The notes under the pieces: generated by a model
What the model was told of the DNA's origin: nothing
Database searches by the model: none
What the model saw: the letters and a program-made list of their open reading frames with translations, nothing else
Part shown: positions 1-63,438 of the stretch, piece after piece
Position numbering within the stretch: position 1 is the first letter of the stretch
How the letters are laid out: every line of letters begins with the position of its first letter
Origin: Candidatus Kaiserbacteria bacterium
Lineage (GTDB): Bacteria; Patescibacteriota; Minisyncoccia; Phycocordibacterales; UBA918
Reading direction: 5' to 3'
Length of the DNA stretch: 63,438 bases
NCBI GenBank assembly: GCA_043770255.1
Contig: JAYVIL010000085.1
Location: 1 to 63,438 of the forward strand
Program-made: the position numbers and the translations under genes

Positions 1-165
1 GCCATTTTTTACTTGATCTGTCGTGCCGACATTCACGGGGGCTTCTGTGTTGGATGTGGGTGGGGCTGCTGGGGGCGGAGTCCAGGCGGCGTTCATAAAA
101 TTGTACGTAACGAAGCCAAATAAAATTATCGCTGCGGGGATAATGGCCGTTAGATTTTTTCTCAT
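1..165 (-). CDS. 5' part of a gene for a membrane-anchored/secreted protein; runs off the window start
   Basis: ATG at 165-163 on the minus strand, with the frame open to base 1. It translates to MRKNLTAIIPAAIILFGFVTYNFMNAAWTPPPAAPPTSNTEAPVNVGTTDQVKNG: a basic N-terminus, a hydrophobic helix, then a Pro-rich linker. It is absent from the ORF track because there is no stop in the window. Confidence 0.4.
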   Translation of the reverse strand, partial: MRKNLTAIIPAAIILFGFVTYNFMNAAWTPPPAAPPTSNTEAPVNVGTTDQVKNG

Positions 166-209
166 TACACATAGTATACTAATATACTGTATGGATATGT
201 GCTTAAGTT

Positions 210-245
210 ATACACACAAAAGCCCGCTACGGATGGTAGCGGGCA
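210..245 (-). terminator. intrinsic terminator downstream of rpsJ
   Basis: GC hairpin GCCCGCTAC-CATCC-GTAGCGGGC (222-244) followed on the minus strand by TTTTGTGTG. Confidence 0.6.
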
Positions 246-282
246 TTTGTTGCGTTTGGGCGTAGAATCAAGGAGACTCCTC

Positions 283-630
283 CTAGAGCATCTTGACGTC
301 AATGTTGACTCCGGACGGGAGCGACAGATTGGTCAGAGCTTCAATGACTTTTGGGCTAGGATTCATAATATCAATGACTCGTTTGTGAGTTCGCATTTCG
401 AATTGTTCTCGCGCGTCTTTGTAAACAAACGATGCTCGGTTGACGGTATACTTTTTGATTTCTGTTGGTAGTGGAATTGGTCCGACTACTTGAGCATCAA
501 AACGTAGGGCCGTATCAATGATTTGCTTGACTGAACTGTCCAAAATTTTGTGCTCGAAGGCACGAACGCGGATGCGTAACTTTGAAACTGTTTCAGTAGT
601 AGCTTTCGCTTTTTTAGTTGTAGTTACCAT
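283..630 (-). CDS. rpsJ: 30S ribosomal protein S10
   Basis: The 115-aa translation is typical of S10 (LRIRVRAFEHKILD...GPIPLPTEIKKYTVNRASFVYKDAREQFEMRTHKRVIDI) and the gene sits directly after tuf. Confidence 0.95.
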   Translation of the reverse strand: MVTTTKKAKATTETVSKLRIRVRAFEHKILDSSVKQIIDTALRFDAQVVGPIPLPTEIKKYTVNRASFVYKDAREQFEMRTHKRVIDIMNPSPKVIEALTNLSLPSGVNIDVKML

Positions 631-653
631 AGTAATTTTAATTTACTCAGTTT

Positions 654-776
654 AAGGGTGCTGAGATTGCCCGAGCTGCTAGGCGCACAAGCAAATTTTT
701 GTGAGCCGTACTTGCGTACGGTGAACACAAATTTGCGCAGGGCAACAACGCAGATTGGGTAAGTCTCAGTGCCCTT
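654..776 (+). repeat. copy A of a recurrent hairpin element (tuf/rpsJ spacer)
   Basis: Hairpin at 691-736 with apex CCGTAC-TTGC-GTACGG and tail CAACAACGCAGAT. An outer 14-bp stem pairs 654-667 with 763-776. Related copies lie at 42845-42935, 45034-45120 and 42060-42150. Confidence 0.6.
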
Positions 777-1971
777 ACGCTACGATTTTGGTTACTACTC
801 CCGCACCCACAGTCTTCCCACCCTCACGAATCGCAAAGTTACCTCCCTGTTCTAGGGCTACCGGAGCTACTAGTTTAACTTTGAACGTAGCAGTATCACC
901 TGGCATAGTCATTTCTACACCTTCAGCCAATGTAACTTCACCTGTTACGTCAGTTGTACGGATGTAAAATTGTGGCTTGTACCCAGTAAAGAATGGTGTG
1001 TGACGACCACCTTCATCTTTTGAAAGTACGTATACTTCCGCTTCGAATTCGGTGTGCGGAGTTACTGAACCCTTGGCAGCCAAAACCTGACCACGGTGGA
1101 CGTCTTCCTTTTTGATACCACGGATGAGGATACCAGCGTTGTCTCCGGCCTGAGCTTGATCCAGCTGCTTGTTGAACATTTCTACTCCAGTCACTGTAGT
1201 TTCGAGAGTGTCTTTAATTCCAACAATTTGGATACTTTCCCCAACCTTTACCTTTCCACGCTCTACACGACCAGTTACTACCGTACCGCGTCCTTCGATA
1301 GAGAAGATGTCTTCTACTGGCATAAGGAAAGGCTTGTCGAGTTCACGCTCTGGTAGTGGGAAGTATGAGTCCATTGCATCAACGAGCTCAACCACCTTGT
1401 CTCCCCAAGCTGAAGTTGGATCTTCAAGAGCCTTTAGACCTGAACCATGGATGATTGGCGCATTAGCACCGTCAAAACCGTTCTTGGTCAAAAGTTCACG
1501 AAGTTCTTCTTCTACGAGCATAAGCATTTCTTCGTCATCAACCATATCGCACTTGTTGAGGAACACGATGATGTGTGGCACTCCTACTTGCTTGGCCAAA
1601 AGTACGTGTTCACGTGTTTGTGGCATCGCACCGTCTGTAGCAGCTACTACGAGCACGGCACCGTCCATCTGGGCAGCACCCGTAATCATGTTCTTGATAT
1701 AGTCCGCGTGACCAGGAGCATCAATGTGAGCGTAATGACGGTTAGGTGTGTTGTACTCACTGTGTGAAAGAGAAATAGTAATACCGCGCGCCTTTTCTTC
1801 TGGCGCTTTATCGATTTCGTCTACACCTTTTGTAGTAGCAGAGTAGCCACCACCTTTTTGGTTAAGTACTGTGAGGATAGCAGCCGTAAGCGTAGTCTTT
1901 CCGTGGTCAACGTGACCAATAGTACCTACGTTTACGTGCGGCTTTGAGCGATCAAATGTTTCTGCAGCCAT
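775..1971 (-). CDS. tuf: translation elongation factor Tu
   Basis: 398 aa with [18 protein letters not shown] and NKCD GTPase motifs. The full-length match to EF-Tu is unmistakable. Confidence 0.97.
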
Positions 1972-2254
1972 AATAATTTACGTTAATTATAATAATAAAG
2001 CGCTCACAGCTGCTATCAAAACAGTGTTGTCTGCACATCCGTCTCGGCGAGAACAATCGCGAGGCGGGTGGGCACACAAATATGTGTAAAGGAGCAGAAT
2101 ATGAGTTGCTCCGACATAACTTTTTGAGCTATGGTCGGTTGCGCAATATTATCAGATAATACATTTTTTGCAAGCCAGCTTCAAGCCGGCGTTTCCCTAA
2201 AAAACACCGTACCTGGTCCCAAACTGATTTTGACATCTGGTGGTGCGACCTGGG

Positions 2255-2653
2255 TTATAAACCCGGCGGGATTTCCTCTGCATTTTCGCTGTTTTTGGTT
2301 GACCTAAGCTGTTCAAGCGATGCTCTTTTATCTTCTTCGGGCACATCCGGTAAATTACTCCCAAGATTCTGTAAAATTTCACCTTTTTCGGCAGTAGATA
2401 TGGTCGTTGTTCCGTTATCACCCAGTCCTTTCAAAATAGCGAGTTTTTCAGCTAGATTTAACTCATTTGGGGTAACTACGGTTTCGGGAATAACCACGGT
2501 ATCAGTCACTAAACGAGTATTAACTGTTTCTTTTGCTATGTAGATACCGTAAAACACATATGCGCCAACGAGTCCTAGCAATACCAAAAAAAGGAATCCG
2601 GTAATAAGATATTGTGGCAAGGTGGTGCTGAGTTTAGAGGGATAATTTTTCAT
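2255..2653 (-). CDS. small single-pass membrane protein, function unknown
   Basis: 132 aa with an N-terminal TM helix (ITGFLFLVLLGLVGAYVFYGIYI). It lies 9 nt downstream of the preceding secreted-protein gene. Confidence 0.5.
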   Translation of the reverse strand: MKNYPSKLSTTLPQYLITGFLFLVLLGLVGAYVFYGIYIAKETVNTRLVTDTVVIPETVVTPNELNLAEKLAILKGLGDNGTTTISTAEKGEILQNLGSNLPDVPEEDKRASLEQLRSTKNSENAEEIPPGL

Positions 2654-2662
2654 ATGAATGTA

Positions 2663-3826
2663 TTACACCTCTTGTGCCGAGGGGATTATTTCTACCGCGG
2701 TACTGGCTTCAGCTGTTCCAAACGTACCCGTACAGGCAATCCTGAACACTGATTTTGAATACAGTGCGCCTGAGCTTTGTGAACCGCCGGTTGTGGTTGC
2801 TCCGCTTAATCCGGGACCACTGAGAGTGCAGGAACCGGTAGTGAGCGGGGACGGGGTGATAGTCCAGTCAACAGTCACCGTGTCACCCGCCCTTACAATC
2901 ACCCTATTATTAGTCGTAATAGTAATAACTGGAGGGTTGACGACACACTGTGTACCTGAAGCCACGGTGCCTGCCACACAACCAGCATTAACAGGAATGG
3001 AATTTAATTGGCCGCTCGCATCACTTACCCTGATAGTATTAGAACCTAACTGAAGCTGATTCATTTGATTAGTACCACTCGTGGCTGTCGAAAAAACAGC
3101 GTTCGTAGTGACATTCCTCACTTCATAAGGTGCGACCGCATTAGTAATATTCCACGTAGTAGCTGCCATACAATTAGAACCATTAAGGGGGATGGTGCAG
3201 CTGGCCATAGATATGGTTGCGCCCGGTTTCAACCATGAAACGTGGGTAAACATATTTACCCAGCCAACCACATCACTCCCCCAGGCGTATGAGTTAGTCA
3301 CGAGGCCGCTGACATTTGTTGATATTTGATGATTGGTACCACTAAGCGCTATCCAGCCGTCCCACAATCCAGAATTGTCGTTCATTGTCATGATTGAGCA
3401 GTTTTTCTGTTCGGTGGTTGTAGGATTGTCTGTACCCGCGCACGCTCGAGCCCAACCAGTAAAACTAAGATTTGGATAGGTACCCGTTACACTGGCATTG
3501 ACTGCGCTTGTTCCACCCCCTATCGGGAAGGAGCTTAGGCCACCAAATTTAATCCAGCCAATATTGCTACTCCAGGCATATCCCGTGATTGTTCGATTGG
3601 CGTTAATCACCACTTCGTAATTTGAAGTAGCACAAATATTATTGCCAGTCACTCCTCCAGTCTTGCAGTTAAGAGATATCCAGCCAATATTGCTACTCCA
3701 GGCATACCCATCAAGTTCAGACGCCGGAATAACTTGAGCAGACACTGCCTGCACCCCCGCGAGGTAGAAAAACAAACCAACCATGAGCAACTTTGCAACG
3801 TATCGAACATACGACGTATTTAGCAT
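2663..3826 (-). CDS. secreted repeat protein with G(Y/W)AWSxNIGWI motifs
   Basis: Signal-like N-terminus MLNTSYVRYVAKLLMVGLFFYLAGVQAVSAQ (the ATG at 3826 is preferred over the TTG at 3853). GYAWSSNIGWI occurs twice with degenerate further copies, and the C-terminal half is Ig-like and T/S-rich. Confidence 0.6.
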   Translation of the reverse strand: MLNTSYVRYVAKLLMVGLFFYLAGVQAVSAQVIPASELDGYAWSSNIGWISLNCKTGGVTGNNICATSNYEVVINANRTITGYAWSSNIGWIKFGGLSSFPIGGGTSAVNASVTGTYPNLSFTGWARACAGTDNPTTTEQKNCSIMTMNDNSGLWDGWIALSGTNHQISTNVSGLVTNSYAWGSDVVGWVNMFTHVSWLKPGATISMASCTIPLNGSNCMAATTWNITNAVAPYEVRNVTTNAVFSTATSGTNQMNQLQLGSNTIRVSDASGQLNSIPVNAGCVAGTVASGTQCVVNPPVITITTNNRVIVRAGDTVTVDWTITPSPLTTGSCTLSGPGLSGATTTGGSQSSGALYSKSVFRIACTGTFGTAEASTAVEIIPSAQEV

Positions 3827-4010
3827 TACTAGTAGTATATCGCACATTTGCAACCAGATTTAATTTATACCCAAAATTTTGTCCAGGTAGCGTGATTTAT
3901 TAAACAAATTAATTAGGTATTCCCGTTATTGCTGTAAACAGCATTTTGTACAAAAAATAAGGGTAGCGTGCGTAAGCGGGTTGTCTAGATTATTAGTGTG
4001 CTATTTCTGT

Positions 4011-4457
4011 GTCTTTAAACTTTACGGTTTCAGTAAATTCTACGAATTCAGTACACCTTGTCAGTTTTTATTTCGGTTGAAACCTCATAAATACTAGGCA
4101 AGGTCGGAAAAAGACATGCCGAGTATTAAAAACAAAGCGCCCGATGGTGGCGCCTTGTTTTTATTCTTCTGTTTCCACATCCTTCTTCTTAACAGAAGCG
4201 GTACACCTTTTGGCTATTTTCTCCTTTCAGTCGAAACTAGCTCAAAAGGTCTTGCAGGATGTTAGGCTGCGACTAAAACAAAGCACCCTAAACGGGTGCT
4301 AATTGTTTTATTCTTCTGTTTCCACATCCTTCAAACTCTACGAGTTCAGTACACCCTGAGGCCACTTTGTTTCCCTTCAGTCACAAAGTAGCTCACAGGG
4401 TCCGTCAAAGATATCACGAAGAATAATATTTAAGCCCCCTAGTCGGGGGCTTAAATA
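4011..4457 (-). repeat. three tandem ~147-150 bp units downstream of fusA
   Basis: Unit starts are near 4011, 4161 and 4308, and the real fusA end at 4458 is the next start. Each unit holds a decayed copy of the fusA end (TTATTCTTCTGTTTCCACATCCTTC = KDVETEE*), a covarying hairpin and a terminator-like GC hairpin. Confidence 0.7.
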
Positions 4458-6629
4458 TTATTCTTCGGTTTCGATATCTTTGACGCCGCGCGCCTTTCGA
4501 ATTTCCATCGACACATTCGGTGGTACTACGTCGTAGTGGTCGAAGGTCATGGTCATGCTGGCACGTCCTTGGGTCATAGACCGGAGGGTGTTCGTGTACC
4601 CGAACATTTCAGAGAGTGGCACACTGGCGGTCACTACCTTCTTGTCGCCCAAGTCACCCATACTTTCTACCTGACCGCGTTTACTAGAAATATTTCCGTT
4701 TACGTCTCCCATGAACTGTTCTGGGGTACGAATTTCTACCTTCATAACTGGTTCAAGCAACACGGCATTGGCTTTTTTGGCAGCGTCACGGAAGGCGTGA
4801 ATGGCGGCGAGACGGAAGGCAATTTCACTCGAGTCTACATCATGGTAACTGCCGTCGTAGAGCTCAACTGATACGTCCTCCATCTTATAGCCCGCTACCT
4901 GACCTCGAGCCATCGCTTCTTTGGCCCCCTTCATTACCGCTGGAATAAATTCTTGTGGAATTACCCCTCCCTTGATGCTGTTGATGAATTCAAAGTGCTC
5001 TTCACGAGTCACGTTCTTGGCAATCTTTGCCTCTGGATCGACGGGCTCAAGTGGCTTGATACGAATCTTAACGTGACCATACTGTCCTTTACCACCTGAT
5101 TGCTTGATGTATTTGTGTTCGGCCTCAGCTGAGTTTTGAATGGTCTCACGGTAAGCTACTTGCGGTGCGCCCACATTAGCTTCAACACCAAACTCACGTT
5201 TCATACGGTCAACAAGAATCTCCAGGTGCAGTTCACCCATACCGGAAATGATAGTTTCCATAGTCTCTGAATCAGATGACACAATGAAAGTCGGGTCTTC
5301 ATCAGCTAGTTTTTTCAGGGCTACTCCCATTTTTTCTTGATCATTCTTGGTCTTTGGCTCAACCCGCATGGCTACCACCGGAATTGGGAAGACAATTTCT
5401 TCTAGCACAATCGGCTTGGCTTCGTCACAAAGAGTGTGTGAGGTCTTTACATCCTTTAACCCTACACCAGCCGCAATTTCACCAGCGTACACTTCTTCAA
5501 TCTCAGTTCGCTTATCCGCCTGGAGTCGTACGATACGCCCCAATCGTTCTTTTTCACCGGTGGTGGCATTGTAAATGTAACTACCAGCTTTTACAACTCC
5601 TGAATAGACACGGAAGAAAGTCAATTGACCTACGAATGGGTCTGTTTGTAGTTTGAAGGCGAGAGAACAAAATGGTTCTTCATCACTAGCGGTACGGGTT
5701 ACCTCTTCATCAGTCTTTGGGTTAATACCACGAACTGGCGGGAGATCAGTCGGAGCCGGTAGATAATCCACCACACCGTCGAGCACGAGCTGAACACCGA
5801 TGTTCTTCAAGGCTGAACCAGTCATGACCGGGAACAGCTGGTTAGCGAGCACTGCTTTGCGGAGAGTAGCTTTGAGGTCTGCGTCGGTTGGGAGATTACC
5901 TTCAAGGAACGCTTCCATCATGGCGTCATCATGTTCAACAACCCGTTCAATCAGCTCAGCTCGGTACTTTTCTGCATCAGCTTGGAGTTCACTCGGGATC
6001 TCGACTTCGCGAACGGTCATACCCATTTCACCTTCAAACACAAAGGCCTTCATTTTCACCAAGTCTATAACACCACTGAGGTGGTCTTCACAGCCCCATG
6101 GAATCTGAATCCGAACCGCTTTTTTAGACAGACGGTCTAAAATACTGGCATACGACTTTTCAAAGTCAGCCCCGAGACGGTCCATTTTGTTAATAAAACA
6201 AATACGTGGCACCCCAGCCTCGTCGGCATACCCCCAGTTGGTTTCTGATTGTGGTTCAACGCCAGCTACCGAGTCAAATACTACGACTGCACCGTCGAGC
6301 ACACGCATTGAACGCTTTACTTCAGCCGTGAAGTCGATGTGGCCGGGTGTGTCGATGATGTTAAAGTTGTACATCTGTGACTTGTCCTTGCGGTCCTCTA
6401 CTTCTGATTTCGACCAGTTACAAGAAATCGCGGCAGCGGTAATCGTAATACCACGCTCCCGTTCCTGTTCCATCCAGTCGGTAACAGTGGCACCATCGTG
6501 TACTTCACCGATTTTGTGCGACATACCGGTATAGAACAATACGCGTTCAGACGTAGTTGTTTTACCCGCGTCCACGTGGGCCACGATACCAAAATTACGC
6601 ATGCGACTAATCGGAAATTCTCGAGCCAT
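4458..6629 (-). CDS. fusA: translation elongation factor G
   Basis: 723 aa with AHVDAGKTT, DTPGHIDF and NKMDR motifs, and full-length EF-G character. Confidence 0.97.
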   Translation of the reverse strand: MAREFPISRMRNFGIVAHVDAGKTTTSERVLFYTGMSHKIGEVHDGATVTDWMEQERERGITITAAAISCNWSKSEVEDRKDKSQMYNFNIIDTPGHIDFTAEVKRSMRVLDGAVVVFDSVAGVEPQSETNWGYADEAGVPRICFINKMDRLGADFEKSYASILDRLSKKAVRIQIPWGCEDHLSGVIDLVKMKAFVFEGEMGMTVREVEIPSELQADAEKYRAELIERVVEHDDAMMEAFLEGNLPTDADLKATLRKAVLANQLFPVMTGSALKNIGVQLVLDGVVDYLPAPTDLPPVRGINPKTDEEVTRTASDEEPFCSLAFKLQTDPFVGQLTFFRVYSGVVKAGSYIYNATTGEKERLGRIVRLQADKRTEIEEVYAGEIAAGVGLKDVKTSHTLCDEAKPIVLEEIVFPIPVVAMRVEPKTKNDQEKMGVALKKLADEDPTFIVSSDSETMETIISGMGELHLEILVDRMKREFGVEANVGAPQVAYRETIQNSAEAEHKYIKQSGGKGQYGHVKIRIKPLEPVDPEAKIAKNVTREEHFEFINSIKGGVIPQEFIPAVMKGAKEAMARGQVAGYKMEDVSVELYDGSYHDVDSSEIAFRLAAIHAFRDAAKKANAVLLEPVMKVEIRTPEQFMGDVNGNISSKRGQVESMGDLGDKKVVTASVPLSEMFGYTNTLRSMTQGRASMTMTFDHYDVVPPNVSMEIRKARGVKDIETEE

Positions 6630-6735
6630 ATAATATGTGTATAAATTATGTGTAAGTACCTGTCTTTCGTATCACCGAGACGCATGGGGCGCACTAAGGA
6701 GAAAAGAAAATTGCCAACAAAGGCAAGGTGCCAGT

Positions 6736-6764
6736 ACTATACGGTATCGGACTCAAATCGGCAA
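6736..6764 (-). promoter_or_regulatory. candidate sigma-70-type promoter for fusA
   Basis: On the minus strand: TTGCCG (6764-6759), a 17-nt spacer, then TATAGT (6741-6736). It lies about 100 nt upstream of the fusA ATG. Confidence 0.45.
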
Positions 6765-6785
6765 TAGTAATGAGAATTTTTTAAA

Positions 6786-6818
6786 ACAAAAAAACCGCAG
6801 GTAGACCTGTGGTTTTTT
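6786..6818. terminator. bidirectional intrinsic terminator after the GH114-like gene
   Basis: AAAAAAACCGCAGGTAGACCTGTGGTTTTTT: a hairpin flanked by an A-run and a T-run. Confidence 0.6.
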
Positions 6819-6836
6819 GGATTTCGTTACATCTAT

Positions 6837-8384
6837 CTAATTAGGTGTCTGCTGTAGTTCGGCTAGCATTTTTTGCAACGTTTGCAATTGCAACATGAGG
6901 GCACTAATTTTGGCTTGCAGGGTGTCAACAGTTGCGCTATTTACTGTTTCCAGTAGACCCTCTGCTACATATCCATCGGTTCCGGTTGCAAAATTCACGG
7001 GTACCCAGGAACGATCATTAGCTCTGACACTCTTTCCGGTTTTGAAACCAATCGCTCCTTTGGGTTGAGTACCAATTTTTGTTCCGCCTGGTGTCAGTCG
7101 AACGTTTACGTTATCGGTGGTATACACCTTAACTGTAGAAATAGTACTAGTTGGAGTTGGAGTTGGAGTTGGAGTTGGGGTTGGGGTTGGGGTTGGGGTT
7201 GGGGTTACTTCAGCACTAACAACATATTTTACACTACGTGCTTTTGTATCGCCCGCTCCCACACAAGTCAGATTAAGGGTTTTGGTCCCAACAACAGTGG
7301 CTGGTATGACTTCGCTACCGCTAACTGTTTTTGAACCACTCCAAGCTCCCGTTGCCGAACAAGTAGTGGCATTAGTACTAGTCCAAGAAACTGTTACCGT
7401 TGAACCGACTGTTACCGAAGCAGGGGCAACAGAAATTGTAACTTGCGGAACGGGAGTTGGGGTTGGGGTTGGGGTTACACCACCGCCAGTCCAACAAACC
7501 TCGCGACTAGCATCCAGATCTAACTTCTTCTTCATCGACATAAATTTAAGTACATTTGCCTGTGGACAGAAACTAGTTGTAGCGACACTATATTCTGTTG
7601 TAAAAACTGGTTTACCGGCAGCAATAAAAGGTTTTAGGGTATCGCATTCTTTGTACTGAAAACACTGTTCATTAAGTGCCCAATCGAAATACGGCTCTAG
7701 TTCAACCACTTGATCAATATCATTTTTAAGACCAATCGAAAGATTGCGCGCATGGGCTTTCTCAGCCAGCCACTTATTATAGGTTATTTGATCTGCTCCA
7801 GTAAGCGGAAAATTTGTACTGTTTGTATATCCATCAATGTTATCTGGTTCAACACCATCACACCCTTTGGTCACGGCTAAATCCAAACGGGCCTCCATGA
7901 TTGGCCCTAGGGCTGATAAATTTCTAATATCGAGCCACCTCTCCCCGGCCCACCCATTTGTTTTACCGAGAACCGCTGCCGGAAATTGGGCCGCATCCGG
8001 TCGCCAATTTTCATATGAACCAGCTGAAAAATAACAGATTACTTTTTTACCCTTACCTTTTAGGGAAGTAATGGTCGCCGCTGGGGTATCAAAGAGATCA
8101 ATATCAAACATTTCTGCATCTACCATTTGATCAATGGTACCAGTGAGTTGCCACTGCCAGGTTGTATAGATGCCTGGCTTATACCAATTACCCGTACTCG
8201 CGCCGAGCACTGCACTTTTTGCATGATTCCTCTGATACTCAGTAATATCTCGTTGCAGTTGATCCACCGCTATTTGGACGTCATCCAGAGTCGCAGCCTG
8301 AGCAGGCAGGAAAAAACCAACCCCGGCGAGCAGTGCAAAGACCAGCGCCATAATAAATTTAAAGTTTGTGACAATTGATTTCAT
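6837..8384 (-). CDS. secreted glycoside hydrolase family 114-like protein (endo-alpha-1,4-polygalactosaminidase family) with PT linkers, Ig-like and SH3-like C-terminal domains
   Basis: Signal peptide MKSIVTNFKFIMALVFALLAGVGFFLPAQA. The core (WQWQL...VICYFSAGSYENWRPD...GERWLDIR...GCDGVEPDNIDGY...GLKND) matches what I recall of the GH114/TM1410-like fold. TPTPTP linkers are present. Confidence 0.65.
   Translation of the reverse strand: MKSIVTNFKFIMALVFALLAGVGFFLPAQAATLDDVQIAVDQLQRDITEYQRNHAKSAVLGASTGNWYKPGIYTTWQWQLTGTIDQMVDAEMFDIDLFDTPAATITSLKGKGKKVICYFSAGSYENWRPDAAQFPAAVLGKTNGWAGERWLDIRNLSALGPIMEARLDLAVTKGCDGVEPDNIDGYTNSTNFPLTGADQITYNKWLAEKAHARNLSIGLKNDIDQVVELEPYFDWALNEQCFQYKECDTLKPFIAAGKPVFTTEYSVATTSFCPQANVLKFMSMKKKLDLDASREVCWTGGGVTPTPTPTPVPQVTISVAPASVTVGSTVTVSWTSTNATTCSATGAWSGSKTVSGSEVIPATVVGTKTLNLTCVGAGDTKARSVKYVVSAEVTPTPTPTPTPTPTPTPTPTSTISTVKVYTTDNVNVRLTPGGTKIGTQPKGAIGFKTGKSVRANDRSWVPVNFATGTDGYVAEGLLETVNSATVDTLQAKISALMLQLQTLQKMLAELQQTPN
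7151..7206. repeat. hexanucleotide microsatellite (TTGGAG x4, TTGGGG x5) encoding a (PT)n linker
   Basis: Direct read of 7151-7206. A shorter GTTGGG run lies at 7454-7476. Confidence 0.85.
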
Positions 8385-8523
8385 ATTTTAATGTACTAAC
8401 TACACAACTGATATCATATTAATATCATAAAAGGTGCCCCCAAAGCAGGGGCACCTCTATTTACGTTTATTATATAACTTCGGTTCCTTTTTTATTTTTC
8501 TAACTGTTGATAACAAATCAAAA

Positions 8524-8548
8524 AAGCCCCGCTTGTAGGCGGGACTTT
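8524..8548 (-). terminator. intrinsic terminator after the 8556-8936 gene
   Basis: On the minus strand: CCCGC-CTACAA-GCGGG followed by GCTTTTTT. Confidence 0.5.
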
Positions 8549-8555
8549 CCAACGA

Positions 8556-8936
8556 TTAGGCAAACACAGCCACCATCGACATGATGACCAGATGGGCAAT
8601 CACCCAGAGGTAAGGCCCTTGGTTGTCTTTATGGGTGAACACGACCGCTGCCGCGCAGGCCGCTACAACACCAGCGGCAGCGGCGAAAAAAGCCGAAATA
8701 TCGAACAAAACGGTGGCAGTGAGGGTTGTAGCAAAAAACGCCACCCCCAACAACAGCAAGCTCACGGTTTCCCTGTGCAGATAGCGGGCAATTGATCCGA
8801 GGAGCATACAAGCTATCGCTACGACAGCGTAGATTGTTTCACGCCCAAATATTGGAGTGGCATTACCAGCGTCCGCGGCACCCGCACTAGCCTGAAATAC
8901 CAGGAACAGACAAGCGATTAGTATTTTTTTCATCAT
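8556..8936 (-). CDS. small multi-pass membrane protein with signal-like N-terminus
   Basis: MMKKILIACLFLVFQASAGA followed by three hydrophobic segments. The ATG at 8936 is preferred over the TTG at 8939. Confidence 0.45.
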   Translation of the reverse strand: MMKKILIACLFLVFQASAGAADAGNATPIFGRETIYAVVAIACMLLGSIARYLHRETVSLLLLGVAFFATTLTATVLFDISAFFAAAAGVVAACAAAVVFTHKDNQGPYLWVIAHLVIMSMVAVFA

Positions 8937-9095
8937 CAACCTTTCTTTTATCTTTTTTGGATCTGTTTTCTTTGTATCACGCTTATAGCTTTTGTCAAAC
9001 TAATTGCCGGCGCAGGCAGCTTCCTAACCGCACGTCGCGATACTATATGTATAGTTCACTTTACACCGTCAATTTCCTAAGCTACAGTTAACAAA

Positions 9096-11153
9096 ATGAA
9101 AACAGACTATGATGCAATCGTAATCGGTGCGGGCTCAGGCGGACTAACCAGTGCTGTTGGTCTCGCCAAAATTGGTAAATCAGTACTGCTGGTTGAACGC
9201 GAACATATCGGTGGTGAGTGCACCAACTCTGGTTGTATCCCGAGCAAGGCACTCCTCCATCACGCTAAATCGTATTACCAAGCAATTGCTATTTCAGGCG
9301 GCAATAGCCAGACGGAAAATTACCGGAGGGACGCTTTCAGTTACGTTCGTGCAAAAATTGCTGAGACTCTCTCACACGAAACACCCGAGCATTTTAAAAA
9401 ACTAGGTATTGATGTCGTAATTGGTGAAGCTGTATTTACGAGCCCGTCCACTATCAAAATTGGGAGTGATAGCATTACTTTTAAAAAAGCCGTCATCGCC
9501 ACTGGCTCGAGCCCGCGAATGATTGTTGTTCCCGAGCTTGACCCCTCTAAAATTCTCACCAATCAAAATCTCTTTGCACTTGAATCAGTTCCCGCCCACA
9601 CCCTGATAATTGGAGCCGGCCCGATTGGGCTCGAGATGGGACAAGCTCTCGCCATGTTAGGGAGCAACGTCACCATACTAGATAACGGACCAACATTTGC
9701 ACGCCTCGAAGACGAAGCTCTCCGCCCAATTATTCATACAGCGTGTACGAAACTTGGAATCACTATTTTGCAAAACGTTAGTATTACGAGTGTGCAAAAT
9801 AATATTGCGACTATATCGCAAACCGATACCACGACCACAAAAAACATACCGTTTGATAAAGTTTTAATCGCGATTGGCCGCATCCCTAACCTCCCCCAAG
9901 GATTGGAAGCAGCTACTATCCAATACGACAATGCCGGCATTAAGGTGAGCAAAAATAATCAAACGAGCAACCGTCGTGTCTATGCCCTTGGTGACGTAGC
10001 CGACACGTTAAAGTTTACGCACGTGGCAGATGATACAGCACGTAGAGTGGTGGCTCGTATCGCGAGCTTTGGAATCTTTTCACCAACAGCAAAATCTGTT
10101 CCTAAAGTCACCTATACCGAACCTGAATTAGCCCAAGTAGGTCTGTCGCAGACAGAAGCGGTGTCACTGTATGGCGAACTAAATATCCACCGGATTGAAG
10201 TTCCATTTAACCAAAACGACCGCGCTCGAACTGACAACAGTATTGAAGGTACGCTCGTAGTAATTGTAAAACGCGTATCAGGAAAAATTCTTGGTGTACA
10301 TATCGCTGGACCACGGGCTGGTGAGTTACTCGCTGTATTTTCTGTTGCTATCGACAACAACCTCTCTCTCTGGAAATTGCGCAGAACTATGTATGCCTAC
10401 CCTACCTACGCCCTCATCATTAAAAAAGCCGGCGACATATTTTTTGCTACTCAAATCAATAGTCTGAAAAGAGACATTGGCTATAAGTTTATAGGATTTT
10501 TGCCCAAGCTACTTCTCCTCACAGCCTGGCTCAGTGGGCTCTACTACTTGTATAACTACACGAACTCGTTTGGTCTCACGCCAACAGAGCTAGCCATTGC
10601 CTTATTTGATTTTATTACACAAACCATTTGGGGCCCACTCTTATATATCCTTGCGTATACGATTCGCCCTCTGACGTTTTTCCCAGGTACTGCCCTGACT
10701 ATTTTGTCTGGAGTTTTCTTTGGACTATCGGGCGGGATTTTCTATACCATCATCGGTGCTAACTTGTCAGCTACCGTCGCTTATTTTGTGGGACGATTCT
10801 TTGGTAAAAAAACAGCAAATGTAGGTGGTGGTATCTTTGGCCGATTTGCAGAGTCCTGTCGCACGAACCCATTTACCACCATCCTCACCATGCGTCTTCT
10901 CTTCCTTCCGTATGATGGCGTGAACTATGGCGCAGGATTATTGCGTGTTCCTTTTATGCCGTACATTATAGCTACAATTGTCGGAAGCATCCTCGGAATC
11001 ACTACTTTTGTAGCCATCGGGGCAAGTATCAGTGTCGACGAATTCAAAACAAACGGCATCACGACAAGCGCCATCAACGGTTCATTCCTCATTCTCTCAG
11101 CTCTCATATTTGTAATTTCCCTAGCCGTCGCCAAATACCTCCCAAAGAAATAG
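9096..11153 (+). CDS. fusion protein: pyridine nucleotide-disulfide oxidoreductase (mercuric reductase / lipoamide dehydrogenase-like) + C-terminal TVP38/TMEM64 (DedA-superfamily) membrane domain
   Basis: N-terminal GAGSGG FAD motif, redox-active GGECTNSGCIPSK, and a second GAGPIGLE Rossmann motif. From about residue 470 there are multiple TM helices with FFPGTALTILSGVFFG...GANLSATVAYFVGRFFG. Confidence 0.75.
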   Translation: MKTDYDAIVIGAGSGGLTSAVGLAKIGKSVLLVEREHIGGECTNSGCIPSKALLHHAKSYYQAIAISGGNSQTENYRRDAFSYVRAKIAETLSHETPEHFKKLGIDVVIGEAVFTSPSTIKIGSDSITFKKAVIATGSSPRMIVVPELDPSKILTNQNLFALESVPAHTLIIGAGPIGLEMGQALAMLGSNVTILDNGPTFARLEDEALRPIIHTACTKLGITILQNVSITSVQNNIATISQTDTTTTKNIPFDKVLIAIGRIPNLPQGLEAATIQYDNAGIKVSKNNQTSNRRVYALGDVADTLKFTHVADDTARRVVARIASFGIFSPTAKSVPKVTYTEPELAQVGLSQTEAVSLYGELNIHRIEVPFNQNDRARTDNSIEGTLVVIVKRVSGKILGVHIAGPRAGELLAVFSVAIDNNLSLWKLRRTMYAYPTYALIIKKAGDIFFATQINSLKRDIGYKFIGFLPKLLLLTAWLSGLYYLYNYTNSFGLTPTELAIALFDFITQTIWGPLLYILAYTIRPLTFFPGTALTILSGVFFGLSGGIFYTIIGANLSATVAYFVGRFFGKKTANVGGGIFGRFAESCRTNPFTTILTMRLLFLPYDGVNYGAGLLRVPFMPYIIATIVGSILGITTFVAIGASISVDEFKTNGITTSAINGSFLILSALIFVISLAVAKYLPKK

Positions 11154-11242
11154 GCTGCAACGATTATGATGACTGGGATCTTTCGCCAGAAGAGTGGACG
11201 TAACTCAAAGCGCTCTGCATAAACTGATTTGACCTCCTGGCC

Positions 11243-11276
11243 GTACTCACACCCTGTGAGCGCGGCTTTTTCTTTA
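11243..11276 (+). terminator. probable terminator of the oxidoreductase fusion gene
   Basis: Imperfect hairpin GCCGTACTCACA-CCCT-GTGAGCGCGGC followed by TTTTT. Confidence 0.4.
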
Positions 11277-11552
11277 CTGAAATTTTTAAAACCGGCGATA
11301 ATTTGACGAAACGAATTATTTGTATCAGAACTTATTGTAAACTTGACACTATCTAAACCGAGGTATACACTACCTTCAGAGCTTCAGTACAGGTACCAGC
11401 CACAACCTACCGTTGTGGTATATATCTGGCTTTAGTTAGTGTTAATGATACATAATCTAAATCAACTGAAGTGTTCTTTGAAAAACTGAGGTGGGCATAC
11501 TGTGCCCACCTCTCTAAAAACCACCACTACAACCCTCATGAAAGGACATACG

Positions 11553-12383
11553 ATGAAAGTTCATCTCTTGGTTATCGACCCGCAAAACGACTTCATGGAT
11601 ATTCCGGGCGCAACGCTACCGGTGACCGGCGCCAACGCGGACATGGTCCGCTTGGCCTCGCTTGTCGACCGCATCGGCCACAAGCTCCAGAAGATTCACG
11701 TGACGCTCGACAGTCACCACTTGGTTGACATCGCGCATCCCGCCTTCTGGCGCGACAGTGGCGGCGCGTCGCCCAGCTCGCTTACCATGATTTCGGCTTC
11801 GGCCATCAAGGACGGCACCTGGACGCCGCGGCTGCCTGAACTCCGCACCTACGCTATCGGCTACGCCGAAGCACTCGAAGCGGCAGGCAAGTACACCCTC
11901 ATGGTGTGGCCGCCACACTGCCTCATTGGCAGTTGGGGTCACAACGTGCAGAGCGACTTGGCTTCTGCCTTCGATCGCTGGAGCCAGAAACGCGTGCGCA
12001 ACATCGACTTCGTCACCAAGGGAACCAACGTGCTCACCGAGCACTATGGCGCTCTCTTGGCCGAAGTACCGATCGCGAACGACCCTTCGACCCAGATGAA
12101 CGCACGCTTCCTTGCTATGTTGCAAGAAGCGGACGTGATCGTGGTCGCGGGCGAGGCATCGAGCCACTGCGTGAAAGCTACCATTGAACAGGTCGCCGAC
12201 AACATCGGGGCGGAGCATGTGAAGAAATTCCACCTGCTCACCGACTGCATGTCGCCGGTACCGGCGGTCGTGGCCCCTGACGGGACCATGATTGTCGACT
12301 TCCCCGGCGTGGCACAGCAGTTCCTCAGGGACATGGCCGCTCGCGGTATGACGCTTACGACCGCGGACCAGTTCCTGGCGTGA
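11553..12383 (+). CDS. isochorismatase-fold cysteine hydrolase, nicotinamidase-like
   Basis: MKVHLLVIDPQNDF (catalytic Asp), TLDSHH (metal site), VTKG (Lys) and GEASSHCV (Cys). The ATG at 11553 has an AAAGGA SD 6 nt upstream; the track start at 11502 is a GTG inside a hairpin. Confidence 0.7.
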   Translation: MKVHLLVIDPQNDFMDIPGATLPVTGANADMVRLASLVDRIGHKLQKIHVTLDSHHLVDIAHPAFWRDSGGASPSSLTMISASAIKDGTWTPRLPELRTYAIGYAEALEAAGKYTLMVWPPHCLIGSWGHNVQSDLASAFDRWSQKRVRNIDFVTKGTNVLTEHYGALLAEVPIANDPSTQMNARFLAMLQEADVIVVAGEASSHCVKATIEQVADNIGAEHVKKFHLLTDCMSPVPAVVAPDGTMIVDFPGVAQQFLRDMAARGMTLTTADQFLA

Positions 12384-12453
12384 GTCATGGGGGGCGGAAA
12401 CAAAGTTTCCGCCCCTACCATCACGAACCATCATGACATATAAGGAGAACATC

Positions 12454-13245
12454 ATGTCAGACATGCACGACTTCACTATCGGCAGCGGCTTCCAGTTCAG
12501 TGGAGCAACCATCGGCGGTCTTACCGCTGCGCAATACACGCTTGTCACTATCGCACTCGACGAATCAGGTTCGATCATCGGCAAGGAAAGCGAAATTCTC
12601 GACATGCTCTTGGCTGCCGTTGGTGCCTGCTTTAGCTCACCGTATGCCAACAACCTGCTCGTGCGAGTCGTACGCTTTGGTTCGCAGCACAACCGCCAGA
12701 ACGGCAACGGTGTTGATGAAATCCATGGGTTCAAAACCCTCCAGGAAATCGATACCAAGAGCTACCCCACCCTACGTGGCGGTGGCGCGACACCGCTTTG
12801 CGACGCAGTCTACTCGAGCGTCGGCGCTATGAATGCCTACGCACAGAGCCTCGTCGACATGGACTTCGCTGTCAACGGCATCACTTTCGTGGTGACCGAT
12901 GGTGGCGAAAACAGCTCGACCGCAACCATGAAGATGGTCAAGGACGAGCTAAAGAAGTCGGTCCTCGGTGAAGTGATGGAGTCACACGTATCGATCCTCA
13001 TTGGCATTGATACCACAGATGGTCAAGATGATACCAATTCGTGGGTCAAGCAAGCTCGTGCGCGGATCAAGCAGGAACTTGAAACGTTCCAAACCGAGGC
13101 CGGTATGGACCAGTTCATTTGGGCTGGTACGGTTACCAAAAGCAGTCTCGCCAAGCTGGCCGCCTTCGTCTCGCAGTCAATCAGCTCGACGTCGATGGCG
13201 CTCGGCACCGGTGGCCCGAGCCAGAATATCTCGGCCACCATTTAA
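12454..13245 (+). CDS. von Willebrand factor A (vWA) domain protein, TerY-like
   Basis: MIDAS-type motifs ALDESGSI, GGATPL and VVTDGGEN. The ATG at 12454 is preceded by AAGGAG. Confidence 0.8.
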   Translation: MSDMHDFTIGSGFQFSGATIGGLTAAQYTLVTIALDESGSIIGKESEILDMLLAAVGACFSSPYANNLLVRVVRFGSQHNRQNGNGVDEIHGFKTLQEIDTKSYPTLRGGGATPLCDAVYSSVGAMNAYAQSLVDMDFAVNGITFVVTDGGENSSTATMKMVKDELKKSVLGEVMESHVSILIGIDTTDGQDDTNSWVKQARARIKQELETFQTEAGMDQFIWAGTVTKSSLAKLAAFVSQSISSTSMALGTGGPSQNISATI

Positions 13246-13253
13246 AGATCCCA

Positions 13254-13283
13254 CGGGAGGCGCCAAGCGCCTCCCGTTTTTTT
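13254..13283 (+). terminator. strong intrinsic terminator between the vWA and PP2C genes
   Basis: CGGGAGGCGC-CAA-GCGCCTCCCG followed by TTTTTTT. Confidence 0.7.
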
Positions 13284-13313
13284 GTTCACACAAAGTCAGA
13301 AAAGGACTCCATC

Positions 13314-14201
13314 ATGAACCTCAGAACCGACCACACCTTCCAGATTGGCTGGCAACATTTGCAGACTGGAAAACCCTGCCAAGACTTTGCGCTCTCGGGC
13401 ACAATTGCCGATGACCTCGTCTACGCGATTGTCTCAGACGGCTGCTCATCTGGCGGGATGACCGACATTGGTGCGCGTCTCATGGTACTCGCTACCAAGC
13501 GCGCCATCCTCGAACACCTGCCCGTACCAGAAACAAAAGCTTGGTCTGACACTATAGATAAAATCTGTGCCACACGCGATTTGTATCTTGCGTCGTACCA
13601 GGCTGAGCTTGGTCTCGCACCCGTTGATCTCCTCGCGACTTGTCTGTTTGCTATTGGCACTCCCCAGTTCGTCATCGGACATGTGACGGGCGATGGTGTC
13701 GTGATTGCGATTCATGAATATGATTCCCTGGTGGAGGAGTTTTCTTGGAACAAGAACACACCCTACTACCCTGCCTATCGCCTCAGTGATCAAGACGAGG
13801 CATTCAAGCAGGTACACAGGGAAACGGTAGAACCGTTTTTAGATAGGTGTACTTGGATGCATATGCGTGGCATGGGCGGTGCGTACGAAGGTACGCTTGA
13901 AACCCATACTGCGGAAGAAGGCCTGGCAGGGAAAAAGTTCGCCTTTGCACACAGCGAGGGAAACGTCCATCCTGGTCGACTCATTGCGGTCGCCCTCATG
14001 ACCGACGGCGTCGAGCAAATCGGCGGCGTCGACACCATGGCTGCTGCCGAGGCATTCACTGCTTGGAAGAGCACTGAAGGTCAATTTGCAGTTCGGCGCA
14101 TGAATCGTTTTCTCTCAGAGGCGAAAAAAATCGGCAAGGGCCCACAAGATGATATTGCGCAAGCAGTCATCCACTTGGGCTTGCGCTCACCTAACCCCTA
14201 A
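13314..14201 (+). CDS. PP2C-family (PP2C_2-type) Ser/Thr phosphatase
   Basis: MNLRTDHTFQIGWQHLQTGKPCQDFA...VYAIVSDGCSSGGMTDIGARL...VTGDG...MTDGVEQ. The ATG at 13314 is preceded by AAAGGA, and the upstream part of the track ORF overlaps the vWA gene and the terminator. Confidence 0.75.
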   Translation: MNLRTDHTFQIGWQHLQTGKPCQDFALSGTIADDLVYAIVSDGCSSGGMTDIGARLMVLATKRAILEHLPVPETKAWSDTIDKICATRDLYLASYQAELGLAPVDLLATCLFAIGTPQFVIGHVTGDGVVIAIHEYDSLVEEFSWNKNTPYYPAYRLSDQDEAFKQVHRETVEPFLDRCTWMHMRGMGGAYEGTLETHTAEEGLAGKKFAFAHSEGNVHPGRLIAVALMTDGVEQIGGVDTMAAAEAFTAWKSTEGQFAVRRMNRFLSEAKKIGKGPQDDIAQAVIHLGLRSPNP

Positions 14202-14212
14202 CGGAGGACACT

Positions 14213-15943
14213 ATGTCACTCATTCAAATACCAACCAAGGTTATGCTTGAGGGCAAAGGTGCCCTCACGCTCAGACCAAATGATTATGTAACGCAAGGTG
14301 GTGAAGGCGCCATCTATCGCAAAGACAAACACATCATCAAGCTCTATCTTGACCCAACCAAAATGGTCAAAGATGGTATGTCTGAAAAAGTGCGGCTCTT
14401 GGCGAAGTCCTTCGCACATCCATCAATCGTGGCGCCCAAAGGGGTTGTCCACGATGAACACGGAATGCCACTGGGTTACTATATGCCGTATGTCTCAGGA
14501 GTTGCCTATCCAAAACTGTTTACCAATGATGGACGAGCTGAGGTTGGATTCACCGACGAATCGGCACGCCAACTAGCGTTCTCAATGCGGGCAGTCATAA
14601 CCGAAGCACACCATCAAGGAGCTCTGCTCGTTGATGGCAACGAACTCAACTGGCTCGCCGATATCACTAACCCAAAGCTGCCGGTGCCGTACGCTATCGA
14701 CGTTGATTCGTGGCAGATTGGTCGCTTTAAAGCTGCCGTTATCATGCCTTCGATTCGTGACTGGCATAGCGCTACGATTACATCTACTACCGACTGGTTT
14801 GCTTGGGGCATTGTGACCTTCTTACTGTTTACCGGCATCCACCCATACAAAGGGACATTGGCCGGATATAAACCGGGCGAGCTCGAACGTCGCATGCGTG
14901 ACAACGCGTCGATATTCAACCCTGGAGTTCGTCTCAACAAAACAGTGCGGGACCTGTCATGTATTCCCGCACCGCTACTTGATTGGTACCAAGCAACTTT
15001 TGCCCAGGGCCTACGGACCATACCCCCTTCACCACTAGAACTCGGGAAAGGGCCGTCGGTTGCCGGTCGCATCCTGAGGATGGTCACCAGCGGCACTGGT
15101 GGACTGGTGTATGAAAAAATCTTTGAGGCAAACTCCGCGATAGTTTCCATTTGGCCTTGTGGCCTGATGAGAACAAAACTCGGCGACCTCTTTGATTATG
15201 AACATAAACGTCAAGTAGGTGTCACAACAGCAGCCCAAATGGCTGCTGTGAAAAGTGGCCAGGGATGGCTTATGGCCGAACAAATTGGTAGTGAGTGGCA
15301 ATTTCGTTATCTCAGTGGTAACGGGCAGTCGGTACCACTGTCGACACTACTCAACGTGGAGACTGTGTTCCGAAGTGACAACCGACTATTTGCTGTCACC
15401 GATTGTGAACTGGTGGAGCTCGCAATACAACAGTTCGGAAAACCAATTCTCATACCCCAAAGACGATGGTCAATTATGGGAAATGCAACGAGCTGGTATC
15501 GTGGTGTTGGTATCGCCGATCTACTAGGGAGTATCCATCTTATTCTCCCGTCAGGGACTGACGGTATTACCCAAGTCAAAGTGCCCGAACTAAGTGGCGT
15601 ACGGGTGATTGGTGCAGTTGGACATGGTCGGTATGTAGAAGTCATGACAGTAACCCAAAATGGTAACTACGAAGCCCTCCAGTTTATGTTCACACACGAT
15701 CTCAAGTCATATCGTTTGACAACCGAGACACGTGATGACGCCGAACAAAACCTCGTGATCCTCCCCAAGGGGGTGGTCGCACAAATTACCAAAGACGGCG
15801 AGCTGAGTATCCTAGTCCCACAAACAGGAGAACAAAAGCTCGTGACCGACACCGACATCGCAACAACCATGCGACTAGGACACCAAGGCGACCGAGTGAT
15901 CTATCGGCACGAAAATACCGTCTGGTCACTGCGCATGCGCTAA
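14213..15943 (+). CDS. Hanks-type Ser/Thr protein kinase with ~290-aa uncharacterised C-terminal region
   Basis: Gly-loop GGEGAIYRK, Lys in HIIKLY, catalytic-loop-like LVDGNELN, DFG-equivalent IDVDSW, and DWFAWGIVTFLLFTGIHPY. SD is GGAGG. The start lies 12 nt after the PP2C stop. Confidence 0.75.
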   Translation: MSLIQIPTKVMLEGKGALTLRPNDYVTQGGEGAIYRKDKHIIKLYLDPTKMVKDGMSEKVRLLAKSFAHPSIVAPKGVVHDEHGMPLGYYMPYVSGVAYPKLFTNDGRAEVGFTDESARQLAFSMRAVITEAHHQGALLVDGNELNWLADITNPKLPVPYAIDVDSWQIGRFKAAVIMPSIRDWHSATITSTTDWFAWGIVTFLLFTGIHPYKGTLAGYKPGELERRMRDNASIFNPGVRLNKTVRDLSCIPAPLLDWYQATFAQGLRTIPPSPLELGKGPSVAGRILRMVTSGTGGLVYEKIFEANSAIVSIWPCGLMRTKLGDLFDYEHKRQVGVTTAAQMAAVKSGQGWLMAEQIGSEWQFRYLSGNGQSVPLSTLLNVETVFRSDNRLFAVTDCELVELAIQQFGKPILIPQRRWSIMGNATSWYRGVGIADLLGSIHLILPSGTDGITQVKVPELSGVRVIGAVGHGRYVEVMTVTQNGNYEALQFMFTHDLKSYRLTTETRDDAEQNLVILPKGVVAQITKDGELSILVPQTGEQKLVTDTDIATTMRLGHQGDRVIYRHENTVWSLRMR

Positions 15944-15957
15944 GGTACAACAACCTA

Positions 15958-15986
15958 CCGACCACATTCGTGTGGTCGGTTTTTTT
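15958..15986 (+). terminator. intrinsic terminator after the kinase gene
   Basis: CCGACCACA-TTCG-TGTGGTCGG followed by TTTTTTT. Confidence 0.7.
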
Positions 15987-16063
15987 ATTAGTGTATATTT
16001 GACACAATGAAGGTGGTTTGCTAGGGTAGGAATAGGCATGATCTTTTACTGAAAGGAACCGTC

Positions 16064-17077
16064 ATGACAACTCTCCTTGATCGCTGTATTGGCACCTTTG
16101 TTGGTGAGCATATTGGTGATTCGCTTGGTGCCCAATATGAAACATCGGGACCCAAAGCTATCGCGTTAGACTTGGACGCTCGCGGTGGACCTACTTTCTA
16201 TGACTATCCCAATACCCGGATGGAAAAGCCTGAGGAACACATACTTCCCGCCGGAATGCCCACCGATGACTCAGAACAAACGGCGTGCCTCGCCCTGAGT
16301 CTGATTGCGTGCAACGGACTTGATACGGAACACTTTTACAACCTTTTGCGCAGCAACGTCATTGATGAAAAGAGTGTACTTTGGTCAGGCAAATCAATCG
16401 GGGCCGGTGGCACAACTAAAAATGCGCTCAGTGGCGACCCAAAACGAATGGCACTCGCGCGTAATAACACAATTGGTACCAACGGCAGTTTGATGCGGGC
16501 CGCACCGATGGGACTGTGGTGGGCGACACGTATCCTTAATCTCGAGGATGAAGATATACGCATCGCGCAAGTAAATGAGGCCGAGGCAATGGTCTTTGCC
16601 ATGTCGGATGTCACCCATGCACACCAACATAGTAAAGATGCCTGCTGGCTCTACACGATAGTATTGGCAAACTTACTCGCGGGCAATGAACCAGATACAG
16701 CTCTCGACAACGCCGAATACACCGACCCCAGTCTTGCGAAAAGCAAATTGGCACAGCGGGTATTTCTCTCAGTCTATGACAGGGATCTCATACCCTACGA
16801 CCCAGGAGCCTTCCCGGCGCGAGGCACGGCAGAGTTCTCACTCTATGTAGCACTCTATTGTCTCAAACACGCCACCTCGTTTGCTCACGGTATCGAAATG
16901 GCTATCCGTGTTGGTGGCGACACCGATACTTATGCCGCAATAGCCGGCGGATTGCTCGGTGCCCATTACGGCTATGACGCTATCCCGAAGGCATGGCGAG
17001 ATACCATTCTCGGTCATGACGTTATGGTCGACCTCGCCACCCAGATGTACAACCGATTTGGTCCTGCAGTAACATAA
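16064..17077 (+). CDS. ADP-ribosylglycohydrolase family protein (DraG/ARH-like)
   Basis: GDSLGAQYE, MPTDDSEQT, GTNGSLMRAAPMG and VGGDTDTYAAIAGGLLGAHYG are family hallmarks. Confidence 0.85.
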   Translation: MTTLLDRCIGTFVGEHIGDSLGAQYETSGPKAIALDLDARGGPTFYDYPNTRMEKPEEHILPAGMPTDDSEQTACLALSLIACNGLDTEHFYNLLRSNVIDEKSVLWSGKSIGAGGTTKNALSGDPKRMALARNNTIGTNGSLMRAAPMGLWWATRILNLEDEDIRIAQVNEAEAMVFAMSDVTHAHQHSKDACWLYTIVLANLLAGNEPDTALDNAEYTDPSLAKSKLAQRVFLSVYDRDLIPYDPGAFPARGTAEFSLYVALYCLKHATSFAHGIEMAIRVGGDTDTYAAIAGGLLGAHYGYDAIPKAWRDTILGHDVMVDLATQMYNRFGPAVT

Positions 17078-17084
17078 ACATTCC

Positions 17085-17116
17085 CCGCCCGAGAGCATCA
17101 CTCTCGGGCGGTTTTA
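17085..17116 (+). terminator. intrinsic terminator after the ARH gene
   Basis: CCGCCCGAGAG-CATCA-CTCTCGGGCGG followed by TTTT. Confidence 0.7.
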
Positions 17117-17194
17117 TTTTATGTACAAAAATGTATTTGTAATGTATAATGTTTTTGTAACTGTTCCCCAAGGAGGACTGACATAATCTGTGAA

Positions 17195-17524
17195 ATGGCA
17201 AGCGGCGCAGGATTCTTTTCCGGAATCTGGGCGGGTCTGATGTCCGTATTCAGTTTGATTGCGGATATATTCTTTGAGTTTTCAGTCTACGACCACTGCC
17301 AGCAAAGCTGGTGGTATGACTTTGGATTCATTCTGGGACTGGCTTTTGTTTGCCGACTGGCATTCAAATGGTCCTGGGTGTTCTTCCTGATCCTGCTCTT
17401 TGTATGGTTTTTGACAATCGTGTTCAAAACCTTCGTCTACGGAATTGTATTTGGAGCAGGAGCGCTAGTTGCCTATGGCCTTTACCTCAAGTTTACGGGA
17501 GATACGCCACCATCCAAAAAATAA
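17195..17524 (+). CDS. small multi-pass membrane protein, unknown function
   Basis: 109 aa with 3-4 hydrophobic segments, GGAGGA upstream, and a terminator at 17540-17570 downstream. Confidence 0.4.
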   Translation: MASGAGFFSGIWAGLMSVFSLIADIFFEFSVYDHCQQSWWYDFGFILGLAFVCRLAFKWSWVFFLILLFVWFLTIVFKTFVYGIVFGAGALVAYGLYLKFTGDTPPSKK

Positions 17525-17539
17525 CATATCGAAAAAGAA

Positions 17540-17570
17540 AAGGCGTGTCCCATGGGACACGCCTTGTTTT
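17540..17570 (+). terminator. intrinsic terminator
   Basis: AAGGCGTGTCCC-ATG-GGACACGCCTT followed by GTTTT. Confidence 0.6.
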
Positions 17571-17617
17571 ATGACGTCACTCTAGCTATGACATAAACCA
17601 TGTCAAAATTTAAATTA

Positions 17618-17656
17618 GAAAAGGGGCGGGCCAATGTGTATGGCCCGCCCCGGTTT
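17618..17656. terminator. bidirectional terminator downstream of nadE
   Basis: GGGGCGGGCCA-ATGTGTA-TGGCCCGCCCC flanked by an A-run and a T-run. Confidence 0.65.
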
Positions 17657-17676
17657 TATTTTTTGTATTTCGTAAC

Positions 17677-19575
17677 TTACGACTGAGACAGGAGTTCTTT
17701 CTTCAGCTGCAAGTAGCGTTCCGTGTAGTACGGAGCCATGACCGACTCACGCCGGTCAAAGCCGAACGCTCGTTTCGAAACGAGAATGTTCGGAACACTC
17801 TGCACGCGTTTCTGTGGCGCTGCCCAGAACAAGTTCCAGCAGCGTTCGAGGTCGGCCACAAAGTCTGCTGCTGTCGGGAAGAGTATCGCCACTTTTCCTT
17901 CAGGCAGCAGCATGAGCTGTTCAAGGTCCCCCGTCAGATACCGTTTTAGGAACCACTCGGGATTCCGCCGGAACCCCACAACCGCATGTACCCAGGCATC
18001 GTGATAGCCGCGAACGAGATTGCCTTCCGCATCCACCCGACCATAGTCGAACGGGTCTTTGCGTGCGGCACCCACAGCCTGCGGACCGAGCTCATCCATC
18101 GGGTCAACGTCGATCGTTGCCTGAGGAATGACTTCGCGTCCATACTCCACCTTGTTTAGATGGTATGCCAGTTGATAGACCTCGCCCTTGAGAAGGTCGC
18201 CAATCGGAGCAATGCTGCCACGACCATCTCCATCACGAGTAAAGAATCCAAACGCCGTTTCCGACTTGTTGCCATTGCAGGTATAGATACCACCAATGAC
18301 CGTCGCATGAGCCGCGAGCACGCCCATCCGGGTGATCGCTTGCAGCGTTTTGAACTGCGCAGTACCAGGCAGAATGCCGTGACGTTTCGCCTTCAGATTG
18401 ACTTCGTCATTAATCGGCATCACCAGGTATTCAATACCGAGATTCTCGGCAAGTTCCTTGGCTGCATCACGTGTCTCGGCCGAGTTATAGTCACCATACG
18501 GCATGTTGATGCCGATGACGTTTTCTTCGCCGAGAACATGCACGAGGAGTGCAGCCACGACTGCCGAGTCAATACCACCAGAGAGGCCGATCACCACCGT
18601 GCGCATACGCGCTGGGATAGTAAGGAAGTAGCCCTGCAAACCAGATACGAGTCCGTCGCAGAGCTGCTTGATATCGAGAGCTTCTTCATACGGCACGGTG
18701 GGCATACCCGTCGACACAACGACATCTTGAACGCCAGCCCAGAACGGTTTGAGGTGCGACGCCACTTCTCCTTGCTCGTTGTAGATTGTTGACGATCCGT
18801 CGAACACGACTAAATTTTTGCCGTTGTTCTGAGGCATCACGTTGTTCACGTAGATGAACGGTACTTTCAGATAGGAAGCAAGACGACGCACATTACTGTG
18901 GCGAGCACGATTCTTTTGCCAACCCCACGGCGAGCTATTGATACTTATCAGTATATCGATGCCGTGAGCAACCAGTTCTTTGATTGGCTTCACAGAATAA
19001 TCAGCATCCCACATATCTTCACAGATAATGGCTCCGAGCCGCAACACTTCGCTGCGAATCGTGACATCAAACGGTTGCAGAATCGCTTCGAGCAATTCTT
19101 TCCGTTCAATCGCCATCTTCACCAAGGACAGGAAATGTCGTTCATCGTCGAACATGCGATATTTCGGCATGAGGGTTTTGACGAAAAACGGTAGGTCAGC
19201 GCGATTGCGCAGAACCGTACCATTTTGTGCCACGATGCCGGCATTCAGTTTCCGCAGACGGCCGTCTTCACCCAAGGCACCTTCGCGATCAATCGCGTAG
19301 GAGCCAAAGATAACCACCATCTCCGAACCCTTGGTCGCCGCTACAAAGCGGTCATTCCAGTACCAGACGTCGCGAACGAATGATTCGTCCTCAGCTTCGT
19401 CGCCAATCAGGTATCCCGGTACACAGAGTTCCGGGAAAATGAGGATGTCGACGCCACGAGCTTTCGCCCGAGCAATTTCATCCATCATCCACGTCGCGTT
19501 CGCACGGGGATTTCCCGCCACGACGGGCATCTGCGCGAGCGCAGTACGAAGTCCTTTTTGCATAAGTGTTTTCAT
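17677..19575 (-). CDS. nadE: glutamine-dependent NAD+ synthetase (nitrilase-like domain + PP-loop synthetase domain)
   Basis: N-terminal CN-hydrolase motifs (ILIFPELCVPGY, GAIICEDMW) and a C-terminal SGGIDS PP-loop. 632 aa. Confidence 0.9.
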   Translation of the reverse strand: MKTLMQKGLRTALAQMPVVAGNPRANATWMMDEIARAKARGVDILIFPELCVPGYLIGDEAEDESFVRDVWYWNDRFVAATKGSEMVVIFGSYAIDREGALGEDGRLRKLNAGIVAQNGTVLRNRADLPFFVKTLMPKYRMFDDERHFLSLVKMAIERKELLEAILQPFDVTIRSEVLRLGAIICEDMWDADYSVKPIKELVAHGIDILISINSSPWGWQKNRARHSNVRRLASYLKVPFIYVNNVMPQNNGKNLVVFDGSSTIYNEQGEVASHLKPFWAGVQDVVVSTGMPTVPYEEALDIKQLCDGLVSGLQGYFLTIPARMRTVVIGLSGGIDSAVVAALLVHVLGEENVIGINMPYGDYNSAETRDAAKELAENLGIEYLVMPINDEVNLKAKRHGILPGTAQFKTLQAITRMGVLAAHATVIGGIYTCNGNKSETAFGFFTRDGDGRGSIAPIGDLLKGEVYQLAYHLNKVEYGREVIPQATIDVDPMDELGPQAVGAARKDPFDYGRVDAEGNLVRGYHDAWVHAVVGFRRNPEWFLKRYLTGDLEQLMLLPEGKVAILFPTAADFVADLERCWNLFWAAPQKRVQSVPNILVSKRAFGFDRRESVMAPYYTERYLQLKKELLSQS

Positions 19576-19638
19576 AGTCGCATTTCCTTTATATCACGAG
19601 AGGAGTACGGCGAGCGATTTGCCCGCCGTACTTTTTGT

Positions 19639-20973
19639 TTACACAATCGTCGCCTGGGTGACGTCACCAGCAGTTCCAAACAAACGGATGTATCGATCAA
19701 TTTCTTTTTGACTGATGCCGGTATGTTTATTCGGATTGTCGGACAACTTCACTGTTGGACGACCGTTCGCTTCAATGACTTTAATGACCATCGAGATAGT
19801 ATGGAAACCGGTCTCGGGTGGCATGATGCCATTGATTTGGTTGGTCGCCATTGTGCCATACCCGAACGTGAGCACGCCCACGTCACGAGCATACGTTTCG
19901 TAGGTTTTCACCATTCGAGCGGCATCGAGTCCATCGGATGGAATAAAGATCTTTTGTTTCGGATCGACACCATGACGTTTGAACCATTCAATTCCTTCCG
20001 GAATTGCGAGAGGTTCGGGCTTAGAGTCGATCCGTATACCGAGGGTATCATACACCAACTGATCGGACGCGCCGGCAAAAAATGCCGACGTACCGAACGT
20101 GTCAGGTAACAAAATCGCCATTTCCGGATAATACTTATACCAGCGCTCGACCACATCATAAGGTGAACGTTTAATCCACTCGTCTGAGTTGTCGCCGAGA
20201 GTCCCCCAAACCATGGGCAACTCGTGTGCATTCGTTCCCTTCGGGTTGTTTTGACCCATCTTGAAAGCGAGCCACACGTTCGAGGGTGGAAGACACTGCC
20301 CAGGCAGACGCTCTTGATACAGCTCTTGTATCATCACTTCAATCAGTCGCGAGTGGCGGCGGCGATGCCCGAATTGGGACAGAGTCAGTCCTGGACACCC
20401 TTTGAGCAGTACACAATCCCTGATCTGGCGTAGATACATTTCCGCGTAGAATGAACTGAACGCTGAGGATGAATCAATGCCTTTCCATAAAAACCAATAG
20501 TACAGCTCGGAGATAATCGCCATCGCAGGAGTTTCCCAGAACATGACTGACAGCCACGAACCGGTAAACCTTAGATCAATCTCGCCATTAGGCAGATACT
20601 GCAAAGTATAATCTGGCAGGTCTCGCCTACGTAATTCATTGAGATACTCGAACTCAAACATATGGCGCGTTACGCCAAATTTATTTGTAATCGTCATGCC
20701 ACCAAGTTGTGACAGTTCAGTTTCGCTAAACTTCAGTTTCTTCAACGCATCAAGCTGTGCTCGGAGAGCAGCTTCGGGAATGACTCTGCCTAGCTTCAAC
20801 CCTTTAGTGCGGATTTTGAGTGCAAAGGTCACCTTCACATCAGCGTGACCCTCTGCCCAAATAAATTGCCCCATTGGGAATTTATAGATGTCACAGTCGA
20901 GACGTGACGTAATGATTGCCCCACCATCACTGTTGGCGAGGGCAAAGATACGGTGCTGCGGAATAAACGACAT
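19639..20973 (-). CDS. pncB: nicotinate phosphoribosyltransferase family protein
   Basis: 444 aa with DCDIYKFPMGQ, FGHRRRHS, KGTNAHE and LLPDTFGT motifs typical of the NAPRTase family. Confidence 0.8.
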   Translation of the reverse strand: MSFIPQHRIFALANSDGGAIITSRLDCDIYKFPMGQFIWAEGHADVKVTFALKIRTKGLKLGRVIPEAALRAQLDALKKLKFSETELSQLGGMTITNKFGVTRHMFEFEYLNELRRRDLPDYTLQYLPNGEIDLRFTGSWLSVMFWETPAMAIISELYYWFLWKGIDSSSAFSSFYAEMYLRQIRDCVLLKGCPGLTLSQFGHRRRHSRLIEVMIQELYQERLPGQCLPPSNVWLAFKMGQNNPKGTNAHELPMVWGTLGDNSDEWIKRSPYDVVERWYKYYPEMAILLPDTFGTSAFFAGASDQLVYDTLGIRIDSKPEPLAIPEGIEWFKRHGVDPKQKIFIPSDGLDAARMVKTYETYARDVGVLTFGYGTMATNQINGIMPPETGFHTISMVIKVIEANGRPTVKLSDNPNKHTGISQKEIDRYIRLFGTAGDVTQATIV

Positions 20974-21109
20974 CGTGTTTCCTTTTGTTGGTTGTTTTGT
21001 AAGTTATGAAATTGTTAAAGAACTGTCCTCGAGTTTCTTTCGGAAACTCTCATAAGTGTCCGAGGCGACGTATCGCCTCGGACAAGATTGAGAATTACTG
21101 AACTATACT

Positions 21110-21769
21110 TCAGTCATACAAACCATACTTCTTAATGTACTGATACGAATCACTCGACAAATGGAGTGGGCGAGTACCGCTCCTTAACGCTTCACGAATA
21201 GCAGTAGAGGACGCGGGATGTGTTTCAGATTCAAGGAAACACCAAGTTCCCGGTACTGCCTTGAAGTCTCTCAACGCTACCCGTGTGTGGGCGAATCGAC
21301 GGGCGGCTTCCGAAGTAAGAGCAGCCTCATTTACACCAGACCTTCCAAACACCCCAACTGGATACTTTTCCATGATTTCTGTCCACCGATCGCCCCACGT
21401 ATGGAGTCCCGCCAGATTATCAGAACCCATGAGCCAAACTAGTTGCAGCTGCGGATACGCATTACTGAAATGTTCAAGAACAACTGCTGTCGCACTCGAC
21501 ACTCCCAGCTGATGCAAGACTACTTCAAACTCGCTTACCTTAATCTTTGAACCAAGTAACCCACTCTTGCGAGTAGCAGTGTGTGCCAGGTGAAGCCTAT
21601 GCGCCACAGGTGCTAATTGATACGCTGTCTTGGCAGTACTTTGCGGGGTGACCATGAGCCAAACTTCGTCGAGCGATAGTTTGGTCAGCGCTTGCTTCAA
21701 CACCTCGATATGGCCTTGGTGCGCCGGATCAACCGACGCACCAAGAATTCCTACTGTTCGCTTTTTCAT
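21110..21769 (-). CDS. nadD: nicotinate-nucleotide adenylyltransferase
   Basis: GILGASVDPAHQGH (the (H/T)xGH motif). The ATG at 21769 overlaps the upstream stop as ATGA; the track start at 21781 is a GTG. Confidence 0.85.
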   Translation of the reverse strand: MKKRTVGILGASVDPAHQGHIEVLKQALTKLSLDEVWLMVTPQSTAKTAYQLAPVAHRLHLAHTATRKSGLLGSKIKVSEFEVVLHQLGVSSATAVVLEHFSNAYPQLQLVWLMGSDNLAGLHTWGDRWTEIMEKYPVGVFGRSGVNEAALTSEAARRFAHTRVALRDFKAVPGTWCFLESETHPASSTAIREALRSGTRPLHLSSDSYQYIKKYGLYD

Positions 21770-22422
21770 GTGGCACCCCACAATTTACCTTGCTGATGAT
21801 GCCAGGCAATCATAGCGATGGCTCTTAGTTCATGATAGTGATAAAACGCAGCAACGTTAACGGACTCGCCATTGCACGTAAGCTGTACCCCTGTTTCTGG
21901 TTGCATACGTGACAGGTCAGTAGAGAACGTCATGATGACTTCTCGTAATGCGCCACTACGCTCATCACTTCCGTCGAGCGTTGAAATCGCTTCCCACTCA
22001 GCATCGGTTACACACAATGCCGAGAAGTTGGTGGCATGCACCATCGATTCATCACCGGTATGCACATGCAAAGCCGCAATTGGTTGAGCCCTGTTTAGAA
22101 ACTCCTCCAACGTAATGACCGAGGCAAATTTCAGATTTTCCTCATCAACTTCGCGATATGCTTCAGACGCAGTTTCCACCATGGTACGCAGCGGGGTATT
22201 CAAAAGCTGTCCAGCTTCGACAAACCCCCCACCAGTAATCCCAAAGCCTTCACCCACAACCGCACTGCGAACTGAGAGCAATAAGCGAATCCTGGTTGCA
22301 TTGAGTACTTGGCACGCAATCACACCGGCACCTGAACCCACGAGCTTGTAATGCTGTGTGTTCTTCATTTTTCCGAAACGTAACTCAAAGAGCCATTTCG
22401 CGAAGACGTCGATCGTTTTCAT
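21766..22422 (-). CDS. hypothetical protein with a degenerate Nudix-like box, translationally coupled to nadD
   Basis: The ATG at 22422 is preceded by AAGGAG. GGGFVEAG...ASEAYREVDEE resembles a split Nudix box (REVxEE), and the stop overlaps the nadD start. The function call is weak. Confidence 0.45.
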   Translation of the reverse strand: MKTIDVFAKWLFELRFGKMKNTQHYKLVGSGAGVIACQVLNATRIRLLLSVRSAVVGEGFGITGGGFVEAGQLLNTPLRTMVETASEAYREVDEENLKFASVITLEEFLNRAQPIAALHVHTGDESMVHATNFSALCVTDAEWEAISTLDGSDERSGALREVIMTFSTDLSRMQPETGVQLTCNGESVNVAAFYHYHELRAIAMIAWHHQQGKLWGAT

Positions 22423-22516
22423 TTTATTCTCCTTAAAGAGCCAAGAACAAGTTGTCCGTAAAATACAACCATTGTTGCATTGCGTCAATCAGTTCGAGAC
22501 CCGGGTTTCAAAGATC

Positions 22517-22547
22517 ATATACACGTTACTTTGTGTATATCTTACAC
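22517..22547. promoter_or_regulatory. inverted-repeat operator candidate upstream of the Nudix-like/nadD/pncB/nadE genes
   Basis: ATATACAC-N8-GTGTATAT (22517-22540) overlaps GTGTA-N5-TACAC (22533-22547). It lies 95-125 nt upstream of the 22422 start. Confidence 0.35.
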
Positions 22548-22616
22548 TATCCTATACTAACCAGTACTTCGTGTCAACTGTAAACGGTCTTAGGCGAGTG
22601 ATTAACAAAGACATAA

Positions 22617-22645
22617 AAAGGGCGGGCACTTTGTGCCCGCCCTAC
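22617..22645 (-). terminator. intrinsic terminator after nadK
   Basis: On the minus strand: GGGCGGGCAC-AAA-GTGCCCGCCC followed by TTTTT. Confidence 0.7.
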
Positions 22646-22660
22646 CCTCTCGTTCCTACT

Positions 22661-23545
22661 CTATAGCGCAAACCCTTTTTTCTCTTGCAACGCTCGTGCA
22701 AATGCTGCAGGACCAAACGTCACCAATAAGAACGGTGTTGCTGCTGCGTGCACCCGGAAGGTAGCCCCGGCCTCAATCACTCCACTTGAAGGGGTAACCT
22801 TACGGCCATCAATGAGCAGCTGGACTCCTACACTGTCCTTAAACTGAAGTGGACGAATGTCGATGCTACCACCTTTCTCTAACTCATCGAGTACGAGAGG
22901 TCGGGTACTCAGTCTGTAGGGACTTATCGGCGTCAACGCAACATGACGCGATGTAGGTACAATTATCGGTCCTCCATGACTGACGTTTTGTGCGGTAGAA
23001 CCAGTTGCTGTCGCAACCAGGACACTACGAGCCATCAATTCTTCAGGGCCGTAGAAATTAGTGCCGCCTACCTCAACCCGAAACGCGATTTGTGTTTCGA
23101 GATGTTCAACAACGACCTCATTTGCAGCCGGTCCAAAAGATTCAGCAACCACATCAGTACCTTCAAGTACATAGTCAACCATGAGTGCAATACGTTCTTC
23201 CACGAGATACGCGCGCGACACAAGCCGAGTGAGTGCATTCTTCCAGGTATCTGCTTCAGCACTAGCCAGAAAACCAACATTGCCACCATTAATCCCGAAC
23301 GTTGGAATACCATACGGCGAGTACTTCTTCATTACCCGCATAATGCTACCGTCGCCCCCAACCGCAATCACCATGCTGGGTTTGTACTCCGGCACATCAA
23401 TATCAGTAGAGAGATGCGCGACTGCACCAAGTAGTGCTAAGTGTGATTTAACTTCATGAGCGATTAACTGCGCCTTGGCGTAATCAACGCCCTCGGCAGC
23501 CACTACGAGGAACTTTTTAAGCAACCCTTTGGTGTGAGTGTCCAT
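22661..23545 (-). CDS. nadK: NAD+ kinase
   Basis: VIAVGGDGSIMR (the GGDG motif) and the size and architecture of the PpnK/NadK family. Confidence 0.85.
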   Translation of the reverse strand: MDTHTKGLLKKFLVVAAEGVDYAKAQLIAHEVKSHLALLGAVAHLSTDIDVPEYKPSMVIAVGGDGSIMRVMKKYSPYGIPTFGINGGNVGFLASAEADTWKNALTRLVSRAYLVEERIALMVDYVLEGTDVVAESFGPAANEVVVEHLETQIAFRVEVGGTNFYGPEELMARSVLVATATGSTAQNVSHGGPIIVPTSRHVALTPISPYRLSTRPLVLDELEKGGSIDIRPLQFKDSVGVQLLIDGRKVTPSSGVIEAGATFRVHAAATPFLLVTFGPAAFARALQEKKGFAL

Positions 23546-23597
23546 TGTATGTATCCTTAAATTGCAAAGATCATCTATAACCAGAGTACACCACCTA

Positions 23598-23616
23598 GTG
23601 TAATTATCAATTACAC
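23598..23616. promoter_or_regulatory. palindromic operator candidate upstream of nadK
   Basis: GTGTAATT-ATC-AATTACAC has perfect 8-bp arms. It overlaps a -35-like TTACAC on the minus strand, with TATAGA about 18 nt downstream. Confidence 0.35.
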
Positions 23617-23917
23617 ACTATCATCGCTCTAACGTTTATACAGCTGTTTGAATATCACCTTTTGGAAAGCTGCCGGCTGCGCATTTTCAATTATCATTAC
23701 GTGCTCTTGGGTAATATCAATAAATGACACTCGGTCGCCAAAGACAAACTGAATGATGTTTTGATCAAATCTATCAGCATCAGCTGGAATACAGCGAATA
23801 AATCGTTCGAGGCTTTTTTGTTTTTGAGAGCTAGAAAGGGGCTGTGAAATCAAGCGTGAGAATTTTGAACCCTGCAATGTTTTGGTTGGAGCCGACCGTG
23901 ATCCACAAGGAGATCAA

Positions 23918-24082
23918 GTGTCAATAGTTTATCGTGTCAAAGTAAATACTGCCGGAGCACGGGGTGAAGCAGACAAAACACAGATCGAGTGGCTGAAAAA
24001 TTCCGCAGCTACCTTGCCTATTGCCCACGCCTTTGCCTTCTCTGACCACCATACAGCAGTAGCTGCCATGATGGCAGCCTAA
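23918..24082 (+). CDS. possible 54-aa protein (GTG start)
   Basis: AAGGAG lies 5 nt upstream of the GTG at 23918. The ORF ends just before a plus-sense terminator (GCCGACA-GTCAT-GTCGGC + TTTTTT, ~24092-24120). Confidence 0.3.
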   Translation: MSIVYRVKVNTAGARGEADKTQIEWLKNSAATLPIAHAFAFSDHHTAVAAMMAA

Positions 24083-24124
24083 TCAACGTAAAGCGCCGAC
24101 AGTCATGTCGGCTCTTTTTTATAA

Positions 24125-25774
24125 TTACAAATTTTCGATAACTGACTTTTCTCCTACCAGTACCATCGTCGTAACGGGAAATGGATAGGGTAGAAGCTTA
24201 CCTAATTCTTCAACCCATAGCGACGCACTAGGCTCATACCGATTTTTTATAATCCATTCGTTTTGATACGAACGCGAAAATGCATTTGGTTCGATACCAT
24301 CGTGCGCAATGGAAAAACCGACAGCGTAAAGCTCTTTTTGCCACTCATCAAAATCCCAAAACGTAAATTCTTCATTCATTTCACTCATCCAGTTTTCGTG
24401 ATAATCTTTGCGAGACAAAAACTCCATTGCAGAAGATAACGGTAGTTGAATATAGGTAGCGTCATCTCGGTTAACCATAGTAAAACTTAATTTTGTCTCT
24501 TTTCCTCTTCTGGCGCTGTCGCGCATATCACGCAAGAATTCCTCCGCAAACCGGAAAAAGCGCGCTTGGGTCGATAACTCACGGGTGGCTCCATGTTTCC
24601 AAATTACCTCCTCGGACAGGTTAGCTGCTAAACCGTCAGTGTTGTTTAGCTTCATAAATACTATCCGGTCTTTTTCCACTGGCCCCACTACATCACGAAT
24701 CACCAGACGTCCGCCTGGTTTGAGCTGTGCAAATTTTTGAGCAAGATACACCCGTACGGATGTTGCCCCGCCACCATACGACCACACTTCATGGAGAGTA
24801 GAGTTACAAATTACGCAGTCAGTACTGTTATCAGCAAAAATCGGTTCGAGAATATTGCGTTGATACACATGCACAAAGGAATTACCAAATTCTCCCGCTC
24901 GCTGCCGTTCCTCAACCCGCGATACAAATTCTCCCGTAATATCAATCCCAATAATATCCGAATCAGGAAACGTTGCGGCTAAACGCACCATCAAAGCGCC
25001 GTCTGCACATCCTTCATCTACAATTTTCCCTTCTTTGATTGCCGATTTGATATCATTAAATTTTAAATCAAGTACATCATGATTCCCCATTCCGACGGTA
25101 TAAACACCATAATTGCGTGATTCTGTGAGTGAACCGCTGTCAGTTAAAAGTGGATCATTCCATAAACGGAGAATATGCTGCGGAATTTCCGGCATATCAT
25201 CCCAAAGAGTACGAGTCCCTTCACTTACCAGATTGTAGGCAGCATTTTCCTTACCCCACGGCGTTTTAATGAGTTCTGCAATAATGGCAGTTGGTGGCAT
25301 TTCTTGATACCTCGCCTCCTTCATATCCCATTCTGCCGGCAAAACTGGAAAACCATTATTGGTAAATTGCTCCATGAGAGTGTCAGTTGATGTCCAAACA
25401 ATCGTATTCTTGGCCTCTAAATATATTCCGGCCTCGGCTGCAACATGTTTTATTAGGTAATCAGCAAAGTTATTTGTTGTTTGTATATGCGGTACCGGCA
25501 CGTATACAATATGCAAACCAAATCGTTCCCGCACTGGCGCCAATATGCGCTCTAAACCAGCAATCCGCGCGTAAAGGGGTACCGGGTTATACCGAGATCC
25601 GTGCTGGTTCGCAGAAGTAATCGGAACGATTATTTGGTCAATAGTATCAATGTTTAGAGGAACTGCCCCTGCCCATTTTAATTCTGAAAATGAAGACGCC
25701 AAAACTGTTTCCAGATAGCTCGCCATAAACTGACTGGTTAAAAGATGTCTTCCGGGTATCAGGAGCGTTGTCAT
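24125..25774 (-). CDS. fusion protein: NadM/NMNAT-like nucleotidyltransferase-fold N-domain (degenerate HxGH) + class I SAM-dependent methyltransferase + C-terminal extension
   Basis: The N-terminus LLIPGRHLLTSQF and ITSANQHGSRYNPVPLYAR resemble GRFQPFHxGH and SAQxSHTxxNPFTAGER of archaeal-type NMNATs. The middle IVDEGCADGALMV...LKPGGRLVIRD is a SAM-MTase motif I/post-I pattern. Confidence 0.55.
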   Translation of the reverse strand: MTTLLIPGRHLLTSQFMASYLETVLASSFSELKWAGAVPLNIDTIDQIIVPITSANQHGSRYNPVPLYARIAGLERILAPVRERFGLHIVYVPVPHIQTTNNFADYLIKHVAAEAGIYLEAKNTIVWTSTDTLMEQFTNNGFPVLPAEWDMKEARYQEMPPTAIIAELIKTPWGKENAAYNLVSEGTRTLWDDMPEIPQHILRLWNDPLLTDSGSLTESRNYGVYTVGMGNHDVLDLKFNDIKSAIKEGKIVDEGCADGALMVRLAATFPDSDIIGIDITGEFVSRVEERQRAGEFGNSFVHVYQRNILEPIFADNSTDCVICNSTLHEVWSYGGGATSVRVYLAQKFAQLKPGGRLVIRDVVGPVEKDRIVFMKLNNTDGLAANLSEEVIWKHGATRELSTQARFFRFAEEFLRDMRDSARRGKETKLSFTMVNRDDATYIQLPLSSAMEFLSRKDYHENWMSEMNEEFTFWDFDEWQKELYAVGFSIAHDGIEPNAFSRSYQNEWIIKNRYEPSASLWVEELGKLLPYPFPVTTMVLVGEKSVIENL

Positions 25775-25863
25775 ACTAAAATTTTAAAAATAATCGAACT
25801 CTCATCGCGGTCAATACAAATGTCTTACTAAAGCAGCTCATTTATCGACCAATTGAATATCGC

Positions 25864-26535
25864 TTAGATAATTGGAGATAGTTCTACTAGTTTTTTAGAA
25901 ACAAATGTATACAAAGCGGCCGGACGATTTTGGACACCTTCTTGCATTTTACCTGTCTCTTTTAGGCAATTAAGGGCGAGGATTTTTTTACGAAAATTTC
26001 TTTTATCAAGTGTTGTTCCTAAAATGACTTCGTACACACTTTGTAACTCAGTCAGTGTAAATGTCGGTGGTAGTAGGAATTGGGCCACCGTCGTATACGC
26101 CAGTTTGCCTCGCAAACGGGCAATAGCCATATCAAACATACTGCCATGATCGTAGGCTAACTTTTTTATACTACCCACCGGCAGCCATCGGACTGAATCA
26201 TTGGTGAATGCGGTAATAATCGACGGTTCAACACAACCGACATACCCCACTGATATCACACGGTTGCGCTTATCTCGTTCCAAGGCACTAAAAGTATATA
26301 GTTGTTCGAGGTAGACTTTTTTTAAAGTAGCTTTATCAGCCAAATGCCGTACTACTGCCTCTTCAGCTGTTTCACTTTTATCAATCAAACCGCCGGGGAA
26401 ACCAGGTATGTTTATGTAGTGAGGCGGACGATTTACATTTTGTACCAACACATGAAGTTTCTTGTTTTGAATCCCAAAAATTACTGCGTCAACTGCCATG
26501 GCGGCAAAGCGTAGCTCAATAGGTGCTTGTTTCAT
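25864..26535 (-). CDS. nrtR: NrtR-family Nudix-related transcriptional regulator of NAD metabolism
   Basis: A Nudix-like N-domain (FPGGLIDKSETAEEAVVRHLADK) plus a C-terminal wHTH signature (LAYDHGSMFDMAIARLRGKLAYTT...FTLTELQSVYEVILGTTLDKRNFRKK...RPAALYTF). The ATG at 26535 is preferred. Confidence 0.85.
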   Translation of the reverse strand: MKQAPIELRFAAMAVDAVIFGIQNKKLHVLVQNVNRPPHYINIPGFPGGLIDKSETAEEAVVRHLADKATLKKVYLEQLYTFSALERDKRNRVISVGYVGCVEPSIITAFTNDSVRWLPVGSIKKLAYDHGSMFDMAIARLRGKLAYTTVAQFLLPPTFTLTELQSVYEVILGTTLDKRNFRKKILALNCLKETGKMQEGVQNRPAALYTFVSKKLVELSPII

Positions 26536-26596
26536 AGAATAAAATAATACTACACTTATCACAAAACGGGTACTCTGTTTGATTCTATACCGCTAT

Positions 26597-27610
26597 TTAT
26601 TGAACTGGGGTTGATGTGGCGGCAAATTCTAGTTTTTTTACCTTAGGAACAAAGGTCATTGTTCCCCCGTCAGTAAGTTCAAATGTCAGTGCGCCGTTAC
26701 TCGCTTCATCATAATTAGAAATTTTTGAAACCATTTCAAAATAGACACCCTCTTGAGCACTTTCGCAGAACATTTTAGTTTGGGCAATGGCATCAATTGT
26801 AAACTTGGTAGATGAGCCACTCTCTGCCACAAACGTAGCGCTGCCGGTATTACAGTCGGTACCTAAACTAATGCGATTGGCATCAAATAGTAGGGTGAAT
26901 GTGTCTGGTTTTTCTGGTGTTATTTTTGCACCATCTTTTGCAACTGTCTCCTCCCAGAGATATGCCCCCGCAAATGATTTCGCCTCGATGTATTCTTCAT
27001 TTTTGGGGACTCTCCCCGCTTGCACAATTTGCTTAGTTACAATATCAAAAATAGCAGTTGTCGAAATCTTAGGAATTTCAGTTACTTCTTGGAGCCTGTC
27101 ATGCACCAGATAATTTACCGTTACGGAATTACCCGACCGGGTGACTGATTGAATTTTTATCATTTCGCCAATTGAAAGTGAGGTGACATGGGTCATCTCG
27201 TCGCCTTCAAGTATAGCGAGGTAGTAGCTTTGATTTACTTCACCACTCCCTATCACAATTGGTACCGCCCGGACATTATTTTCTAGCGGAGTTGTGAAAT
27301 CATCCAAGGCAACCAGGGTACTGACTGTGACACCATCAGCTGCAGTAAAACGACCCATCGGGTAATCGCGTTTGGCTGTTGGTGATACCAGATCGAGCGT
27401 CACCTTAAGCTCGCTACTAGTACTGGTGCCAGGCACGACAAATGACTTGCCCGCCAAGGGAAACTCAACTGGTGGGACGATGATACCGGTGAGATCTTTT
27501 GGTGGACGGGGGGCACCGTAGTCATCATCTAACATAAAAAAGTAGTACCCGGCAGCAGCGGTAGCAATCAGGACTAAAATACCAATAACAACGATAATGA
27601 TTTTTTTCAT
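26597..27610 (-). CDS. membrane-anchored protein with C-terminal META (HslJ-like) domain
   Basis: N-terminal TM MKKIIIVVIGILVLIATAAAGYYFF. The C-terminus (FTLLFDANRISLGTDCNTGSATF...AQTKMFCESAQEGVYFEM...GALTFEL) fits the META pattern. Confidence 0.5.
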   Translation of the reverse strand: MKKIIIVVIGILVLIATAAAGYYFFMLDDDYGAPRPPKDLTGIIVPPVEFPLAGKSFVVPGTSTSSELKVTLDLVSPTAKRDYPMGRFTAADGVTVSTLVALDDFTTPLENNVRAVPIVIGSGEVNQSYYLAILEGDEMTHVTSLSIGEMIKIQSVTRSGNSVTVNYLVHDRLQEVTEIPKISTTAIFDIVTKQIVQAGRVPKNEEYIEAKSFAGAYLWEETVAKDGAKITPEKPDTFTLLFDANRISLGTDCNTGSATFVAESGSSTKFTIDAIAQTKMFCESAQEGVYFEMVSKISNYDEASNGALTFELTDGGTMTFVPKVKKLEFAATSTPVQ

Positions 27611-27706
27611 ATAAGAGATTTACCTGCAGATTATAGCAAGGCCTGGTTCTAAGTAAAAGAAACGTTAGACTTGTCCCCTGCAATTCCTCTAAAACTCTAC
27701 TTTATG

Positions 27707-29188
27707 CTATTTGCGCTCTTTCCCAAGGTCTAGGACCTCATCAATTCGGATTTGTTCAACAAACTCTGGTACGTGGGATACTAGAATCATCGCTCCTTTG
27801 TATTCATGCAGGGCTGCTGCGATAACCGGAATATGGCGGAAGTTAATGTGGTTAGTCGGTTCGTCGAGAATCAACAGTCCTGGTCGTTCCATCGTTAGTT
27901 TTGCAAATGCCACGAGGCCTTTTTGACCTTCTGACAGATTCCCCACTCGCGTCTTCATCACATCATTAGTAAGGAGAAATCCTGAGGCGATCGAGCGCAT
28001 CTCTTCTTCAATTTTTCGGGGCATTGAATCCATTAGGGTTTCAAATACCGTTTTATCAAATTCGAGGTTCGAGAAATCCTGGCGGTAATAGCCAATTTTT
28101 ACTCCTTCGGCAATATGCTCGCCGCGGGCCACACCGGAAGCGAGTGATTCAAGAAGTGTCGTTTTGCCAATACCGTTTGGACCCACAATTTGTAGGTGAC
28201 TGCCTCGTTTAATAATCAAGCTACACTCCACATCTTTGGGCTGGTGGTTGCGAATAACTTTATACGAAGTGAGTTTCACCACATCAACAGGCACGTCCGG
28301 CTGGGTTTCAATTGTAAACGGACGAATGGTTCTGTCCTCACGCCGGACGTCGACTTTGTTCTCTTCAGCTTCTTCGACTTCATCGCGCATTCGTTTTGCG
28401 ACCAGACGCATTTTTCCTCCCTTGTTTGAGAAATAGTTAATCTTGTCTTTATTAGCCTGAATCTCTTTGGCCAATTGCGCATTTTGCCGCTGCTCTTTTT
28501 CTACTCGGGCGGCGATGTCTCGGAGCACTCCGTGGTAGTTGCCGTTATACTGCTCTACCTGACGATTTTGTACATTGAGATATAACACGCCGTCTGTAAA
28601 CGAGTTTAGAAAATCGGCATCGTGAGAAATAACGAGTACCGTTTTTTTGTACTCTTTGAGGAACTCAGTCAGGTGGTCAATCCCAGCCACATCTAGATTG
28701 TTAGTTGGCTCATCAAGAAGGAGTACGTCGGGATTTTGTATAAGCGCCGAGGCCAAGAGCAAACGCGCCTGCTGCCCCCCAGAAAAACTACCGATGATAC
28801 GATCTTTAAATGTTTCCTTCATTTTTTCGTTTGGCACCAAGTTCACAATCTCAAGGACGTCATCAATCTTCGGATCAATGTCGTAAACTTTCTCAGTAAA
28901 ACACTGCTCAAAAAAGGCCCGCACGGTGAGCTCTAGTTCTGATCGCGGAATAATCTGGCGAGAAATAGCAATCGTCGTACGCGGCTGGATATTTATATCA
29001 CCCTCGTCTACCTTGAGCAGGCCAGTAATTAAAGCGAACAAGGTACTTTTCCCGGCACCATTTTGCCCCATAAGCGTCAGCTTCGAACCTCGGCGCACCA
29101 CAAAATTAGCCTCTTTTAAAATAGGACGGGTTGCATCATATTCGTATGACACATTGTTAAATACCACCAAGCCTTCCATTTTTGACAT
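27707..29188 (-). CDS. ABC-F family ATPase (two tandem ABC domains, no TM domain)
   Basis: Two Walker A sites (GQNGAGKST, GPNGIGKTT), two signature motifs (FSGGQQARL, LSEGQKGLV) and a charged linker. The start is set at 29188 because the track start lies inside the 29237-29267 terminator. Confidence 0.9.
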   Translation of the reverse strand: MSKMEGLVVFNNVSYEYDATRPILKEANFVVRRGSKLTLMGQNGAGKSTLFALITGLLKVDEGDINIQPRTTIAISRQIIPRSELELTVRAFFEQCFTEKVYDIDPKIDDVLEIVNLVPNEKMKETFKDRIIGSFSGGQQARLLLASALIQNPDVLLLDEPTNNLDVAGIDHLTEFLKEYKKTVLVISHDADFLNSFTDGVLYLNVQNRQVEQYNGNYHGVLRDIAARVEKEQRQNAQLAKEIQANKDKINYFSNKGGKMRLVAKRMRDEVEEAEENKVDVRREDRTIRPFTIETQPDVPVDVVKLTSYKVIRNHQPKDVECSLIIKRGSHLQIVGPNGIGKTTLLESLASGVARGEHIAEGVKIGYYRQDFSNLEFDKTVFETLMDSMPRKIEEEMRSIASGFLLTNDVMKTRVGNLSEGQKGLVAFAKLTMERPGLLILDEPTNHINFRHIPVIAAALHEYKGAMILVSHVPEFVEQIRIDEVLDLGKERK

Positions 29189-29236
29189 AGGACCATACCA
29201 TACACTACTTTTCGATAAATGTGAACGACGCGACAT

Positions 29237-29267
29237 AAAAAAACACCGCACAATGGCGGTGTTTTTT
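29237..29267. terminator. bidirectional terminator
   Basis: AAAAAAACACCGC-ACAATG-GCGGTGTTTTTT. Confidence 0.65.
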
Positions 29268-29279
29268 ATGTAGTTTGGT

Positions 29280-31739
29280 TTATTCTAGTTCTGACAAAAT
29301 TACTTGGATGTTAGCGAGTGTCATTTGAATCTCTGCTAATTGATCAACAGTTGCAGCACCTTTTACTACACCTACAGATGACGTGGTTGATGAGACTGGA
29401 GTAGGCTTTGGTGATACTACTGGGAAAGTAGCTTTGACTTTTTCTGTCACTACCTTACCATCAAGTCCAATCAAGGTAATCGTATATTCACCTGGTGTTC
29501 TATAGGCGTGCTTTAGCGCAACGGTAGTCTGGGTGCCGGTTGGAATGGCTGACACTGTTTGGGTCGCGTTACCCGCATCACCCCATTTCATATACCCGAG
29601 AACGACAGGTCCGGTTGACGTGGTTTTTGGTGACGTAAACACTACCGATACAGCTGCATTTGGTGTCCCAACTGGGTAAGTCAATCCATTAAATCGTGGT
29701 GTCGGCTTTACAGGCTCGGCGGGTACTCCGACTGTAAACTTCTTACGAGCAACTTCTTTGTTATCTGTATACACAATCACTTCATGGATGCCGTTTTGCA
29801 ATTTTGTACCCACTTTGTGTGACCATTTACCTGCAATGACAGGGATGCTACCACTACCATAAACTTTATCACCAGAAGGGCCGGCAATTGATAGACCAAG
29901 CGTAGTGACACGCTCTTCTGCATTTCCGGAAATAGTTGGCATTGAACCGGTAGCAATATTTGTAATAGTTACAAACTTAACTTCTGCGACAAGTTTGACC
30001 TGAGTAGTAGCCTGCACTAGTTTATCCTTCTGTGTACTGGCGTCTTGGCAACTTAATACAAACGGGAGAACTGTTCCTTGAGCATACTTATCTGGAACAT
30101 AATATGTTTTAGTGCCTTGTATTTTCAAATCAGAGAGCCCTAGATTGTTACTAACACCATTTAAATTTTCGGTGATGTAACAAAATGAAGTCCCAGTTGA
30201 TTTCCACGTAAAGGTAACCGGTGTTCCGCCACCAGCTTTAACGGTACTTGGTGTCACTGTAAAGCTGTCAATTTTTGCTGTTTGTTTAGCTGCGCCTATG
30301 AGGTAAAGTACCGGAGTTTTTGATGCCTTTTCGTCGATATCTGTAGTTTTATTAGGAATGTCATCGTTGAACGCTTTATCCAGACTGTAACGAAGTGGTC
30401 CTTCTAACTGAACTCGATACGCTCCTGCCATACCGGTAGCCGGCGTATGCTTGACCGTAAAAGTAAACTCCTCTGTTTCGCCTTCATTGATCAGATGGAT
30501 CGTTCCTGGACCAGACACCACATCTTGTGCTGTGGTAGTCAGAGTCGAGGTGTACCCCTCCAATTGATAGCCATCGAGGAACCGGCCGTCTTTCTCTATC
30601 GAGAAGTTTACGAAACTGTCTTCAGAAAACGGGCGGCCAAAATAATCTAAACCGTTTGGCACACCAGATAAATAAATATCATGATCAACCGCCGTCACTT
30701 CAAATTTAACTCTAAATTCACCTGATTCGCTATTAACAGGCGTATTCGCAATCGTTGTCGCTTCAGTATCAATTATTTCAACAGAAGCTGCTACAGTTGC
30801 ATCATCTACATTCTGTATAAACTCGATTGGGTACGTAGTCATTGGAGCAGCGTTTACCATGTGACCATTTGTTTGTGACCAGATTATTGCCCCTTTCGCA
30901 GGCACTGTCACATTCCAACGATCCCCAACTGGTGTATCTTCATCACTAGTGACCGACAAAAGAAAACTGTATTGTCGATTAGGTGAAATTTTTTGATTGC
31001 CAGCAAAAACAGTTATTTCATAACCGGTACCTACTTTTCTCCACATACTTAAATCACCTGCATTAACGTTGCGAATATTCCATCCATTAGCCGAGAGTGA
31101 AATTTTTTCAAAGGCCACCCAAGGTAGGTTTTCAATATTTGCTTGAGCGGGCGTAAATCGCAATACCACTTTATTGGCATATCGATCAAAACTAGCTGGA
31201 GCAACGTTAATATCTACAATCGATGCATCTTTCTGACCGGGAGTCATTTGATTACCTGTTGCATTATTGGTTCGCACGAATGTGGTTACATCAACTAATA
31301 CAGCCGAAGCATTATTGAGCCAACTCCCAGCGACCCAACCATCAACGCCATTTATAAAATCAATCTGATACCACCTGTAACCAGAAGCAATTATCGGTCC
31401 GGCAACAACCTTACCCCGACTGTCTTGCAACTGAGTACCCAATAGTACACCGGTAACACTTGCTGCTGCGCGCACACGTACGGTAGCTGCGGTTTTGACT
31501 TCTGAACCGACAGCAAATACCTCTGGTGATTCGACCGGTGTTGTACTACCACCCTGCAGAGCTGCAATCTGTGCCATCAGCGCGTTAATTTGTGCCTGCA
31601 GTTCTGCAGTGACACCACTGGTTCGTACTTGCGCTGATGCGGCTGGAGCAAGAACACTAAAACTAATAAAAGCGAGCGCAAACGCCAGGATGATACTGGC
31701 GGTCTGTGTTCGAGTGGTAGCGACGATTTTGTTAAACAT
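29280..31739 (-). CDS. large secreted protein with SH3-like and Ig-like repeats, unknown function
   Basis: The signal peptide is MFNKIVATTRTQTASIILAFALAFISFSVLAPAASA. An SH3b-like stretch (VRVRAAASVTG...GYRWYQIDF..GVDGWVAGSWL) is followed by beta-rich T/V-rich repeats and a C-terminal coiled segment. Confidence 0.55.
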   Translation of the reverse strand: MFNKIVATTRTQTASIILAFALAFISFSVLAPAASAQVRTSGVTAELQAQINALMAQIAALQGGSTTPVESPEVFAVGSEVKTAATVRVRAAASVTGVLLGTQLQDSRGKVVAGPIIASGYRWYQIDFINGVDGWVAGSWLNNASAVLVDVTTFVRTNNATGNQMTPGQKDASIVDINVAPASFDRYANKVVLRFTPAQANIENLPWVAFEKISLSANGWNIRNVNAGDLSMWRKVGTGYEITVFAGNQKISPNRQYSFLLSVTSDEDTPVGDRWNVTVPAKGAIIWSQTNGHMVNAAPMTTYPIEFIQNVDDATVAASVEIIDTEATTIANTPVNSESGEFRVKFEVTAVDHDIYLSGVPNGLDYFGRPFSEDSFVNFSIEKDGRFLDGYQLEGYTSTLTTTAQDVVSGPGTIHLINEGETEEFTFTVKHTPATGMAGAYRVQLEGPLRYSLDKAFNDDIPNKTTDIDEKASKTPVLYLIGAAKQTAKIDSFTVTPSTVKAGGGTPVTFTWKSTGTSFCYITENLNGVSNNLGLSDLKIQGTKTYYVPDKYAQGTVLPFVLSCQDASTQKDKLVQATTQVKLVAEVKFVTITNIATGSMPTISGNAEERVTTLGLSIAGPSGDKVYGSGSIPVIAGKWSHKVGTKLQNGIHEVIVYTDNKEVARKKFTVGVPAEPVKPTPRFNGLTYPVGTPNAAVSVVFTSPKTTSTGPVVLGYMKWGDAGNATQTVSAIPTGTQTTVALKHAYRTPGEYTITLIGLDGKVVTEKVKATFPVVSPKPTPVSSTTSSVGVVKGAATVDQLAEIQMTLANIQVILSELE

Positions 31740-31868
31740 GGTTTTATGGAAACAACTATTATTAATACAACAGAAAGGCCGGAACACATATGTGTTCCGG
31801 CCTCCAGTTACTAATTACAGTACACTAAAAATATATAAACAAAAATATTTTCTGTTGATAACTTACTT

Positions 31869-32510
31869 TTACAGAGTACCCGGCATTCCCTCTAGTCCTT
31901 TTTGCATGTCTTCCATCATTTTTTGCATCTCACTCATATCAGTGAATTCAACATCGCGCGGCGGTACAAAAACAGAATTATCAACTACCCATGGCTTACA
32001 ATCGTACGTCACGTCTGTTTCAGGAGTTACTTGTGGGGCACCAGCTGGTGCCTGTGGTTTTGTGTTATCTTTCACTTCTTCACCATCCACCTCTTTTGGA
32101 AGCGACATTTTCATACCCGTCATTTTTCCCTCATTCAAAAACCAGCTGTACATCATATTTGTAGAACCATCAGTAATCATGTATGAAGCCATCGGTGCAT
32201 CACCGACCACTGAGTACAGCGAATCAACGCGTGATTTTTCCTTGTCAAAGTAGCCTGTCCCTTCTCCTTTCATATCACCACTACTAAATGAAAAAGTGCA
32301 TTCCATACTTTTGCCCAATTTGAACAAAGCCATAATGCTATCTTTACCTTTCATCGAATCTGGATTAGCTGCTGGCACAGTAGTATCACTGGCAGTCATT
32401 TCGGTTTGTGTAGTACCTTGCATGTTGGTGTTGAGACCACTGAAGTACCAGAACCCAACTCCCGTAGCGGCCACGAGACCGAGAACAATTGTGAGAATTA
32501 TTTTTGTCAT
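31869..32510 (-). CDS. membrane-anchored protein with Met-rich C-terminus
   Basis: MTKIILTIVLGLVAATGVGFWYF anchor, with a C-terminal MSEMQKMMEDMQKGLEGM. Confidence 0.45.
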   Translation of the reverse strand: MTKIILTIVLGLVAATGVGFWYFSGLNTNMQGTTQTEMTASDTTVPAANPDSMKGKDSIMALFKLGKSMECTFSFSSGDMKGEGTGYFDKEKSRVDSLYSVVGDAPMASYMITDGSTNMMYSWFLNEGKMTGMKMSLPKEVDGEEVKDNTKPQAPAGAPQVTPETDVTYDCKPWVVDNSVFVPPRDVEFTDMSEMQKMMEDMQKGLEGMPGTL

Positions 32511-32756
32511 AATATTTTTACAATACGAGTCATGTATCGAATGACGACACACGACTCGTAGTAATGTTAGATTTTAATATCGTTTATTTTTTCTTTCTTT
32601 GGTTTTTTCTTTTCTTTCCGCATGTCGTTCCCCTTGGCCATATATGATAGGTTAGTTGCTAAGTGCCTTGTTCCAAATACCGAATTACACTTTATTGTAT
32701 GTTTATACTTAATAATATCACTATTATAAACACAGAATGACGACCCTGGTAGTGCT

Positions 32757-33332
32757 CTAAGGTGCAAATCGCACCGCTTGCTCGAGAGCATCATCGTTTT
32801 CAGGCAACCCTGACGGATTATCTTTTCGTAAAATAAGGCTTCCCCGCTGCATAAAATCAGGATCACCAGCCTGGTAGGGATTTATGAAAGTTAGCTCAGT
32901 TGTAAACGGCACAAATTCATCCGTCATCCAGTCTCCGTCGGCGACAGCGACCCCTTCAGCAATAATCAAACCATCCCAATTGGTCAAACTAACAGGGAAT
33001 GAAGCTTCAAAGAACCAACTACCACGAGCTTTACCAGACAGTTTTAAAGGACTAGTCACAAAGGCGGCAGGTTTTGGACTATCGAGCACGATCAAATTTG
33101 ATTTATCAGTATCTACCGACACCTCTTCCGGACACACAAAAGCACAATTCGGACCAGTCCGACCGACATAACTTCCATCCGGACACTGCAAAGCATCGGC
33201 GGTACACATCACTTCCACGGGAGTTTCGAGTACAGGCTCACTTTCAGGTGCTGTCGCCCGCTCCGCGAGAAATATACTCGCCACAGCCGCCACAAACGCC
33301 AATCCTATAAAAACATACATTGCTTTTATCAT
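32757..33332 (-). CDS. secreted protein with Gmad2-type immunoglobulin-like domain
   Basis: N-terminal hydrophobic anchor. SPLKLSGKARGSWFFEASFPVSLTNWDGLIIAEG...FVPFTTELTF matches what I recall of the Gmad2 Ig-like domain. The start is uncertain (33332-33350). Confidence 0.5.
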   Translation of the reverse strand: MIKAMYVFIGLAFVAAVASIFLAERATAPESEPVLETPVEVMCTADALQCPDGSYVGRTGPNCAFVCPEEVSVDTDKSNLIVLDSPKPAAFVTSPLKLSGKARGSWFFEASFPVSLTNWDGLIIAEGVAVADGDWMTDEFVPFTTELTFINPYQAGDPDFMQRGSLILRKDNPSGLPENDDALEQAVRFAP

Positions 33333-33399
33333 ATACATTAAGTATACCACCTAGGTTTAATATCAATGGTGGATTGTTTGCTCTTACTATAAAAGTACC

Positions 33400-34464
33400 T
33401 TACACACTTTTGGCTTCAAGCTCTTTTACTTTTTGGAGGGCTACCACGTACATACTTTCTGCCCACCCGAGTGGGGTATTATCGTTTGGTTTATCGGTGT
33501 GTGAATAATATAGTTCGGGAACTTGTCCAAGAGGAGTGACCGTCATCTTGGCACGACGGAGATAATAATAAGCTTTTTCTGTCTCTCCACGCTCGGCATA
33601 AATAATCGCGAGCCAGGCTAGACCAAAACACCACTCGGCTTCTTCACTATAGCCATCTTCGTTTTGGTTATAGTAGCGATCTAGCTTATACCGGATAACT
33701 CCTTTGTCGCGCGTGAGATGATATTCAACATTTCGCAAAATTTCTAAAGTTTCTTCTTCGGTAGTGACGGCAAACGGATAAATAAGCGACAGCAGTGCGA
33801 GATCGGCAAACTTGGATTTTGACTCTCGAGGTAATAGGGCCCGCAGAGCTTTTTTCCCCTGTTCTATCGCACCCTCAGGCACTGTGAGCCACGCCACAGC
33901 CGTCGCTTTCTCTAAAGCAGCGATACATGAACCAATAGATGAAGCGTGGACCTCCATAGTCTCTTCCCAAATGCCGTTGTCGGGATCCTGCCAATATTCC
34001 AGAGCTACTAAATAATTAATTATTTTTTGCACCACCTCTCGTTCTTCAACAGTTTCCACTACACTCGCGCCACGAAGTTCGAGTTCCACAATAATATTAA
34101 GCACTTCGCCCACCGCATCGTTTTGACTATTTCCCCACTCTTCCCAATATTCCTCAAAAGTTTCTGGATTAAAACGGGCGTGAATCCGTTGCCACGTTTC
34201 GTGTGGCTTGTGCTCTATGGCCCAACTAATTTTAGCCTCATGTTTAACAAATACTTCAAGCAGCGCTCGGGCGGCACTTTGTACTACTTCTATCTCGCCC
34301 GTCTCGAGAAAGCCCAGCATCATAAAGTAAATATCCCGCAACCAGGCCTTGTCGTAGCCAGTACCGACGTCATGGGCTGACGCAGTGAAGACACCCGAGG
34401 GTTTCTGCAGTCGTTTGAGCTGCTCTAAGTGCGCCACTATTTCGGCATCAAAATCAATAGTCAT
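33400..34464 (-). CDS. glycoside hydrolase family 15-like (glucoamylase-type alpha/alpha-barrel) protein
   Basis: KAWLRDIYF, NSQNDAVGE, GIWEETMEVHASS, EAEWCFGLAWLAI, GQVPELYY and PLGWAESMY fit GH15 conserved blocks. Confidence 0.65.
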   Translation of the reverse strand: MTIDFDAEIVAHLEQLKRLQKPSGVFTASAHDVGTGYDKAWLRDIYFMMLGFLETGEIEVVQSAARALLEVFVKHEAKISWAIEHKPHETWQRIHARFNPETFEEYWEEWGNSQNDAVGEVLNIIVELELRGASVVETVEEREVVQKIINYLVALEYWQDPDNGIWEETMEVHASSIGSCIAALEKATAVAWLTVPEGAIEQGKKALRALLPRESKSKFADLALLSLIYPFAVTTEEETLEILRNVEYHLTRDKGVIRYKLDRYYNQNEDGYSEEAEWCFGLAWLAIIYAERGETEKAYYYLRRAKMTVTPLGQVPELYYSHTDKPNDNTPLGWAESMYVVALQKVKELEAKSV

Positions 34465-34485
34465 ATAAAAAGAACTGGATTAGTA

Positions 34486-34914
34486 TTACTTGATAGTATC
34501 CCATACGACCTTTCCGTGAGTCGTGATTTCAGACAGGGGCGGTAGCTTTTTTGTCACCCGCGCGGCGGCAGCTGGATAGTAACTGAGGAGTTCTGCATAG
34601 AGGGCCACTGTCTTTTCGTACGCTTCAAATAGTTTGAGCAACTTTACCATTGCTTGTTCTGCACGGTAATCATTTTTACCTAACACTTCTTTGTATAACG
34701 CGTCCACTGCTTCACGGTTTTGTTGCGCAAACGCCACCATACAATCAGCTGGACTGGTGAGGGCGTACTCGCGTTCGTTTGAAATAAACCTTCGTTTCAT
34801 CTCGACCGGAAACCGACTCTCGAGCTCATCAAGGACTAAAGCCAAGGCCTCAACCCGCTTTTGCTCCACCAGTGACATTGTCTCCTGCCCCTCTTTTTTA
34901 GGTAATTTTTCCAT
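34486..34914 (-). CDS. hypothetical helical protein
   Basis: A 142-aa ORF 21 nt downstream of the GH15-like gene. I recognise no motif. Confidence 0.4.
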   Translation of the reverse strand: MEKLPKKEGQETMSLVEQKRVEALALVLDELESRFPVEMKRRFISNEREYALTSPADCMVAFAQQNREAVDALYKEVLGKNDYRAEQAMVKLLKLFEAYEKTVALYAELLSYYPAAAARVTKKLPPLSEITTHGKVVWDTIK

Positions 34915-35000
34915 TACATATAGTATACCGTAATGGCTCTATCAGTTTAAGATAAATATAAGAACGGCGCGTCTCGTAGACGCGCCGTTTCGAACTGTAC

Positions 35001-35612
35001 TTATACTATTAAGCGGTAACAGCCTTTCTCTTTCTTTGGTATAACTTCAAAAAGACCGATCGTATTCAAATTTATTCTCAATCGACAGACATGTGATTCA
35101 ACCAAATGCGTAATGGCATTTTCTGAACAACCAAGCTGGGTGAGGATGAGATTCATCCTCACTGGCTGACCACGGGCTTCAAGCAACAGACGGAGTATCT
35201 GTAACTCTTTAGGAGTAACAGTGACTTTTGTTGACCCTCTGTAGAGAGTGTCCCCTTGCAGCCTGAGCAATCCAAATTTCTTGGATGCTCGTATGATGTT
35301 GCCATTAATTCGTGTAGAGATTTTTTCAACCAATGTCCACGATGGCGATCCTATCACAAAACCATCAAAGCCAAGATCAAGCAGGGCTTCGAGTCGTGTG
35401 TTTGAAAACCCCTCCTCAGTAAAGCGAGCAAGCAACACGGGCCTCTGAACTTTTTTTTTCAGATTTTGTAGCCAAAGAACTAAAACATTATCTGGCTGGT
35501 CCGCATCAGCGCACCACACGAAGTCGGAGTGCTGCATATTCCACTCCCTTTGACTGTGCACGGCAATCGGAGGGTTGGTTGGCAGCGTAGACTTTGGCAT
35601 CACCACATTCAT
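35001..35612 (-). CDS. OmpR/PhoB-type winged-helix DNA-binding protein with degenerate receiver-like N-domain
   Basis: The C-terminus VTPKELQILRLLLEARGQPVRMNLILTQL...VESHVCRLRINL...GCYRLIV matches the Trans_reg_C pattern. There is no adjacent histidine kinase. Confidence 0.6.
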   Translation of the reverse strand: MNVVMPKSTLPTNPPIAVHSQREWNMQHSDFVWCADADQPDNVLVLWLQNLKKKVQRPVLLARFTEEGFSNTRLEALLDLGFDGFVIGSPSWTLVEKISTRINGNIIRASKKFGLLRLQGDTLYRGSTKVTVTPKELQILRLLLEARGQPVRMNLILTQLGCSENAITHLVESHVCRLRINLNTIGLFEVIPKKEKGCYRLIV

Positions 35613-35866
35613 TTATTATCTCCCTTCAGTTTCATTCTGGTGCTATCATACACGTAAATATATAAATGTTAAGGGCTTCCCTTTTTAATAGACGTCGCAG
35701 TAGAAAACTTCTCCAGAAATCACCTATTCACCTAAGTCGTTCCTAGCAGAAGCTTCCTACTACCTAATACCAATTCCAACCCTAAATTGCCTAAGCGTAT
35801 ATTACCAAGGCATTGCCTCGGCGGGAGCTAAGTAAAAAGCCAGCGCAGTGCGCTGGCTTTCAATCA

Positions 35867-36151
35867 TCACTCCACCCGGTACTCTGAACCGAGAACAAGG
35901 ACGGGCTGATGCTCCGACAGTTGTCGGCTGATGTGCCCTGCCACCTCAGGACTGTTGACGTCACGGCAAGTGCGGAACACCGGTTCCGCAGAAGACGTTT
36001 TCTTGCTAGACAGTCTTTCCGCTTCGATTTCCGCGGCTGTCTGAAATTCAAGTGGGCCAACTGCACCCTCAGGAATGACTGGTTGGTCATGGTCGGCAAA
36101 ATGCTTGAACATGTTGCCTTCTGCGAGATGTAAGCGACGGTCTGTAGTCAT
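35867..36151 (-). CDS. possible 94-aa protein, unknown
   Basis: An ORF in a locally GC-richer patch, followed by the hairpin GCCAGCGCA-GTG-CGCTGGC (35840-35860). No motif recognised. Confidence 0.25.
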   Translation of the reverse strand: MTTDRRLHLAEGNMFKHFADHDQPVIPEGAVGPLEFQTAAEIEAERLSSKKTSSAEPVFRTCRDVNSPEVAGHISRQLSEHQPVLVLGSEYRVE

Positions 36152-36254
36152 GGCACTCCCTTTCGAATACCGGTTACGTTTCTAATGGCATTTAATCACA
36201 CCTCGCTGACAATTCCAAATGAAAACCGAAGTTCGCACTGGTAAGATTACAACA

Positions 36255-36740
36255 CTACCGTTGAGCTTGCACTACCTTCAAGGCTTCGCTCGCATAGCGG
36301 TGAATTTCTTTTCGCATTCGTGGGTCAGTTGCTACTAGTTCATCAAGCTCGGCTTGGGTAACCCAGCGACATTCTGCTCCCTGATCCTCGTCTGCCTGCG
36401 GATTTATTTCCATACTATCTGACACCGCTGCAAATACAAACGCTGAGTGATCATGGTCACCCTTGATAGTATGACGATTAACGAACAGCGGTGGAACTAA
36501 ATCAAGATTGGTGTCGGTATCAGTCTTAACCCAACCGATTGGACCAACGAGTTCGACTTTTAAGCCAGCCTCTTCCCACGCTTCACGAATCGCCGCTTCG
36601 TTGACATCTTGCCCGGCATCAATGTGACCACCAACGGAACCCCAGTTATGGTATTTTTCATGCATCCGGATCAGTACCCTATCCCCACACACCACATACG
36701 TATCAACACACAAGTCGAGATAATAATTATTATGAGCCAT
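36255..36740 (-). CDS. Nudix hydrolase
   Basis: Canonical Nudix box GGHIDAGQDVNEAAIREAWEEAGL. Confidence 0.85.
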   Translation of the reverse strand: MAHNNYYLDLCVDTYVVCGDRVLIRMHEKYHNWGSVGGHIDAGQDVNEAAIREAWEEAGLKVELVGPIGWVKTDTDTNLDLVPPLFVNRHTIKGDHDHSAFVFAAVSDSMEINPQADEDQGAECRWVTQAELDELVATDPRMRKEIHRYASEALKVVQAQR

Positions 36741-36775
36741 GCCGGTAGTATAGCAAATTGGTTAAAAGGTGTTTA
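36694..36775. repeat. left copy of an ~80-bp direct repeat (5' end + upstream region of the Nudix gene)
   Basis: CACATACGTATCA.CACA..GTCGAGATAATAATTATTATGAGCCATGC.GGTAG.ATAGCAAATTGGTT recurs at 39353-39432 with a few mismatches. Confidence 0.8.
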
Positions 36776-36811
36776 CTTGATATACACAACATTTGTGTGT
36801 ATACTTGTCTT

Positions 36812-37066
36812 ATGCCCACAACAGCAATTAAAAGAGTGAACATATCGCTCCCTCAATCTACCTTAGAAAAAATTGATGCTTTAACTGAGCCAGGCGACCG
36901 AAGCCGGTTCATTGATCAGGCGGTGCATTTTTATGTTGATGCTGTAGGAAAAAAACAATTACGACAATCACTCAAAGAAGGTGCCTTGCGAAATACTAAT
37001 CGTGATACTGATATAGCCGCCCAGTGGTTTCAAGTTGATGAATCAGTATGGCAAAACAAACCGTAA
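36812..37066 (+). CDS. ribbon-helix-helix (CopG/MazE-like) antitoxin
   Basis: MPTTAIKRVNISLPQSTLEKIDALTEPGDRSRFIDQAVHFY has the RHH pattern. It overlaps the mazF-like gene by 19 nt. Confidence 0.7.
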   Translation: MPTTAIKRVNISLPQSTLEKIDALTEPGDRSRFIDQAVHFYVDAVGKKQLRQSLKEGALRNTNRDTDIAAQWFQVDESVWQNKP

Positions 37067-37431
37067 CCAAAACAAAAAAGCCAAAGCGGGGCGAGATTTG
37101 GTTAGTTAATTTTGACCCAACTATCGGTTCAGAAATAAATAAAACCCGCCCAGCTCTAATCATTCAAAATGATATTGCTAACGCCTATAGTCCAGTCACC
37201 ATCGTAGCTGCCATCACAACTGCAGTAGCAGGCGATAGAATCTACCCCACCGAAGTCCTCATAAAAGCCGGCCCAACCGTCGGACTAAAAAATAATTCCT
37301 TGGTCCTTCTCAACCAAATCCGCACCATCGATAATGCCAGATTAGTAAAACGCCTCGGTGCAGTTCCAGCACCCATACTCTCGCAAGTCAGCACCGCCAT
37401 AGAAATCAGTTTAGATACTGTTGGAATATAA
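37048..37431 (+). CDS. mazF: MazF/PemK-family endoribonuclease toxin
   Basis: KPKRGEIWLVNFDPTIGSEINKTRPALIIQND...VTIVAAITT is the classic PemK/MazF signature. Confidence 0.85.
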   Translation: MAKQTVTKTKKPKRGEIWLVNFDPTIGSEINKTRPALIIQNDIANAYSPVTIVAAITTAVAGDRIYPTEVLIKAGPTVGLKNNSLVLLNQIRTIDNARLVKRLGAVPAPILSQVSTAIEISLDTVGI

Positions 37432-37458
37432 TAACGCCAGAATAACCACACTACACTT

Positions 37459-37490
37459 AGCTTTGCCTGAGGCAACGCCTCGGCAAAGCT
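37459..37490. repeat. palindromic cassette-boundary repeat, copy b
   Basis: AGCTTTGCC(T)GAGG-CAAC-GCCTCGGCAAAGCT. Family members lie at 35813-35830, 40036-40064, 40352-40380, 40947-40977 and 41046-41105. Confidence 0.65.
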
Positions 37491-37545
37491 TACGGGGCTT
37501 TCGATTTTAAAAATGGCCGCGAGCTGATGCTCGCGGCCATAACTT

Positions 37546-38637
37546 TCATCCTGCCATCGCAAAATTGGTGGCAGTTGGATCATTAGTCCGTTCGTCACCA
37601 ATCGAAAGGAACGGCGGTAGAGTGATTTCATCGTCCAAGCTGCCAACCTCAACTTCAAGCATTGCCTGCCCCCGGCGCTTCCCACTGAGGAAAACGTCAA
37701 GTTCGTAGTGATGGTTTCCATACAGGAAACAATGCCTGAATTTCCGAATCGTTTCGCGCGAACGATCTACTCGTACCAACAGATCCTCGTACTGTACTTT
37801 GGAAACGATGCGCTCGCGCTCAATGGCGACACCACTGCGAACAAATTGTTTGATGGTATGAGTAAAGACCCACTGTCCACCATAACTCCGTGCTCGCACT
37901 CGTTCAGTCACGCCAGGCTCACCCAGGAGATAGTTCTGGATGATTTCGCTTTTGACTGCATGCTCTGGCAACTGTGCCTCGGCAAAATCCTGAACATCGA
38001 ACTTCCGTTCAATTTCCATTGGTTCTGGGATACCGAGGATTCTGGAGAACTCGGCCACTGTATGCCGAATCTTTTGTTCAAAAGTCTGGTCGGTACGATT
38101 TTCAATTACCCCGAGATGTAAAACCCCGGCCCAAGCGTGCGAAGTACGCTCATCAACGTCTTTCGCCTCTTTGAGCGATTCGTATCGATTGGGGTTGGAT
38201 TCATTTGAATAGAACTGCTCTGCACCCATTGCTGCACTGCGCATGAAGATCACGCCGTCGTAACGATCTCCCTTTGCTTTGTCGGCCTCAATACCGTGCA
38301 AACGGCACAAGTCACGGAACTCGTTCACATCTATGTACGCCGACTGGTCCCACAAGCCCCGGTCACAGATAAGAACGGGTTTGTGGCCTTTCACTGTCAT
38401 TGCTTTTGCGTACTTGTCGAGACTGGCTTCAGTACTGGCGACATGTGCCAACACTGCCGGCTGGAAATTTGGATCACGTGGATCAAGCCCAGCAGCCATC
38501 AAAAACGTCGCCGCCTCCGGCACAATGATTGGCAGATAGCCCGTCTCACGTGCCCAAGTAGCCATTTCCGAAATGGCAGTTGTCTTCCCCGCACACGGGC
38601 CTCCCGTCAGAACAATTTTTGGTATATCAGTCTTCAT
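37546..38637 (-). CDS. fusion protein: P-loop NTPase/kinase (AAA_28, NadR-kinase-like) + CYTH (triphosphate tunnel) domain
   Basis: Walker A is LTGGPCAGKTT. The CYTH ExExK motif is MEIERKF, with downstream acidic/basic strands (ERVRARS, ERERI, ELDVF, MLEVEV). The start may be 38637 or 38691. Confidence 0.7.
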   Translation of the reverse strand: MKTDIPKIVLTGGPCAGKTTAISEMATWARETGYLPIIVPEAATFLMAAGLDPRDPNFQPAVLAHVASTEASLDKYAKAMTVKGHKPVLICDRGLWDQSAYIDVNEFRDLCRLHGIEADKAKGDRYDGVIFMRSAAMGAEQFYSNESNPNRYESLKEAKDVDERTSHAWAGVLHLGVIENRTDQTFEQKIRHTVAEFSRILGIPEPMEIERKFDVQDFAEAQLPEHAVKSEIIQNYLLGEPGVTERVRARSYGGQWVFTHTIKQFVRSGVAIERERIVSKVQYEDLLVRVDRSRETIRKFRHCFLYGNHHYELDVFLSGKRRGQAMLEVEVGSLDDEITLPPFLSIGDERTNDPTATNFAMAG

Positions 38638-38861
38638 TTTTTCAAGGTCCTTTCCTGACCAAGTGTTTCCATTACCACTATACGCAACCAAACCAAAAGT
38701 TCAAGTTTTACAATAAAAATTCAGACCTTGAAGACCTCCCTCGAGCTACGTTTTCCGTCCCAAAACCCCCAAACACACCCCACAGGTTTTACGGTTTTGT
38801 TGCATTTTATGTAAAATCTGGCATTGTTGCAGGCAGTAGACCCTTAGCACAGGACGAGATC

Positions 38862-39263
38862 ATGACCGATACTGTATTTGCCATTCATGGCACATTCTTT
38901 CAGACCAACGAGGCTCTTGCTGTCGTACACGGAGCCGAACAAGACGGCGGTACCCATGCCGAACTTCGGGAACTTGCCATGTCCCACGCCTTCAGCGGAA
39001 ACTTCATGATTCCCGAGGATTCAGGTCATGGGGAAGGTGTCATGATCGACTACTTCGGCCCTTCCAGAATTTTCGTGAAGAGGCAGACAGCTGGGATGCA
39101 AATTGAGAAACAATACTCCAACAGGAATCTCGTTTACGCACTCAAAGCGACCGAAACCCCAAACCTCTACGAGGGTGAGTATCACGGTGGTTTTGTTGGC
39201 ACTGGAAAGGTCCGTTGCTACATCACCGAACTCCCCGAATCGCTCTTCAGCCTCACACCATAA
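38862..39263 (+). CDS. hypothetical 133-aa protein divergent from the AAA-CYTH gene
   Basis: ATG at 38862 (MTDTVFAIHGTFFQ...). The ORF is followed by the bidirectional terminator CACTGCCGTCCGGGTGACCGGGCGGCAGTG (~39290-39325). Confidence 0.45.
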   Translation: MTDTVFAIHGTFFQTNEALAVVHGAEQDGGTHAELRELAMSHAFSGNFMIPEDSGHGEGVMIDYFGPSRIFVKRQTAGMQIEKQYSNRNLVYALKATETPNLYEGEYHGGFVGTGKVRCYITELPESLFSLTP

Positions 39264-39344
39264 TTGGCGTACCCAATCGCCACTTGAATCAAAACTGCCG
39301 CCCGGTCACCCGGACGGCAGTGTTTTTATACCCCACTCATCACA

Positions 39345-39432
39345 GACCACACATCACATACGTATCATCACAAAGGTCGAGATAATAATTATTATGAGCC
39401 ATGCAGGTAGCATAGCAAATTGGTTTAATTGT
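39345..39432 (-). pseudogene. duplicated, truncated 5' end of the Nudix gene (right copy of the ~80-bp direct repeat)
   Basis: On the minus strand the ATG at 39402 gives MAHNNYYLDLCDDTYVMCG and then decays. The promoter-proximal sequence is also duplicated from 36694-36775. Confidence 0.6.
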
Positions 39433-39435
39433 GCT

Positions 39436-39699
39436 TTATCTGTACAACTGAGAGTGAGTACCTATTATTAAAAGGTATAGTGTTTTTCCGCTATCTCTAA
39501 TATCAAAAATCACTCGTAAATCAGAATTAACATTAAAACTTTGACGTCCTGCCCAAACACCATGTAAACCATGAACATACAGTAGTGGATGCTGTGGATC
39601 TTCTAAATAGAGGCTGAGCCGTTCACCGAACTGTTGCTTCGCTTTAAGCGGTAGCTTGGCGAAACATTTCTTAAAGTCCTTACTATAAGAGACTTCCAT
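39436..39699 (-). CDS. relE: RelE/YafQ-family mRNA interferase toxin
   Basis: 87 aa, with ...LHGVWAGRQSFNVNSDLRVIFDIRDSGKTLYLLIIGTHSQLY. The gene lies 4 nt after the antitoxin stop. Confidence 0.8.
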   Translation of the reverse strand: MEVSYSKDFKKCFAKLPLKAKQQFGERLSLYLEDPQHPLLYVHGLHGVWAGRQSFNVNSDLRVIFDIRDSGKTLYLLIIGTHSQLYR

Positions 39700-39703
39700 A
39701 GAA

Positions 39704-39991
39704 TTATTTCATTAAGTCAGTCATGAGAGCGTCTACGGAAGAAAACTTTTTCACTTTGCCAGCCTTGTACTCCTCGTCTGCAGCTTTGAGCGCCCGAACT
39801 AAAAAGGGAGAGGGTTCGTAAACTTTTGCTGAAAAAGTAATCTCTTTTTCAATCACAAACTGCTTCAGCATGGAGTTAACAACCGTGGTGAGCGTTAGAC
39901 CCATACCATCAGCCACTGCTTTAGCTTCAGCCTTAAGCTTCTTATCAGTCTTAATATTTAAAATTGTCGCACTGTTAGGTGTTGTAGCCAT
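39704..39991 (-). CDS. relB: RelB/DinJ-family antitoxin
   Basis: MATTPNSATILNIKTDKKLKAEAKAVADGMGLTLTTVVNSMLKQF is DinJ-like. The ATG at 39991 is preferred. Confidence 0.75.
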   Translation of the reverse strand: MATTPNSATILNIKTDKKLKAEAKAVADGMGLTLTTVVNSMLKQFVIEKEITFSAKVYEPSPFLVRALKAADEEYKAGKVKKFSSVDALMTDLMK

Positions 39992-40382
39992 ATATACCAT
40001 AATATACATTATAGTATTATTGTCAAATTTAAGCCATGCCTAGGTGACGCCCAGGCGGTGCTTTCTTATTTCATACCCTACCCTCCTTTTGGCTTCTTAA
40101 CCATTTGTGTACCGCGATTTTTGACCACGCCTTCCATCCGCGACGCAACCCGTCGAGGCATTGGCTGATTATGTGGAATATTTTTTCCGTTCGGATTTAT
40201 ATTCATATATCTATATATTTGAGAGTACCCCCAAGATTAAACTATTAAAAATAAATAATTGAAGACCTATAGTCTTTCACCTACTATGCCGTAGTACATA
40301 CATTTAGCTTACGAAAACCTTGAGTAAATTGAATATCTGTATATTTGTCGTTTTGCCTAGAAGAGTCCTAGTCTGAGCTTCA

Positions 40383-40643
40383 CTAATTATATACATCGTG
40401 AGAACCAACGAGCAGTAATAGTATTTCTGATGGAATTGGGTATGAGAAAATTACTCGGATTTTGTAGTTTACTGAAAAACTGTATTTCTCTGCCATCCGA
40501 CCACTTAATTTATGAACTTTAAGCGATTGATGATTGGCTGAATCTTTCAAAAGATCTAATTTTACTAAAATTTCCTCTTTGAGATTAGCGTCTAATTTAC
40601 GAAATTGTCTCGCAAACTGTTTTGAAATGACAATTTCAAACAT
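40383..40643 (-). CDS. RelE/ParE-family toxin
   Basis: 86 aa: MFEIVISKQFARQFRKL...LKVHKLSGRMAEKYSFSVNYKIRVIFSY...LLLLVGSHDVY. Confidence 0.75.
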   Translation of the reverse strand: MFEIVISKQFARQFRKLDANLKEEILVKLDLLKDSANHQSLKVHKLSGRMAEKYSFSVNYKIRVIFSYPIPSEILLLLVGSHDVYN

Positions 40644-40651
40644 GAAGCTTA

Positions 40652-40870
40652 TTATTTTAGACCCATCAAAATACTACGGGTATCACCCCGCAAAACTTTC
40701 CCTTCACGATATTCTTGTTCTGATTTTAAAATTGAAGTGATGGCTGCTTCTTCTGCTAGAAGCTCCAGTGCCTTGCGCATCACTCCCGCCCGACTAGACC
40801 CAAAATCATCAACGAGTGCATCGAGGTGTTCAATTTGCTTAGTATTTAAAGGCACAGTGATAGTAGTCAT
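40652..40870 (-). CDS. RHH/CopG-like antitoxin
   Basis: 72 aa with SSRAGVMRKALELL. It lies 8 nt upstream of the toxin gene. Confidence 0.6.
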   Translation of the reverse strand: MTTITVPLNTKQIEHLDALVDDFGSSRAGVMRKALELLAEEAAITSILKSEQEYREGKVLRGDTRSILMGLK

Positions 40871-40980
40871 AAGATGTATGTTATTTACTATAATATAGTA
40901 CTAAATTGTAGTAATAATGCAAGCACTCTACTTTACTAAAAAATGACTTTGCCTAGGAGAGTCCTAGGCGGAGCTTTCGC

Positions 40981-41032
40981 GAAATCAGTTTAGATAATAT
41001 TGGAATATAACAATGCCAAAATAACCATACAA
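40981..41032 (+). repeat. remnant copy of the mazF 3' end and its downstream sequence
   Basis: AAATCAGTTTAGATAATATTGGAATATAACAATGCCAAAATAACCATACAATAC matches 37409-37456 (AAATCAGTTTAGATACTGTTGGAATATAATAACGCCAGAATAACCACACTACAC). Confidence 0.6.
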
Positions 41033-41052
41033 TACCTAGGCGTTGCCTCGGC

Positions 41053-41105
41053 GGAGCTTATTGCCTCGGCGGAGCTTATGCCTCGGCGGAGCTTAGTTTC
41101 ACATT
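41053..41105. repeat. three tandem copies of (T)TGCCTCGGCGGAGCTTA
   Basis: Direct read. This is the right half of the palindromic cassette-boundary repeat family. Confidence 0.85.
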
Positions 41106-41172
41106 TCTTCGTACAAAAATGACCCTTTTGGGTCATTTTTTGAGCTCTCATATGTTACGGTACGAGCTAGGC

Positions 41173-41904
41173 TTATGAAGTACTACTCATTAAATTTTGT
41201 TTTTTATTCTCATTTAGCAAACCTGTGGCAAGCAAATCATCTACAGAAACTATTTTTTGTTTTACTAGATCATGATAAATTGTTTCACTAGAACCACCCA
41301 TTTCCACCAATTTAGAAAGGACACGATTACTAAGTTCTCGGTCAACTGGCGCTGAAATATTTTCGTAAAACTCATCGCATATTTTTTTAACCTCGGCTTC
41401 AATCTTAACTACCTCATCGCCACTAAATTTTACTTGACCAAAAAACTCACTTTCAGAATCATCGTTGTGTGAATGTTGGTAGCTGGCAATTTTTTCAATA
41501 CCAATATACAACTCTCCTGGTGTAGCTGCATTTGAATAATCACCAGTATCTAACAATTGGTTATCACGAACCAACTCAACTACGTTTCTTTGATTGTGCG
41601 ATTCTATTACTGAGCTCTCAATTGAAGATATGGATTTATCTTCTTTATCGTCGGTATCTGATATACGTTGTAATGAGTTACCTTCAGAAATTCTGTCTAA
41701 AATGTAGTTTGAGATTTCTTCTGCTGAAGCCGGCTTTACCTCTTCAGTGAAATTTTGAACTACGGTGCTATACATATTATGATTTGCTGCCCATCTTGAA
41801 AAACCAACAAACTTTCCTGTTTTTTCGGACAATAAGTTTTCAACTTTTTTTAGAGTTTCTTTAAACTTTATTTCTCGCAAAGATTCAAATGTATTTTTTT
41901 CCAT
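41173..41904 (-). CDS. hypothetical acidic protein, AT-rich gene
   Basis: A 243-aa ORF with no recognisable motif and lower GC than its neighbours. Confidence 0.45.
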   Translation of the reverse strand: MEKNTFESLREIKFKETLKKVENLLSEKTGKFVGFSRWAANHNMYSTVVQNFTEEVKPASAEEISNYILDRISEGNSLQRISDTDDKEDKSISSIESSVIESHNQRNVVELVRDNQLLDTGDYSNAATPGELYIGIEKIASYQHSHNDDSESEFFGQVKFSGDEVVKIEAEVKKICDEFYENISAPVDRELSNRVLSKLVEMGGSSETIYHDLVKQKIVSVDDLLATGLLNENKKQNLMSSTS

Positions 41905-42083
41905 ACTGTTATTTTACCCCCCACAAAAGATGCAACTGGAAACGTGGTACTTTCATGCATATATAAAATATCGCTACTACTGCTACCAACTGGCGGGGGT
42001 TGGACCTGCGTCCATTCAAAAAGTGGACCATCTTTGTAGATGTTGGAAACGCCCAAATTTGAATGAGTCACGAGGCGGGTAGC

Positions 42084-42127
42084 AAAAAAGCCGCGACACG
42101 TACTTGCGTACGGAGAGCGGCTTTTTT
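42084..42127. terminator. terminator of rpsG; also copy D of the hairpin element
   Basis: AAAAAAGCCGCGACACGTAC-TTGC-GTACGGAGAGCGGCTTTTTT. Confidence 0.7.
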
Positions 42128-42170
42128 GCGTACCCAACGAAGTGAATCGTCAAATTTGGGAGTTTCCTGA

Positions 42171-42641
42171 TTACCAAGCGAAGTGGGCGAAGGCTCGGTT
42201 CGCCTCAGCCATCTTATGCGTATCCTCCTTCTTCTTCACTGCATTTCCTTCTTCCTTGGCTGCAAGAATCAATTCCTGAGCTAATGCCTTGTGCATTGGG
42301 ACACCTTTCTGGTTTCGAGCACCAGTGATGATCCAACGGAGAGCAAGGGCGAGACGTCGTTCAGGACGAACTTCGCGTGGTACCTGGTAGTTGGCTCCAC
42401 CAACGCGGCGTGAGCGAACTTCCATCATTGGACCAGCGTTACGAATCGCGGTGTTAAATACTTCGATTGGGTCGCCTCCATCTTTGCGTTCTTTGATTTC
42501 TGTGAAGGCAGCGTACACAATTTTGCGAGCTGTTTCCTTCTGACCACGAAGCATGATGTAGTTAATCAAGCGTTCAATGTCAACCGATCCGAATTGGATG
42601 TCTGGTTTGACGACTGGTCGTTTTTTAATTGGACGTCGCAT
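42171..42641 (-). CDS. rpsG: 30S ribosomal protein S7
   Basis: 156 aa, MRRPIKKRPV...INYIMLRGQKETARKIVY...VRSRRVGGANYQVP... Confidence 0.95.
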   Translation of the reverse strand: MRRPIKKRPVVKPDIQFGSVDIERLINYIMLRGQKETARKIVYAAFTEIKERKDGGDPIEVFNTAIRNAGPMMEVRSRRVGGANYQVPREVRPERRLALALRWIITGARNQKGVPMHKALAQELILAAKEEGNAVKKKEDTHKMAEANRAFAHFAW

Positions 42642-42844
42642 GGTTAGTTTTCTTAATTTATTGGTAATTAAGAATGAGAGTATGGCATGGGCCTGCTTTC
42701 ATTCTTCGCATAGTGCAGCCCCGTACCAGTTATGGTTGGGCTTCATCCTTTATCTTTAGCGAATATAGACTATTTATAAACTTCCATCCTGCACTCAAGA
42801 TACATTATGTCTCAAGTTGCCAAGTTATTTCAAAGCGAAAGAAA

Positions 42845-42935
42845 TTGACGTAGATGCGAGGCGAACAAAGAAAATTTTGTGAGCCGTATTTTTATACGGT
42901 GAGTGAAATTTTACTGCAGTTCAACGACGCAGATG
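42845..42935 (+). repeat. copy B of the hairpin element (rpsL/rpsG spacer)
   Basis: Hairpin at 42871-42912 with apex CCGTAT-TTTT-ATACGG and tail CAACGACGCAGATGCG. It is flanked by direct ACG(T/C)AGATGCG. Confidence 0.6.
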
Positions 42936-42942
42936 CGTTGAT

Positions 42943-43356
42943 TTATTTTGCTTTGGGTTTTTTGGCGCCGTAGCGTGACCGTCCCATTCGTCGTTCTGCC
43001 ACTCCAGTCGCATCGTATTTACCACGAACGATAGTGTAGTTAACGCCGATGTCCTTCACACGACCTCCACGTACAAGCACTACTGAGTGCTCCTGGAGAG
43101 TGTGCTTGATACCTGGGATGTACGCGGTAATTTCCATTCCGTTTGAGAGACGTACACGAGCAATCTTTCGAATCGCTGAGTTCGGCTTACGCGGAGTTTT
43201 GGTAGTTACGCGGGTACATACACCACGTTTGAACGGTGAGTTGTAGTAATTCGGCTTGTTCTCGATTGAGTTGAAACCTGCATACAACGCACCAGTCTTG
43301 CGCTTAGTAACTGGGTCGACACGCTTCTTTCTTGTTAATTGATTTATTGTTGCCAT
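42943..43356 (-). CDS. rpsL: 30S ribosomal protein S12
   Basis: 137 aa, [12 protein letters not shown]...[16 protein letters not shown]...[10 protein letters not shown]. Confidence 0.97.
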
Positions 43357-43371
43357 AAAGCTCGGCTAGAA

Positions 43372-43398
43372 TACTACTATTAGCCATAATTTGCAAGG
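43372..43398 (-). promoter_or_regulatory. candidate rpsL promoter
   Basis: On the minus strand: CTTGCAA-ATTATGGCTAATAGTAG-TATTCT. The same TTGCAAATTATGGCTAATAGT string ends both 119-bp direct repeats upstream. Confidence 0.35.
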
Positions 43399-43456
43399 CT
43401 GAGATATAAAAGCGACAGGTTTTACATACTACATATTTTGGCTATTAATTAGCCTG

Positions 43457-43575
43457 TAGGTAGACTGGTTTGGAAATGGGACGGATAATTTTATTAGGAA
43501 TAAAAATTACCGTCAAAATTCGCAATTGTCACTACGTTCTGTTGCTCATTTTACTATTAGCCATAATTTGCAAAG
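43457..43575. repeat. 119-bp direct repeat, copy 1
   Basis: Matches 43859-43977 with about 3 mismatches, at an offset of 402 bp. Confidence 0.85.
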
Positions 43576-43595
43576 ACAGACCTAATCGGGCAAAG

Positions 43596-43795
43596 AAAAA
43601 CCGCCTCAAAGAGACGGGTTGCAGGCGGGTACGGGCGGAGGCGACATACCGATGTGGGAAACGTACCCACCTGCTTAGGCGGGGAGATCCCCACTCGGTA
43701 ACTGTTTGTTAGTTGAGAACGTGTGCAGGTGGGCCCAGCCGATATGCCTATAGTGGAAAACCCCACCTGCACTGCCCGTTCTCCACCAGGCAACT
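43596..43795 (-). ncRNA. candidate structured RNA / attenuator-type leader ending in an intrinsic terminator, upstream of rpsL
   Basis: No credible ORF. The minus-sense fold has a closing stem (GGTGGAG/CTCCGCC, with a G-U pair only on this strand), a long hairpin (GAGAACG..GTGCAGGTGGG / CCCACCTGCAC.CGTTCTC), a second branch (TACCGA/TCGGTA enclosing GGGGATCTCCCC and GTGGGTACGTTTCCCAC), then CCGCCT..AGGCGG + TTTTT. The 5' boundary is uncertain. Confidence 0.45.
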
Positions 43796-43858
43796 AAATC
43801 TTCCAATACAGTATCAGTAACAAAAAAAAACGCAAGTTGATTAATGTGATGGTTGATT

Positions 43859-43977
43859 AGGTAGACCGGTTTGGAAATGGGACGGATAATTTTATTAGGA
43901 ATAAAAATTACCGTCAAAGTTCGCAATTGTCACTACGTTCTGTTGCTCATTTTACTATTAGCCATAATTTGCAAGGA
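43859..43977. repeat. 119-bp direct repeat, copy 2
   Basis: See 43457-43575. Confidence 0.85.
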
Positions 43978-44194
43978 GAAATAATGAGCCACAAACACCC
44001 CGGGTGCTTATTTAAAGTATTAAAAAGGGTCCGGCATTACTGATAGATGCCGAACCCTATTCGCAACTACTGAAGCGCTAACTCCATTAGTTACTCTTCA
44101 TAAGCAGGACAATCCCTATCCGAGAAACAAAAATAGTACATCCCACTGCCGAATTACTAGACTATATCATTAGAATGAGTAAAGTAAAGTTAAA

Positions 44195-44827
44195 TTATCC
44201 AACTAACCAAAATGAGATAACCCGAGTCAAATCAGACAGCGGACCACCTAAAAATACAATAAATACCACAATTACGAGGCCAAACGCCAACGCCACATTT
44301 TGCTCCATAAAGCTTCGAAAACCTTCGTATTTCATCTGCAGTGAATACGGGAGAAACTTAGGAAAAATCTTTGATCCATCCAGTGGCGGAAGTGGCACCA
44401 GGTTAAATACCGCCAAAAAGATATTAAGCGCCACAATTTGAAACGCCAGATACACAAAGGTTTCGGACCAATTTAAGACCTCAGAAAATCGGATCAGCCC
44501 CGCAAAAATAACCGCCAGACATATATTAGACAGTGGACCGGCAACCGCCACAAACGCCTCCCCCCACTTTTGATTCCGGAAATTGTATGGATTATACGGT
44601 ACTGGTTTGGCCGCTCCAAAGACAAAACTCGAGCCAGACAATATAAGAATAGCTGGCAAAATGACCGACATCATCGGATCGATGTGTACGAGCGGGTTTG
44701 GAGAGAGCCGTCCCTGCAGACGAGCCGTCGGATCGCCGAGATAGTTGGCCGCATACCCGTGCGCCATTTCGTGAATAATAACTGAAATAATGAGGGCGAG
44801 TATCAGCGCGATGTCGATTGATTCCAT
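44195..44827 (-). CDS. site-2 protease (peptidase M50) family membrane metalloprotease
   Basis: HEMAHGYAA (HExxH) and NLVPLPPLDGSK motifs, with multiple TM helices. Confidence 0.8.
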   Translation of the reverse strand: MESIDIALILALIISVIIHEMAHGYAANYLGDPTARLQGRLSPNPLVHIDPMMSVILPAILILSGSSFVFGAAKPVPYNPYNFRNQKWGEAFVAVAGPLSNICLAVIFAGLIRFSEVLNWSETFVYLAFQIVALNIFLAVFNLVPLPPLDGSKIFPKFLPYSLQMKYEGFRSFMEQNVALAFGLVIVVFIVFLGGPLSDLTRVISFWLVG

Positions 44828-45033
44828 ATTTACCAGTATACCTCAATAGAGTGAGTCCGCAAAAATCACTATCTACCGCGTTACCTTCGTCGCTCCAGTC
44901 CTCACCGTACATTAGGTACGGCTCAAACTGAACCGTCTCGTTGCCTTGTATATAGTTGATTTTAGCGAACACTTCTGTGATTTAGAATGAATGAAAAAAA
45001 TATTTGACAAATACAAGCTCATTCAATAAGCCA

Positions 45034-45120
45034 TTAGATACTAGGAGTCTAGAAATTTTAAGCAGGAGCCGTACTTTTGTACGGTAAGTGCTTAAAATTG
45101 CGTAGCGACAACGTAGATGA
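45034..45120 (+). repeat. copy C of the hairpin element, upstream of rpmB
   Basis: Hairpin at 45054-45099 with apex CCGTAC-TTTT-GTACGG, lower stem AATTTTAAGCA/TGCTTAAAATT and tail CGACAACGTAGATGA. Confidence 0.6.
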
Positions 45121-45197
45121 TGGCTTAGTGGATGAGCGCTTGGGGGTTGCAAAATATGGAGTGGGCTGGTAGTATGGCACAACTTAATACTTTTTAT

Positions 45198-45440
45198 ATG
45201 GCAAAAACCTGCGACATCACTGGCAAAAAAACGCAAATCGGCGGCAAGTACAGTAACCGTACCCGTGCGACTCAGTTTAATCCGTCAGGAAAAACGAAAC
45301 GAGCCCCTAACCTACAAAACAAACGTATCTACGTAGCCGAACTAGACAAGACAATCAAAATCAAAGTCTCAACCAAAGGTATCCGTACGATTGCCAAGAA
45401 CGGAGCGTACAAGACTCTCAAAGCAGCCAAGTTAATCTAA
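45198..45440 (+). CDS. rpmB: 50S ribosomal protein L28
   Basis: MAKTCDITGKKTQIGGKYSNRTRATQ...APNLQNKRIY is L28-like. The ATG at 45198 is preferred to the track start at 45132. TTGCAA-N17-TAGTAT lies upstream at 45148-45176. Confidence 0.9.
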   Translation: MAKTCDITGKKTQIGGKYSNRTRATQFNPSGKTKRAPNLQNKRIYVAELDKTIKIKVSTKGIRTIAKNGAYKTLKAAKLI

Positions 45441-45448
45441 ATCATCTT

Positions 45449-45482
45449 AAAAGACCGTCACCCTGAGGGTGACGGTCTTTTA
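45449..45482. terminator. bidirectional terminator between rpmB and the MBL gene
   Basis: AAAAGACCGTCACCC-TGA-GGGTGACGGTCTTTT. Confidence 0.7.
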
Positions 45483-46343
45483 TTGTATCCAAAGGTCAAT
45501 GCCATCACTAACGAACATCACGCTGCCCGAGTCAGCAGTGCTCACCAAAGTCGCTCCTTGATTTTTTACTGTCTCGACTACTGTGGCGTGAGGGTGACCA
45601 TACGAATTATCCTTACCAGCGGATACTACCGCGTACCGTGGAGCCACAGTGTTTATAAAATTTTCACTGGTTGAAGTTTTCGAGCCATGGTGCCCGAGCT
45701 TAAGTACTTCACTCTGGAGCTTATCTCCGTAGGTTGTAACTAAATACTCCTCGATACTACTCGGGGCATCGCCGGTTAACATAAAATCAACCTCTCCATA
45801 CGTTAGCTTCACTACAATCGAGGCAGTATTACTCTCGAGCATCGCAGGGTTATTCGCCGGGGCAAAAATAGTCAGAGTCGTGGATGCGCCGAGTTGGTAA
45901 ACTTGACCCGTCCGCGCCATAGTGACGGTCGCCCCCTCTTGAACTAAGCCTTTCTGAAAGGTACTCGCGACCATCGTTTCGCCAGTATTTTCAGTGGTAA
46001 TAATTTGGGATACAGTATAGCGCTTAAGCACATCAACCAAGCCGCCGATGTGATCTTTATCTGGATGGGTACCAAGTATAGTGTCGATAGTCCGATCGAA
46101 CCACGGCAGTTCACTCGATAAACGGCGCAAAACCGTACCATCGGGACCACCATCGATCAGTACTTGAACACCGTCTGGTGTCTCGATCAAAATCGAGTCA
46201 CCTTGCCCTACATCAAGAAATGTTACCGTGAGAAACTCAGACTGTACCGGAGTAGAAATATACGGCAACAGTAAGCTACCAAGCGAGCCGAATAAAAGTG
46301 CCAGCAGGACAAGAGCTCGGACCAATAACTTTTCATCTGTCAT
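45480..46343 (-). CDS. ComEC-type metallo-beta-lactamase domain protein (stand-alone C-terminal module of ComEC/Rec2)
   Basis: An N-terminal TM anchor, then FLDVGQGDSILIETPDGVQVLIDGG, THPDKDHIGG and LKLGHHGSKTS. Confidence 0.8.
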   Translation of the reverse strand: MTDEKLLVRALVLLALLFGSLGSLLLPYISTPVQSEFLTVTFLDVGQGDSILIETPDGVQVLIDGGPDGTVLRRLSSELPWFDRTIDTILGTHPDKDHIGGLVDVLKRYTVSQIITTENTGETMVASTFQKGLVQEGATVTMARTGQVYQLGASTTLTIFAPANNPAMLESNTASIVVKLTYGEVDFMLTGDAPSSIEEYLVTTYGDKLQSEVLKLGHHGSKTSTSENFINTVAPRYAVVSAGKDNSYGHPHATVVETVKNQGATLVSTADSGSVMFVSDGIDLWIQ

Positions 46344-46404
46344 ACAAATATAGTATAACTCGGCCCTACCGGGTCACCATGGTATACTGATAAAAATTAT
46401 ATAT

Positions 46405-46983
46405 ATGAAATACGAATCTTTGACATTTAACATTCCTGACTTAGTTGGAATCTCAAAAGAAACCATCGACCTGCACCTCGGACTCTACCAAGGATACGTC
46501 AAACACGTTAACTTGATCCACGAAAAAATCGCCGCCTACAGCCATGACCTCGAAGCCAATACCTACGCCATCGCCGAAATGCAGCGGCGGCTGGGATTTG
46601 AGTTTGGCGGTATGCGTAATCACGAATACTATTTTGCCCAATTAGAAGGTGGCCCGGCCGAACTCGGTGAATCAACGCTCAAAGAAAAAATCGAAAGTGC
46701 GTGGAATAGTGTCGAAGCCTGGCAGAATAGATTTACCCAAATCGCTATGACCCGTGGCGTCGGCTGGGCGATGATGTATCATGACCCGCACACTGACAAG
46801 CTGGTACTGACCTGGGTTGATGAGCAGCATATTGGTCAACTGGCTGATCTCGATATTGTCCTGGCGCTTGATATGTGGGAACACTCATACATGCGCGACT
46901 ACGTACCAGCTGACAAGAAAAAGTACATCGACGCTTTTTTCCAAAACCTGAACTGGGAGGTAGTATCCGGCAGACTCGTTTAA
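46405..46983 (+). CDS. Fe/Mn superoxide dismutase family protein
   Basis: NHEYYF, WAMMY and LALDMWEHSYMRDY (the DxWEHxY ligand motif). The N-terminal His region is somewhat divergent. Confidence 0.7.
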   Translation: MKYESLTFNIPDLVGISKETIDLHLGLYQGYVKHVNLIHEKIAAYSHDLEANTYAIAEMQRRLGFEFGGMRNHEYYFAQLEGGPAELGESTLKEKIESAWNSVEAWQNRFTQIAMTRGVGWAMMYHDPHTDKLVLTWVDEQHIGQLADLDIVLALDMWEHSYMRDYVPADKKKYIDAFFQNLNWEVVSGRLV

Positions 46984-48594
46984 TTAACGAAAGAAGACTG
47001 GTGTGACATCAGATTTAGTATTAGAACTCGAGCTCACCTCGAGTTTTTTTGTGGCATCAATGGACATCACTTCCTCTTCATCGACAACTGTGTAGTGGGC
47101 GACTGAACTAAAATCAATTTTTTCAACGGTGCTACTACTGCGATTACTGACCCTGTACACTACAAAGCCAATTACGACATAGAGGAGAATAACCACTAAA
47201 AATGGAAACTCCGGAACGGTGAAGGCGGCAAACGGCAATGCAGCAAACCAAGTCGCGATCTGGATAATATAGGTGAGGAAGCCGTACGACACTGCGCCGA
47301 TTAGTGTCGCGAGCGGCGCTGATACTAAGCCTGCCAAACCCGTCAAGAACGTACTGAGCATAGCGAGCGGTACTGCCGGCATAACCAACATATTTACTAC
47401 AATAGCCACCACGGAAAATTGTCCAATTTGGTACAGCAAAAGTGGCAGAATCGCAATTTGGGTAGCAACTGTCGCCAGAAAATATTCCTTTAGTTTAAAT
47501 ATAGGCTTTACACCACTCAGTAATTGTTCAAATTGGGGAGCTACGAGAATAAGCCCGAGCGTAGCTAAAAATGATAGTTGAAAACCAACGTCATACACAA
47601 GCAGGAGTGGGTTAATCAAAAGCATCACTGCACCGGCAAAAAATAAGGCCCGCATCATGGCGTACTGCCGCCCGAGGAGCAGCGCGATCATTGTGAGTCC
47701 CGCCATAATACTCGCCCGCAGAACGGTGGCTGAAAAACCAACCATCAGTGCAAATAAACATATCGTCACAATTCCAACTATGGCGCGTACCCTGACCGAA
47801 CAAAACAGTGACAGCACATACATTATAAACACCACGACCAGCATAATATTCGCGCCCGAGAGGACTACAATATGAATGATTCCCGTAGTTCTAAAATCAT
47901 CTTCGAGCTCATCCCCGAGAGATGATTTTACCCCCAACAGCAGCCCAGCTCCGAGACCCACTTCTGGTTCAGGAATATGAGCTTGAATACTGTCCAAGAA
48001 CATTTTTTTAACAGACAGTAGCGTCGAGAGCAACGGGTTTCCCTGACCATGCTCTATAACCGATACCGTCGCAAACGGTACCGTATAAAAAATATCCCGT
48101 ACGGCTAAATACCCCGGATAGTTAAATGTTCGACCGAGCTCAGTTTCAAATGATTCTGGCTTTTTTAATTTTCCGGAAAAGTTAATCGTGTCACCATACG
48201 TAACATCAGCGTATCTGTCAGTTGAAACAAGGACCCGTTCTCCACCTGTAGTAACAACCAGTCTCGTTGATTTAGCTGTCACTTCAGGTTCAGCCACTAT
48301 GAGACCCGTTAGTTCAATTTTTGTGCCTACCTGCTCCGCTAATGCCGATGATGTAGCCAATGTATTTTCTAACTCCAGCCGAGCCATTCCAAGCATAAAA
48401 CAAGTCACCGCTATAACGATCAAAATGACATACCCGGCGGTTTCAAACAGCCGCTTGCGGTACCACCATAATCCAAGAGTCACACTAATCAAACCAAACC
48501 ACAAAATCATAATCCACCCGCTATCAAAAAAAGAGCGGGCAAAAATGCCGCTCACAAACGCTAGTATAGCTGTATAAAAAATTACCCCCTGCAT
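46984..48594 (-). CDS. comEC: ComEC/Rec2 DNA internalisation channel (OB/DUF4131 + competence membrane domain), lacking the MBL domain
   Basis: It has multiple TM helices, and GIIHIVVLSGANIMLV and LSFLATLGLIL are typical blocks. The start is set at the ATG at 48594 because the track start at 48708 runs across two terminator hairpins. Confidence 0.8.
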   Translation of the reverse strand: MQGVIFYTAILAFVSGIFARSFFDSGWIMILWFGLISVTLGLWWYRKRLFETAGYVILIVIAVTCFMLGMARLELENTLATSSALAEQVGTKIELTGLIVAEPEVTAKSTRLVVTTGGERVLVSTDRYADVTYGDTINFSGKLKKPESFETELGRTFNYPGYLAVRDIFYTVPFATVSVIEHGQGNPLLSTLLSVKKMFLDSIQAHIPEPEVGLGAGLLLGVKSSLGDELEDDFRTTGIIHIVVLSGANIMLVVVFIMYVLSLFCSVRVRAIVGIVTICLFALMVGFSATVLRASIMAGLTMIALLLGRQYAMMRALFFAGAVMLLINPLLLVYDVGFQLSFLATLGLILVAPQFEQLLSGVKPIFKLKEYFLATVATQIAILPLLLYQIGQFSVVAIVVNMLVMPAVPLAMLSTFLTGLAGLVSAPLATLIGAVSYGFLTYIIQIATWFAALPFAAFTVPEFPFLVVILLYVVIGFVVYRVSNRSSSTVEKIDFSSVAHYTVVDEEEVMSIDATKKLEVSSSSNTKSDVTPVFFR

Positions 48595-48613
48595 CAAGTA
48601 ATTGTACCAGACA

Positions 48614-48661
48614 TAAAAAAACCACCGAAAAAGGTGGTCGGAGGGCGCATATTCGCCCTCC
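48614..48661 (-). terminator. two tandem terminator hairpins
   Basis: On the minus strand: GGAGGGCG-AATATG-CGCCCTCC, then ACCACC-TTTTTC-GGTGGT + TTTTTTT. Confidence 0.65.
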
Positions 48662-48897
48662 GTTAACAATTCACAACTTCTGAAGAACGTTGGGGTGCAC
48701 TCTGCCAAAACCTTTGACAGTTACCCAGCCAGATGTGGCCAAAGTGACGAGGACACTCCTGCCCCTGAAACTTGACTCCCCTCGCGCTTTACTGGTGAAT
48801 CTAATCCGCGCACGCGCTAACAGATAGCGATCACGGTCAGTTTCCCGGCAAGAGCTGCGCCTGGGTAAACACTCTGGACTTTTCGTACACCTGCCCA

Positions 48898-49140
48898 TCA
48901 GTCAGAAGTAATCCTGATGGCGTACACATTGATTTTTTTCCTGACTCCCTTGACGAAAACTTCTCCATTGCCAGAAATTCGCTTGATGACACGACTGACG
49001 CCGTCTGGACACGGCACCGCTTTTCCAACGGTCAGCTTAAGTTCCTTGACCACTTGTGCTTCGGTTCTTTTGTCAGGTTGTCTACGCACCATATTGCGCC
49101 CGCGCTGACCTGTGTCCTCTCCGATATCTTGCATGGACAA
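48898..49140 (-). CDS. questionable small ORF (64-80 aa) in a GC-rich segment
   Basis: The only sizeable ORF in 48.66-49.2 kb. It has a weak GAGGGA 14 nt upstream and no recognisable family. It may be non-coding. Confidence 0.25.
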   Translation of the reverse strand: MSMQDIGEDTGQRGRNMVRRQPDKRTEAQVVKELKLTVGKAVPCPDGVSRVIKRISGNGEVFVKGVRKKINVYAIRITSD

Positions 49141-49213
49141 ATCGTCTCTCCCTCAGTATGTAACCCTGCACTGTACAGGGTTAACTTTGCAACAGTATCA
49201 GACACCACTACTT

Positions 49214-49627
49214 CTAGTCAAGAACCTCGTTTGCTAGTCTAGCAGCATTGGTATTCTGATCGTGGGCTATGTACGTAAACGTTACATTTGGAAAACTTAC
49301 TACCTGCATGTTATGAATCTCAATAAACATTGGCACTAGTCCAGGATTATTAATAGGAGACTCCGCATTTAGTTGTTTCAGGACTAACTCATTACTCAAA
49401 CATAATTCAAATTCCATAGTTTTTGTCTCCACTCCATACAATCCCACCAGTGTCTGGAGTCCAGTCATCACCGCATAATATTCCGCAAAATTACGATCCG
49501 CATTTCCGATACCCTGGGCTGTTTCTGAAATCATTACTCCTTGCTTGTCCACCACAAACACTCCAATGGCCGCCGCTCCGGGATTTCCTTTTGCTTCTCC
49601 ATACACATAGCAGACTACTGTTTTCAT
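49214..49627 (-). CDS. RNase HI-like (RNase H / RVT_3-type) protein
   Basis: 137 aa with VYGEAKGNPGAAAIGVFV, NFAEYYAVMTGL and NTNAARLANEVL, which fit the DEDD RNase H fold pattern. Confidence 0.65.
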   Translation of the reverse strand: MKTVVCYVYGEAKGNPGAAAIGVFVVDKQGVMISETAQGIGNADRNFAEYYAVMTGLQTLVGLYGVETKTMEFELCLSNELVLKQLNAESPINNPGLVPMFIEIHNMQVVSFPNVTFTYIAHDQNTNAARLANEVLD

Positions 49628-49669
49628 ATGTTCATAGTACTACAGTATCTAAATTAATTGAACCGCCCT

Positions 49670-49867
49670 CTATCGGGCGGTTCGCAATTTTTGGGAATTA
49701 TAATTCTGCACAACCTGCAGTGGGAGCACCGGAGAAATCGTTTGTCTTGAGCCCCCATTAAGTGTTACGTACCCGGCACTCACGGGTGCAATGTACCCAA
49801 GCACCTGCCCTCTTCCGTCCTCATAATATATCTTTCCGTTTTTTTGATCTTGGTACAGTGACACCAC
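49670..49867 (-). CDS. small 65-aa protein (GTG start)
   Basis: A perfect AGGAGG lies 7 nt upstream of the GTG at 49867. The 3' end overlaps the hairpin GAACCGCCC-TCTAT-CGGGCGGTTC (49661-49683). Confidence 0.45.
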   Translation of the reverse strand: MVSLYQDQKNGKIYYEDGRGQVLGYIAPVSAGYVTLNGGSRQTISPVLPLQVVQNYNSQKLRTAR

Positions 49868-49960
49868 GGCTGATCCTCCTAAAGTGTACGCACCGAAAGG
49901 TGTGTATGTTACTCATTTATTTTAATCTCTCTATTACTCTTGCTGCAGGATACAGTAAAA

Positions 49961-51661
49961 CTATAATATGTCCACTATTCTGATTCGTGTTTGCTGGCGT
50001 CCCATGAAAAATGAGGTTTCGATATGACCGAGGACTGTGACCGGTTCGCCGGCTACTGGCTCTTTTTTATAACTGGTTGGTGTAGAAAAAAAGGCAATGG
50101 CTTCAAGCGGTCCTATGTCAGTTTCGAATTGCAACTTTAAATGCTCTTGTGCTTTACCAAATACTGAGACGACGGTTGGCTGTACTCGGACAAAGGCAAA
50201 CAAGGGTTTAGTATTCCCAACACCAAACGGCGCTAGTACCCGTAAGGCTTGCCTCACATCACCAAACACATCTGTCAGCGACAGCTCAGCATCAACCACC
50301 CGGTCATTTGAAACCAAGGCTGAACTACCAAGTAAATTATGTGCCGCATTAAGGGACTCACCAATTGAAAAAATATGTTCATCTCGAACCGAAAAACCCC
50401 CTGACATATGGTGTCCACCGTGTTCGTGAAAAATATGAGCAACTTCCTGCATGAGCCTCACCACACTCACACCGCCACCGGAACGACAGGATCCTTTGAT
50501 CACATCATTGCCGTCTTTCCCCCACAAGAAAACTGGTCTTTTATACTCCTCGGATAATTTGTTCGCCGCCAGCCCAACCAGGGCCGGACGCCACAAGGGA
50601 TTACCCATAACCAGCACCGCTGGCATGTCGAGCGTATTTTTCAAGCGCTGGTTAATCTCTTTGGTCATTTGTGCCACGGTTGATTTGCGGCTCAGGTTTA
50701 ATTTTTCCAAAGTGTCGACATGACCCCCGGCCTCAGCCTCGTCAGTTGCGGTCAACATCAAAAAAGCATGTTCGGGTGCATCCATTCGTGAAGCGGCATT
50801 GATGCGCGGACCAATAGTAAAGCCAATATCCTCTTCGGTGAGATGCTGTTGGGAAATTTTAGCCTTACGGAGTAGATGCTGCAATCCCGGCCGGCGAGAT
50901 TTACGTAATACCGCCAAACCAAAATGTGCTAAAACACGATTCTCACCCAAAAGTGGCACCATATCGGCAATCGTCGCCACCCCCACCATATCGAGCCACC
51001 ATTTTTCTTGACCGGGCGCTATTTGATACGAACCAGTCTCGAGCAGAGCTTGCACGAGCTTGAACACAACACCCGCCCCACACAAGTCGGGAAAAGGATA
51101 CGTACCCAGCTTTGGATTAATTATGGCCAAGGCTTCGGGAAGCACTGCTTCTGGCTCATGGTGATCAGTCACAATGACATCAATCCCCAATTCATTCGCT
51201 CGGGCTACTGCAGCGTGTGCCGTGGTTCCACAATCAATTGTTACAATCACCCGTGCACCACTTTTAGCTATTTTTTCTACTGCCACCACACTTAGTCCAA
51301 ACCCTTCATAGTGGCGATGCGGAATGTAGTTCGAGAAATTACTAAATTTAATTGCTTTAAAAAAGTCATGCAAAATCACTGCTCCAGGAATACCATCGCA
51401 ATCATAATCGCTAAAAATAACGACGGATTCATTATTTTGTATCGCGGTATGAAGCCTGGTCGTTGCTTTCACAATGTCGTGCAGTAACAAAGGACTATGT
51501 AGGCCAGTATCGTAATTAGGGTTAAGGAAAATTTCAGCCTCTTTTATATCAAAAATACCCCGACTAAAGAGTAGCTGCTGCAAAGGCAAGTTGTACTGCG
51601 CCAAAGCTTGCCTCGCTTCAATGGTGATTGGTGGAGTGACCGTAAAAAGAGGAGTCGACAT
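49961..51661 (-). CDS. recJ: single-stranded-DNA-specific exonuclease RecJ
   Basis: DHH-family motifs (IFSDYDCDG, VTIDCG, VIVTDHH) and a DHHA1 GGH motif (EHGGHHMSGG). The ATG at 51661 is preferred. Confidence 0.9.
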   Translation of the reverse strand: MSTPLFTVTPPITIEARQALAQYNLPLQQLLFSRGIFDIKEAEIFLNPNYDTGLHSPLLLHDIVKATTRLHTAIQNNESVVIFSDYDCDGIPGAVILHDFFKAIKFSNFSNYIPHRHYEGFGLSVVAVEKIAKSGARVIVTIDCGTTAHAAVARANELGIDVIVTDHHEPEAVLPEALAIINPKLGTYPFPDLCGAGVVFKLVQALLETGSYQIAPGQEKWWLDMVGVATIADMVPLLGENRVLAHFGLAVLRKSRRPGLQHLLRKAKISQQHLTEEDIGFTIGPRINAASRMDAPEHAFLMLTATDEAEAGGHVDTLEKLNLSRKSTVAQMTKEINQRLKNTLDMPAVLVMGNPLWRPALVGLAANKLSEEYKRPVFLWGKDGNDVIKGSCRSGGGVSVVRLMQEVAHIFHEHGGHHMSGGFSVRDEHIFSIGESLNAAHNLLGSSALVSNDRVVDAELSLTDVFGDVRQALRVLAPFGVGNTKPLFAFVRVQPTVVSVFGKAQEHLKLQFETDIGPLEAIAFFSTPTSYKKEPVAGEPVTVLGHIETSFFMGRQQTRIRIVDIL

Positions 51662-51691
51662 ACAGAGTAATTTGTATGGTACCATATTTGC

Positions 51692-52105
51692 ATGACTACC
51701 GTCCCAGAAACCTCAATTTTTACCAAAATCATCCAAGGTGAAATTCCAGGATTTATTCCCTACCAATCTGAAACCATTGCGGTACTCATCGCTGTTGAAG
51801 GTCATGTTTTAATAATTCCAAAGCAAGAATATAAAGATATTTACGAACTGCCCGATGAAATAGCTGCTGAAATTATGCAAACAGCAGTGAGAGTTTCCCG
51901 GGCTTTAAAAAACTCTACTGATTGTGAAGGAATAAACCTTATACAATCAAATGGCATAGCTGCCGGGCAAACAGTTTTTCACTTTCACCTTCACATTAAA
52001 CCTAGATTTAAAAACGATGGAGTCATTTTCAAATGGGATACCAATACCGCTCCTGAAGCAGAGAGAAAAACACTGTGTGAAAATTTAAAAAATATCTTAG
52101 GGTAA
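51692..52105 (+). CDS. HIT (histidine triad) family protein
   Basis: IFTKIIQGEIP...GQTVFHFHLHIKP. Confidence 0.85.
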   Translation: MTTVPETSIFTKIIQGEIPGFIPYQSETIAVLIAVEGHVLIIPKQEYKDIYELPDEIAAEIMQTAVRVSRALKNSTDCEGINLIQSNGIAAGQTVFHFHLHIKPRFKNDGVIFKWDTNTAPEAERKTLCENLKNILG

Positions 52106-52117
52106 ATATATTAATAC

Positions 52118-52148
52118 AAAAAAACAGTCATCGGATGACTGTTTTTTT
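52118..52148. terminator. bidirectional terminator between the HIT gene and pgk
   Basis: AAAAAAACAGTCATC-GG-ATGACTGTTTTTTT. Confidence 0.7.
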
Positions 52149-52191
52149 ATCGAGTTTTACGATGCAACAATTCAACTTTGTAACCATTCAA

Positions 52192-53313
52192 CTATTCCAG
52201 TACATCAAGTGACGGAGTAGACCCATGCTCTAGTAACGTCAACATCGCACCGCCACCAATGGAGACAAAACCGAATTTATCATTGAGGCCCAAATCCTCG
52301 ATCGCCGCGACCGTGTCACCACCACCAATAATACTGTAGCCTTCGGCATCAGCAATTAATTCAGCAACTGCATGTGTACCACCAGCCACGCCACTCTCGT
52401 AGAGGCCGAGTGGACCATTCCACAAAATTGTAGCTGCATCTTTGATGTACGGAGCCAGTTTCGCTATCGTCAGTGGTCCCATATCAGTAATTTTTTCATC
52501 TGACTGCACACCACCCGTACTCACCGTACGAGTACCTCGTTCATTTTGCACCACCAGGTCAACAGCCGTAATTAACTTTGAACTGGCGAGAAATGGTGCC
52601 CCAGCAAGTGAAATATCAGACACGAGCGATTGTCCAACTTCCCGACCTTCCGCTTTTAAAATATCATTAAGTAAAGCTCCTGTGACAAATACATGATCGT
52701 AAAGATCTAAATATTTTTCAACTAATGGCATCTTAGTCTCAAACTTGGCACCTCCCAAAATAAGTAAAGACGGCGACACTGGCTCCATTGCTTTTTCCAG
52801 CTCCGTCACTTCCTCAACCAACGTTAAACCGGCGTAGGCAGGTAGGAGGGTTGGTAGTGTGACCATCGAGGCATGGTCACGGTGAATATTATCAAAGGCG
52901 TCGTTTACGTAGATGTCAGCTTGATCTGCAAGGAGTTGTGCGAATTCCACATTGTTATCACCTTCGCCTGCAAACTGCCGTAAATTTTCAGCCAAGATGA
53001 TATCTGCATTTAGCATGGCTCCCCTTGCTATAGCAAACTCCTCGCTTCCAATCACTCCGCCCCACTTCATGGGAATAAAATCTTGAAAGGCCGTCAGTAC
53101 CGGTTTCAGCGTATCTGTCGCGTCACGTCCAATATGGGCAATTACAATGACTTTGGCTCCAGCATCACTCAGATATTTTAAGGTTGGAATAGCCCGTTTT
53201 AGACGATAACTATTTTGCACCATCCCATCTTTTAGCGGCACATTGCAAGACGATCTGACAATCACATACTTACCTTCAACATCAGGACATTCCGTAATTT
53301 TTTTCATATACAT
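52192..53313 (-). CDS. pgk: phosphoglycerate kinase
   Basis: 373 aa with typical PGK blocks (RSSCNVPL, AHIGRD, GGAKFETK, WNGPLG, GGGDTVAA). The start is at 53313 (TAATG overlap with the tpiA stop) or 53307. Confidence 0.95.
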   Translation of the reverse strand: MYMKKITECPDVEGKYVIVRSSCNVPLKDGMVQNSYRLKRAIPTLKYLSDAGAKVIVIAHIGRDATDTLKPVLTAFQDFIPMKWGGVIGSEEFAIARGAMLNADIILAENLRQFAGEGDNNVEFAQLLADQADIYVNDAFDNIHRDHASMVTLPTLLPAYAGLTLVEEVTELEKAMEPVSPSLLILGGAKFETKMPLVEKYLDLYDHVFVTGALLNDILKAEGREVGQSLVSDISLAGAPFLASSKLITAVDLVVQNERGTRTVSTGGVQSDEKITDMGPLTIAKLAPYIKDAATILWNGPLGLYESGVAGGTHAVAELIADAEGYSIIGGGDTVAAIEDLGLNDKFGFVSIGGGAMLTLLEHGSTPSLDVLE

Positions 53314-54074
53314 TAATTAGCGCTACTGACAATTTTCCCAAAATCAACCGGCTTTAAACTCGCGCCGCCTACAAGAAATCCATCGACCCCAGAGCCGGAA
53401 GAAAGCTCGTGCGCATTATCGGCATTCACTGAACCGCCATATACTACCCGTACACTACGTGCGACCGCCCGATCAAATTGTTTCGTCAATACTTTTTTAA
53501 TAAACATTTGCATTTCCTCTACATCAGCCGCAGTTGCGGTTGCTCCTGTACCAATCGCCCAAATAGGCTCATAGGCAATTACGACGTCTTTTAGGCGAGA
53601 TTTCGGTAGCGCAGCTAGAGCAGTCGTCACTTGTTGTTCAATGAGCGACAAAAAATTGCCTTGGACATCACGGATTTCCTCACCCACACAAATAATTGGT
53701 GACAACTTGGCCACGGTCGCAGCTAACACTTTTTTAGCAATCTGTTCATTTGTTTCTCCCATCTTACGCCGCTCGGAATGCCCCAGAATAACAAACGCGG
53801 CGCCGGCCTCGCGCAACTGCACAGCAGCGTGTTCGCCGGTATATGCCCCTTTAACATCAACGTGGCAGTTTTGAGCACCGAGATGGAGCGGACCTTTCCC
53901 GATAATTTTTTGCACCTCGGTGATATAAAGGTGTGGTACCGCTACTACAACAGTGACGGTAGGATTTTTCTTTGCAATTGTTACCGTCGCCTTAGCTAAA
54001 CTTTTGGCTTCCGTCAAAGAAGCTGGGTTCATCTTCCAATTGGCGATAACGAGCGGTCTTTTTACTTGTGACAT
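53313..54074 (-). CDS. tpiA: triosephosphate isomerase
   Basis: IANWKMN, GHSERR and YEPIWAIGTG. The ATG at 54074 is preferred. Confidence 0.95.
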   Translation of the reverse strand: MSQVKRPLVIANWKMNPASLTEAKSLAKATVTIAKKNPTVTVVVAVPHLYITEVQKIIGKGPLHLGAQNCHVDVKGAYTGEHAAVQLREAGAAFVILGHSERRKMGETNEQIAKKVLAATVAKLSPIICVGEEIRDVQGNFLSLIEQQVTTALAALPKSRLKDVVIAYEPIWAIGTGATATAADVEEMQMFIKKVLTKQFDRAVARSVRVVYGGSVNADNAHELSSGSGVDGFLVGGASLKPVDFGKIVSSAN

Positions 54075-54095
54075 ACGGCTAAATTGTAGCATATG

Positions 54096-54128
54096 AAAAA
54101 CGAGACTACTCGGAGCAGTCTCGTTTTA
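54096..54128. terminator. terminator separating the pilus genes from tpiA-pgk
   Basis: AAAAACGAGACT-ACTCGGAGC-AGTCTCGTTTT. Confidence 0.6.
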
Positions 54129-54136
54129 TCTCACGC

Positions 54137-55555
54137 TTAGTTGGCGTCCTGCCAGTCAGAGAATGAGTAGTCGTCAGATGTCACTGGAATGAGTGGAGGT
54201 GGATTTGCCACTAAATTTCTATCGTAGGTGGTGTACCGATTATTAAAGCCTGAAATATAGGTACCGCTTCCGTTAACCCATTTAGTACCAACTCTGCCAT
54301 TTGAAACAATCGTGCCGTTTAATGTGAGTGAATTCCGCATTATATACTCCTCCCAAGCATTAGGTATTGATGTGTCATAATGGTTTCGACCAAATTTACC
54401 AGTTTGAGCTAAAAAGATACCGTACAGAGTCATATCGTCCGGTACTTCTAACCCGATTAAAATATCGTATTCGGCAATAGCTAGTAATCCAGAAGTGGCA
54501 TTGGCATACGTAATATTATTATTAAGAATAATAGAAGGATTAACAGTATTACTTGATACATTTGCCACTGCGATCGTAGCTTTCCCTTGCACAACTCCTT
54601 CGAGCCAGACTTGATCCTCGACATAAATTACCGGACACAGTGGATTAAGGGCATAGGTACCAATGAGGGTAGTGCCGTTTAAAATATTCATTTGTTGACC
54701 CCAGGCATACCCATTTGGTTCATTAACTTTTCCGTTAACACGTCGCACTTCATAGGTTCCGTTGCTCTTAAATATAATATGGTACCCTTCTCTGCCTGAC
54801 GGTCCAATGTACCGGCCGCTATTATTTTGTGCTTTATCTTTTATATCGGCTAAATCAACAGTTACACCAGCAAAATTAATAGGAGCCGACGGATAATCAA
54901 ACAAGGCAGTATTGGGATTTGCGGTTGTAGTAAATACTCCATTGCGAGTAGTAGTCGGGGAGCAACCAAAGCCCGGGGTACAGCTCCAATCGGTTTGCCC
55001 GCTTGTGACTACAGAATTATTGCGACCATCAAAACGAATGCCTCCGTTTGAATGATACGGGCCCGTTATTTGAGCGTCAGATCCAACCCAAACGTTCGCA
55101 TTAAGAATATAGGAGTAATCTGCAATTGTAGGCCGAGCGTAGCGAGCACTGAGTGTCTTCTTGATATCAGGCTGTTCATACGTACTACCGATTGAAGTGA
55201 CTTTAATTGAAGCTAAATCGCCACAGTAAGTAGTGCTGGCGACGGTTAGTGAATATTCTCCAATCGCGCCTCCTTCTGGATCATTATAGATACCCACATA
55301 AGGTCCCGGCAGTCCAGTACCGTTAGTGACATCATTTGGATAATGCGCTAAAAACCACTTGTAATAATTGAGGCCAGCCTCGGCTATTTGTCCGGCTGTT
55401 TCCACCTCCACCCGCTGAGCAATGAGTTTACTCTGGGTGACAATAAAAACAGTGAACGAACTGATGATGGTGAAAAAAATTGACCCAAATACTAAAACCA
55501 AAATCATTAAGTAACCTCTGTTATTTTTTTTGGCTGTAGTTGTTTGCATATACAT
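54137..55555 (-). CDS. pilus-associated membrane-anchored protein (PilX-N-like N-terminus)
   Basis: N-terminal RGYLMILVLVFGSIFFTIISSF anchor, then a large beta-rich ectodomain. It is the last gene of the pilus cluster. Confidence 0.45.
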   Translation of the reverse strand: MYMQTTTAKKNNRGYLMILVLVFGSIFFTIISSFTVFIVTQSKLIAQRVEVETAGQIAEAGLNYYKWFLAHYPNDVTNGTGLPGPYVGIYNDPEGGAIGEYSLTVASTTYCGDLASIKVTSIGSTYEQPDIKKTLSARYARPTIADYSYILNANVWVGSDAQITGPYHSNGGIRFDGRNNSVVTSGQTDWSCTPGFGCSPTTTRNGVFTTTANPNTALFDYPSAPINFAGVTVDLADIKDKAQNNSGRYIGPSGREGYHIIFKSNGTYEVRRVNGKVNEPNGYAWGQQMNILNGTTLIGTYALNPLCPVIYVEDQVWLEGVVQGKATIAVANVSSNTVNPSIILNNNITYANATSGLLAIAEYDILIGLEVPDDMTLYGIFLAQTGKFGRNHYDTSIPNAWEEYIMRNSLTLNGTIVSNGRVGTKWVNGSGTYISGFNNRYTTYDRNLVANPPPLIPVTSDDYSFSDWQDAN

Positions 55556-55560
55556 TCGTA

Positions 55561-56193
55561 CTAGAGATTGGTTTTAAGATTTCGTGGAGCAGCACTACCT
55601 TGGAGCATGAACTCTCCCGGTGAACGTACAGGGTCGATGTTTACAATAATATTCATCGTGATGTACGTCACATCAGAGATCATCGCCTGCGGTGCAGCAA
55701 TCAGTGCACCATTACTATCATAGTACTTGAAGATCACTACATTCTGTGGTCCGTTTTGCACATACTCAGACATAATCTCAACTAAACTCGGAGTAGTAGT
55801 ACTGTACGTTGAGGAAGCGGTTGGATTATACGTATATTTACGAAGCGTGGTCGTTGCACCAAGGACATACTCAACGTACTCAACACTGTTATCTTTGTCA
55901 ATATCACTATAAAAACCAATTGTACTCGTACCGGCTTTAACAAGCGCAAAAGCACCGTTGGCACTAATAGTCATTTCTCGAGCATCTCGTACCCAAGTGC
56001 CGAGACCTTTGCGAGCCACTTCAATTTCATTTGATTGTTCAAACGTATAACTGTGGTTTTTGTAGAGCTGCGTAATAGTACTAGTAATTACCAAAAGTAA
56101 AACTGTATTGAGTGCTACGATAACAATGGCCTCAATCAGCGTAAAACCGAAATTTTGTACTTGATTTCGACTAGACCTAATTGAACTGTCCAT
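55561..56193 (-). CDS. type IV pilin-like / pseudopilin protein
   Basis: Prepilin-type N-terminal motif QNFGFTLIEAIVIVAL. Confidence 0.65.
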   Translation of the reverse strand: MDSSIRSSRNQVQNFGFTLIEAIVIVALNTVLLLVITSTITQLYKNHSYTFEQSNEIEVARKGLGTWVRDAREMTISANGAFALVKAGTSTIGFYSDIDKDNSVEYVEYVLGATTTLRKYTYNPTASSTYSTTTPSLVEIMSEYVQNGPQNVVIFKYYDSNGALIAAPQAMISDVTYITMNIIVNIDPVRSPGEFMLQGSAAPRNLKTNL

Positions 56194-56200
56194 ATAATAA

Positions 56201-57937
56201 TTACAAGGTAATGTTTTTTACTTCATCACCGCTCACATCTATGTTGGTCAAGTTTTGAGCGGTATAACCGACTGCAGAAACATCTAACGTGTAGTCAGAA
56301 GCCGGTGTTAAGCTACCAAAGAACACCTGACCGCAACCACCGGTTATTTTAGTATCCGAAAAAGTTCCTTGCTCAAGCACCACCTCAGCTCCAATCACTG
56401 GAGTACCACCTGCTGTTCTCACTACCACCCGCATAGTATTGGCTGTATCAGCGGCAAACAGAAGTTCTAAATTAATTGTGGAGCCTGGACTTGGATTAAG
56501 TCCGCTCGGATCACAAACTGAGGCAATGTCATACCCAGAGGCATCGACACTATACGTGTCCGCCTCAATACCGTTTAATGACAACAGTCCTTGTGCGCTG
56601 GTGGTAGTACTAATTATTGTTTTGTACACTAACGACGTATCAGCTAAGGTACCGATACTTTTGGCCCCAGTAAATATTACTGCTCTATTTGCAAATAAAG
56701 TCTTTGATTCTATGTATCCCAAAACTAAATTATCAACTTGCGGTGTTTCATTACTATTAGTTGACGTCAGAGTAATACCAACAGTTACAGCTGGATAGAC
56801 CCCTGCATCCAGTTCACTTATATTTACTGCGCCTAAGCTAAAACCGCCACTGTTACCGGCGAGCTCACTATCAGGAATGAGGGTGTACGCACTGCTGCTG
56901 CCGGTATAAAATCGCACGAGCACATTGGTGTTAGCATTTTTACTACCTTCAATCAGAAGGTAGTCCCAACCCGAAATTGGTACCGGCACGCTTTCATCCA
57001 AGTAAGCTGTACCCAGCAGACTATACGAGCCAGGAGCACCGCTCAGTTGTAATCGCCCACCTACAACCGATGTATTAGTTGAGGTCGCTATCCCTACCGG
57101 AGGAGTAAATGTTTCAGTAAATTGATTTGGCACTTTTGAGGCCAATGCAGTAACGGACAAATTACTTAGGCTATCAATAAAAAAGTTCATCGTAGAAATA
57201 CTTGATTCTACAACAGCAATTGGCTGAGTAGTGGGGTTGGGCAGAGTAGTCGTTGCGGGGTAGGTCTGATCAGTTGAATACCCAGGAGCAGTCACGAAAA
57301 TTTCATAACCTCCCCCCGCCGGAGCGCCACCAAATAACGCCACTCCCGAAGCATCCGCCCCTCGTGTCACGTCTATATTGGGGACTAGGGTCTTATTAAC
57401 CAGTCGTACATCGGCTCCTGGCAAAGGCAAGTTATCAAAATCAAAAACATTCACCCGCACTGTTCCTCCTCCAACGTCGGTCTCAATCGACCGCGGAATA
57501 ATATTAGTGACTAAAAACACTTCTTTGGTCACTCCCCGTAAGGTCCACTCGAGCGTCACCTTTGCCTGTTTATAATCGGTCGTAATACCGTTACTATCAG
57601 CCCCCGCCAAGCCATCAGCATCGTCATCAATGTACTCAACCAAGACGCGCTTGGTAAACACAATGCCGTTGAGACTAGTCGTGCTGACTTGAGGGATCAG
57701 ACCCGACGGAATACCAGACACGGTGCCCACCGCGTTATATGACAGAGACCTGATATACTCCATGCCGTCGTTGGCGAGCGTGAGCGCAGTCAGTTTGGCT
57801 CGGCTATGGGAAATTAGTTCAAGTGAATAACGGAAACTAATTAAAAGTCCCCCAAATACCACCAACATAATGGCCGACACAATCAAAATCTCCACTAGTG
57901 AAAGTCCTCTATTTTTTTGTAATTTATTTAATACCAT
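56201..57937 (-). CDS. large pilin-like protein with prepilin-type N-terminus and carboxypeptidase-regulatory-like beta domains
   Basis: KNRGLSLVEILIVSAIMLVVFGG, and repeats such as VRVNVFD...PLPGADVRLVN. The gene overlaps the pilC end. Confidence 0.6.
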   Translation of the reverse strand: MVLNKLQKNRGLSLVEILIVSAIMLVVFGGLLISFRYSLELISHSRAKLTALTLANDGMEYIRSLSYNAVGTVSGIPSGLIPQVSTTSLNGIVFTKRVLVEYIDDDADGLAGADSNGITTDYKQAKVTLEWTLRGVTKEVFLVTNIIPRSIETDVGGGTVRVNVFDFDNLPLPGADVRLVNKTLVPNIDVTRGADASGVALFGGAPAGGGYEIFVTAPGYSTDQTYPATTTLPNPTTQPIAVVESSISTMNFFIDSLSNLSVTALASKVPNQFTETFTPPVGIATSTNTSVVGGRLQLSGAPGSYSLLGTAYLDESVPVPISGWDYLLIEGSKNANTNVLVRFYTGSSSAYTLIPDSELAGNSGGFSLGAVNISELDAGVYPAVTVGITLTSTNSNETPQVDNLVLGYIESKTLFANRAVIFTGAKSIGTLADTSLVYKTIISTTTSAQGLLSLNGIEADTYSVDASGYDIASVCDPSGLNPSPGSTINLELLFAADTANTMRVVVRTAGGTPVIGAEVVLEQGTFSDTKITGGCGQVFFGSLTPASDYTLDVSAVGYTAQNLTNIDVSGDEVKNITL

Positions 57938-59153
57938 CGCCAATTGAATAAATCGGAGCAATCAGTGCCAGAGCAAAGAACCCCACTCCACCACCAATCA
58001 CAATCATGAGAAGCGGTTCAATGATCGTGGACAAGTCTTTGGTCTTTCGCTCCACCTCGTTCTCATAAAATATAGCCAGCTCACCGAGCATCCCGGCAAT
58101 TTGACCGGTCTCTTCACCGACCAAGATCATTTCGCCGACGAGCACCGGGTAGAGGTCAGTTCGCTCGACAAATGACTCCGACAAAGGCGTCCCCTTTTCC
58201 ACCCGGTCACGCGCATTACGGATAATTTGTTTATAAAAATAATTCTGGACTACTTCCTCGGTAATCTCGAGCGCCTGCATCACGTCGACACCCGAGTTGA
58301 GCAAAGACGAGAGCGTACGGGCGGTTCGGGCAGAGTTAGTTTCTTTTGCGAGCATACCAATCACCGGCAACTTAGGAACCAACCATGATGTCGCAATCTT
58401 ACCGTACTTTGTTCGTAGTCCGTACATCAGCAAAAACACAAAACCGATCATTCCACCCACCGCCAAAAAAGTATACTGAACAAAGAAATCGCTGGTGGAA
58501 ATTAAAAATTGAGTGGTGCCAGGTAGTTCTGTGCCCATATCCTTAAATACCCCGGTAATTTGCGGCATTACAAATATCATCATCAGCACCCCGATAATCA
58601 CCATCGCAATCAGCACAATCGATGGATACATCATGGCGCCTTTGATTTTCTTCTTGAGATTAGTTGCTCGTTCCATCTGTACCGCTAGCGTCTGGAGTGA
58701 ACCAGCCAAATTACCACTTTCTTCGCCGGCCTTAATCATAGCTACGTACAAATCACTGAATACTTCTGGGAAGTCATTCAAGGATTCAAAAAATTGTCCG
58801 CCTTTATTGATTTTATCAACCAACTGTTTAGTGACCCCTTTCAGTTTCGCATTAGTACTTTGCCGTTCAATCACCGACAGGGCTCGAGTAATCGTGAGGC
58901 CAGCAGTAAGCATCGAGCCTAGGTTTCGTGTCATCATTACCAACTCATCTTGTTTTACCTTGCCCAGCTTGTAGTTAATCGCCTCTATGTCAATGAGGTT
59001 TTTAAATGAAAAACCACTTGACTCAGTAATTCCATCAACCGTATGGCCGTTACTGCGCGCTATGTCATAGACTGCGTACCGATCATCAGCCGTAACCGTC
59101 TCTTTGACTTTTTTTCCTTCTGTATCTAAACCAGTGTAGATAAATTTTGCCAT
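57924..59153 (-). CDS. pilC: type IV pilus assembly platform protein PilC (GspF family)
   Basis: 409 aa with two T2SSF repeats (MTRNLGSMLTAGLTITRAL; ARTLSSLLNSGVDVMQAL) and three TM segments. Confidence 0.9.
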   Translation of the reverse strand: MAKFIYTGLDTEGKKVKETVTADDRYAVYDIARSNGHTVDGITESSGFSFKNLIDIEAINYKLGKVKQDELVMMTRNLGSMLTAGLTITRALSVIERQSTNAKLKGVTKQLVDKINKGGQFFESLNDFPEVFSDLYVAMIKAGEESGNLAGSLQTLAVQMERATNLKKKIKGAMMYPSIVLIAMVIIGVLMMIFVMPQITGVFKDMGTELPGTTQFLISTSDFFVQYTFLAVGGMIGFVFLLMYGLRTKYGKIATSWLVPKLPVIGMLAKETNSARTARTLSSLLNSGVDVMQALEITEEVVQNYFYKQIIRNARDRVEKGTPLSESFVERTDLYPVLVGEMILVGEETGQIAGMLGELAIFYENEVERKTKDLSTIIEPLLMIVIGGGVGFFALALIAPIYSIGDGIK

Positions 59154-59159
59154 GATAGT

Positions 59160-60911
59160 TTATTCACTAATCACGCGCAGGACTTCTTCGATAGAAGTGA
59201 GTCCGCGGGCAGCTTTATAGATACCGTCTTCCATCATGGTGAGCATTCCTTCCTTGCGTGCCTGTACTTCAAGCTCATCTCCCGTTTTATGAGCCATCAC
59301 CATATCCTTAATCGTCGCTGACATCTCGAGCACTTCATGAATACCCATCCGTCCGGCGTAACCATCTTCTGTCTGACCCTTTTCCTTTGGATGATAAAAG
59401 GTAACATCATTCCAGGTAGCATCGTCTTTTATCATTTTTTCTTCTTTGAGTGTTGCCAACACTAAATCCATATTTACATGATTAGCCAATTCGTCTCGTT
59501 CAGCTTTAGATAATAAATACGGTATTTTATCATCGGACAATTTACGTACGAGCCTCTGTCCAATCGCTACCCGCAGAGTGGACACAAGCAAAAAGGATTC
59601 AATACCCATGTCAATCAACCGAGCAATGGTGCCCGAGGAAGAATTAGTGTGCACAGTAGCGAGCACTAAGTGCCCAGTGAGCGCTGCATTAATGGCTAAA
59701 CTGGCAGTTTCTTGGTCACGAATTTCTCCAACCATAATAATGTCCGGATCCTGTCGCATCAGTGACCGCAGGCCAGCCGCAAAGGTGAACCCGATATCGG
59801 GTTTTACTTGAGTTTGATTAACTCTGGCCATTTGGTACTCGATCGGGTCTTCCACCGTTGAAATGTTCACGTCGGGAGTATTAAGCAAATCAAGAATCGT
59901 GTACAGAGTCGTAGATTTACCTGAACCAGTTGGCCCGGTGACTAAAATAATACCGGTAGTAGCGCGCGTAGCTTTATGGATCCGTTCGAGTGTACTCCCG
60001 TGAAAACCAATGCCTTCGAGCGAAAATCCCGTACGATTTTCGCGCAATAAACGCATCACCACTTTTTCGCCGTAATAGACAGGCAACATCGACACACGGA
60101 ACGCCACCTTTTGTCCATCCATTTCCATTTTGAAACGACCATCCTGGGGTAGGCGTTTTTGGTCCAACTTTAGATTTGAGAGTACCTTCAAACGCGCGAC
60201 AATCGTACCTGAGGCAATCTTTGGCAACTTCATCGCATCATTTAAAATACCATCAATACGGTAGCGCACGAGCACTTCCTCTTCCATTGGTTCAATATGA
60301 ATATCAGACGCGCCTTGAATAATGGCGTGCCGCAGTAGGGTGTCAACAATTCGCACCACCGGCAAATCCTCTGCCATCTTTTTCAAATCAGCTTCGGAAA
60401 CTTCTTCACCATCAGCGTCAGCGACTATTTTGATAGCTGAAGCATCCTTCATGATCAAGTCACCAAACTCATCTTTGAGGTTTTTTTGGTACTGCCGCAG
60501 TGCTCCGCGCATCGATTCAGTATCGGTGAGGCGCGGCAAGATCTTCAAGCCCACTTTTTTCTTTATAAAATCAATCGCCGGCAAATCAGCCGTGTCGAGC
60601 ATCGCGACTTCAAGTGTGTATTCGTTTTTCTTGAAGGCAATAATATTGTGCGTTCGGGCCACCGGCTCAGGAATGAGCGCCAGAATTTCAAAATCAATCT
60701 TGATGTCTTTGAGGGACACAAACGGAATCCCGAGTACGTATGATTCTACCCGTCGCATATCGTCCTCAGTCAGGTAGCCACCAGCGATTAAAGCCTCGGC
60801 CAAGGTTCTCTTTTCATCTGTCGCCACTTTTTCGGCACTCGCAATATCCACCTTGGTCACAAGGTTAGAATCAAGGATGAATTTTTTTAATTGATCATCG
60901 AGGATACGCAT
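59160..60911 (-). CDS. pilB: type IV pilus assembly ATPase PilB (GspE family)
   Basis: Walker A GPTGSGKST, Asp/His boxes, and an N-terminal GSPII_E-like domain. The ATG at 60911 has a GGAG SD. Confidence 0.92.
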   Translation of the reverse strand: MRILDDQLKKFILDSNLVTKVDIASAEKVATDEKRTLAEALIAGGYLTEDDMRRVESYVLGIPFVSLKDIKIDFEILALIPEPVARTHNIIAFKKNEYTLEVAMLDTADLPAIDFIKKKVGLKILPRLTDTESMRGALRQYQKNLKDEFGDLIMKDASAIKIVADADGEEVSEADLKKMAEDLPVVRIVDTLLRHAIIQGASDIHIEPMEEEVLVRYRIDGILNDAMKLPKIASGTIVARLKVLSNLKLDQKRLPQDGRFKMEMDGQKVAFRVSMLPVYYGEKVVMRLLRENRTGFSLEGIGFHGSTLERIHKATRATTGIILVTGPTGSGKSTTLYTILDLLNTPDVNISTVEDPIEYQMARVNQTQVKPDIGFTFAAGLRSLMRQDPDIIMVGEIRDQETASLAINAALTGHLVLATVHTNSSSGTIARLIDMGIESFLLVSTLRVAIGQRLVRKLSDDKIPYLLSKAERDELANHVNMDLVLATLKEEKMIKDDATWNDVTFYHPKEKGQTEDGYAGRMGIHEVLEMSATIKDMVMAHKTGDELEVQARKEGMLTMMEDGIYKAARGLTSIEEVLRVISE

Positions 60912-61027
60912 AGCACTCCAAAAATTAACGAACAAAAGAACTTGTTGTCCGTACAGTATAGCAAACTTACCTTACATATTTATCAACAACTGTTTGCAAA
61001 TCAATAGCCGCTTCTATAAAAATACTT

Positions 61028-61056
61028 TTGACTTTTTTATAAAACCTCGCTATAGT
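61028..61056 (+). promoter_or_regulatory. candidate nusA promoter
   Basis: TTGACT (61028-61033), a 17-nt spacer, then TATAGT (61051-61056). Confidence 0.5.
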
Positions 61057-61070
61057 ATTTTTGACTCACA

Positions 61071-61095
61071 CGCGGGCTCGCAGCCCGCGTTTCTT
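61071..61095 (+). promoter_or_regulatory. terminator-like hairpin in the nusA 5' leader (possible attenuator)
   Basis: CGCGGGC-TCGCA-GCCCGCG followed by TTTCTTGT. It starts about 15 nt after the -10. Confidence 0.4.
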
Positions 61096-61138
61096 GTCAC
61101 AATTACAACTAAGAGGAATACCTCACCATACATATATT

Positions 61139-62566
61139 ATGTTCGATTTAAAAGTTATTCATGCGGTACTGACGGAGATGGAAGAAGAACGCGGTATACC
61201 TCGCGCCAAGATGATTGATGCGATTGAGCAATCACTCGCCACCGCCTATAAAAAAGAATTCGGAAAACGAGGGCAAATTATTAACGCCCAGTTTGATTTT
61301 GCGACTGGCGATACTAACTTCCATCAAGTAAAGATTGTGGTTGACGAAAGTATGCTTAAGGCACCACTGGAAGACGGCGAAGAAGCAGAGGAAGAGGAAG
61401 ACGTGATCCCTGATGCTGCCGGCCTCAAGAAAGTGCGTTTCGATGAAGAAAAGCACATCATGCTGTCGACTGCTCAGATGATTAAAAAAGGCGCTGAATT
61501 GGGAGAACAGCTTATTTTCCCACTGGAACCAAAAGACGACTTTGGTCGGATTGCTGCGCAAACAGCTAAACAAGTGATTGTCCAAAAAATTCGTGAAGCT
61601 GAAAAGGAATCAGCTCTCGCTGAATTCGGTTCAAAAGCTGGCGATATTGTGATTGGTCACGTGCAACGATTTGAACGTGGGAACCTCTACGTCGACCTCG
61701 GTCGCGTCACCGCTATTATGCCGTACGATGAACAAATCCCGGGCGAACGATACAAACCGGGCGAGAGAATCCGGGCCATTTTGCTCGCGGTAGAAGAAAC
61801 ACCACGGGGTATCTTCCTTAAGCTCTCACGCGCTCATGGTGACTTCCTCGCTGGATTATTTGCTATCGAGGCACCAGAACTACAAACCGGTGCGGTAGAA
61901 GTAAAGTCAGTTGCTCGTGAAGCAGGCGCTCGTTCAAAAATCGCTGTGTTTGCAACTGATTCACACATTGACCCAGTGGGATCAATGGTAGGACAACGCG
62001 GCGTACGGGTTTCAACCGTTATGTCAGAACTTGGTGGCGAAAAAATCGACATCATCGAATGGTCAGCTACACCCGCTGAATTCATCGAGGACGCTCTCTC
62101 ACCAGCTCAAGTACTGTCTGTACGAATTGTCTCTGAACCAAATGCCGAGCTAAACGAACGTGGACACGCGGTGGCTGAAGTAGCCCCTGACCAACAATCA
62201 CTCGCTATTGGGCGTGGTGGACAAAATGTTCGTCTGGCTGCCAAGTTAACCGGCTGGAAAATCGACATCGTATCAGCCCAAACTGGTGACGCGCTGGCTG
62301 AAGCCGACGCTTCGGGCGAAACTGTAATTGAAGCACCGGTTGATTCACCAGTCGGAACTGAAATTGATGATTTAGAAGATGAATCTGGTACTACCTTAGA
62401 ACCAATGGGTGTCGAAGACGACGCAGCAACCGGTGACCGCGACGCAGTTAATCCCGATGATGAAGAAATGGACGAAATTGATACCCCCGAAGAAGCTGAG
62501 GCGCTCGTAGTAGAGGAAGAAGCAATAGAAGCTGTTGATGAAGAAAAAGCCGAGGAGACAAAATAA
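61139..62566 (+). CDS. nusA: transcription termination/antitermination factor NusA with acidic C-terminal tail
   Basis: The N-terminal domain is MFDLKVIHAVLTEMEEERGIP.., the S1 domain has GDIVIGHVQRFERGNLYVDLG, and the KH domains have GRGGQNVRLAAKLTGWKIDI. The tail is D/E-rich. Confidence 0.92.
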   Translation: MFDLKVIHAVLTEMEEERGIPRAKMIDAIEQSLATAYKKEFGKRGQIINAQFDFATGDTNFHQVKIVVDESMLKAPLEDGEEAEEEEDVIPDAAGLKKVRFDEEKHIMLSTAQMIKKGAELGEQLIFPLEPKDDFGRIAAQTAKQVIVQKIREAEKESALAEFGSKAGDIVIGHVQRFERGNLYVDLGRVTAIMPYDEQIPGERYKPGERIRAILLAVEETPRGIFLKLSRAHGDFLAGLFAIEAPELQTGAVEVKSVAREAGARSKIAVFATDSHIDPVGSMVGQRGVRVSTVMSELGGEKIDIIEWSATPAEFIEDALSPAQVLSVRIVSEPNAELNERGHAVAEVAPDQQSLAIGRGGQNVRLAAKLTGWKIDIVSAQTGDALAEADASGETVIEAPVDSPVGTEIDDLEDESGTTLEPMGVEDDAATGDRDAVNPDDEEMDEIDTPEEAEALVVEEEAIEAVDEEKAEETK

Positions 62567-62585
62567 TCACCTCACTTAGCATTAT

Positions 62586-62617
62586 AAAAACCCGCAAGCG
62601 TAGCTTGCGGGTTTTTA
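62586..62617 (+). terminator. intrinsic terminator after nusA
   Basis: AAAAACCCGCAAGC-GTA-GCTTGCGGGTTTTT. Confidence 0.75.
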
Positions 62618-62884
62618 TATTTTTATAGTTTATTTTGCAAATCAAAATTATTACTACAAAAATAAGAATCCGTATAAATTTCTTTCCGTCACCGAACAGT
62701 CCGCCGAATTTCATTATTGTGTATAGCAAAAGAAAAATCCCCAGACCCCAATGTCAAAGTGACAAAGTGTCTGAGGATCAGAACTAAAGGAATGTAGTGT
62801 CAGTTGCCGGTATTATAACATAATTTTACTTAAATTACAAGCTATTTTTAGCCTTATTATTGGTTATTTCTGTTGCCAGTCTCC

Positions 62885-62954
62885 TATTCGTGCCAAAACA
62901 GGTCATTATTCGTGCCATTTTGGCATGAATAATGGTATACTTTGGCACGAATAA
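62885..62954. promoter_or_regulatory. nested palindromic operator array over the Fic promoter
   Basis: There are four half-sites: TATTCGTGCCA (62885-95), TTATTCGTGCCA (62906-17), TGGCATGAATAA (62921-32) and TGGCACGAATAA (62943-54). A TATACT -10 lies at 62936-41. Confidence 0.5.
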
Positions 62955-62963
62955 CTTAATATT

Positions 62964-63438
62964 ATGTTTACAATTACACCCAGACAATTACTAATTATTG
63001 ACCAACTAAAGCAAAAATCGGAACTCGCCTTTTCGGAATTATTCACTATATTAGGTCAGGGCACTAGTGAACGTACCCTAAAACGCGATCTGGCTGATTT
63101 GGTAGAAGGAGGCGTTCTGACTACTCAAGGTGGTGGTCGGTCGCTGGTTTACATTCTCCCTACCGCTGGACGACTGTTTGTTCCCGTTGAGGCAGCGAGT
63201 TATGGGGCACAAGAACCAGACAGTCGGTCAGGGGCATTAATTACCTATCAATTTGATATTTGGGACAATTGGCCAAAAATATTATTTTCTAATAATGAAT
63301 TGGCAAATTTACAGTTTAATACTGATTCATATCGAACTCGCGTCGCTACTCAATCCCCAGACATTCGCAGTCGAGAACTGGAACGATTTATTATCGAGCT
63401 ATCTTGGAAATCTTCAAAAATTGAAGGAAATACTTACA
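62964..63438 (+). CDS. Fic/DOC family protein, N-terminal part (runs off the window end)
   Basis: An N-terminal wHTH-like segment (TLKRDLADLVEGGVL), then the Fic_N-type motif ELERFIIELSWKSSKIEGNTY. The frame stays open to the last base. Confidence 0.75.
   Translation, partial: MFTITPRQLLIIDQLKQKSELAFSELFTILGQGTSERTLKRDLADLVEGGVLTTQGGGRSLVYILPTAGRLFVPVEAASYGAQEPDSRSGALITYQFDIWDNWPKILFSNNELANLQFNTDSYRTRVATQSPDIRSRELERFIIELSWKSSKIEGNTY

Follow-up and report, generated by a model that had tools for sequence, protein, structure and literature searches.

A PncA-like/vWA/PP2C/kinase cassette within a predicted NrtR-controlled NAD-salvage regulon of Candidatus Kaiserbacteria

The window analysed here, a 63,438-nucleotide stretch of a Candidatus Kaiserbacteria genome (GCA_043770255.1, JAYVIL010000085.1:1-63438), carries five plus-strand genes proposed in an earlier note made from the sequence alone, all of which are present at the positions given there. 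They encode a PncA-like putative nicotinamidase (PncAL, 276 aa; 11553..12383), a vWA protein (263 aa; 12454..13245), a PP2C_2-type Ser/Thr phosphatase (295 aa; 13314..14201), a YegI-type Hanks Ser/Thr kinase (14213..15943) with a kinase domain at residues 1-270, and an ADP-ribosylglycohydrolase of the DraG/ARH family (ARH; 16064..17077). The vWA gene likely starts at the ATG at 12454, which has AAGGAG upstream and at which an identical 263-aa database protein also starts. Further along, the minus strand encodes NadE (17677-19575), PncB/NAPRTase (19639-20973), a NadD-like adenylyltransferase (21110-21781), and NAD kinase (22661..23545), all assigned by Pfam, together with a conserved 240-aa protein (21766-22488) and an NrtR repressor (25864..26562) that combines a Nudix domain with the NrtR winged helix (NUDIX, 2e-9; PF21906, 3.9e-26). 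The adenylyltransferase and the 240-aa protein recur at loci L014 and L005, and in the related genome of L014 the same gene order is kept from the cassette through NrtR.

The description of the first protein as a nicotinamidase-like hydrolase rests on nicotinamidases being its only sequence relatives in the PDB (3.7e-5 as a single sequence, 1.2e-6 as a profile) and on its retained catalytic residues, while its score against the Isochorismatase model stays below threshold (PF00857; E 0.004, 17.7 bits vs a cut-off of 27), as does NCBIfam PRK11609 (23.3 bits vs a threshold of 174). Residues D9, K156, and C206 are invariant across the family and align with the catalytic triad of Pnc1 and other nicotinamidases, and the equally invariant metal site (D53 and H55 in TLDSHH, H122 in WPPHC) aligns to the DWH and WPVHC motifs of Pnc1. 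No other cassette gene is as well conserved as that of PncAL. The protein exceeds PncA by ~60-80 residues, including an insertion of ~60 residues, and has additional invariant His and Trp residues. Its substrate is probably nicotinamide.

The vWA protein and the kinase had to be identified from structure and profiles, as neither was picked up by Pfam, NCBIfam, or PADLOC; taken as single sequences, they also have no match in PDB sequences. Of the three families named for the triad, only the phosphatase was recovered by a direct family model (PP2C_2, PF13672; 6.2e-19). In Foldseek, an AF2 model of the vWA protein (pLDDT 83) retrieves vWA domains and nothing else (E ~1e-8), and the MIDAS residues of the protein (D36-x-[S/T]-G-S40, T113, D149) are invariant among homologues, bearing out the intact MIDAS described earlier. 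Its Ser/Thr-rich C-terminal tail, a Q/N/S-rich sequence of the form SQSxSSQSQ...SQN, is almost invariant, with the motif present in 92 of 106 homologues, phage copies included, and retained even where overall identity is 34-42%. For the kinase, the family profile matches Ser/Thr kinases in the PDB at 6.6e-5, and the kinase domain aligns with that of E. coli YegI in hhalign (97.6% probability, E 3.5e-12); with an invariant G-loop GGEG, K43, D141-x4-N146, D163/D165, and DWFxWG, this Hanks-type enzyme is catalytically complete. Its C-terminal region of ~290 aa, previously left uncharacterised, is predicted to form an all-beta, propeller-like domain (residues 287-576; AF2, pLDDT 89), and the best Foldseek matches of the protein are LRRK2 (kinase plus WD40), which spans both domains, and BamB. 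The kinase family comprises 758 representatives at 50% identity, nearly all of about 560-600 aa.

Sampled across genomes, the unit is a four-gene cassette in which PncAL is an obligate fourth member, and not a triad. At genomic loci with at least 3.6 kb of upstream DNA, PncAL, vWA, PP2C, and kinase occur in constant order in 72/72 cases (57/57 labelled Patescibacteria, 15/15 other). All four genes are also found in this order in 24 of 25 IMG/VR contigs and in a prophage-like region of Bradyrhizobium, and two curated huge phages keep the order with inserts between the genes; the cassette occurs sporadically in several phyla. The ARH proved to be a different matter: its identity is firm (ADP_ribosyl_GH, PF03747; 3.6e-50), as is its position 3′ of the triad, but it adjoins the cassette in only 7 of 82 loci, and in the window it makes up a transcription unit by itself, with a predicted operator (15988..16008, TTAGTGTATATTTGACACAAT) and terminators of its own, including one at 17085-17111. 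The proposed association of the triad with both flanking hydrolases therefore stands for PncAL and not for ARH, which is best read as a lineage-specific member of the predicted NrtR regulon.

Beyond the core, the commonest neighbours of the cassette are PncB (39 loci), NrtR (38), NadE (26), NMNAT (16), NadK (11), Prs (8), and a PnuC-like protein (5). Among Patescibacteria loci with 8 kb on either side, 29 of 33 contain an NAD gene; at one locus, L075, the Nudix, NAPRTase, and NadE genes lie nearby and were missed by tblastn. PncB is encoded directly 3′ of the kinase at 17 loci (16 Patescibacteria-labelled, one other). Of the 40 loci flanked by 8 kb on either side, 25 have NrtR no more than 10 kb away, and NrtR lies immediately 5′ of PncAL in 22 loci. 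Defence genes are absent from the recurrent neighbours. NAD genes were not found near the Bradyrhizobium copy or some phage copies, and PncB is not within 10 kb of most phage copies, although several IMG/VR contigs encode PncB, NadE, or NrtR near the cassette.

Predicted regulatory sequences also link the cassette with these neighbours. A 21-bp palindrome (TTAGTGTA-N5-TACACTAA, core GT-N7-AC) occurs with three or fewer mismatches 5′ of PncAL in 42 of 77 upstream regions, compared with 0.2% of shuffles; in the remaining 35 of 77 loci no box was found within 300 bp 5′ of PncAL. The published NrtR account (PMC2330246) describes an operator of the same 21-bp symmetry and GT-N7-AC core, and the box upstream of the cassette is a likely NrtR binding site. 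Across 1.48 Mb there are 100 such boxes, including 35 that lie 5′ of PncAL, 12 of PncB, 8 of NrtR, 5 of NMNAT-like, 5 of PnuC-like, and 4 of NadE genes. The window contains four palindrome sites against 0.26 expected. The predicted operator of the cassette (TTATTGTAAACTTGACACTAT, 11332..11352; three mismatches) overlaps the -35 hexamer of a plus-strand sigma-70-like promoter (11343..11371; TTGACA-17-TACACT, 10/12 consensus matches), an arrangement found also at L014, and same-class boxes overlap TTGACA in relatives as well. A second, degenerate operator-like palindrome, recognised by reading the sequence, follows at 11436..11456 (TTAGTGTTAATGATACATAAT, four mismatches), and close relatives have a good box at the equivalent position. 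A further predicted operator (22530..22550, two mismatches) lies 5′ of the operon that comprises the genes for the 240-aa protein, NadD, PncB, and NadE.

Within the cassette, a terminator-like hairpin with a T-run in the vWA/PP2C gap (13253..13277, plus strand) divides the operon into a PncA-like/vWA half and a PP2C/kinase half. Such elements occur between vWA and PP2C in 57 of 76 loci, compared with 7/76 for the PncAL/vWA gap and 6/76 for shuffled sequence. The PP2C and kinase genes abut or overlap in 56 of 76 loci, and in 50 of 76 the kinase gene has a terminator-like site after it, corresponding in the window to the intrinsic terminator that ends the operon (15957..15980, plus strand).

The block was also described as GC-rich and rich in Shine-Dalgarno (SD) sequences, which was taken to suggest horizontal acquisition. 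GC content of the block is indeed 0.53 against 0.45 elsewhere, and in 11.5-23.5 kb 8 of 11 genes have an SD-like motif in front of them, compared with about 5-7 of 43 elsewhere; since both signals extend across the NAD genes as far as about 23.5 kb, the compositional claim is correct but not specific to the triad. The conclusion drawn from it is not supported: among 74 loci sampled from many hosts, 96% show higher GC in the cassette than in the flanks, and gene order is conserved at L014. High GC is best read as a family-wide trait, and not as evidence of recent transfer.

We put the probability at about 0.5 that the cassette is an NrtR-controlled, phospho-gated nicotinamidase module in an ADP-ribose-responsive NAD-salvage regulon. 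With an obligate PncAL and an NrtR-type operator on one operon, it looks like a regulated entry step of NAD recycling and not like a phage-defence island, and the coupling to NAD metabolism suggested earlier is tighter than was proposed. In such a module, NAD consumption would raise ADP-ribose and release NrtR from the promoter-overlapping operator, and the PncA-like enzyme would convert nicotinamide to nicotinate, supplying PncB, then NadD, then NadE. The kinase, with its beta-propeller as sensor, and the PP2C phosphatase would reversibly phosphorylate the vWA protein on its Ser/Thr-rich tail, the candidate phospho-acceptor. The vWA protein, co-expressed with the nicotinamidase 5′ of the internal terminator, may in turn regulate it, gating either its activity or salvage flux post-translationally. 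A bolder version, which we hold only tentatively, is that a hitherto unrecognised, widely mobile four-gene module, in which the propeller-sensor kinase and PP2C toggle the vWA tail to switch a dedicated nicotinamidase, has been wired to NrtR in Patescibacteria and serves NAD reconstitution in jumbo phages. If true, bacterial NAD salvage would have its entry step under a post-translational (phospho) gate, the first of its kind, and these phages would carry a fourth NAD-reconstitution pathway, by the deamidated route, against NAD-depleting immunity.

Among the alternatives, the one that survives best, although unlikely, is that PncAL acts on another amide (NMN, nicotinamide riboside, NAD, or Gln/Asn of the vWA tail), with an output other than free nicotinate. 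A canonical PncA shares the gene string in 10 of 85 loci, directly 3′ of the kinase in five of these, so PncAL may not be a plain nicotinamidase; its insertion, extra invariant residues, sub-threshold scores against PncA models, and strict coupling to a vWA protein with a Gln- and Asn-containing tail point the same way. Against this, PncAL keeps every catalytic-triad residue and metal ligand of nicotinamidases, and its PDB sequence relatives are all nicotinamidases. The neighbour met most often is PncB, an enzyme that requires nicotinate, and usually no other PncA accompanies it (a canonical PncA is missing from the surrounding 10 kb at 32 of the 39 PncB-bearing loci).

The genes might instead form a TerY-P-type anti-phage system, in which the switch would sense infection and the PncA-like enzyme, with ARH, would alter nicotinamide, NAD, or ADP-ribose, blocking the phage or potentiating NADase effectors. 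The homology to the yegL/pphC/yegI triad claimed in the earlier note stands: besides the YegI match, the PP2C and vWA proteins show weak but collinear matches, and TerY-P-like triads have been reported as defence modules (PMC11090510). The mobility of the cassette and its composition unlike the flanks also favour a defensive role. The recurrent neighbours, by comparison, are all NAD-salvage genes, the operon bears a metabolic, NrtR-type operator, gene order is shared with related genomes, and the predicted propeller replaces the zinc ribbon or OB fold expected of the kinase. No toxic effector is encoded, as the note itself had observed, and PADLOC-DB v2 returned no match to any of six proteins at E <= 0.01, in a library whose TerY-P models were not confirmed by a positive control. 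A defence system is unlikely, and slightly less probable than the use of another amide.

Lower again, at a slim chance, we place a phage-type NAD-reconstitution or counter-defence module that recycles NADase-released nicotinamide through the deamidated route and was adopted by Patescibacteria. Carriage by the IMG/VR contigs and the two huge phages, the NAD genes near several of the former, and the precedent of phage NAD-restoring pathways (NARP1-3; PMC13464706) speak for it, but the window cassette sits in a chromosomal, syntenic NAD regulon, some "viral" IMG/VR contigs may be misclassified Patescibacteria, most phage copies have no PncB within 10 kb, and the need for the triad is left unexplained; such an origin is, moreover, compatible with an NrtR-controlled nicotinamidase module and does not exclude it. 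That a signalling triad merely happens to lie beside an NAD cluster with no functional link, conceivable from the window by itself, is hardly credible and is contradicted by the neighbourhood statistics: PncAL stays with the triad in 72/72 loci, and NAD genes and operator recur across phyla.

Compared with known systems, the cassette shares with TerY-P and yegL-pphC-yegI the three families and their vWA-PP2C-kinase order. YegL aligns weakly with the cassette vWA protein through its MIDAS motifs and, at the C-terminus, a Ser-rich helix, and PphC has the PCQD and DG motifs in common with the cassette phosphatase. Only the cassette adds an obligate PncA-like gene and an NrtR-type operator, and its neighbours are NAD genes, unlike the Ter or restriction genes of TerY-P. 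The kinase C-termini also differ: a cytosolic propeller is predicted here; YegI, by contrast, is a membrane protein (10.1101/819920), and the kinases of TerY-P end in a zinc ribbon (classic) or an OB fold (defence version) (PMC11090510). The predicted two-domain layout resembles that of kinases with a beta-propeller sensor such as LRRK2, with no sequence relation beyond the kinase fold and without the other LRRK2 domains.

With NrtR salvage pathway I (pncA-pncB, nadD, nadE) of Rodionov et al. 2008, the locus has in common the NrtR gene, the 21-bp GT-N7-AC operator and its overlap with the promoter, and pncB, nadD, nadE, and nadK as targets. The cassette nicotinamidase differs in being divergent, longer, below PncA model cut-offs, and always transcribed with the vWA/PP2C/kinase switch, which is not among the NrtR regulons in the searched passages of PMC2330246. 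A connection between NrtR and draG, on the other hand, is already known from Streptomyces. The NARP pathways, in which NARP1 recycles ADP-ribose, NARP2 uses nicotinamide via NMN, and NARP3 combines a PnuC-like transporter with a NadR-like enzyme (PMC13464706), are likewise carried by large phages and rebuild NAD, and some phage cassettes lie near PncB or NadE. NARPs use neither a nicotinamidase nor the kinase/phosphatase/vWA set, and their defining gene families are absent from the cassette. Finally, Iyer et al. (2022) proposed that NrtR/WYL-regulated, ARG-centred systems reverse viral ADP-ribosylation; these resemble the window in combining a Nudix-type transcription factor with an ADP-ribosylglycohydrolase, to which phosphatases and a vWA "chaperone" are sometimes added. 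Those systems are without a PncA-like enzyme, PP2C, and Ser/Thr kinase, whereas the cassette locus can do without ARH and has its vWA protein as part of a kinase triad.

Five co-oriented genes occupy 11.3–17.1 kb of the window. Pfam searches identified a PP2C phosphatase of 295 aa (13314–14201, +; PP2C_2, 6e-19) and an ADP-ribosylglycohydrolase of 337 aa (ARH; 16064–17077, +; ADP_ribosyl_GH, 3.6e-50), and gave a sub-threshold Isochorismatase match to the first ORF, which encodes a divergent PncA-like protein of 276 aa (PncAL; 11553–12383, +). Searches of Pfam, NCBIfam, PADLOC and PDB sequences returned nothing useful for a 263-aa protein (12454–13245, +) and a 576-aa protein (14213–15943, +), NCBIfam and PADLOC added no identification for any protein of the block, and comparison of PncAL, the 263-aa protein, PP2C and the 576-aa protein with PHROGs gave marginal matches only. 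PncAL matched PDB nicotinamidases at 3.7e-5 alone and 1.2e-6 as a profile, and its homologues share an invariant Asp-Lys-Cys triad (D9, K156, C206) and an Asp/His/His metal site (D53, H55, H122). The family profile of the 263-aa ORF failed to match the PDB, and its assignment as a vWA fold is made from the AlphaFold2 model only (pLDDT 83), whose PDB matches were exclusively vWA domains (E ~1e-8), including ITIH1, Rpn10, integrin I domains and vWF A1. Its MIDAS residues D36-x-[S/T]-G-S40, T113 and D149 are invariant among homologues.

The family profile of the 576-aa protein matched eukaryotic-like Ser/Thr kinases in the PDB (6.6e-5) and the kinase domain of E. coli YegI (97.6% probability, E 3.5e-12), with an invariant glycine loop, K43, D141-x4-N146, D163/D165 and DWFxWG. 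In the model (pLDDT 89), the kinase domain is joined through a brief disordered linker to a domain that is all-beta (residues 287–576). Since the best structural matches of this region are LRRK2 (kinase plus WD40) and BamB, the C-terminus is likely a beta-propeller-like sensor domain, giving a predicted fold to a region that had been left as uncharacterised. The motif reading in the earlier note was correct, as all five proteins were resolved by Pfam, profiles or AlphaFold2 models.

The closest named homologues of the three proteins queried are from Patescibacteria (Kaiser-, Nomura-, Lloyd-, Moraniibacteria and others). A kinase-profile scan of one genome per GTDB species recovered 91 confirmed relatives, and the 80 loci kept are mostly from Patescibacteria, with sporadic carriers among Bradyrhizobium, Micavibrio, Bdellovibrionales, Methylococcaceae, Rickettsiales, Thermosynechococcus, Agitococcus and Desulfobacterales. 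Among loci with at least 3.6 kb of upstream DNA, the order PncAL-vWA-PP2C-kinase and its spacing are constant in 57/57 Patescibacteria-labelled and 15/15 other loci, and the sole exceptions are loci truncated by a contig end. The proposal of a vWA/PP2C/kinase triad thus held for the three genes and their order but not for the unit, as the PncA-like gene recurs beside the triad in unrelated genomes and is a fourth member in 72/72 loci. PncAL is the most conserved protein of this cassette, with a mean identity to the window proteins of 58%, compared with 52% for vWA, 37% for PP2C and 44% for the kinase. The window PncAL shares 59% identity with a protein of Bradyrhizobium embrapense, where the whole cassette lies in a prophage-like region (DUF3799, DnaA_C, DUF5131, Dam, RNase_T) without NAD genes. 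The four genes were also found in order in 24/25 IMG/VR contigs recovered with the kinase profile (viral by IMG/VR label) and, with inserted genes between them, in the curated huge phages LR745208 and LR756511. A few kb downstream of its cassette kinase, the latter has another Pkinase-domain protein, a canonical one (523 aa, 5.7e-52; locus L090, 21846–23417). The kinase family is compact, with little variation in length: its 758 representatives (50% identity level, E <= 1e-30, from 1.84 billion proteins) are nearly all about 560–600 aa.

Unbiased clustering of all ORFs from 85 loci uncovered recurrent genes of NAD salvage near the cassette, namely PncB (39 loci), the ADP-ribose-responsive repressor NrtR (38), NadE (26), NMNAT/NadD (16), NadK (11), Prs (8), canonical PncA (8, +2) and a PnuC-like gene (5), along with ARH (7). 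No recurrent restriction, abortive-infection or other defence family was found among the clustered ORFs of these loci. At least one NAD gene is present in 29/33 Patescibacteria loci with 8 kb on both sides, and tblastn underestimates this linkage; in locus L075, for instance, the Nudix, NAPRTase and NadE genes that follow the cassette are too divergent for detection. NrtR lies directly upstream of the PncAL gene in 22 loci (17 Patescibacteria-labelled and five others, including Agitococcus and Desulfobacterales), while PncB lies directly 3′ of the kinase in 17. The possibility that PncAL simply replaces PncA is weakened by the 10/85 loci that carry both, in five of which canonical PncA directly follows the kinase; PncAL may therefore have a substrate or role distinct from that of canonical PncA.

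Other genes also recur in these neighbourhoods. A nucleoside 2-deoxyribosyltransferase-like gene (PF15891) was found near the cassette in a huge phage (locus L089, 18717–19934) and in five Patescibacteria loci (including L023, 11860–13014). In the window, a 549-aa protein with a central SAM-methyltransferase domain (24125–25774, −) is encoded directly downstream of NrtR (25864–26562), and has homologues near the cassette in loci L041, L066, L074 and L083. A 240-aa protein without a Pfam match (21766–22488, −), whose gene opens the NadD-PncB-NadE operon downstream of an NrtR box, recurs in the related genome L014 and in locus L005 and is a candidate NAD-metabolism gene.

A 21-bp palindrome, TTAGTGTA-N5-TACACTAA, is common to close relatives and lies upstream of their PncAL gene. 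Its 21-bp symmetry and GT-N7-AC core are those published for NrtR sites (PMC2330246). Sites with at most 3 mismatches over 16 positions are found within 300 bp upstream of PncAL in 42/77 loci, relative to 0.2% of shuffles, and the mismatch distribution is bimodal. In the 1.48 Mb that the loci cover, the 100 sites with at most 2 mismatches precede PncAL (35), PncB (12), NrtR (8), NMNAT-like (5), PnuC-like (5) and NadE (4) genes, as well as NadD, NadK, Prs and PncA, a predicted distribution that is typical of an NrtR regulon. The cassette is the commonest predicted NrtR target in the examined loci, which had been picked around it. The window contains four sites where 0.26 are expected: at 11332–11352, overlapping the −35 hexamer of a TTGACA-17-TACACT promoter; at 15988–16008, before ARH; at 22530–22550, before the operon of the 240-aa protein, NadD, PncB and NadE; and at 8388–8408 (TTAATGTACTAACTACACAAC, 3 mismatches), directly upstream of a GH114 glycosidase gene. 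We infer that NrtR binds the predicted sites, of which the last may be either a chance occurrence or an unexpected regulon member. The GH114 glycoside hydrolase (6837–8384, −) is secreted, with PT-rich linkers. Another palindrome, TAGTGTAATTATCAATTACACACTA (23596–23620), about 50 nt upstream of the NAD kinase gene, has NrtR-box-like half-sites at a longer spacing.

The predicted NrtR regulon is set apart from the rest of the window by GC content and translation signals. The block is indeed richer in GC than its surroundings, as the earlier note had reported, but the rise is not confined to it and runs on through NadE, PncB, NadD and NadK. Likewise, SD-like motifs (AGGA, GGAG, GGAGG) are enriched, although across the whole predicted regulon (8/11 genes at 11.5–23.5 kb vs. 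about 5–7/43 other window genes) and not only in the triad block. The view of the GC-rich island as a sign of recent transfer did not survive: cassette GC exceeds that of the flanks in 96% of 74 loci (median difference +4.4 points), and L014 has the same gene order as the window (cassette, ARH, small membrane protein, NadE, PncB, NadD, 240-aa protein, NadK, NrtR). High GC is therefore a family trait and no proof of recent acquisition here. ARH, considered as a possible component of the cassette, accompanies the cassette in only 7/82 loci and has its own operator and terminator; it is a lineage-specific regulon member outside the cassette. An NrtR-draG link is already known in Streptomyces (PMC2330246). 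Elsewhere in the window, a low-GC patch (0.36) spans 40000–42000.

Within the cassette, a strong terminator-like hairpin with a T-run (13253–13277) separates the vWA and PP2C genes, and a further terminator-like hairpin (15957–15980) follows the kinase. The internal element is present in 57/76 loci, compared with 7/76 for the PncAL|vWA gap and 6/76 for shuffled controls, and in 56/76 the PP2C gene overlaps the kinase gene or directly adjoins it. GC3 drops along the operon from PncAL to the kinase (0.79, 0.68, 0.57, 0.50), and most loci follow the order PncAL > vWA > PP2C ~ kinase. Together, the internal terminator, the PP2C/kinase overlap and the fall in GC3 therefore suggest two expression tiers, with nicotinamidase and vWA made in quantity and phosphatase and kinase made at a lower level by read-through, an arrangement compatible with an enzyme and a stoichiometric partner that is modified by a catalytic pair. 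A 380-aa antisense ORF (11616–12758, −) across the PncAL and vWA genes is an artefact of the high GC3 there; it exceeds either real gene in length, and a gene caller that favours the longest ORF would be misled by it.

Between the NrtR box and the PncAL start, close relatives (L001, L008–L012, L014, L015 and L073) contain a structured leader of ~90 nt, in which a long hairpin (GGTGGCGCG...CGCTCCACC) and a second hairpin (CCTCAnCGGAAGGnTGAGG) are followed by TGTTCTTTGAAAA. Compensatory changes are present in 12/18 predicted pairs, and the leader looks like an attenuator or riboswitch-type element. Rfam returned no match for the leader and no known riboswitch or other RNA, apart from tRNAs, in the window, leader or seven related loci; over the 63-kb window no family reached threshold, not even tRNA. 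The window leader keeps only GTTCTTTGAAAAA (11473–11485), at the same −79 distance from the ATG, and the hairpin after it (11488–11512) is not that of the relatives. Neither a −35 element nor a terminator T-tract fits the conserved GTTCTTTGAAAA (about −79) in all loci.

The best-conserved part of the vWA protein is its tail, the last ~30 residues, with the pattern F[VI]S-x-S[IV]SSQSQ-x-LG[TS]GG[PA]S...[TL][TI][IF]-COOH. This motif is found in 92/106 homologues, including phage copies of 34–42% overall identity. The C-terminus of E. coli YegL can be aligned to the Ser-rich helix of the tail, whose end is disordered in the model. The tail is the most evident candidate for a phospho-acceptor or docking peptide. 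ADP-ribose is the known signal of NrtR regulons. In the mechanism we propose, NAD consumption would produce ADP-ribose and nicotinamide; ADP-ribose would release NrtR, and PncAL would convert nicotinamide to nicotinate for PncB, NadD and NadE. How far the vWA tail is phosphorylated would be decided by PP2C and by the kinase, with the propeller as its sensor, and the nicotinamidase would be gated by the vWA protein. A function of the cassette in nicotinamide/NAD salvage is probable, while the specific wiring from kinase and PP2C through the vWA tail to the nicotinamidase is a tentative proposal; for the explanation as a whole, salvage with a phospho-gate, we estimate a probability of roughly 0.5.

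Triads of vWA, PP2C and kinase (TerY-P, Yeg) are widespread, and to our knowledge none has a known output or substrate. Here the triad is tied to one enzyme of predictable reaction, a concrete and assayable partner, and the vWA tail offers a candidate phospho-acceptor. In addition, the presence of the cassette in huge phages points to a possible new route of NAD-restoring counter-defence. The literature searched contained no description of the four-gene cassette or of a nicotinamidase with vWA, PP2C and kinase, nor of the triad-nicotinamidase link, its NrtR targeting or the phage route. Homology places the triad with TerY-P/Yeg. Unlike TerY-P, whose kinase C-terminus is a zinc ribbon or OB domain (PMC11090510), the cassette kinase lacks such a C-terminus, the PADLOC defence models do not recognise the cassette, and its loci have no defence or Ter neighbourhood. 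It is also none of NARP1, NARP2 or NARP3, nor the ARG-centred NrtR/WYL system (Iyer et al. 2022). A vWA/PP2C/kinase switch is not listed in the searched passages of the original NrtR regulon paper (PMC2330246). By its predicted genes and sites, the cassette would function as a pncA-pncB salvage operon under NrtR control does, except that its nicotinamidase is divergent and a switch has been added.

Follow-up and report, generated by a model that had tools for sequence, protein, structure and literature searches.

What is the G+C-rich, structured element that lies between an M50-family peptidase gene and the ribosomal protein gene rpsL in a Candidatus Kaiserbacteria contig, and does it control the gene that follows it? 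The element, here called X, occupies 43796-43618 of the minus strand in the window, the whole 63,438-nt stretch of DNA that was analysed, and an intrinsic terminator adjoins it at 43617-43601 (Table 1). The window is contig C85 of the source genome (G000; 0.93 Mb, 104 contigs, 85.5% complete), and the sequencing runs containing this genome come from a single study and are metagenomes of sediment or of unspecified origin. An earlier note, made from the sequence alone, had read the region as a leader in which a terminator and an antiterminator exclude each other, with rpsL under the control of an attenuator or riboswitch. We compared X with its counterparts in a congeneric genome (G137, also L044) and in a sludge metagenome contig (L053), and with the corresponding loci of further relatives.

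Table 1. Features between the peptidase gene and rpsG, listed in the order in which they follow one another on the minus strand.
Feature	Positions	Strand	Remarks
M50-family peptidase gene	44827-44195	-	Pfam PF02163, E 7.6e-15
Stretch from M50 stop to repeat A	217 nt	-	contains hairpin + T5
Hairpin, 11-bp stem + 9-nt loop + T5	44022-44057	-	~140 nt after M50 stop; read from the sequence; 12-bp helix in the fold of 43978-44194
Repeat A	43977-43858	-	120 nt, 98% identical to repeat B
A+T-rich spacer, 61 nt, upstream of X	43797-43857	-	includes conserved GATTYAGTT start of RNA
Domain 1 of X	43723-43795	-	helices C1 + A1
Helix A1	43792-43783 with 43756-43745	-	6+4 bp, 2-nt bulge
Helix C1	43772-43762 with 43733-43723	-	11 bp
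A-rich variable linker between domains 1 and 2	43704-43722	-	alignment
Domain 2 of X	43621-43703	-	helices A2 + C2
Helix A2	43700-43690 with 43658-43647	-	6+5 bp, 1-nt bulge
Helix C2	43674-43662 with 43633-43621	-	13 bp
Intrinsic terminator: 7-bp stem, 3-nt loop, T5	43596-43617 (hairpin 43617-43601)	-	terminator scan
Repeat B	43576-43457	-	then 58 nt to third 24-mer
Third 24-mer copy + -10 hexamer	43368-43398 (24-mer 43398-43375)	-	working rpsL promoter
rpsL	43356-42943	-	ATG at 43356
rpsG	42641-42171	-	3' of rpsL

On the minus strand, the fold energy of 43800-43590 is -94.1 kcal/mol, where shuffles average -70.3 (sd 4.5); none of 200 shuffles equalled this value (z score -5.31), and the plus strand of the same interval reaches only -3.14, which upholds the earlier claim of a strand-specific structured RNA on the minus strand. 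Helices C1, C2, A1 and A2 and the terminator all contain G.U pairs, which would become A.C mismatches on the other strand; these pairs identify the minus strand as the functional strand of X. The element is 57% G+C, compared with 44.3% for the genome, and 100-nt windows of the island between the two flanking direct repeats range from 57 to 64%. X is single-copy in the source genome. An assembled read contig of 354 nt (43544-43897) runs across it with 0 differences and at flank-level depth in two runs; being independent, this contig shows that X was correctly assembled where it lies, between the repeats. Two other runs (X5 and X6) showed no cover over X, which counts neither for nor against it, and none of the runs listed as containing the locus was an RNA run. 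The repeats had been recognised correctly as a pair of near-identical sequences; each is 120 nt long, rather than 119.

X appears not to encode a protein, as had also been thought of the whole interval between the repeats. A 78-aa frame spanning X (43557-43793) and two further frames have no Pfam match, an 86-aa frame over the L053 copy (L053 1436-1696) finds no relative among 5.8 billion proteins, and the frame over X is broken in the homologues by indels of 2, 3 and 5 nt.

The earlier impression that X matches no known RNA was borne out by Rfam, which gave nothing above threshold for the window, the locus or the G137 copy. Across the whole window, 0 families reached the gathering threshold. 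At E<=10 the locus yielded only chance-level matches, the best being anti-hemB at 18.3 bits against a threshold of 49.5, derived mostly from the terminator, and the best match of the G137 copy (E 0.42) was likewise at chance level. ARAGORN found no tRNA or tmRNA, and the phage and plasmid collections contained no match to X. Models for SRP RNA and 6S RNA had no match in the source genome at its 85.5% completeness; we nevertheless rejected X as a substitute for either, as by eye it has none of their motifs, and close relatives are without it. An HDV-like ribozyme layout was also dropped, since it requires the stretch of helix C with the covarying pair to be single-stranded, and the HDV-type Rfam families do not match. 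Very few structured RNAs from the Candidate Phyla Radiation have been described; a full-text literature search for them gave two papers, and the one listed dealt with something unrelated. By these comparisons, X matches no described RNA family.

A blastn search of 128 genus genomes produced one real match, in G137 (78% identity over 108 nt, E 3.5e-17), the remaining seven matches being 22-38 nt long. We built one covariance model from a single sequence (R1) and another from the two 3' halves in G000 and G137 (R2); by blastn and R2 alike, 2 of the 128 genus genomes carry X, namely these two. G137 has the 3' half of X only, which starts ~50 nt past the peptidase stop, shares 84 of 109 bases with domain 2 of the source genome, and is followed by the terminator and then by an rpsL promoter-like site. 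A 22-mer common to both genomes was scanned exactly in species-representative genomes and in metagenome contigs. The former contained one record, identical to L044 and counted once, and the latter contained one, the activated-sludge contig L053. This contig holds full-length X, with 183 of 210 aligned bases identical and indels of 2, 3 and 5 nt, and here X has the peptidase stop immediately on one side and the rpsL promoter-like site on the other, without the 120-bp repeats. The three copies thus share one position and one orientation while 13-25% of their aligned bases differ, demonstrating conservation at a single locus.

Wider searches returned nothing comparable. Blastn of the X core against 60 relatives gave terminator-sized matches only, and R1 found no copy in 100 genus genomes. 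With filters off, R1 found none at the spacer of 29 rpsL loci from relatives, its best score (20.5 bits) falling in one of them (L035) on a stretch of 35% G+C, downstream of rpsL, where both strands match. R2 found none in 150 genomes of the order, apart from one 14.7-bit match (E 0.32) taken as chance, and a gapped motif found none in 400 genomes of the class; gapped-motif matches on 4 viral contigs were set aside as chance, none of them reaching R2 at E<=1. In a relative's read contig of 831 nt, the peptidase gene is joined to the 3' part of X, and the read contigs of other relatives skip from 44194 to 43398. We therefore regard the X family as real and, within the genomes searched, as confined to three close relatives.

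The gene order around X is far more widespread than X itself. We found rpsL in 39 of 41 sampled genus genomes, and of 29 relatives' loci, 28 have the peptidase gene ahead of it, as in the source genome. When these 29 loci were compared with window positions 43405-44193, the only match was one 25-nt piece of promoter in one locus. The check for conservation upstream of rpsL in relatives, which the earlier note had proposed, thus went against its reading, with X in 2 of 128 genus genomes and at none of the 29 relatives' rpsL loci. In five relatives whose spacers we read, the peptidase stop and the rpsL ATG are ~44-200 nt apart, an interval that holds at most plain hairpins and then TTGCAA-17-TATCTT or TATTGT. 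Two of the five (G001 and G018) have the plain hairpins and the other three spacers are shorter; in two, the promoter comes right after the peptidase stop.

X is built from a unit of ~85 nt, which is single in G137 and forms a tandem pair in the source genome and L053, always followed by one terminator. R2 matches domain 1 of L053 at 16.7 bits (E 0.0017), as expected of a paralogue of domain 2, and alignment of the five domains leaves 35 of 87 columns invariant, demonstrating the domain duplication. The single domain of G137 is preceded by GATTCAGTT, the same sequence that stands ahead of domain 1 in the other two copies, and the alignment shows GATT(C/T)AGTT common to all three.

Each domain contains two long helices, C and A; in helix A, the domain's 5' end pairs with the loop of helix C. 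In domain 2, helix C2 keeps 13 of 13 pairs in all three sequences, with one pair appearing as C-G, U.G and U-A and another as U.G or U-A. Helix A of the same domain keeps 11 of 11 pairs in all three, and its strands are invariant except for one A-U to G.U change. Taken over both helices, 72 of 72 cells are paired, one helix C pair is changed on both sides, and each helix has one one-sided change. In slid controls, the share of paired cells drops from 100% to 28-46%. In helix C1 of domain 1, a G-C pair appears as G.U in L053.

Further evidence comes from the paralogous domains, in which two of the six outer pairs of helix A differ on both sides (A-U to G-C, G-C to U-A) and a third on one side. 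Of the 135 possible two-substitution variants of the helix A 3' strand, only 6 retain six pairs. The covariation between genomes carries no statistical weight by itself, because the comparison comprises three sequences of one small clade and shuffles equal or exceed the observed value in 336 of 500 trials. Taken together, the compensatory changes in the alignments support both helix A and helix C.

The strands of the two helices follow one another in the order A5' < C5' < A3' < C3' in five of five domains, with loops of 10-17 nt (L1), 3-5 nt (L2) and 10-13 nt (L3). The 5' strand of helix A would accordingly pair into the loop of the long hairpin formed by helix C. In model terms, helices A and C have either the topology of an H-type pseudoknot, for which we estimate the loops to be long enough to cross the grooves, or that of alternative folds formed in turn. 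The energy models used exclude pseudoknots, and we computed the helix energies separately: -18 to -24 kcal/mol for helix C alone and -10.5 to -15 kcal/mol for helix A alone. RNAalifold, which draws no pseudoknots, favours local loop hairpins over helix A; the loops of the domains are variable, and the local hairpins there compete with helix A.

How do the pairings proposed earlier fit this anatomy? All of them exist to within 1 nt of where they had been placed, and the multi-branch drawing that combined them represents one of several competing folds. Its closing stem, GGTGGAG/CTCCGCC, remains paired in L053 through two C-to-U changes; it overlaps helix A1, with which it competes for shared bases, and has no counterpart in G137. 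The hairpin extension GAGAACG/CGTTCTC acquires an A.A mismatch in L053. The 12-bp alternative pairing turned out to be helix C2, the best-supported helix of all (C-G, U.G and U-A at one pair), but its partner strand, GTACCCGCCTGC (43633-43622), misses the real terminator. An outer stem of the minimum-energy fold, joining the 5' end of X to the 3' strand of helix C2, was weakened as a candidate by two mismatches in L053, where the competing helix C2 is kept.

That X ends in a terminator was correctly seen; the true hairpin, however, is the one in Table 1 and not CCGCCT-N16-AGGCGG, with its 6 bp and 16-nt loop. Terminator scans place terminator-like hairpins at the same position in all three genomes, separated from helix C2 by 3-10 nt, and in G137 two pairs of the stem differ and both are still paired. 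The extended CCGCCT/AGGCGG stem is present in the source genome and L053 and loses two of its six pairs in G137, which removes it as a conserved feature. By eye only, the 5' arm of the terminator has a possible partner in domain 1, GAGAACGGG, a pairing without an equivalent in the single-domain form of G137. The three-sequence comparison revealed no conserved alternative pairing that overlaps the terminator.

A further element separates X from rpsL. In the source genome, TTGCAA (43396-43391) and TATTCT (43373-43368) are spaced by 17 nt and precede the rpsL ATG at 43356. The same arrangement, TTGCAA-17-TATYNT, lies 11 nt before the rpsL ATG in five relatives, L053 and G137, and since the hexamers are conserved and the spacer varies, it reads from the sequence as a promoter. 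In all three carriers of X this site is downstream of the X terminator, the distance from the 3' end of X to the rpsL ATG being ~70 nt in L053 and G137 and ~240 nt in the source genome. A promoter at this position would leave rpsL almost no leader. The terminator/antiterminator or riboswitch reading for rpsL is not supported by this comparison, because the terminator is separate from helix C2 and the proposed overlap is unconserved, a promoter-like site lies downstream, the short spacers read in close relatives contain no such RNA, and X is found in just 2 of 128 genus genomes.

In the source genome, one 120-bp repeat and 58 bases now stand between X and the working rpsL promoter, a further argument against a leader. 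A 24-mer comprising the -35 hexamer and spacer of this promoter occurs in three copies at the locus, and each 120-bp repeat consists of one such 24-nt copy and a 96-nt dispersed intergenic element, E. Five other partial copies of E lie on four other contigs of the genome, directly after stops or ahead of genes. Downstream of the X terminator, the source genome follows the L053 sequence as far as the promoter spacer, then enters E, and the third 24-mer restores a full promoter; by comparison with L053, the 24-mer of repeat B marks the original position of the rpsL promoter, after which E was inserted. From this pattern, the 120-bp repeats are a recent rearrangement of the promoter region specific to the source genome and separate from the RNA.

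For the transcription route of X, its stability and any function, we infer the following. In L053 and G137, X starts ~50 nt after the peptidase stop and terminator scans list nothing between the two, which suggests that X is the 3' end of the peptidase transcript: transcription of the peptidase gene would run into X and end at the X terminator. A small RNA borne on a 3' untranslated region would lie on the strand of its host gene with no intervening terminator, and this is the arrangement in L053 and G137; in the source genome, a hairpin followed by T5 (44057-44022) intervenes. This hairpin, unlisted by the terminator scan on account of its loop of more than 8 nt and without a counterpart in L053 or G137, is probably the terminator of the peptidase gene there. 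Together with the repeat, the new terminator cuts X off from the peptidase gene in the source genome, which argues for separate transcription. The promoter-like site TTGACG-17-TAAAAT in repeat A (43917-43889; 10 of 12 positions matched), the best of its kind upstream of X in this genome, would then serve X. Other candidates are more tentative: TTGCGT-16-TACTGT in the spacer upstream of X (43835-43808) matches 6 of 12 positions by eye, and promoter-like hexamers just upstream of X in the three sequences match 6-8 of 12 by eye, all below the scan threshold.

We give about an even chance to the explanation that X represents a separate, clade-restricted family of small structured RNAs: it would stop at its own terminator, be produced either as a unit by itself or from the 3' end of the peptidase transcript, and act as a free RNA. 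As a free, terminator-capped RNA it might bind protein or RNA or protect a 3' end, and would not act as a switch for rpsL. A trans-acting role by base pairing is unsupported, as we found no single-stranded conserved seed in X and a target search in the source genome gave no complementarity to X longer than 14 nt (E 0.57).

One rival, which we consider unlikely, makes X a cis-acting leader of the rpsL-rpsG operon, either a lineage-specific member of a multiform class of rpsL leaders or a riboswitch, in which S7, S12 or a ligand would shift the balance between helices A and C and transcripts begun upstream would stop at 43601 or read through into rpsL. In all three genomes X does share its strand with rpsL, the gene directly downstream, and it combines a terminator with several alternative pairings; its single or tandem domain recalls tandem riboswitch aptamers, and the by-eye pairing of GAGAACGGG would reach the terminator arm. 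Against this, the antiterminator proposed earlier misses the real terminator, the extended stem breaks in G137, the domain 1 candidate has no counterpart in that single-domain form, and a conserved promoter-like site stands between the terminator and rpsL. The near-absence of X from the genus, including two of five relatives with a promoter right after the peptidase stop, and the lack of any Rfam riboswitch or leader match point the same way. Precedent favours the leader to some extent: in the part of their survey that concerns rpsL leaders, Naville & Gautheret (2010; PMC2965389) describe premature terminators ahead of rpsL whose sequence and structure have nothing in common from one phylum to another, so that structurally unrelated attenuators occur before this gene in distant phyla. 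Like the leaders described there, X is structured, carries an intrinsic terminator and precedes rpsL on the rpsL strand, but it differs from them in the promoter-like site downstream of its terminator, in having no conserved overlapping antiterminator, and in being missing from 126 of 128 genus genomes. Because such attenuators, described there for many phyla, share no structure, we keep in play the analogy-based possibility that leaky read-through past X may extend into rpsL.

Two other explanations grant X less. It could be an elaborate 3' end of the M50 transcript that serves termination, insulation of the rpsL promoter or protection from exonucleases and has no function of its own, which seems to us as unlikely as the leader. 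With no other terminator listed there by the scans, its position ~50 nt past the peptidase stop in L053 and G137 fits this, as do the plain hairpins that occupy the same place in G001 and G018, two of the five spacers read, the other three being shorter. A single hairpin is enough in those relatives, however, and two interleaved helices of 11-13 bp with compensatory changes, in two paralogous domains, exceed what a terminator needs. X has also stayed intact in the source genome despite the other hairpin and T-run after the peptidase gene, although this is a weak argument, since the rearrangement is recent (98% identical repeats). Alternatively, X might be a non-functional, duplication-prone sequence or a mobile or foreign remnant tolerated in the spacer, as its very narrow distribution, its G+C content of 57% in a 44% genome, its internal duplication and the recent repeats at the locus might suggest. 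We judge this very unlikely: X matches nothing in the phage and plasmid collections, is single-copy, has neither terminal inverted repeats nor an associated gene, and keeps its place and orientation in three genomes at 13-25% divergence, with every difference in the tabulated domain 2 helices and in C1 preserving pairing. 

The preferred reading, a small structured RNA acting on its own, can be set beside several known systems. In tandem riboswitch aptamers, such as those of the glycine riboswitch, a homologous domain occurs once or twice before a single terminator. X is alike in having a single or tandem domain ahead of one terminator; it differs in its long, near-perfect helices (11-13 bp), in lacking an Rfam riboswitch match and an expression platform that overlaps the terminator, and in having no metabolic gene downstream. 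The E. coli operators bound by S15 (rpsO) and S4 (alpha operon) are pseudoknotted, and the gene they regulate has its ribosome-binding site within them. X shares with them interleaved helices, as a pseudoknot or as two hairpins, beside a ribosomal protein gene, but ends ~70 or ~240 nt before the rpsL ATG with a promoter-like site in between. Type III antitoxin RNAs of the ToxI kind consist of ~36-nt pseudoknot repeats and a terminator, followed by the gene for a toxin endoribonuclease. Tandem pseudoknot-type units followed by a terminator recall this arrangement; we rejected a toxin-antitoxin RNA, as the units of X are ~85 nt long and the gene downstream is rpsL, with no toxin gene there. Strings of H-type pseudoknots are also found in tmRNA, and flavivirus exonuclease-resistant RNAs carry tandem pseudoknotted modules in the 3' untranslated region. 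X is similar to both in its tandem pseudoknot-type modules, but ARAGORN finds no tmRNA and Rfam no match.

A bolder and quite improbable proposal is that the ~85-nt domain is a new functional RNA module of the ultra-small bacteria of the Candidate Phyla Radiation, folded as a pseudoknot with long stems and occurring alone or in tandem. Such a module would act either as a ligand or protein sensor that switches between helices A and C, or as an exonuclease-resistant knot by which an mRNA 3' end would become a stable small RNA; the latter, if true, would be a bacterial counterpart of the viral exonuclease-resistant RNAs. Its general importance is limited by the three known copies unless more members turn up. 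The locus also carries a caution for annotation, in that a terminator-bearing structure upstream of rpsL need not be an rpsL attenuator; here, comparison puts a promoter downstream of it. With natural singlet and tandem forms and interleaved long helices, X offers a compact object for studies of pseudoknot versus bistable folding.

The 96-nt element E, found in both 120-nt repeats of the window, was dispersed through the intergenic regions of the same genome (see table). Element E combines a conserved 5′ box (AAATGAGCAA...GTGACAATTGCGAA) with a hairpin downstream of it; the stem sequence of this hairpin varied from copy to copy while its pairing was kept, and two hairpin types occurred among the copies seen. 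The element usually began immediately 3′ of a stop codon, and on contig C54 its later part was present again as a second tandem copy. Element E could be a REP- or MITE-like sequence, or a terminator module.

Coordinates of element E copies and other features (copies outside the window: loci L004-L007 and L009)
Feature	Contig	Position
Element E	window	43457-43552
Element E	window	43858-43953
Element E	C54	2770-2808
Element E	C58	6175-6266
Element E	C58	11094-11132
Element E	C37	4763-4798
Element E	C7	3699-3730
rpsL-rpsG spacer	window	42642-42942
243-aa ORF	window	41173-41904
rpsL promoter-like site	window	43368-43398
Stretch matched in run X5	window	44017-44167
Internal hairpin, domain 2 of the RNA	L053	1535-1518

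In the full-length sludge metagenome copy of the structured RNA (L053), a terminator scan detected a hairpin within domain 2, CCCGCC/GGTGGG, followed by a T-rich run. Folding indicated that the same hairpin can form in the Kaiserbacteria genome, and the scan listed no such internal hairpin in G137, a congeneric genome carrying a single-domain version. A search of the whole Kaiserbacteria genome (85.5% complete) with the Rfam models of 6S RNA and of the small bacterial SRP RNA gave no match.

The promoter-like site of rpsL ended 11 nt upstream of the ATG, in the window and at the same site in relatives (L013-L016, L035, L044) and L053, and no Shine-Dalgarno-like sequence was visible. Judged from sequence, translation of rpsL in this genus may therefore start on an mRNA with almost no leader. 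A similar arrangement was seen at the G137 peptidase gene, where TATACT lies 9 nt upstream of the ATG.

Downstream, the rpsL-rpsG spacer measured 300 nt, long for such a gene pair, and might house an S7 operator or some other RNA; a promoter scan found a promoter-like TTGAAA-18-CATAAT within it on the gene strand. Whereas fusA follows rpsG in the classical str operon, here rpsG was followed by a 243-aa ORF, for which a Pfam search returned no significant match.

On the other side, an unrelated freshwater sequencing run (X5) yielded a 151-nt contig that matched a stretch after the peptidase gene with only 2 differences; this stretch includes an extra hairpin with T5.
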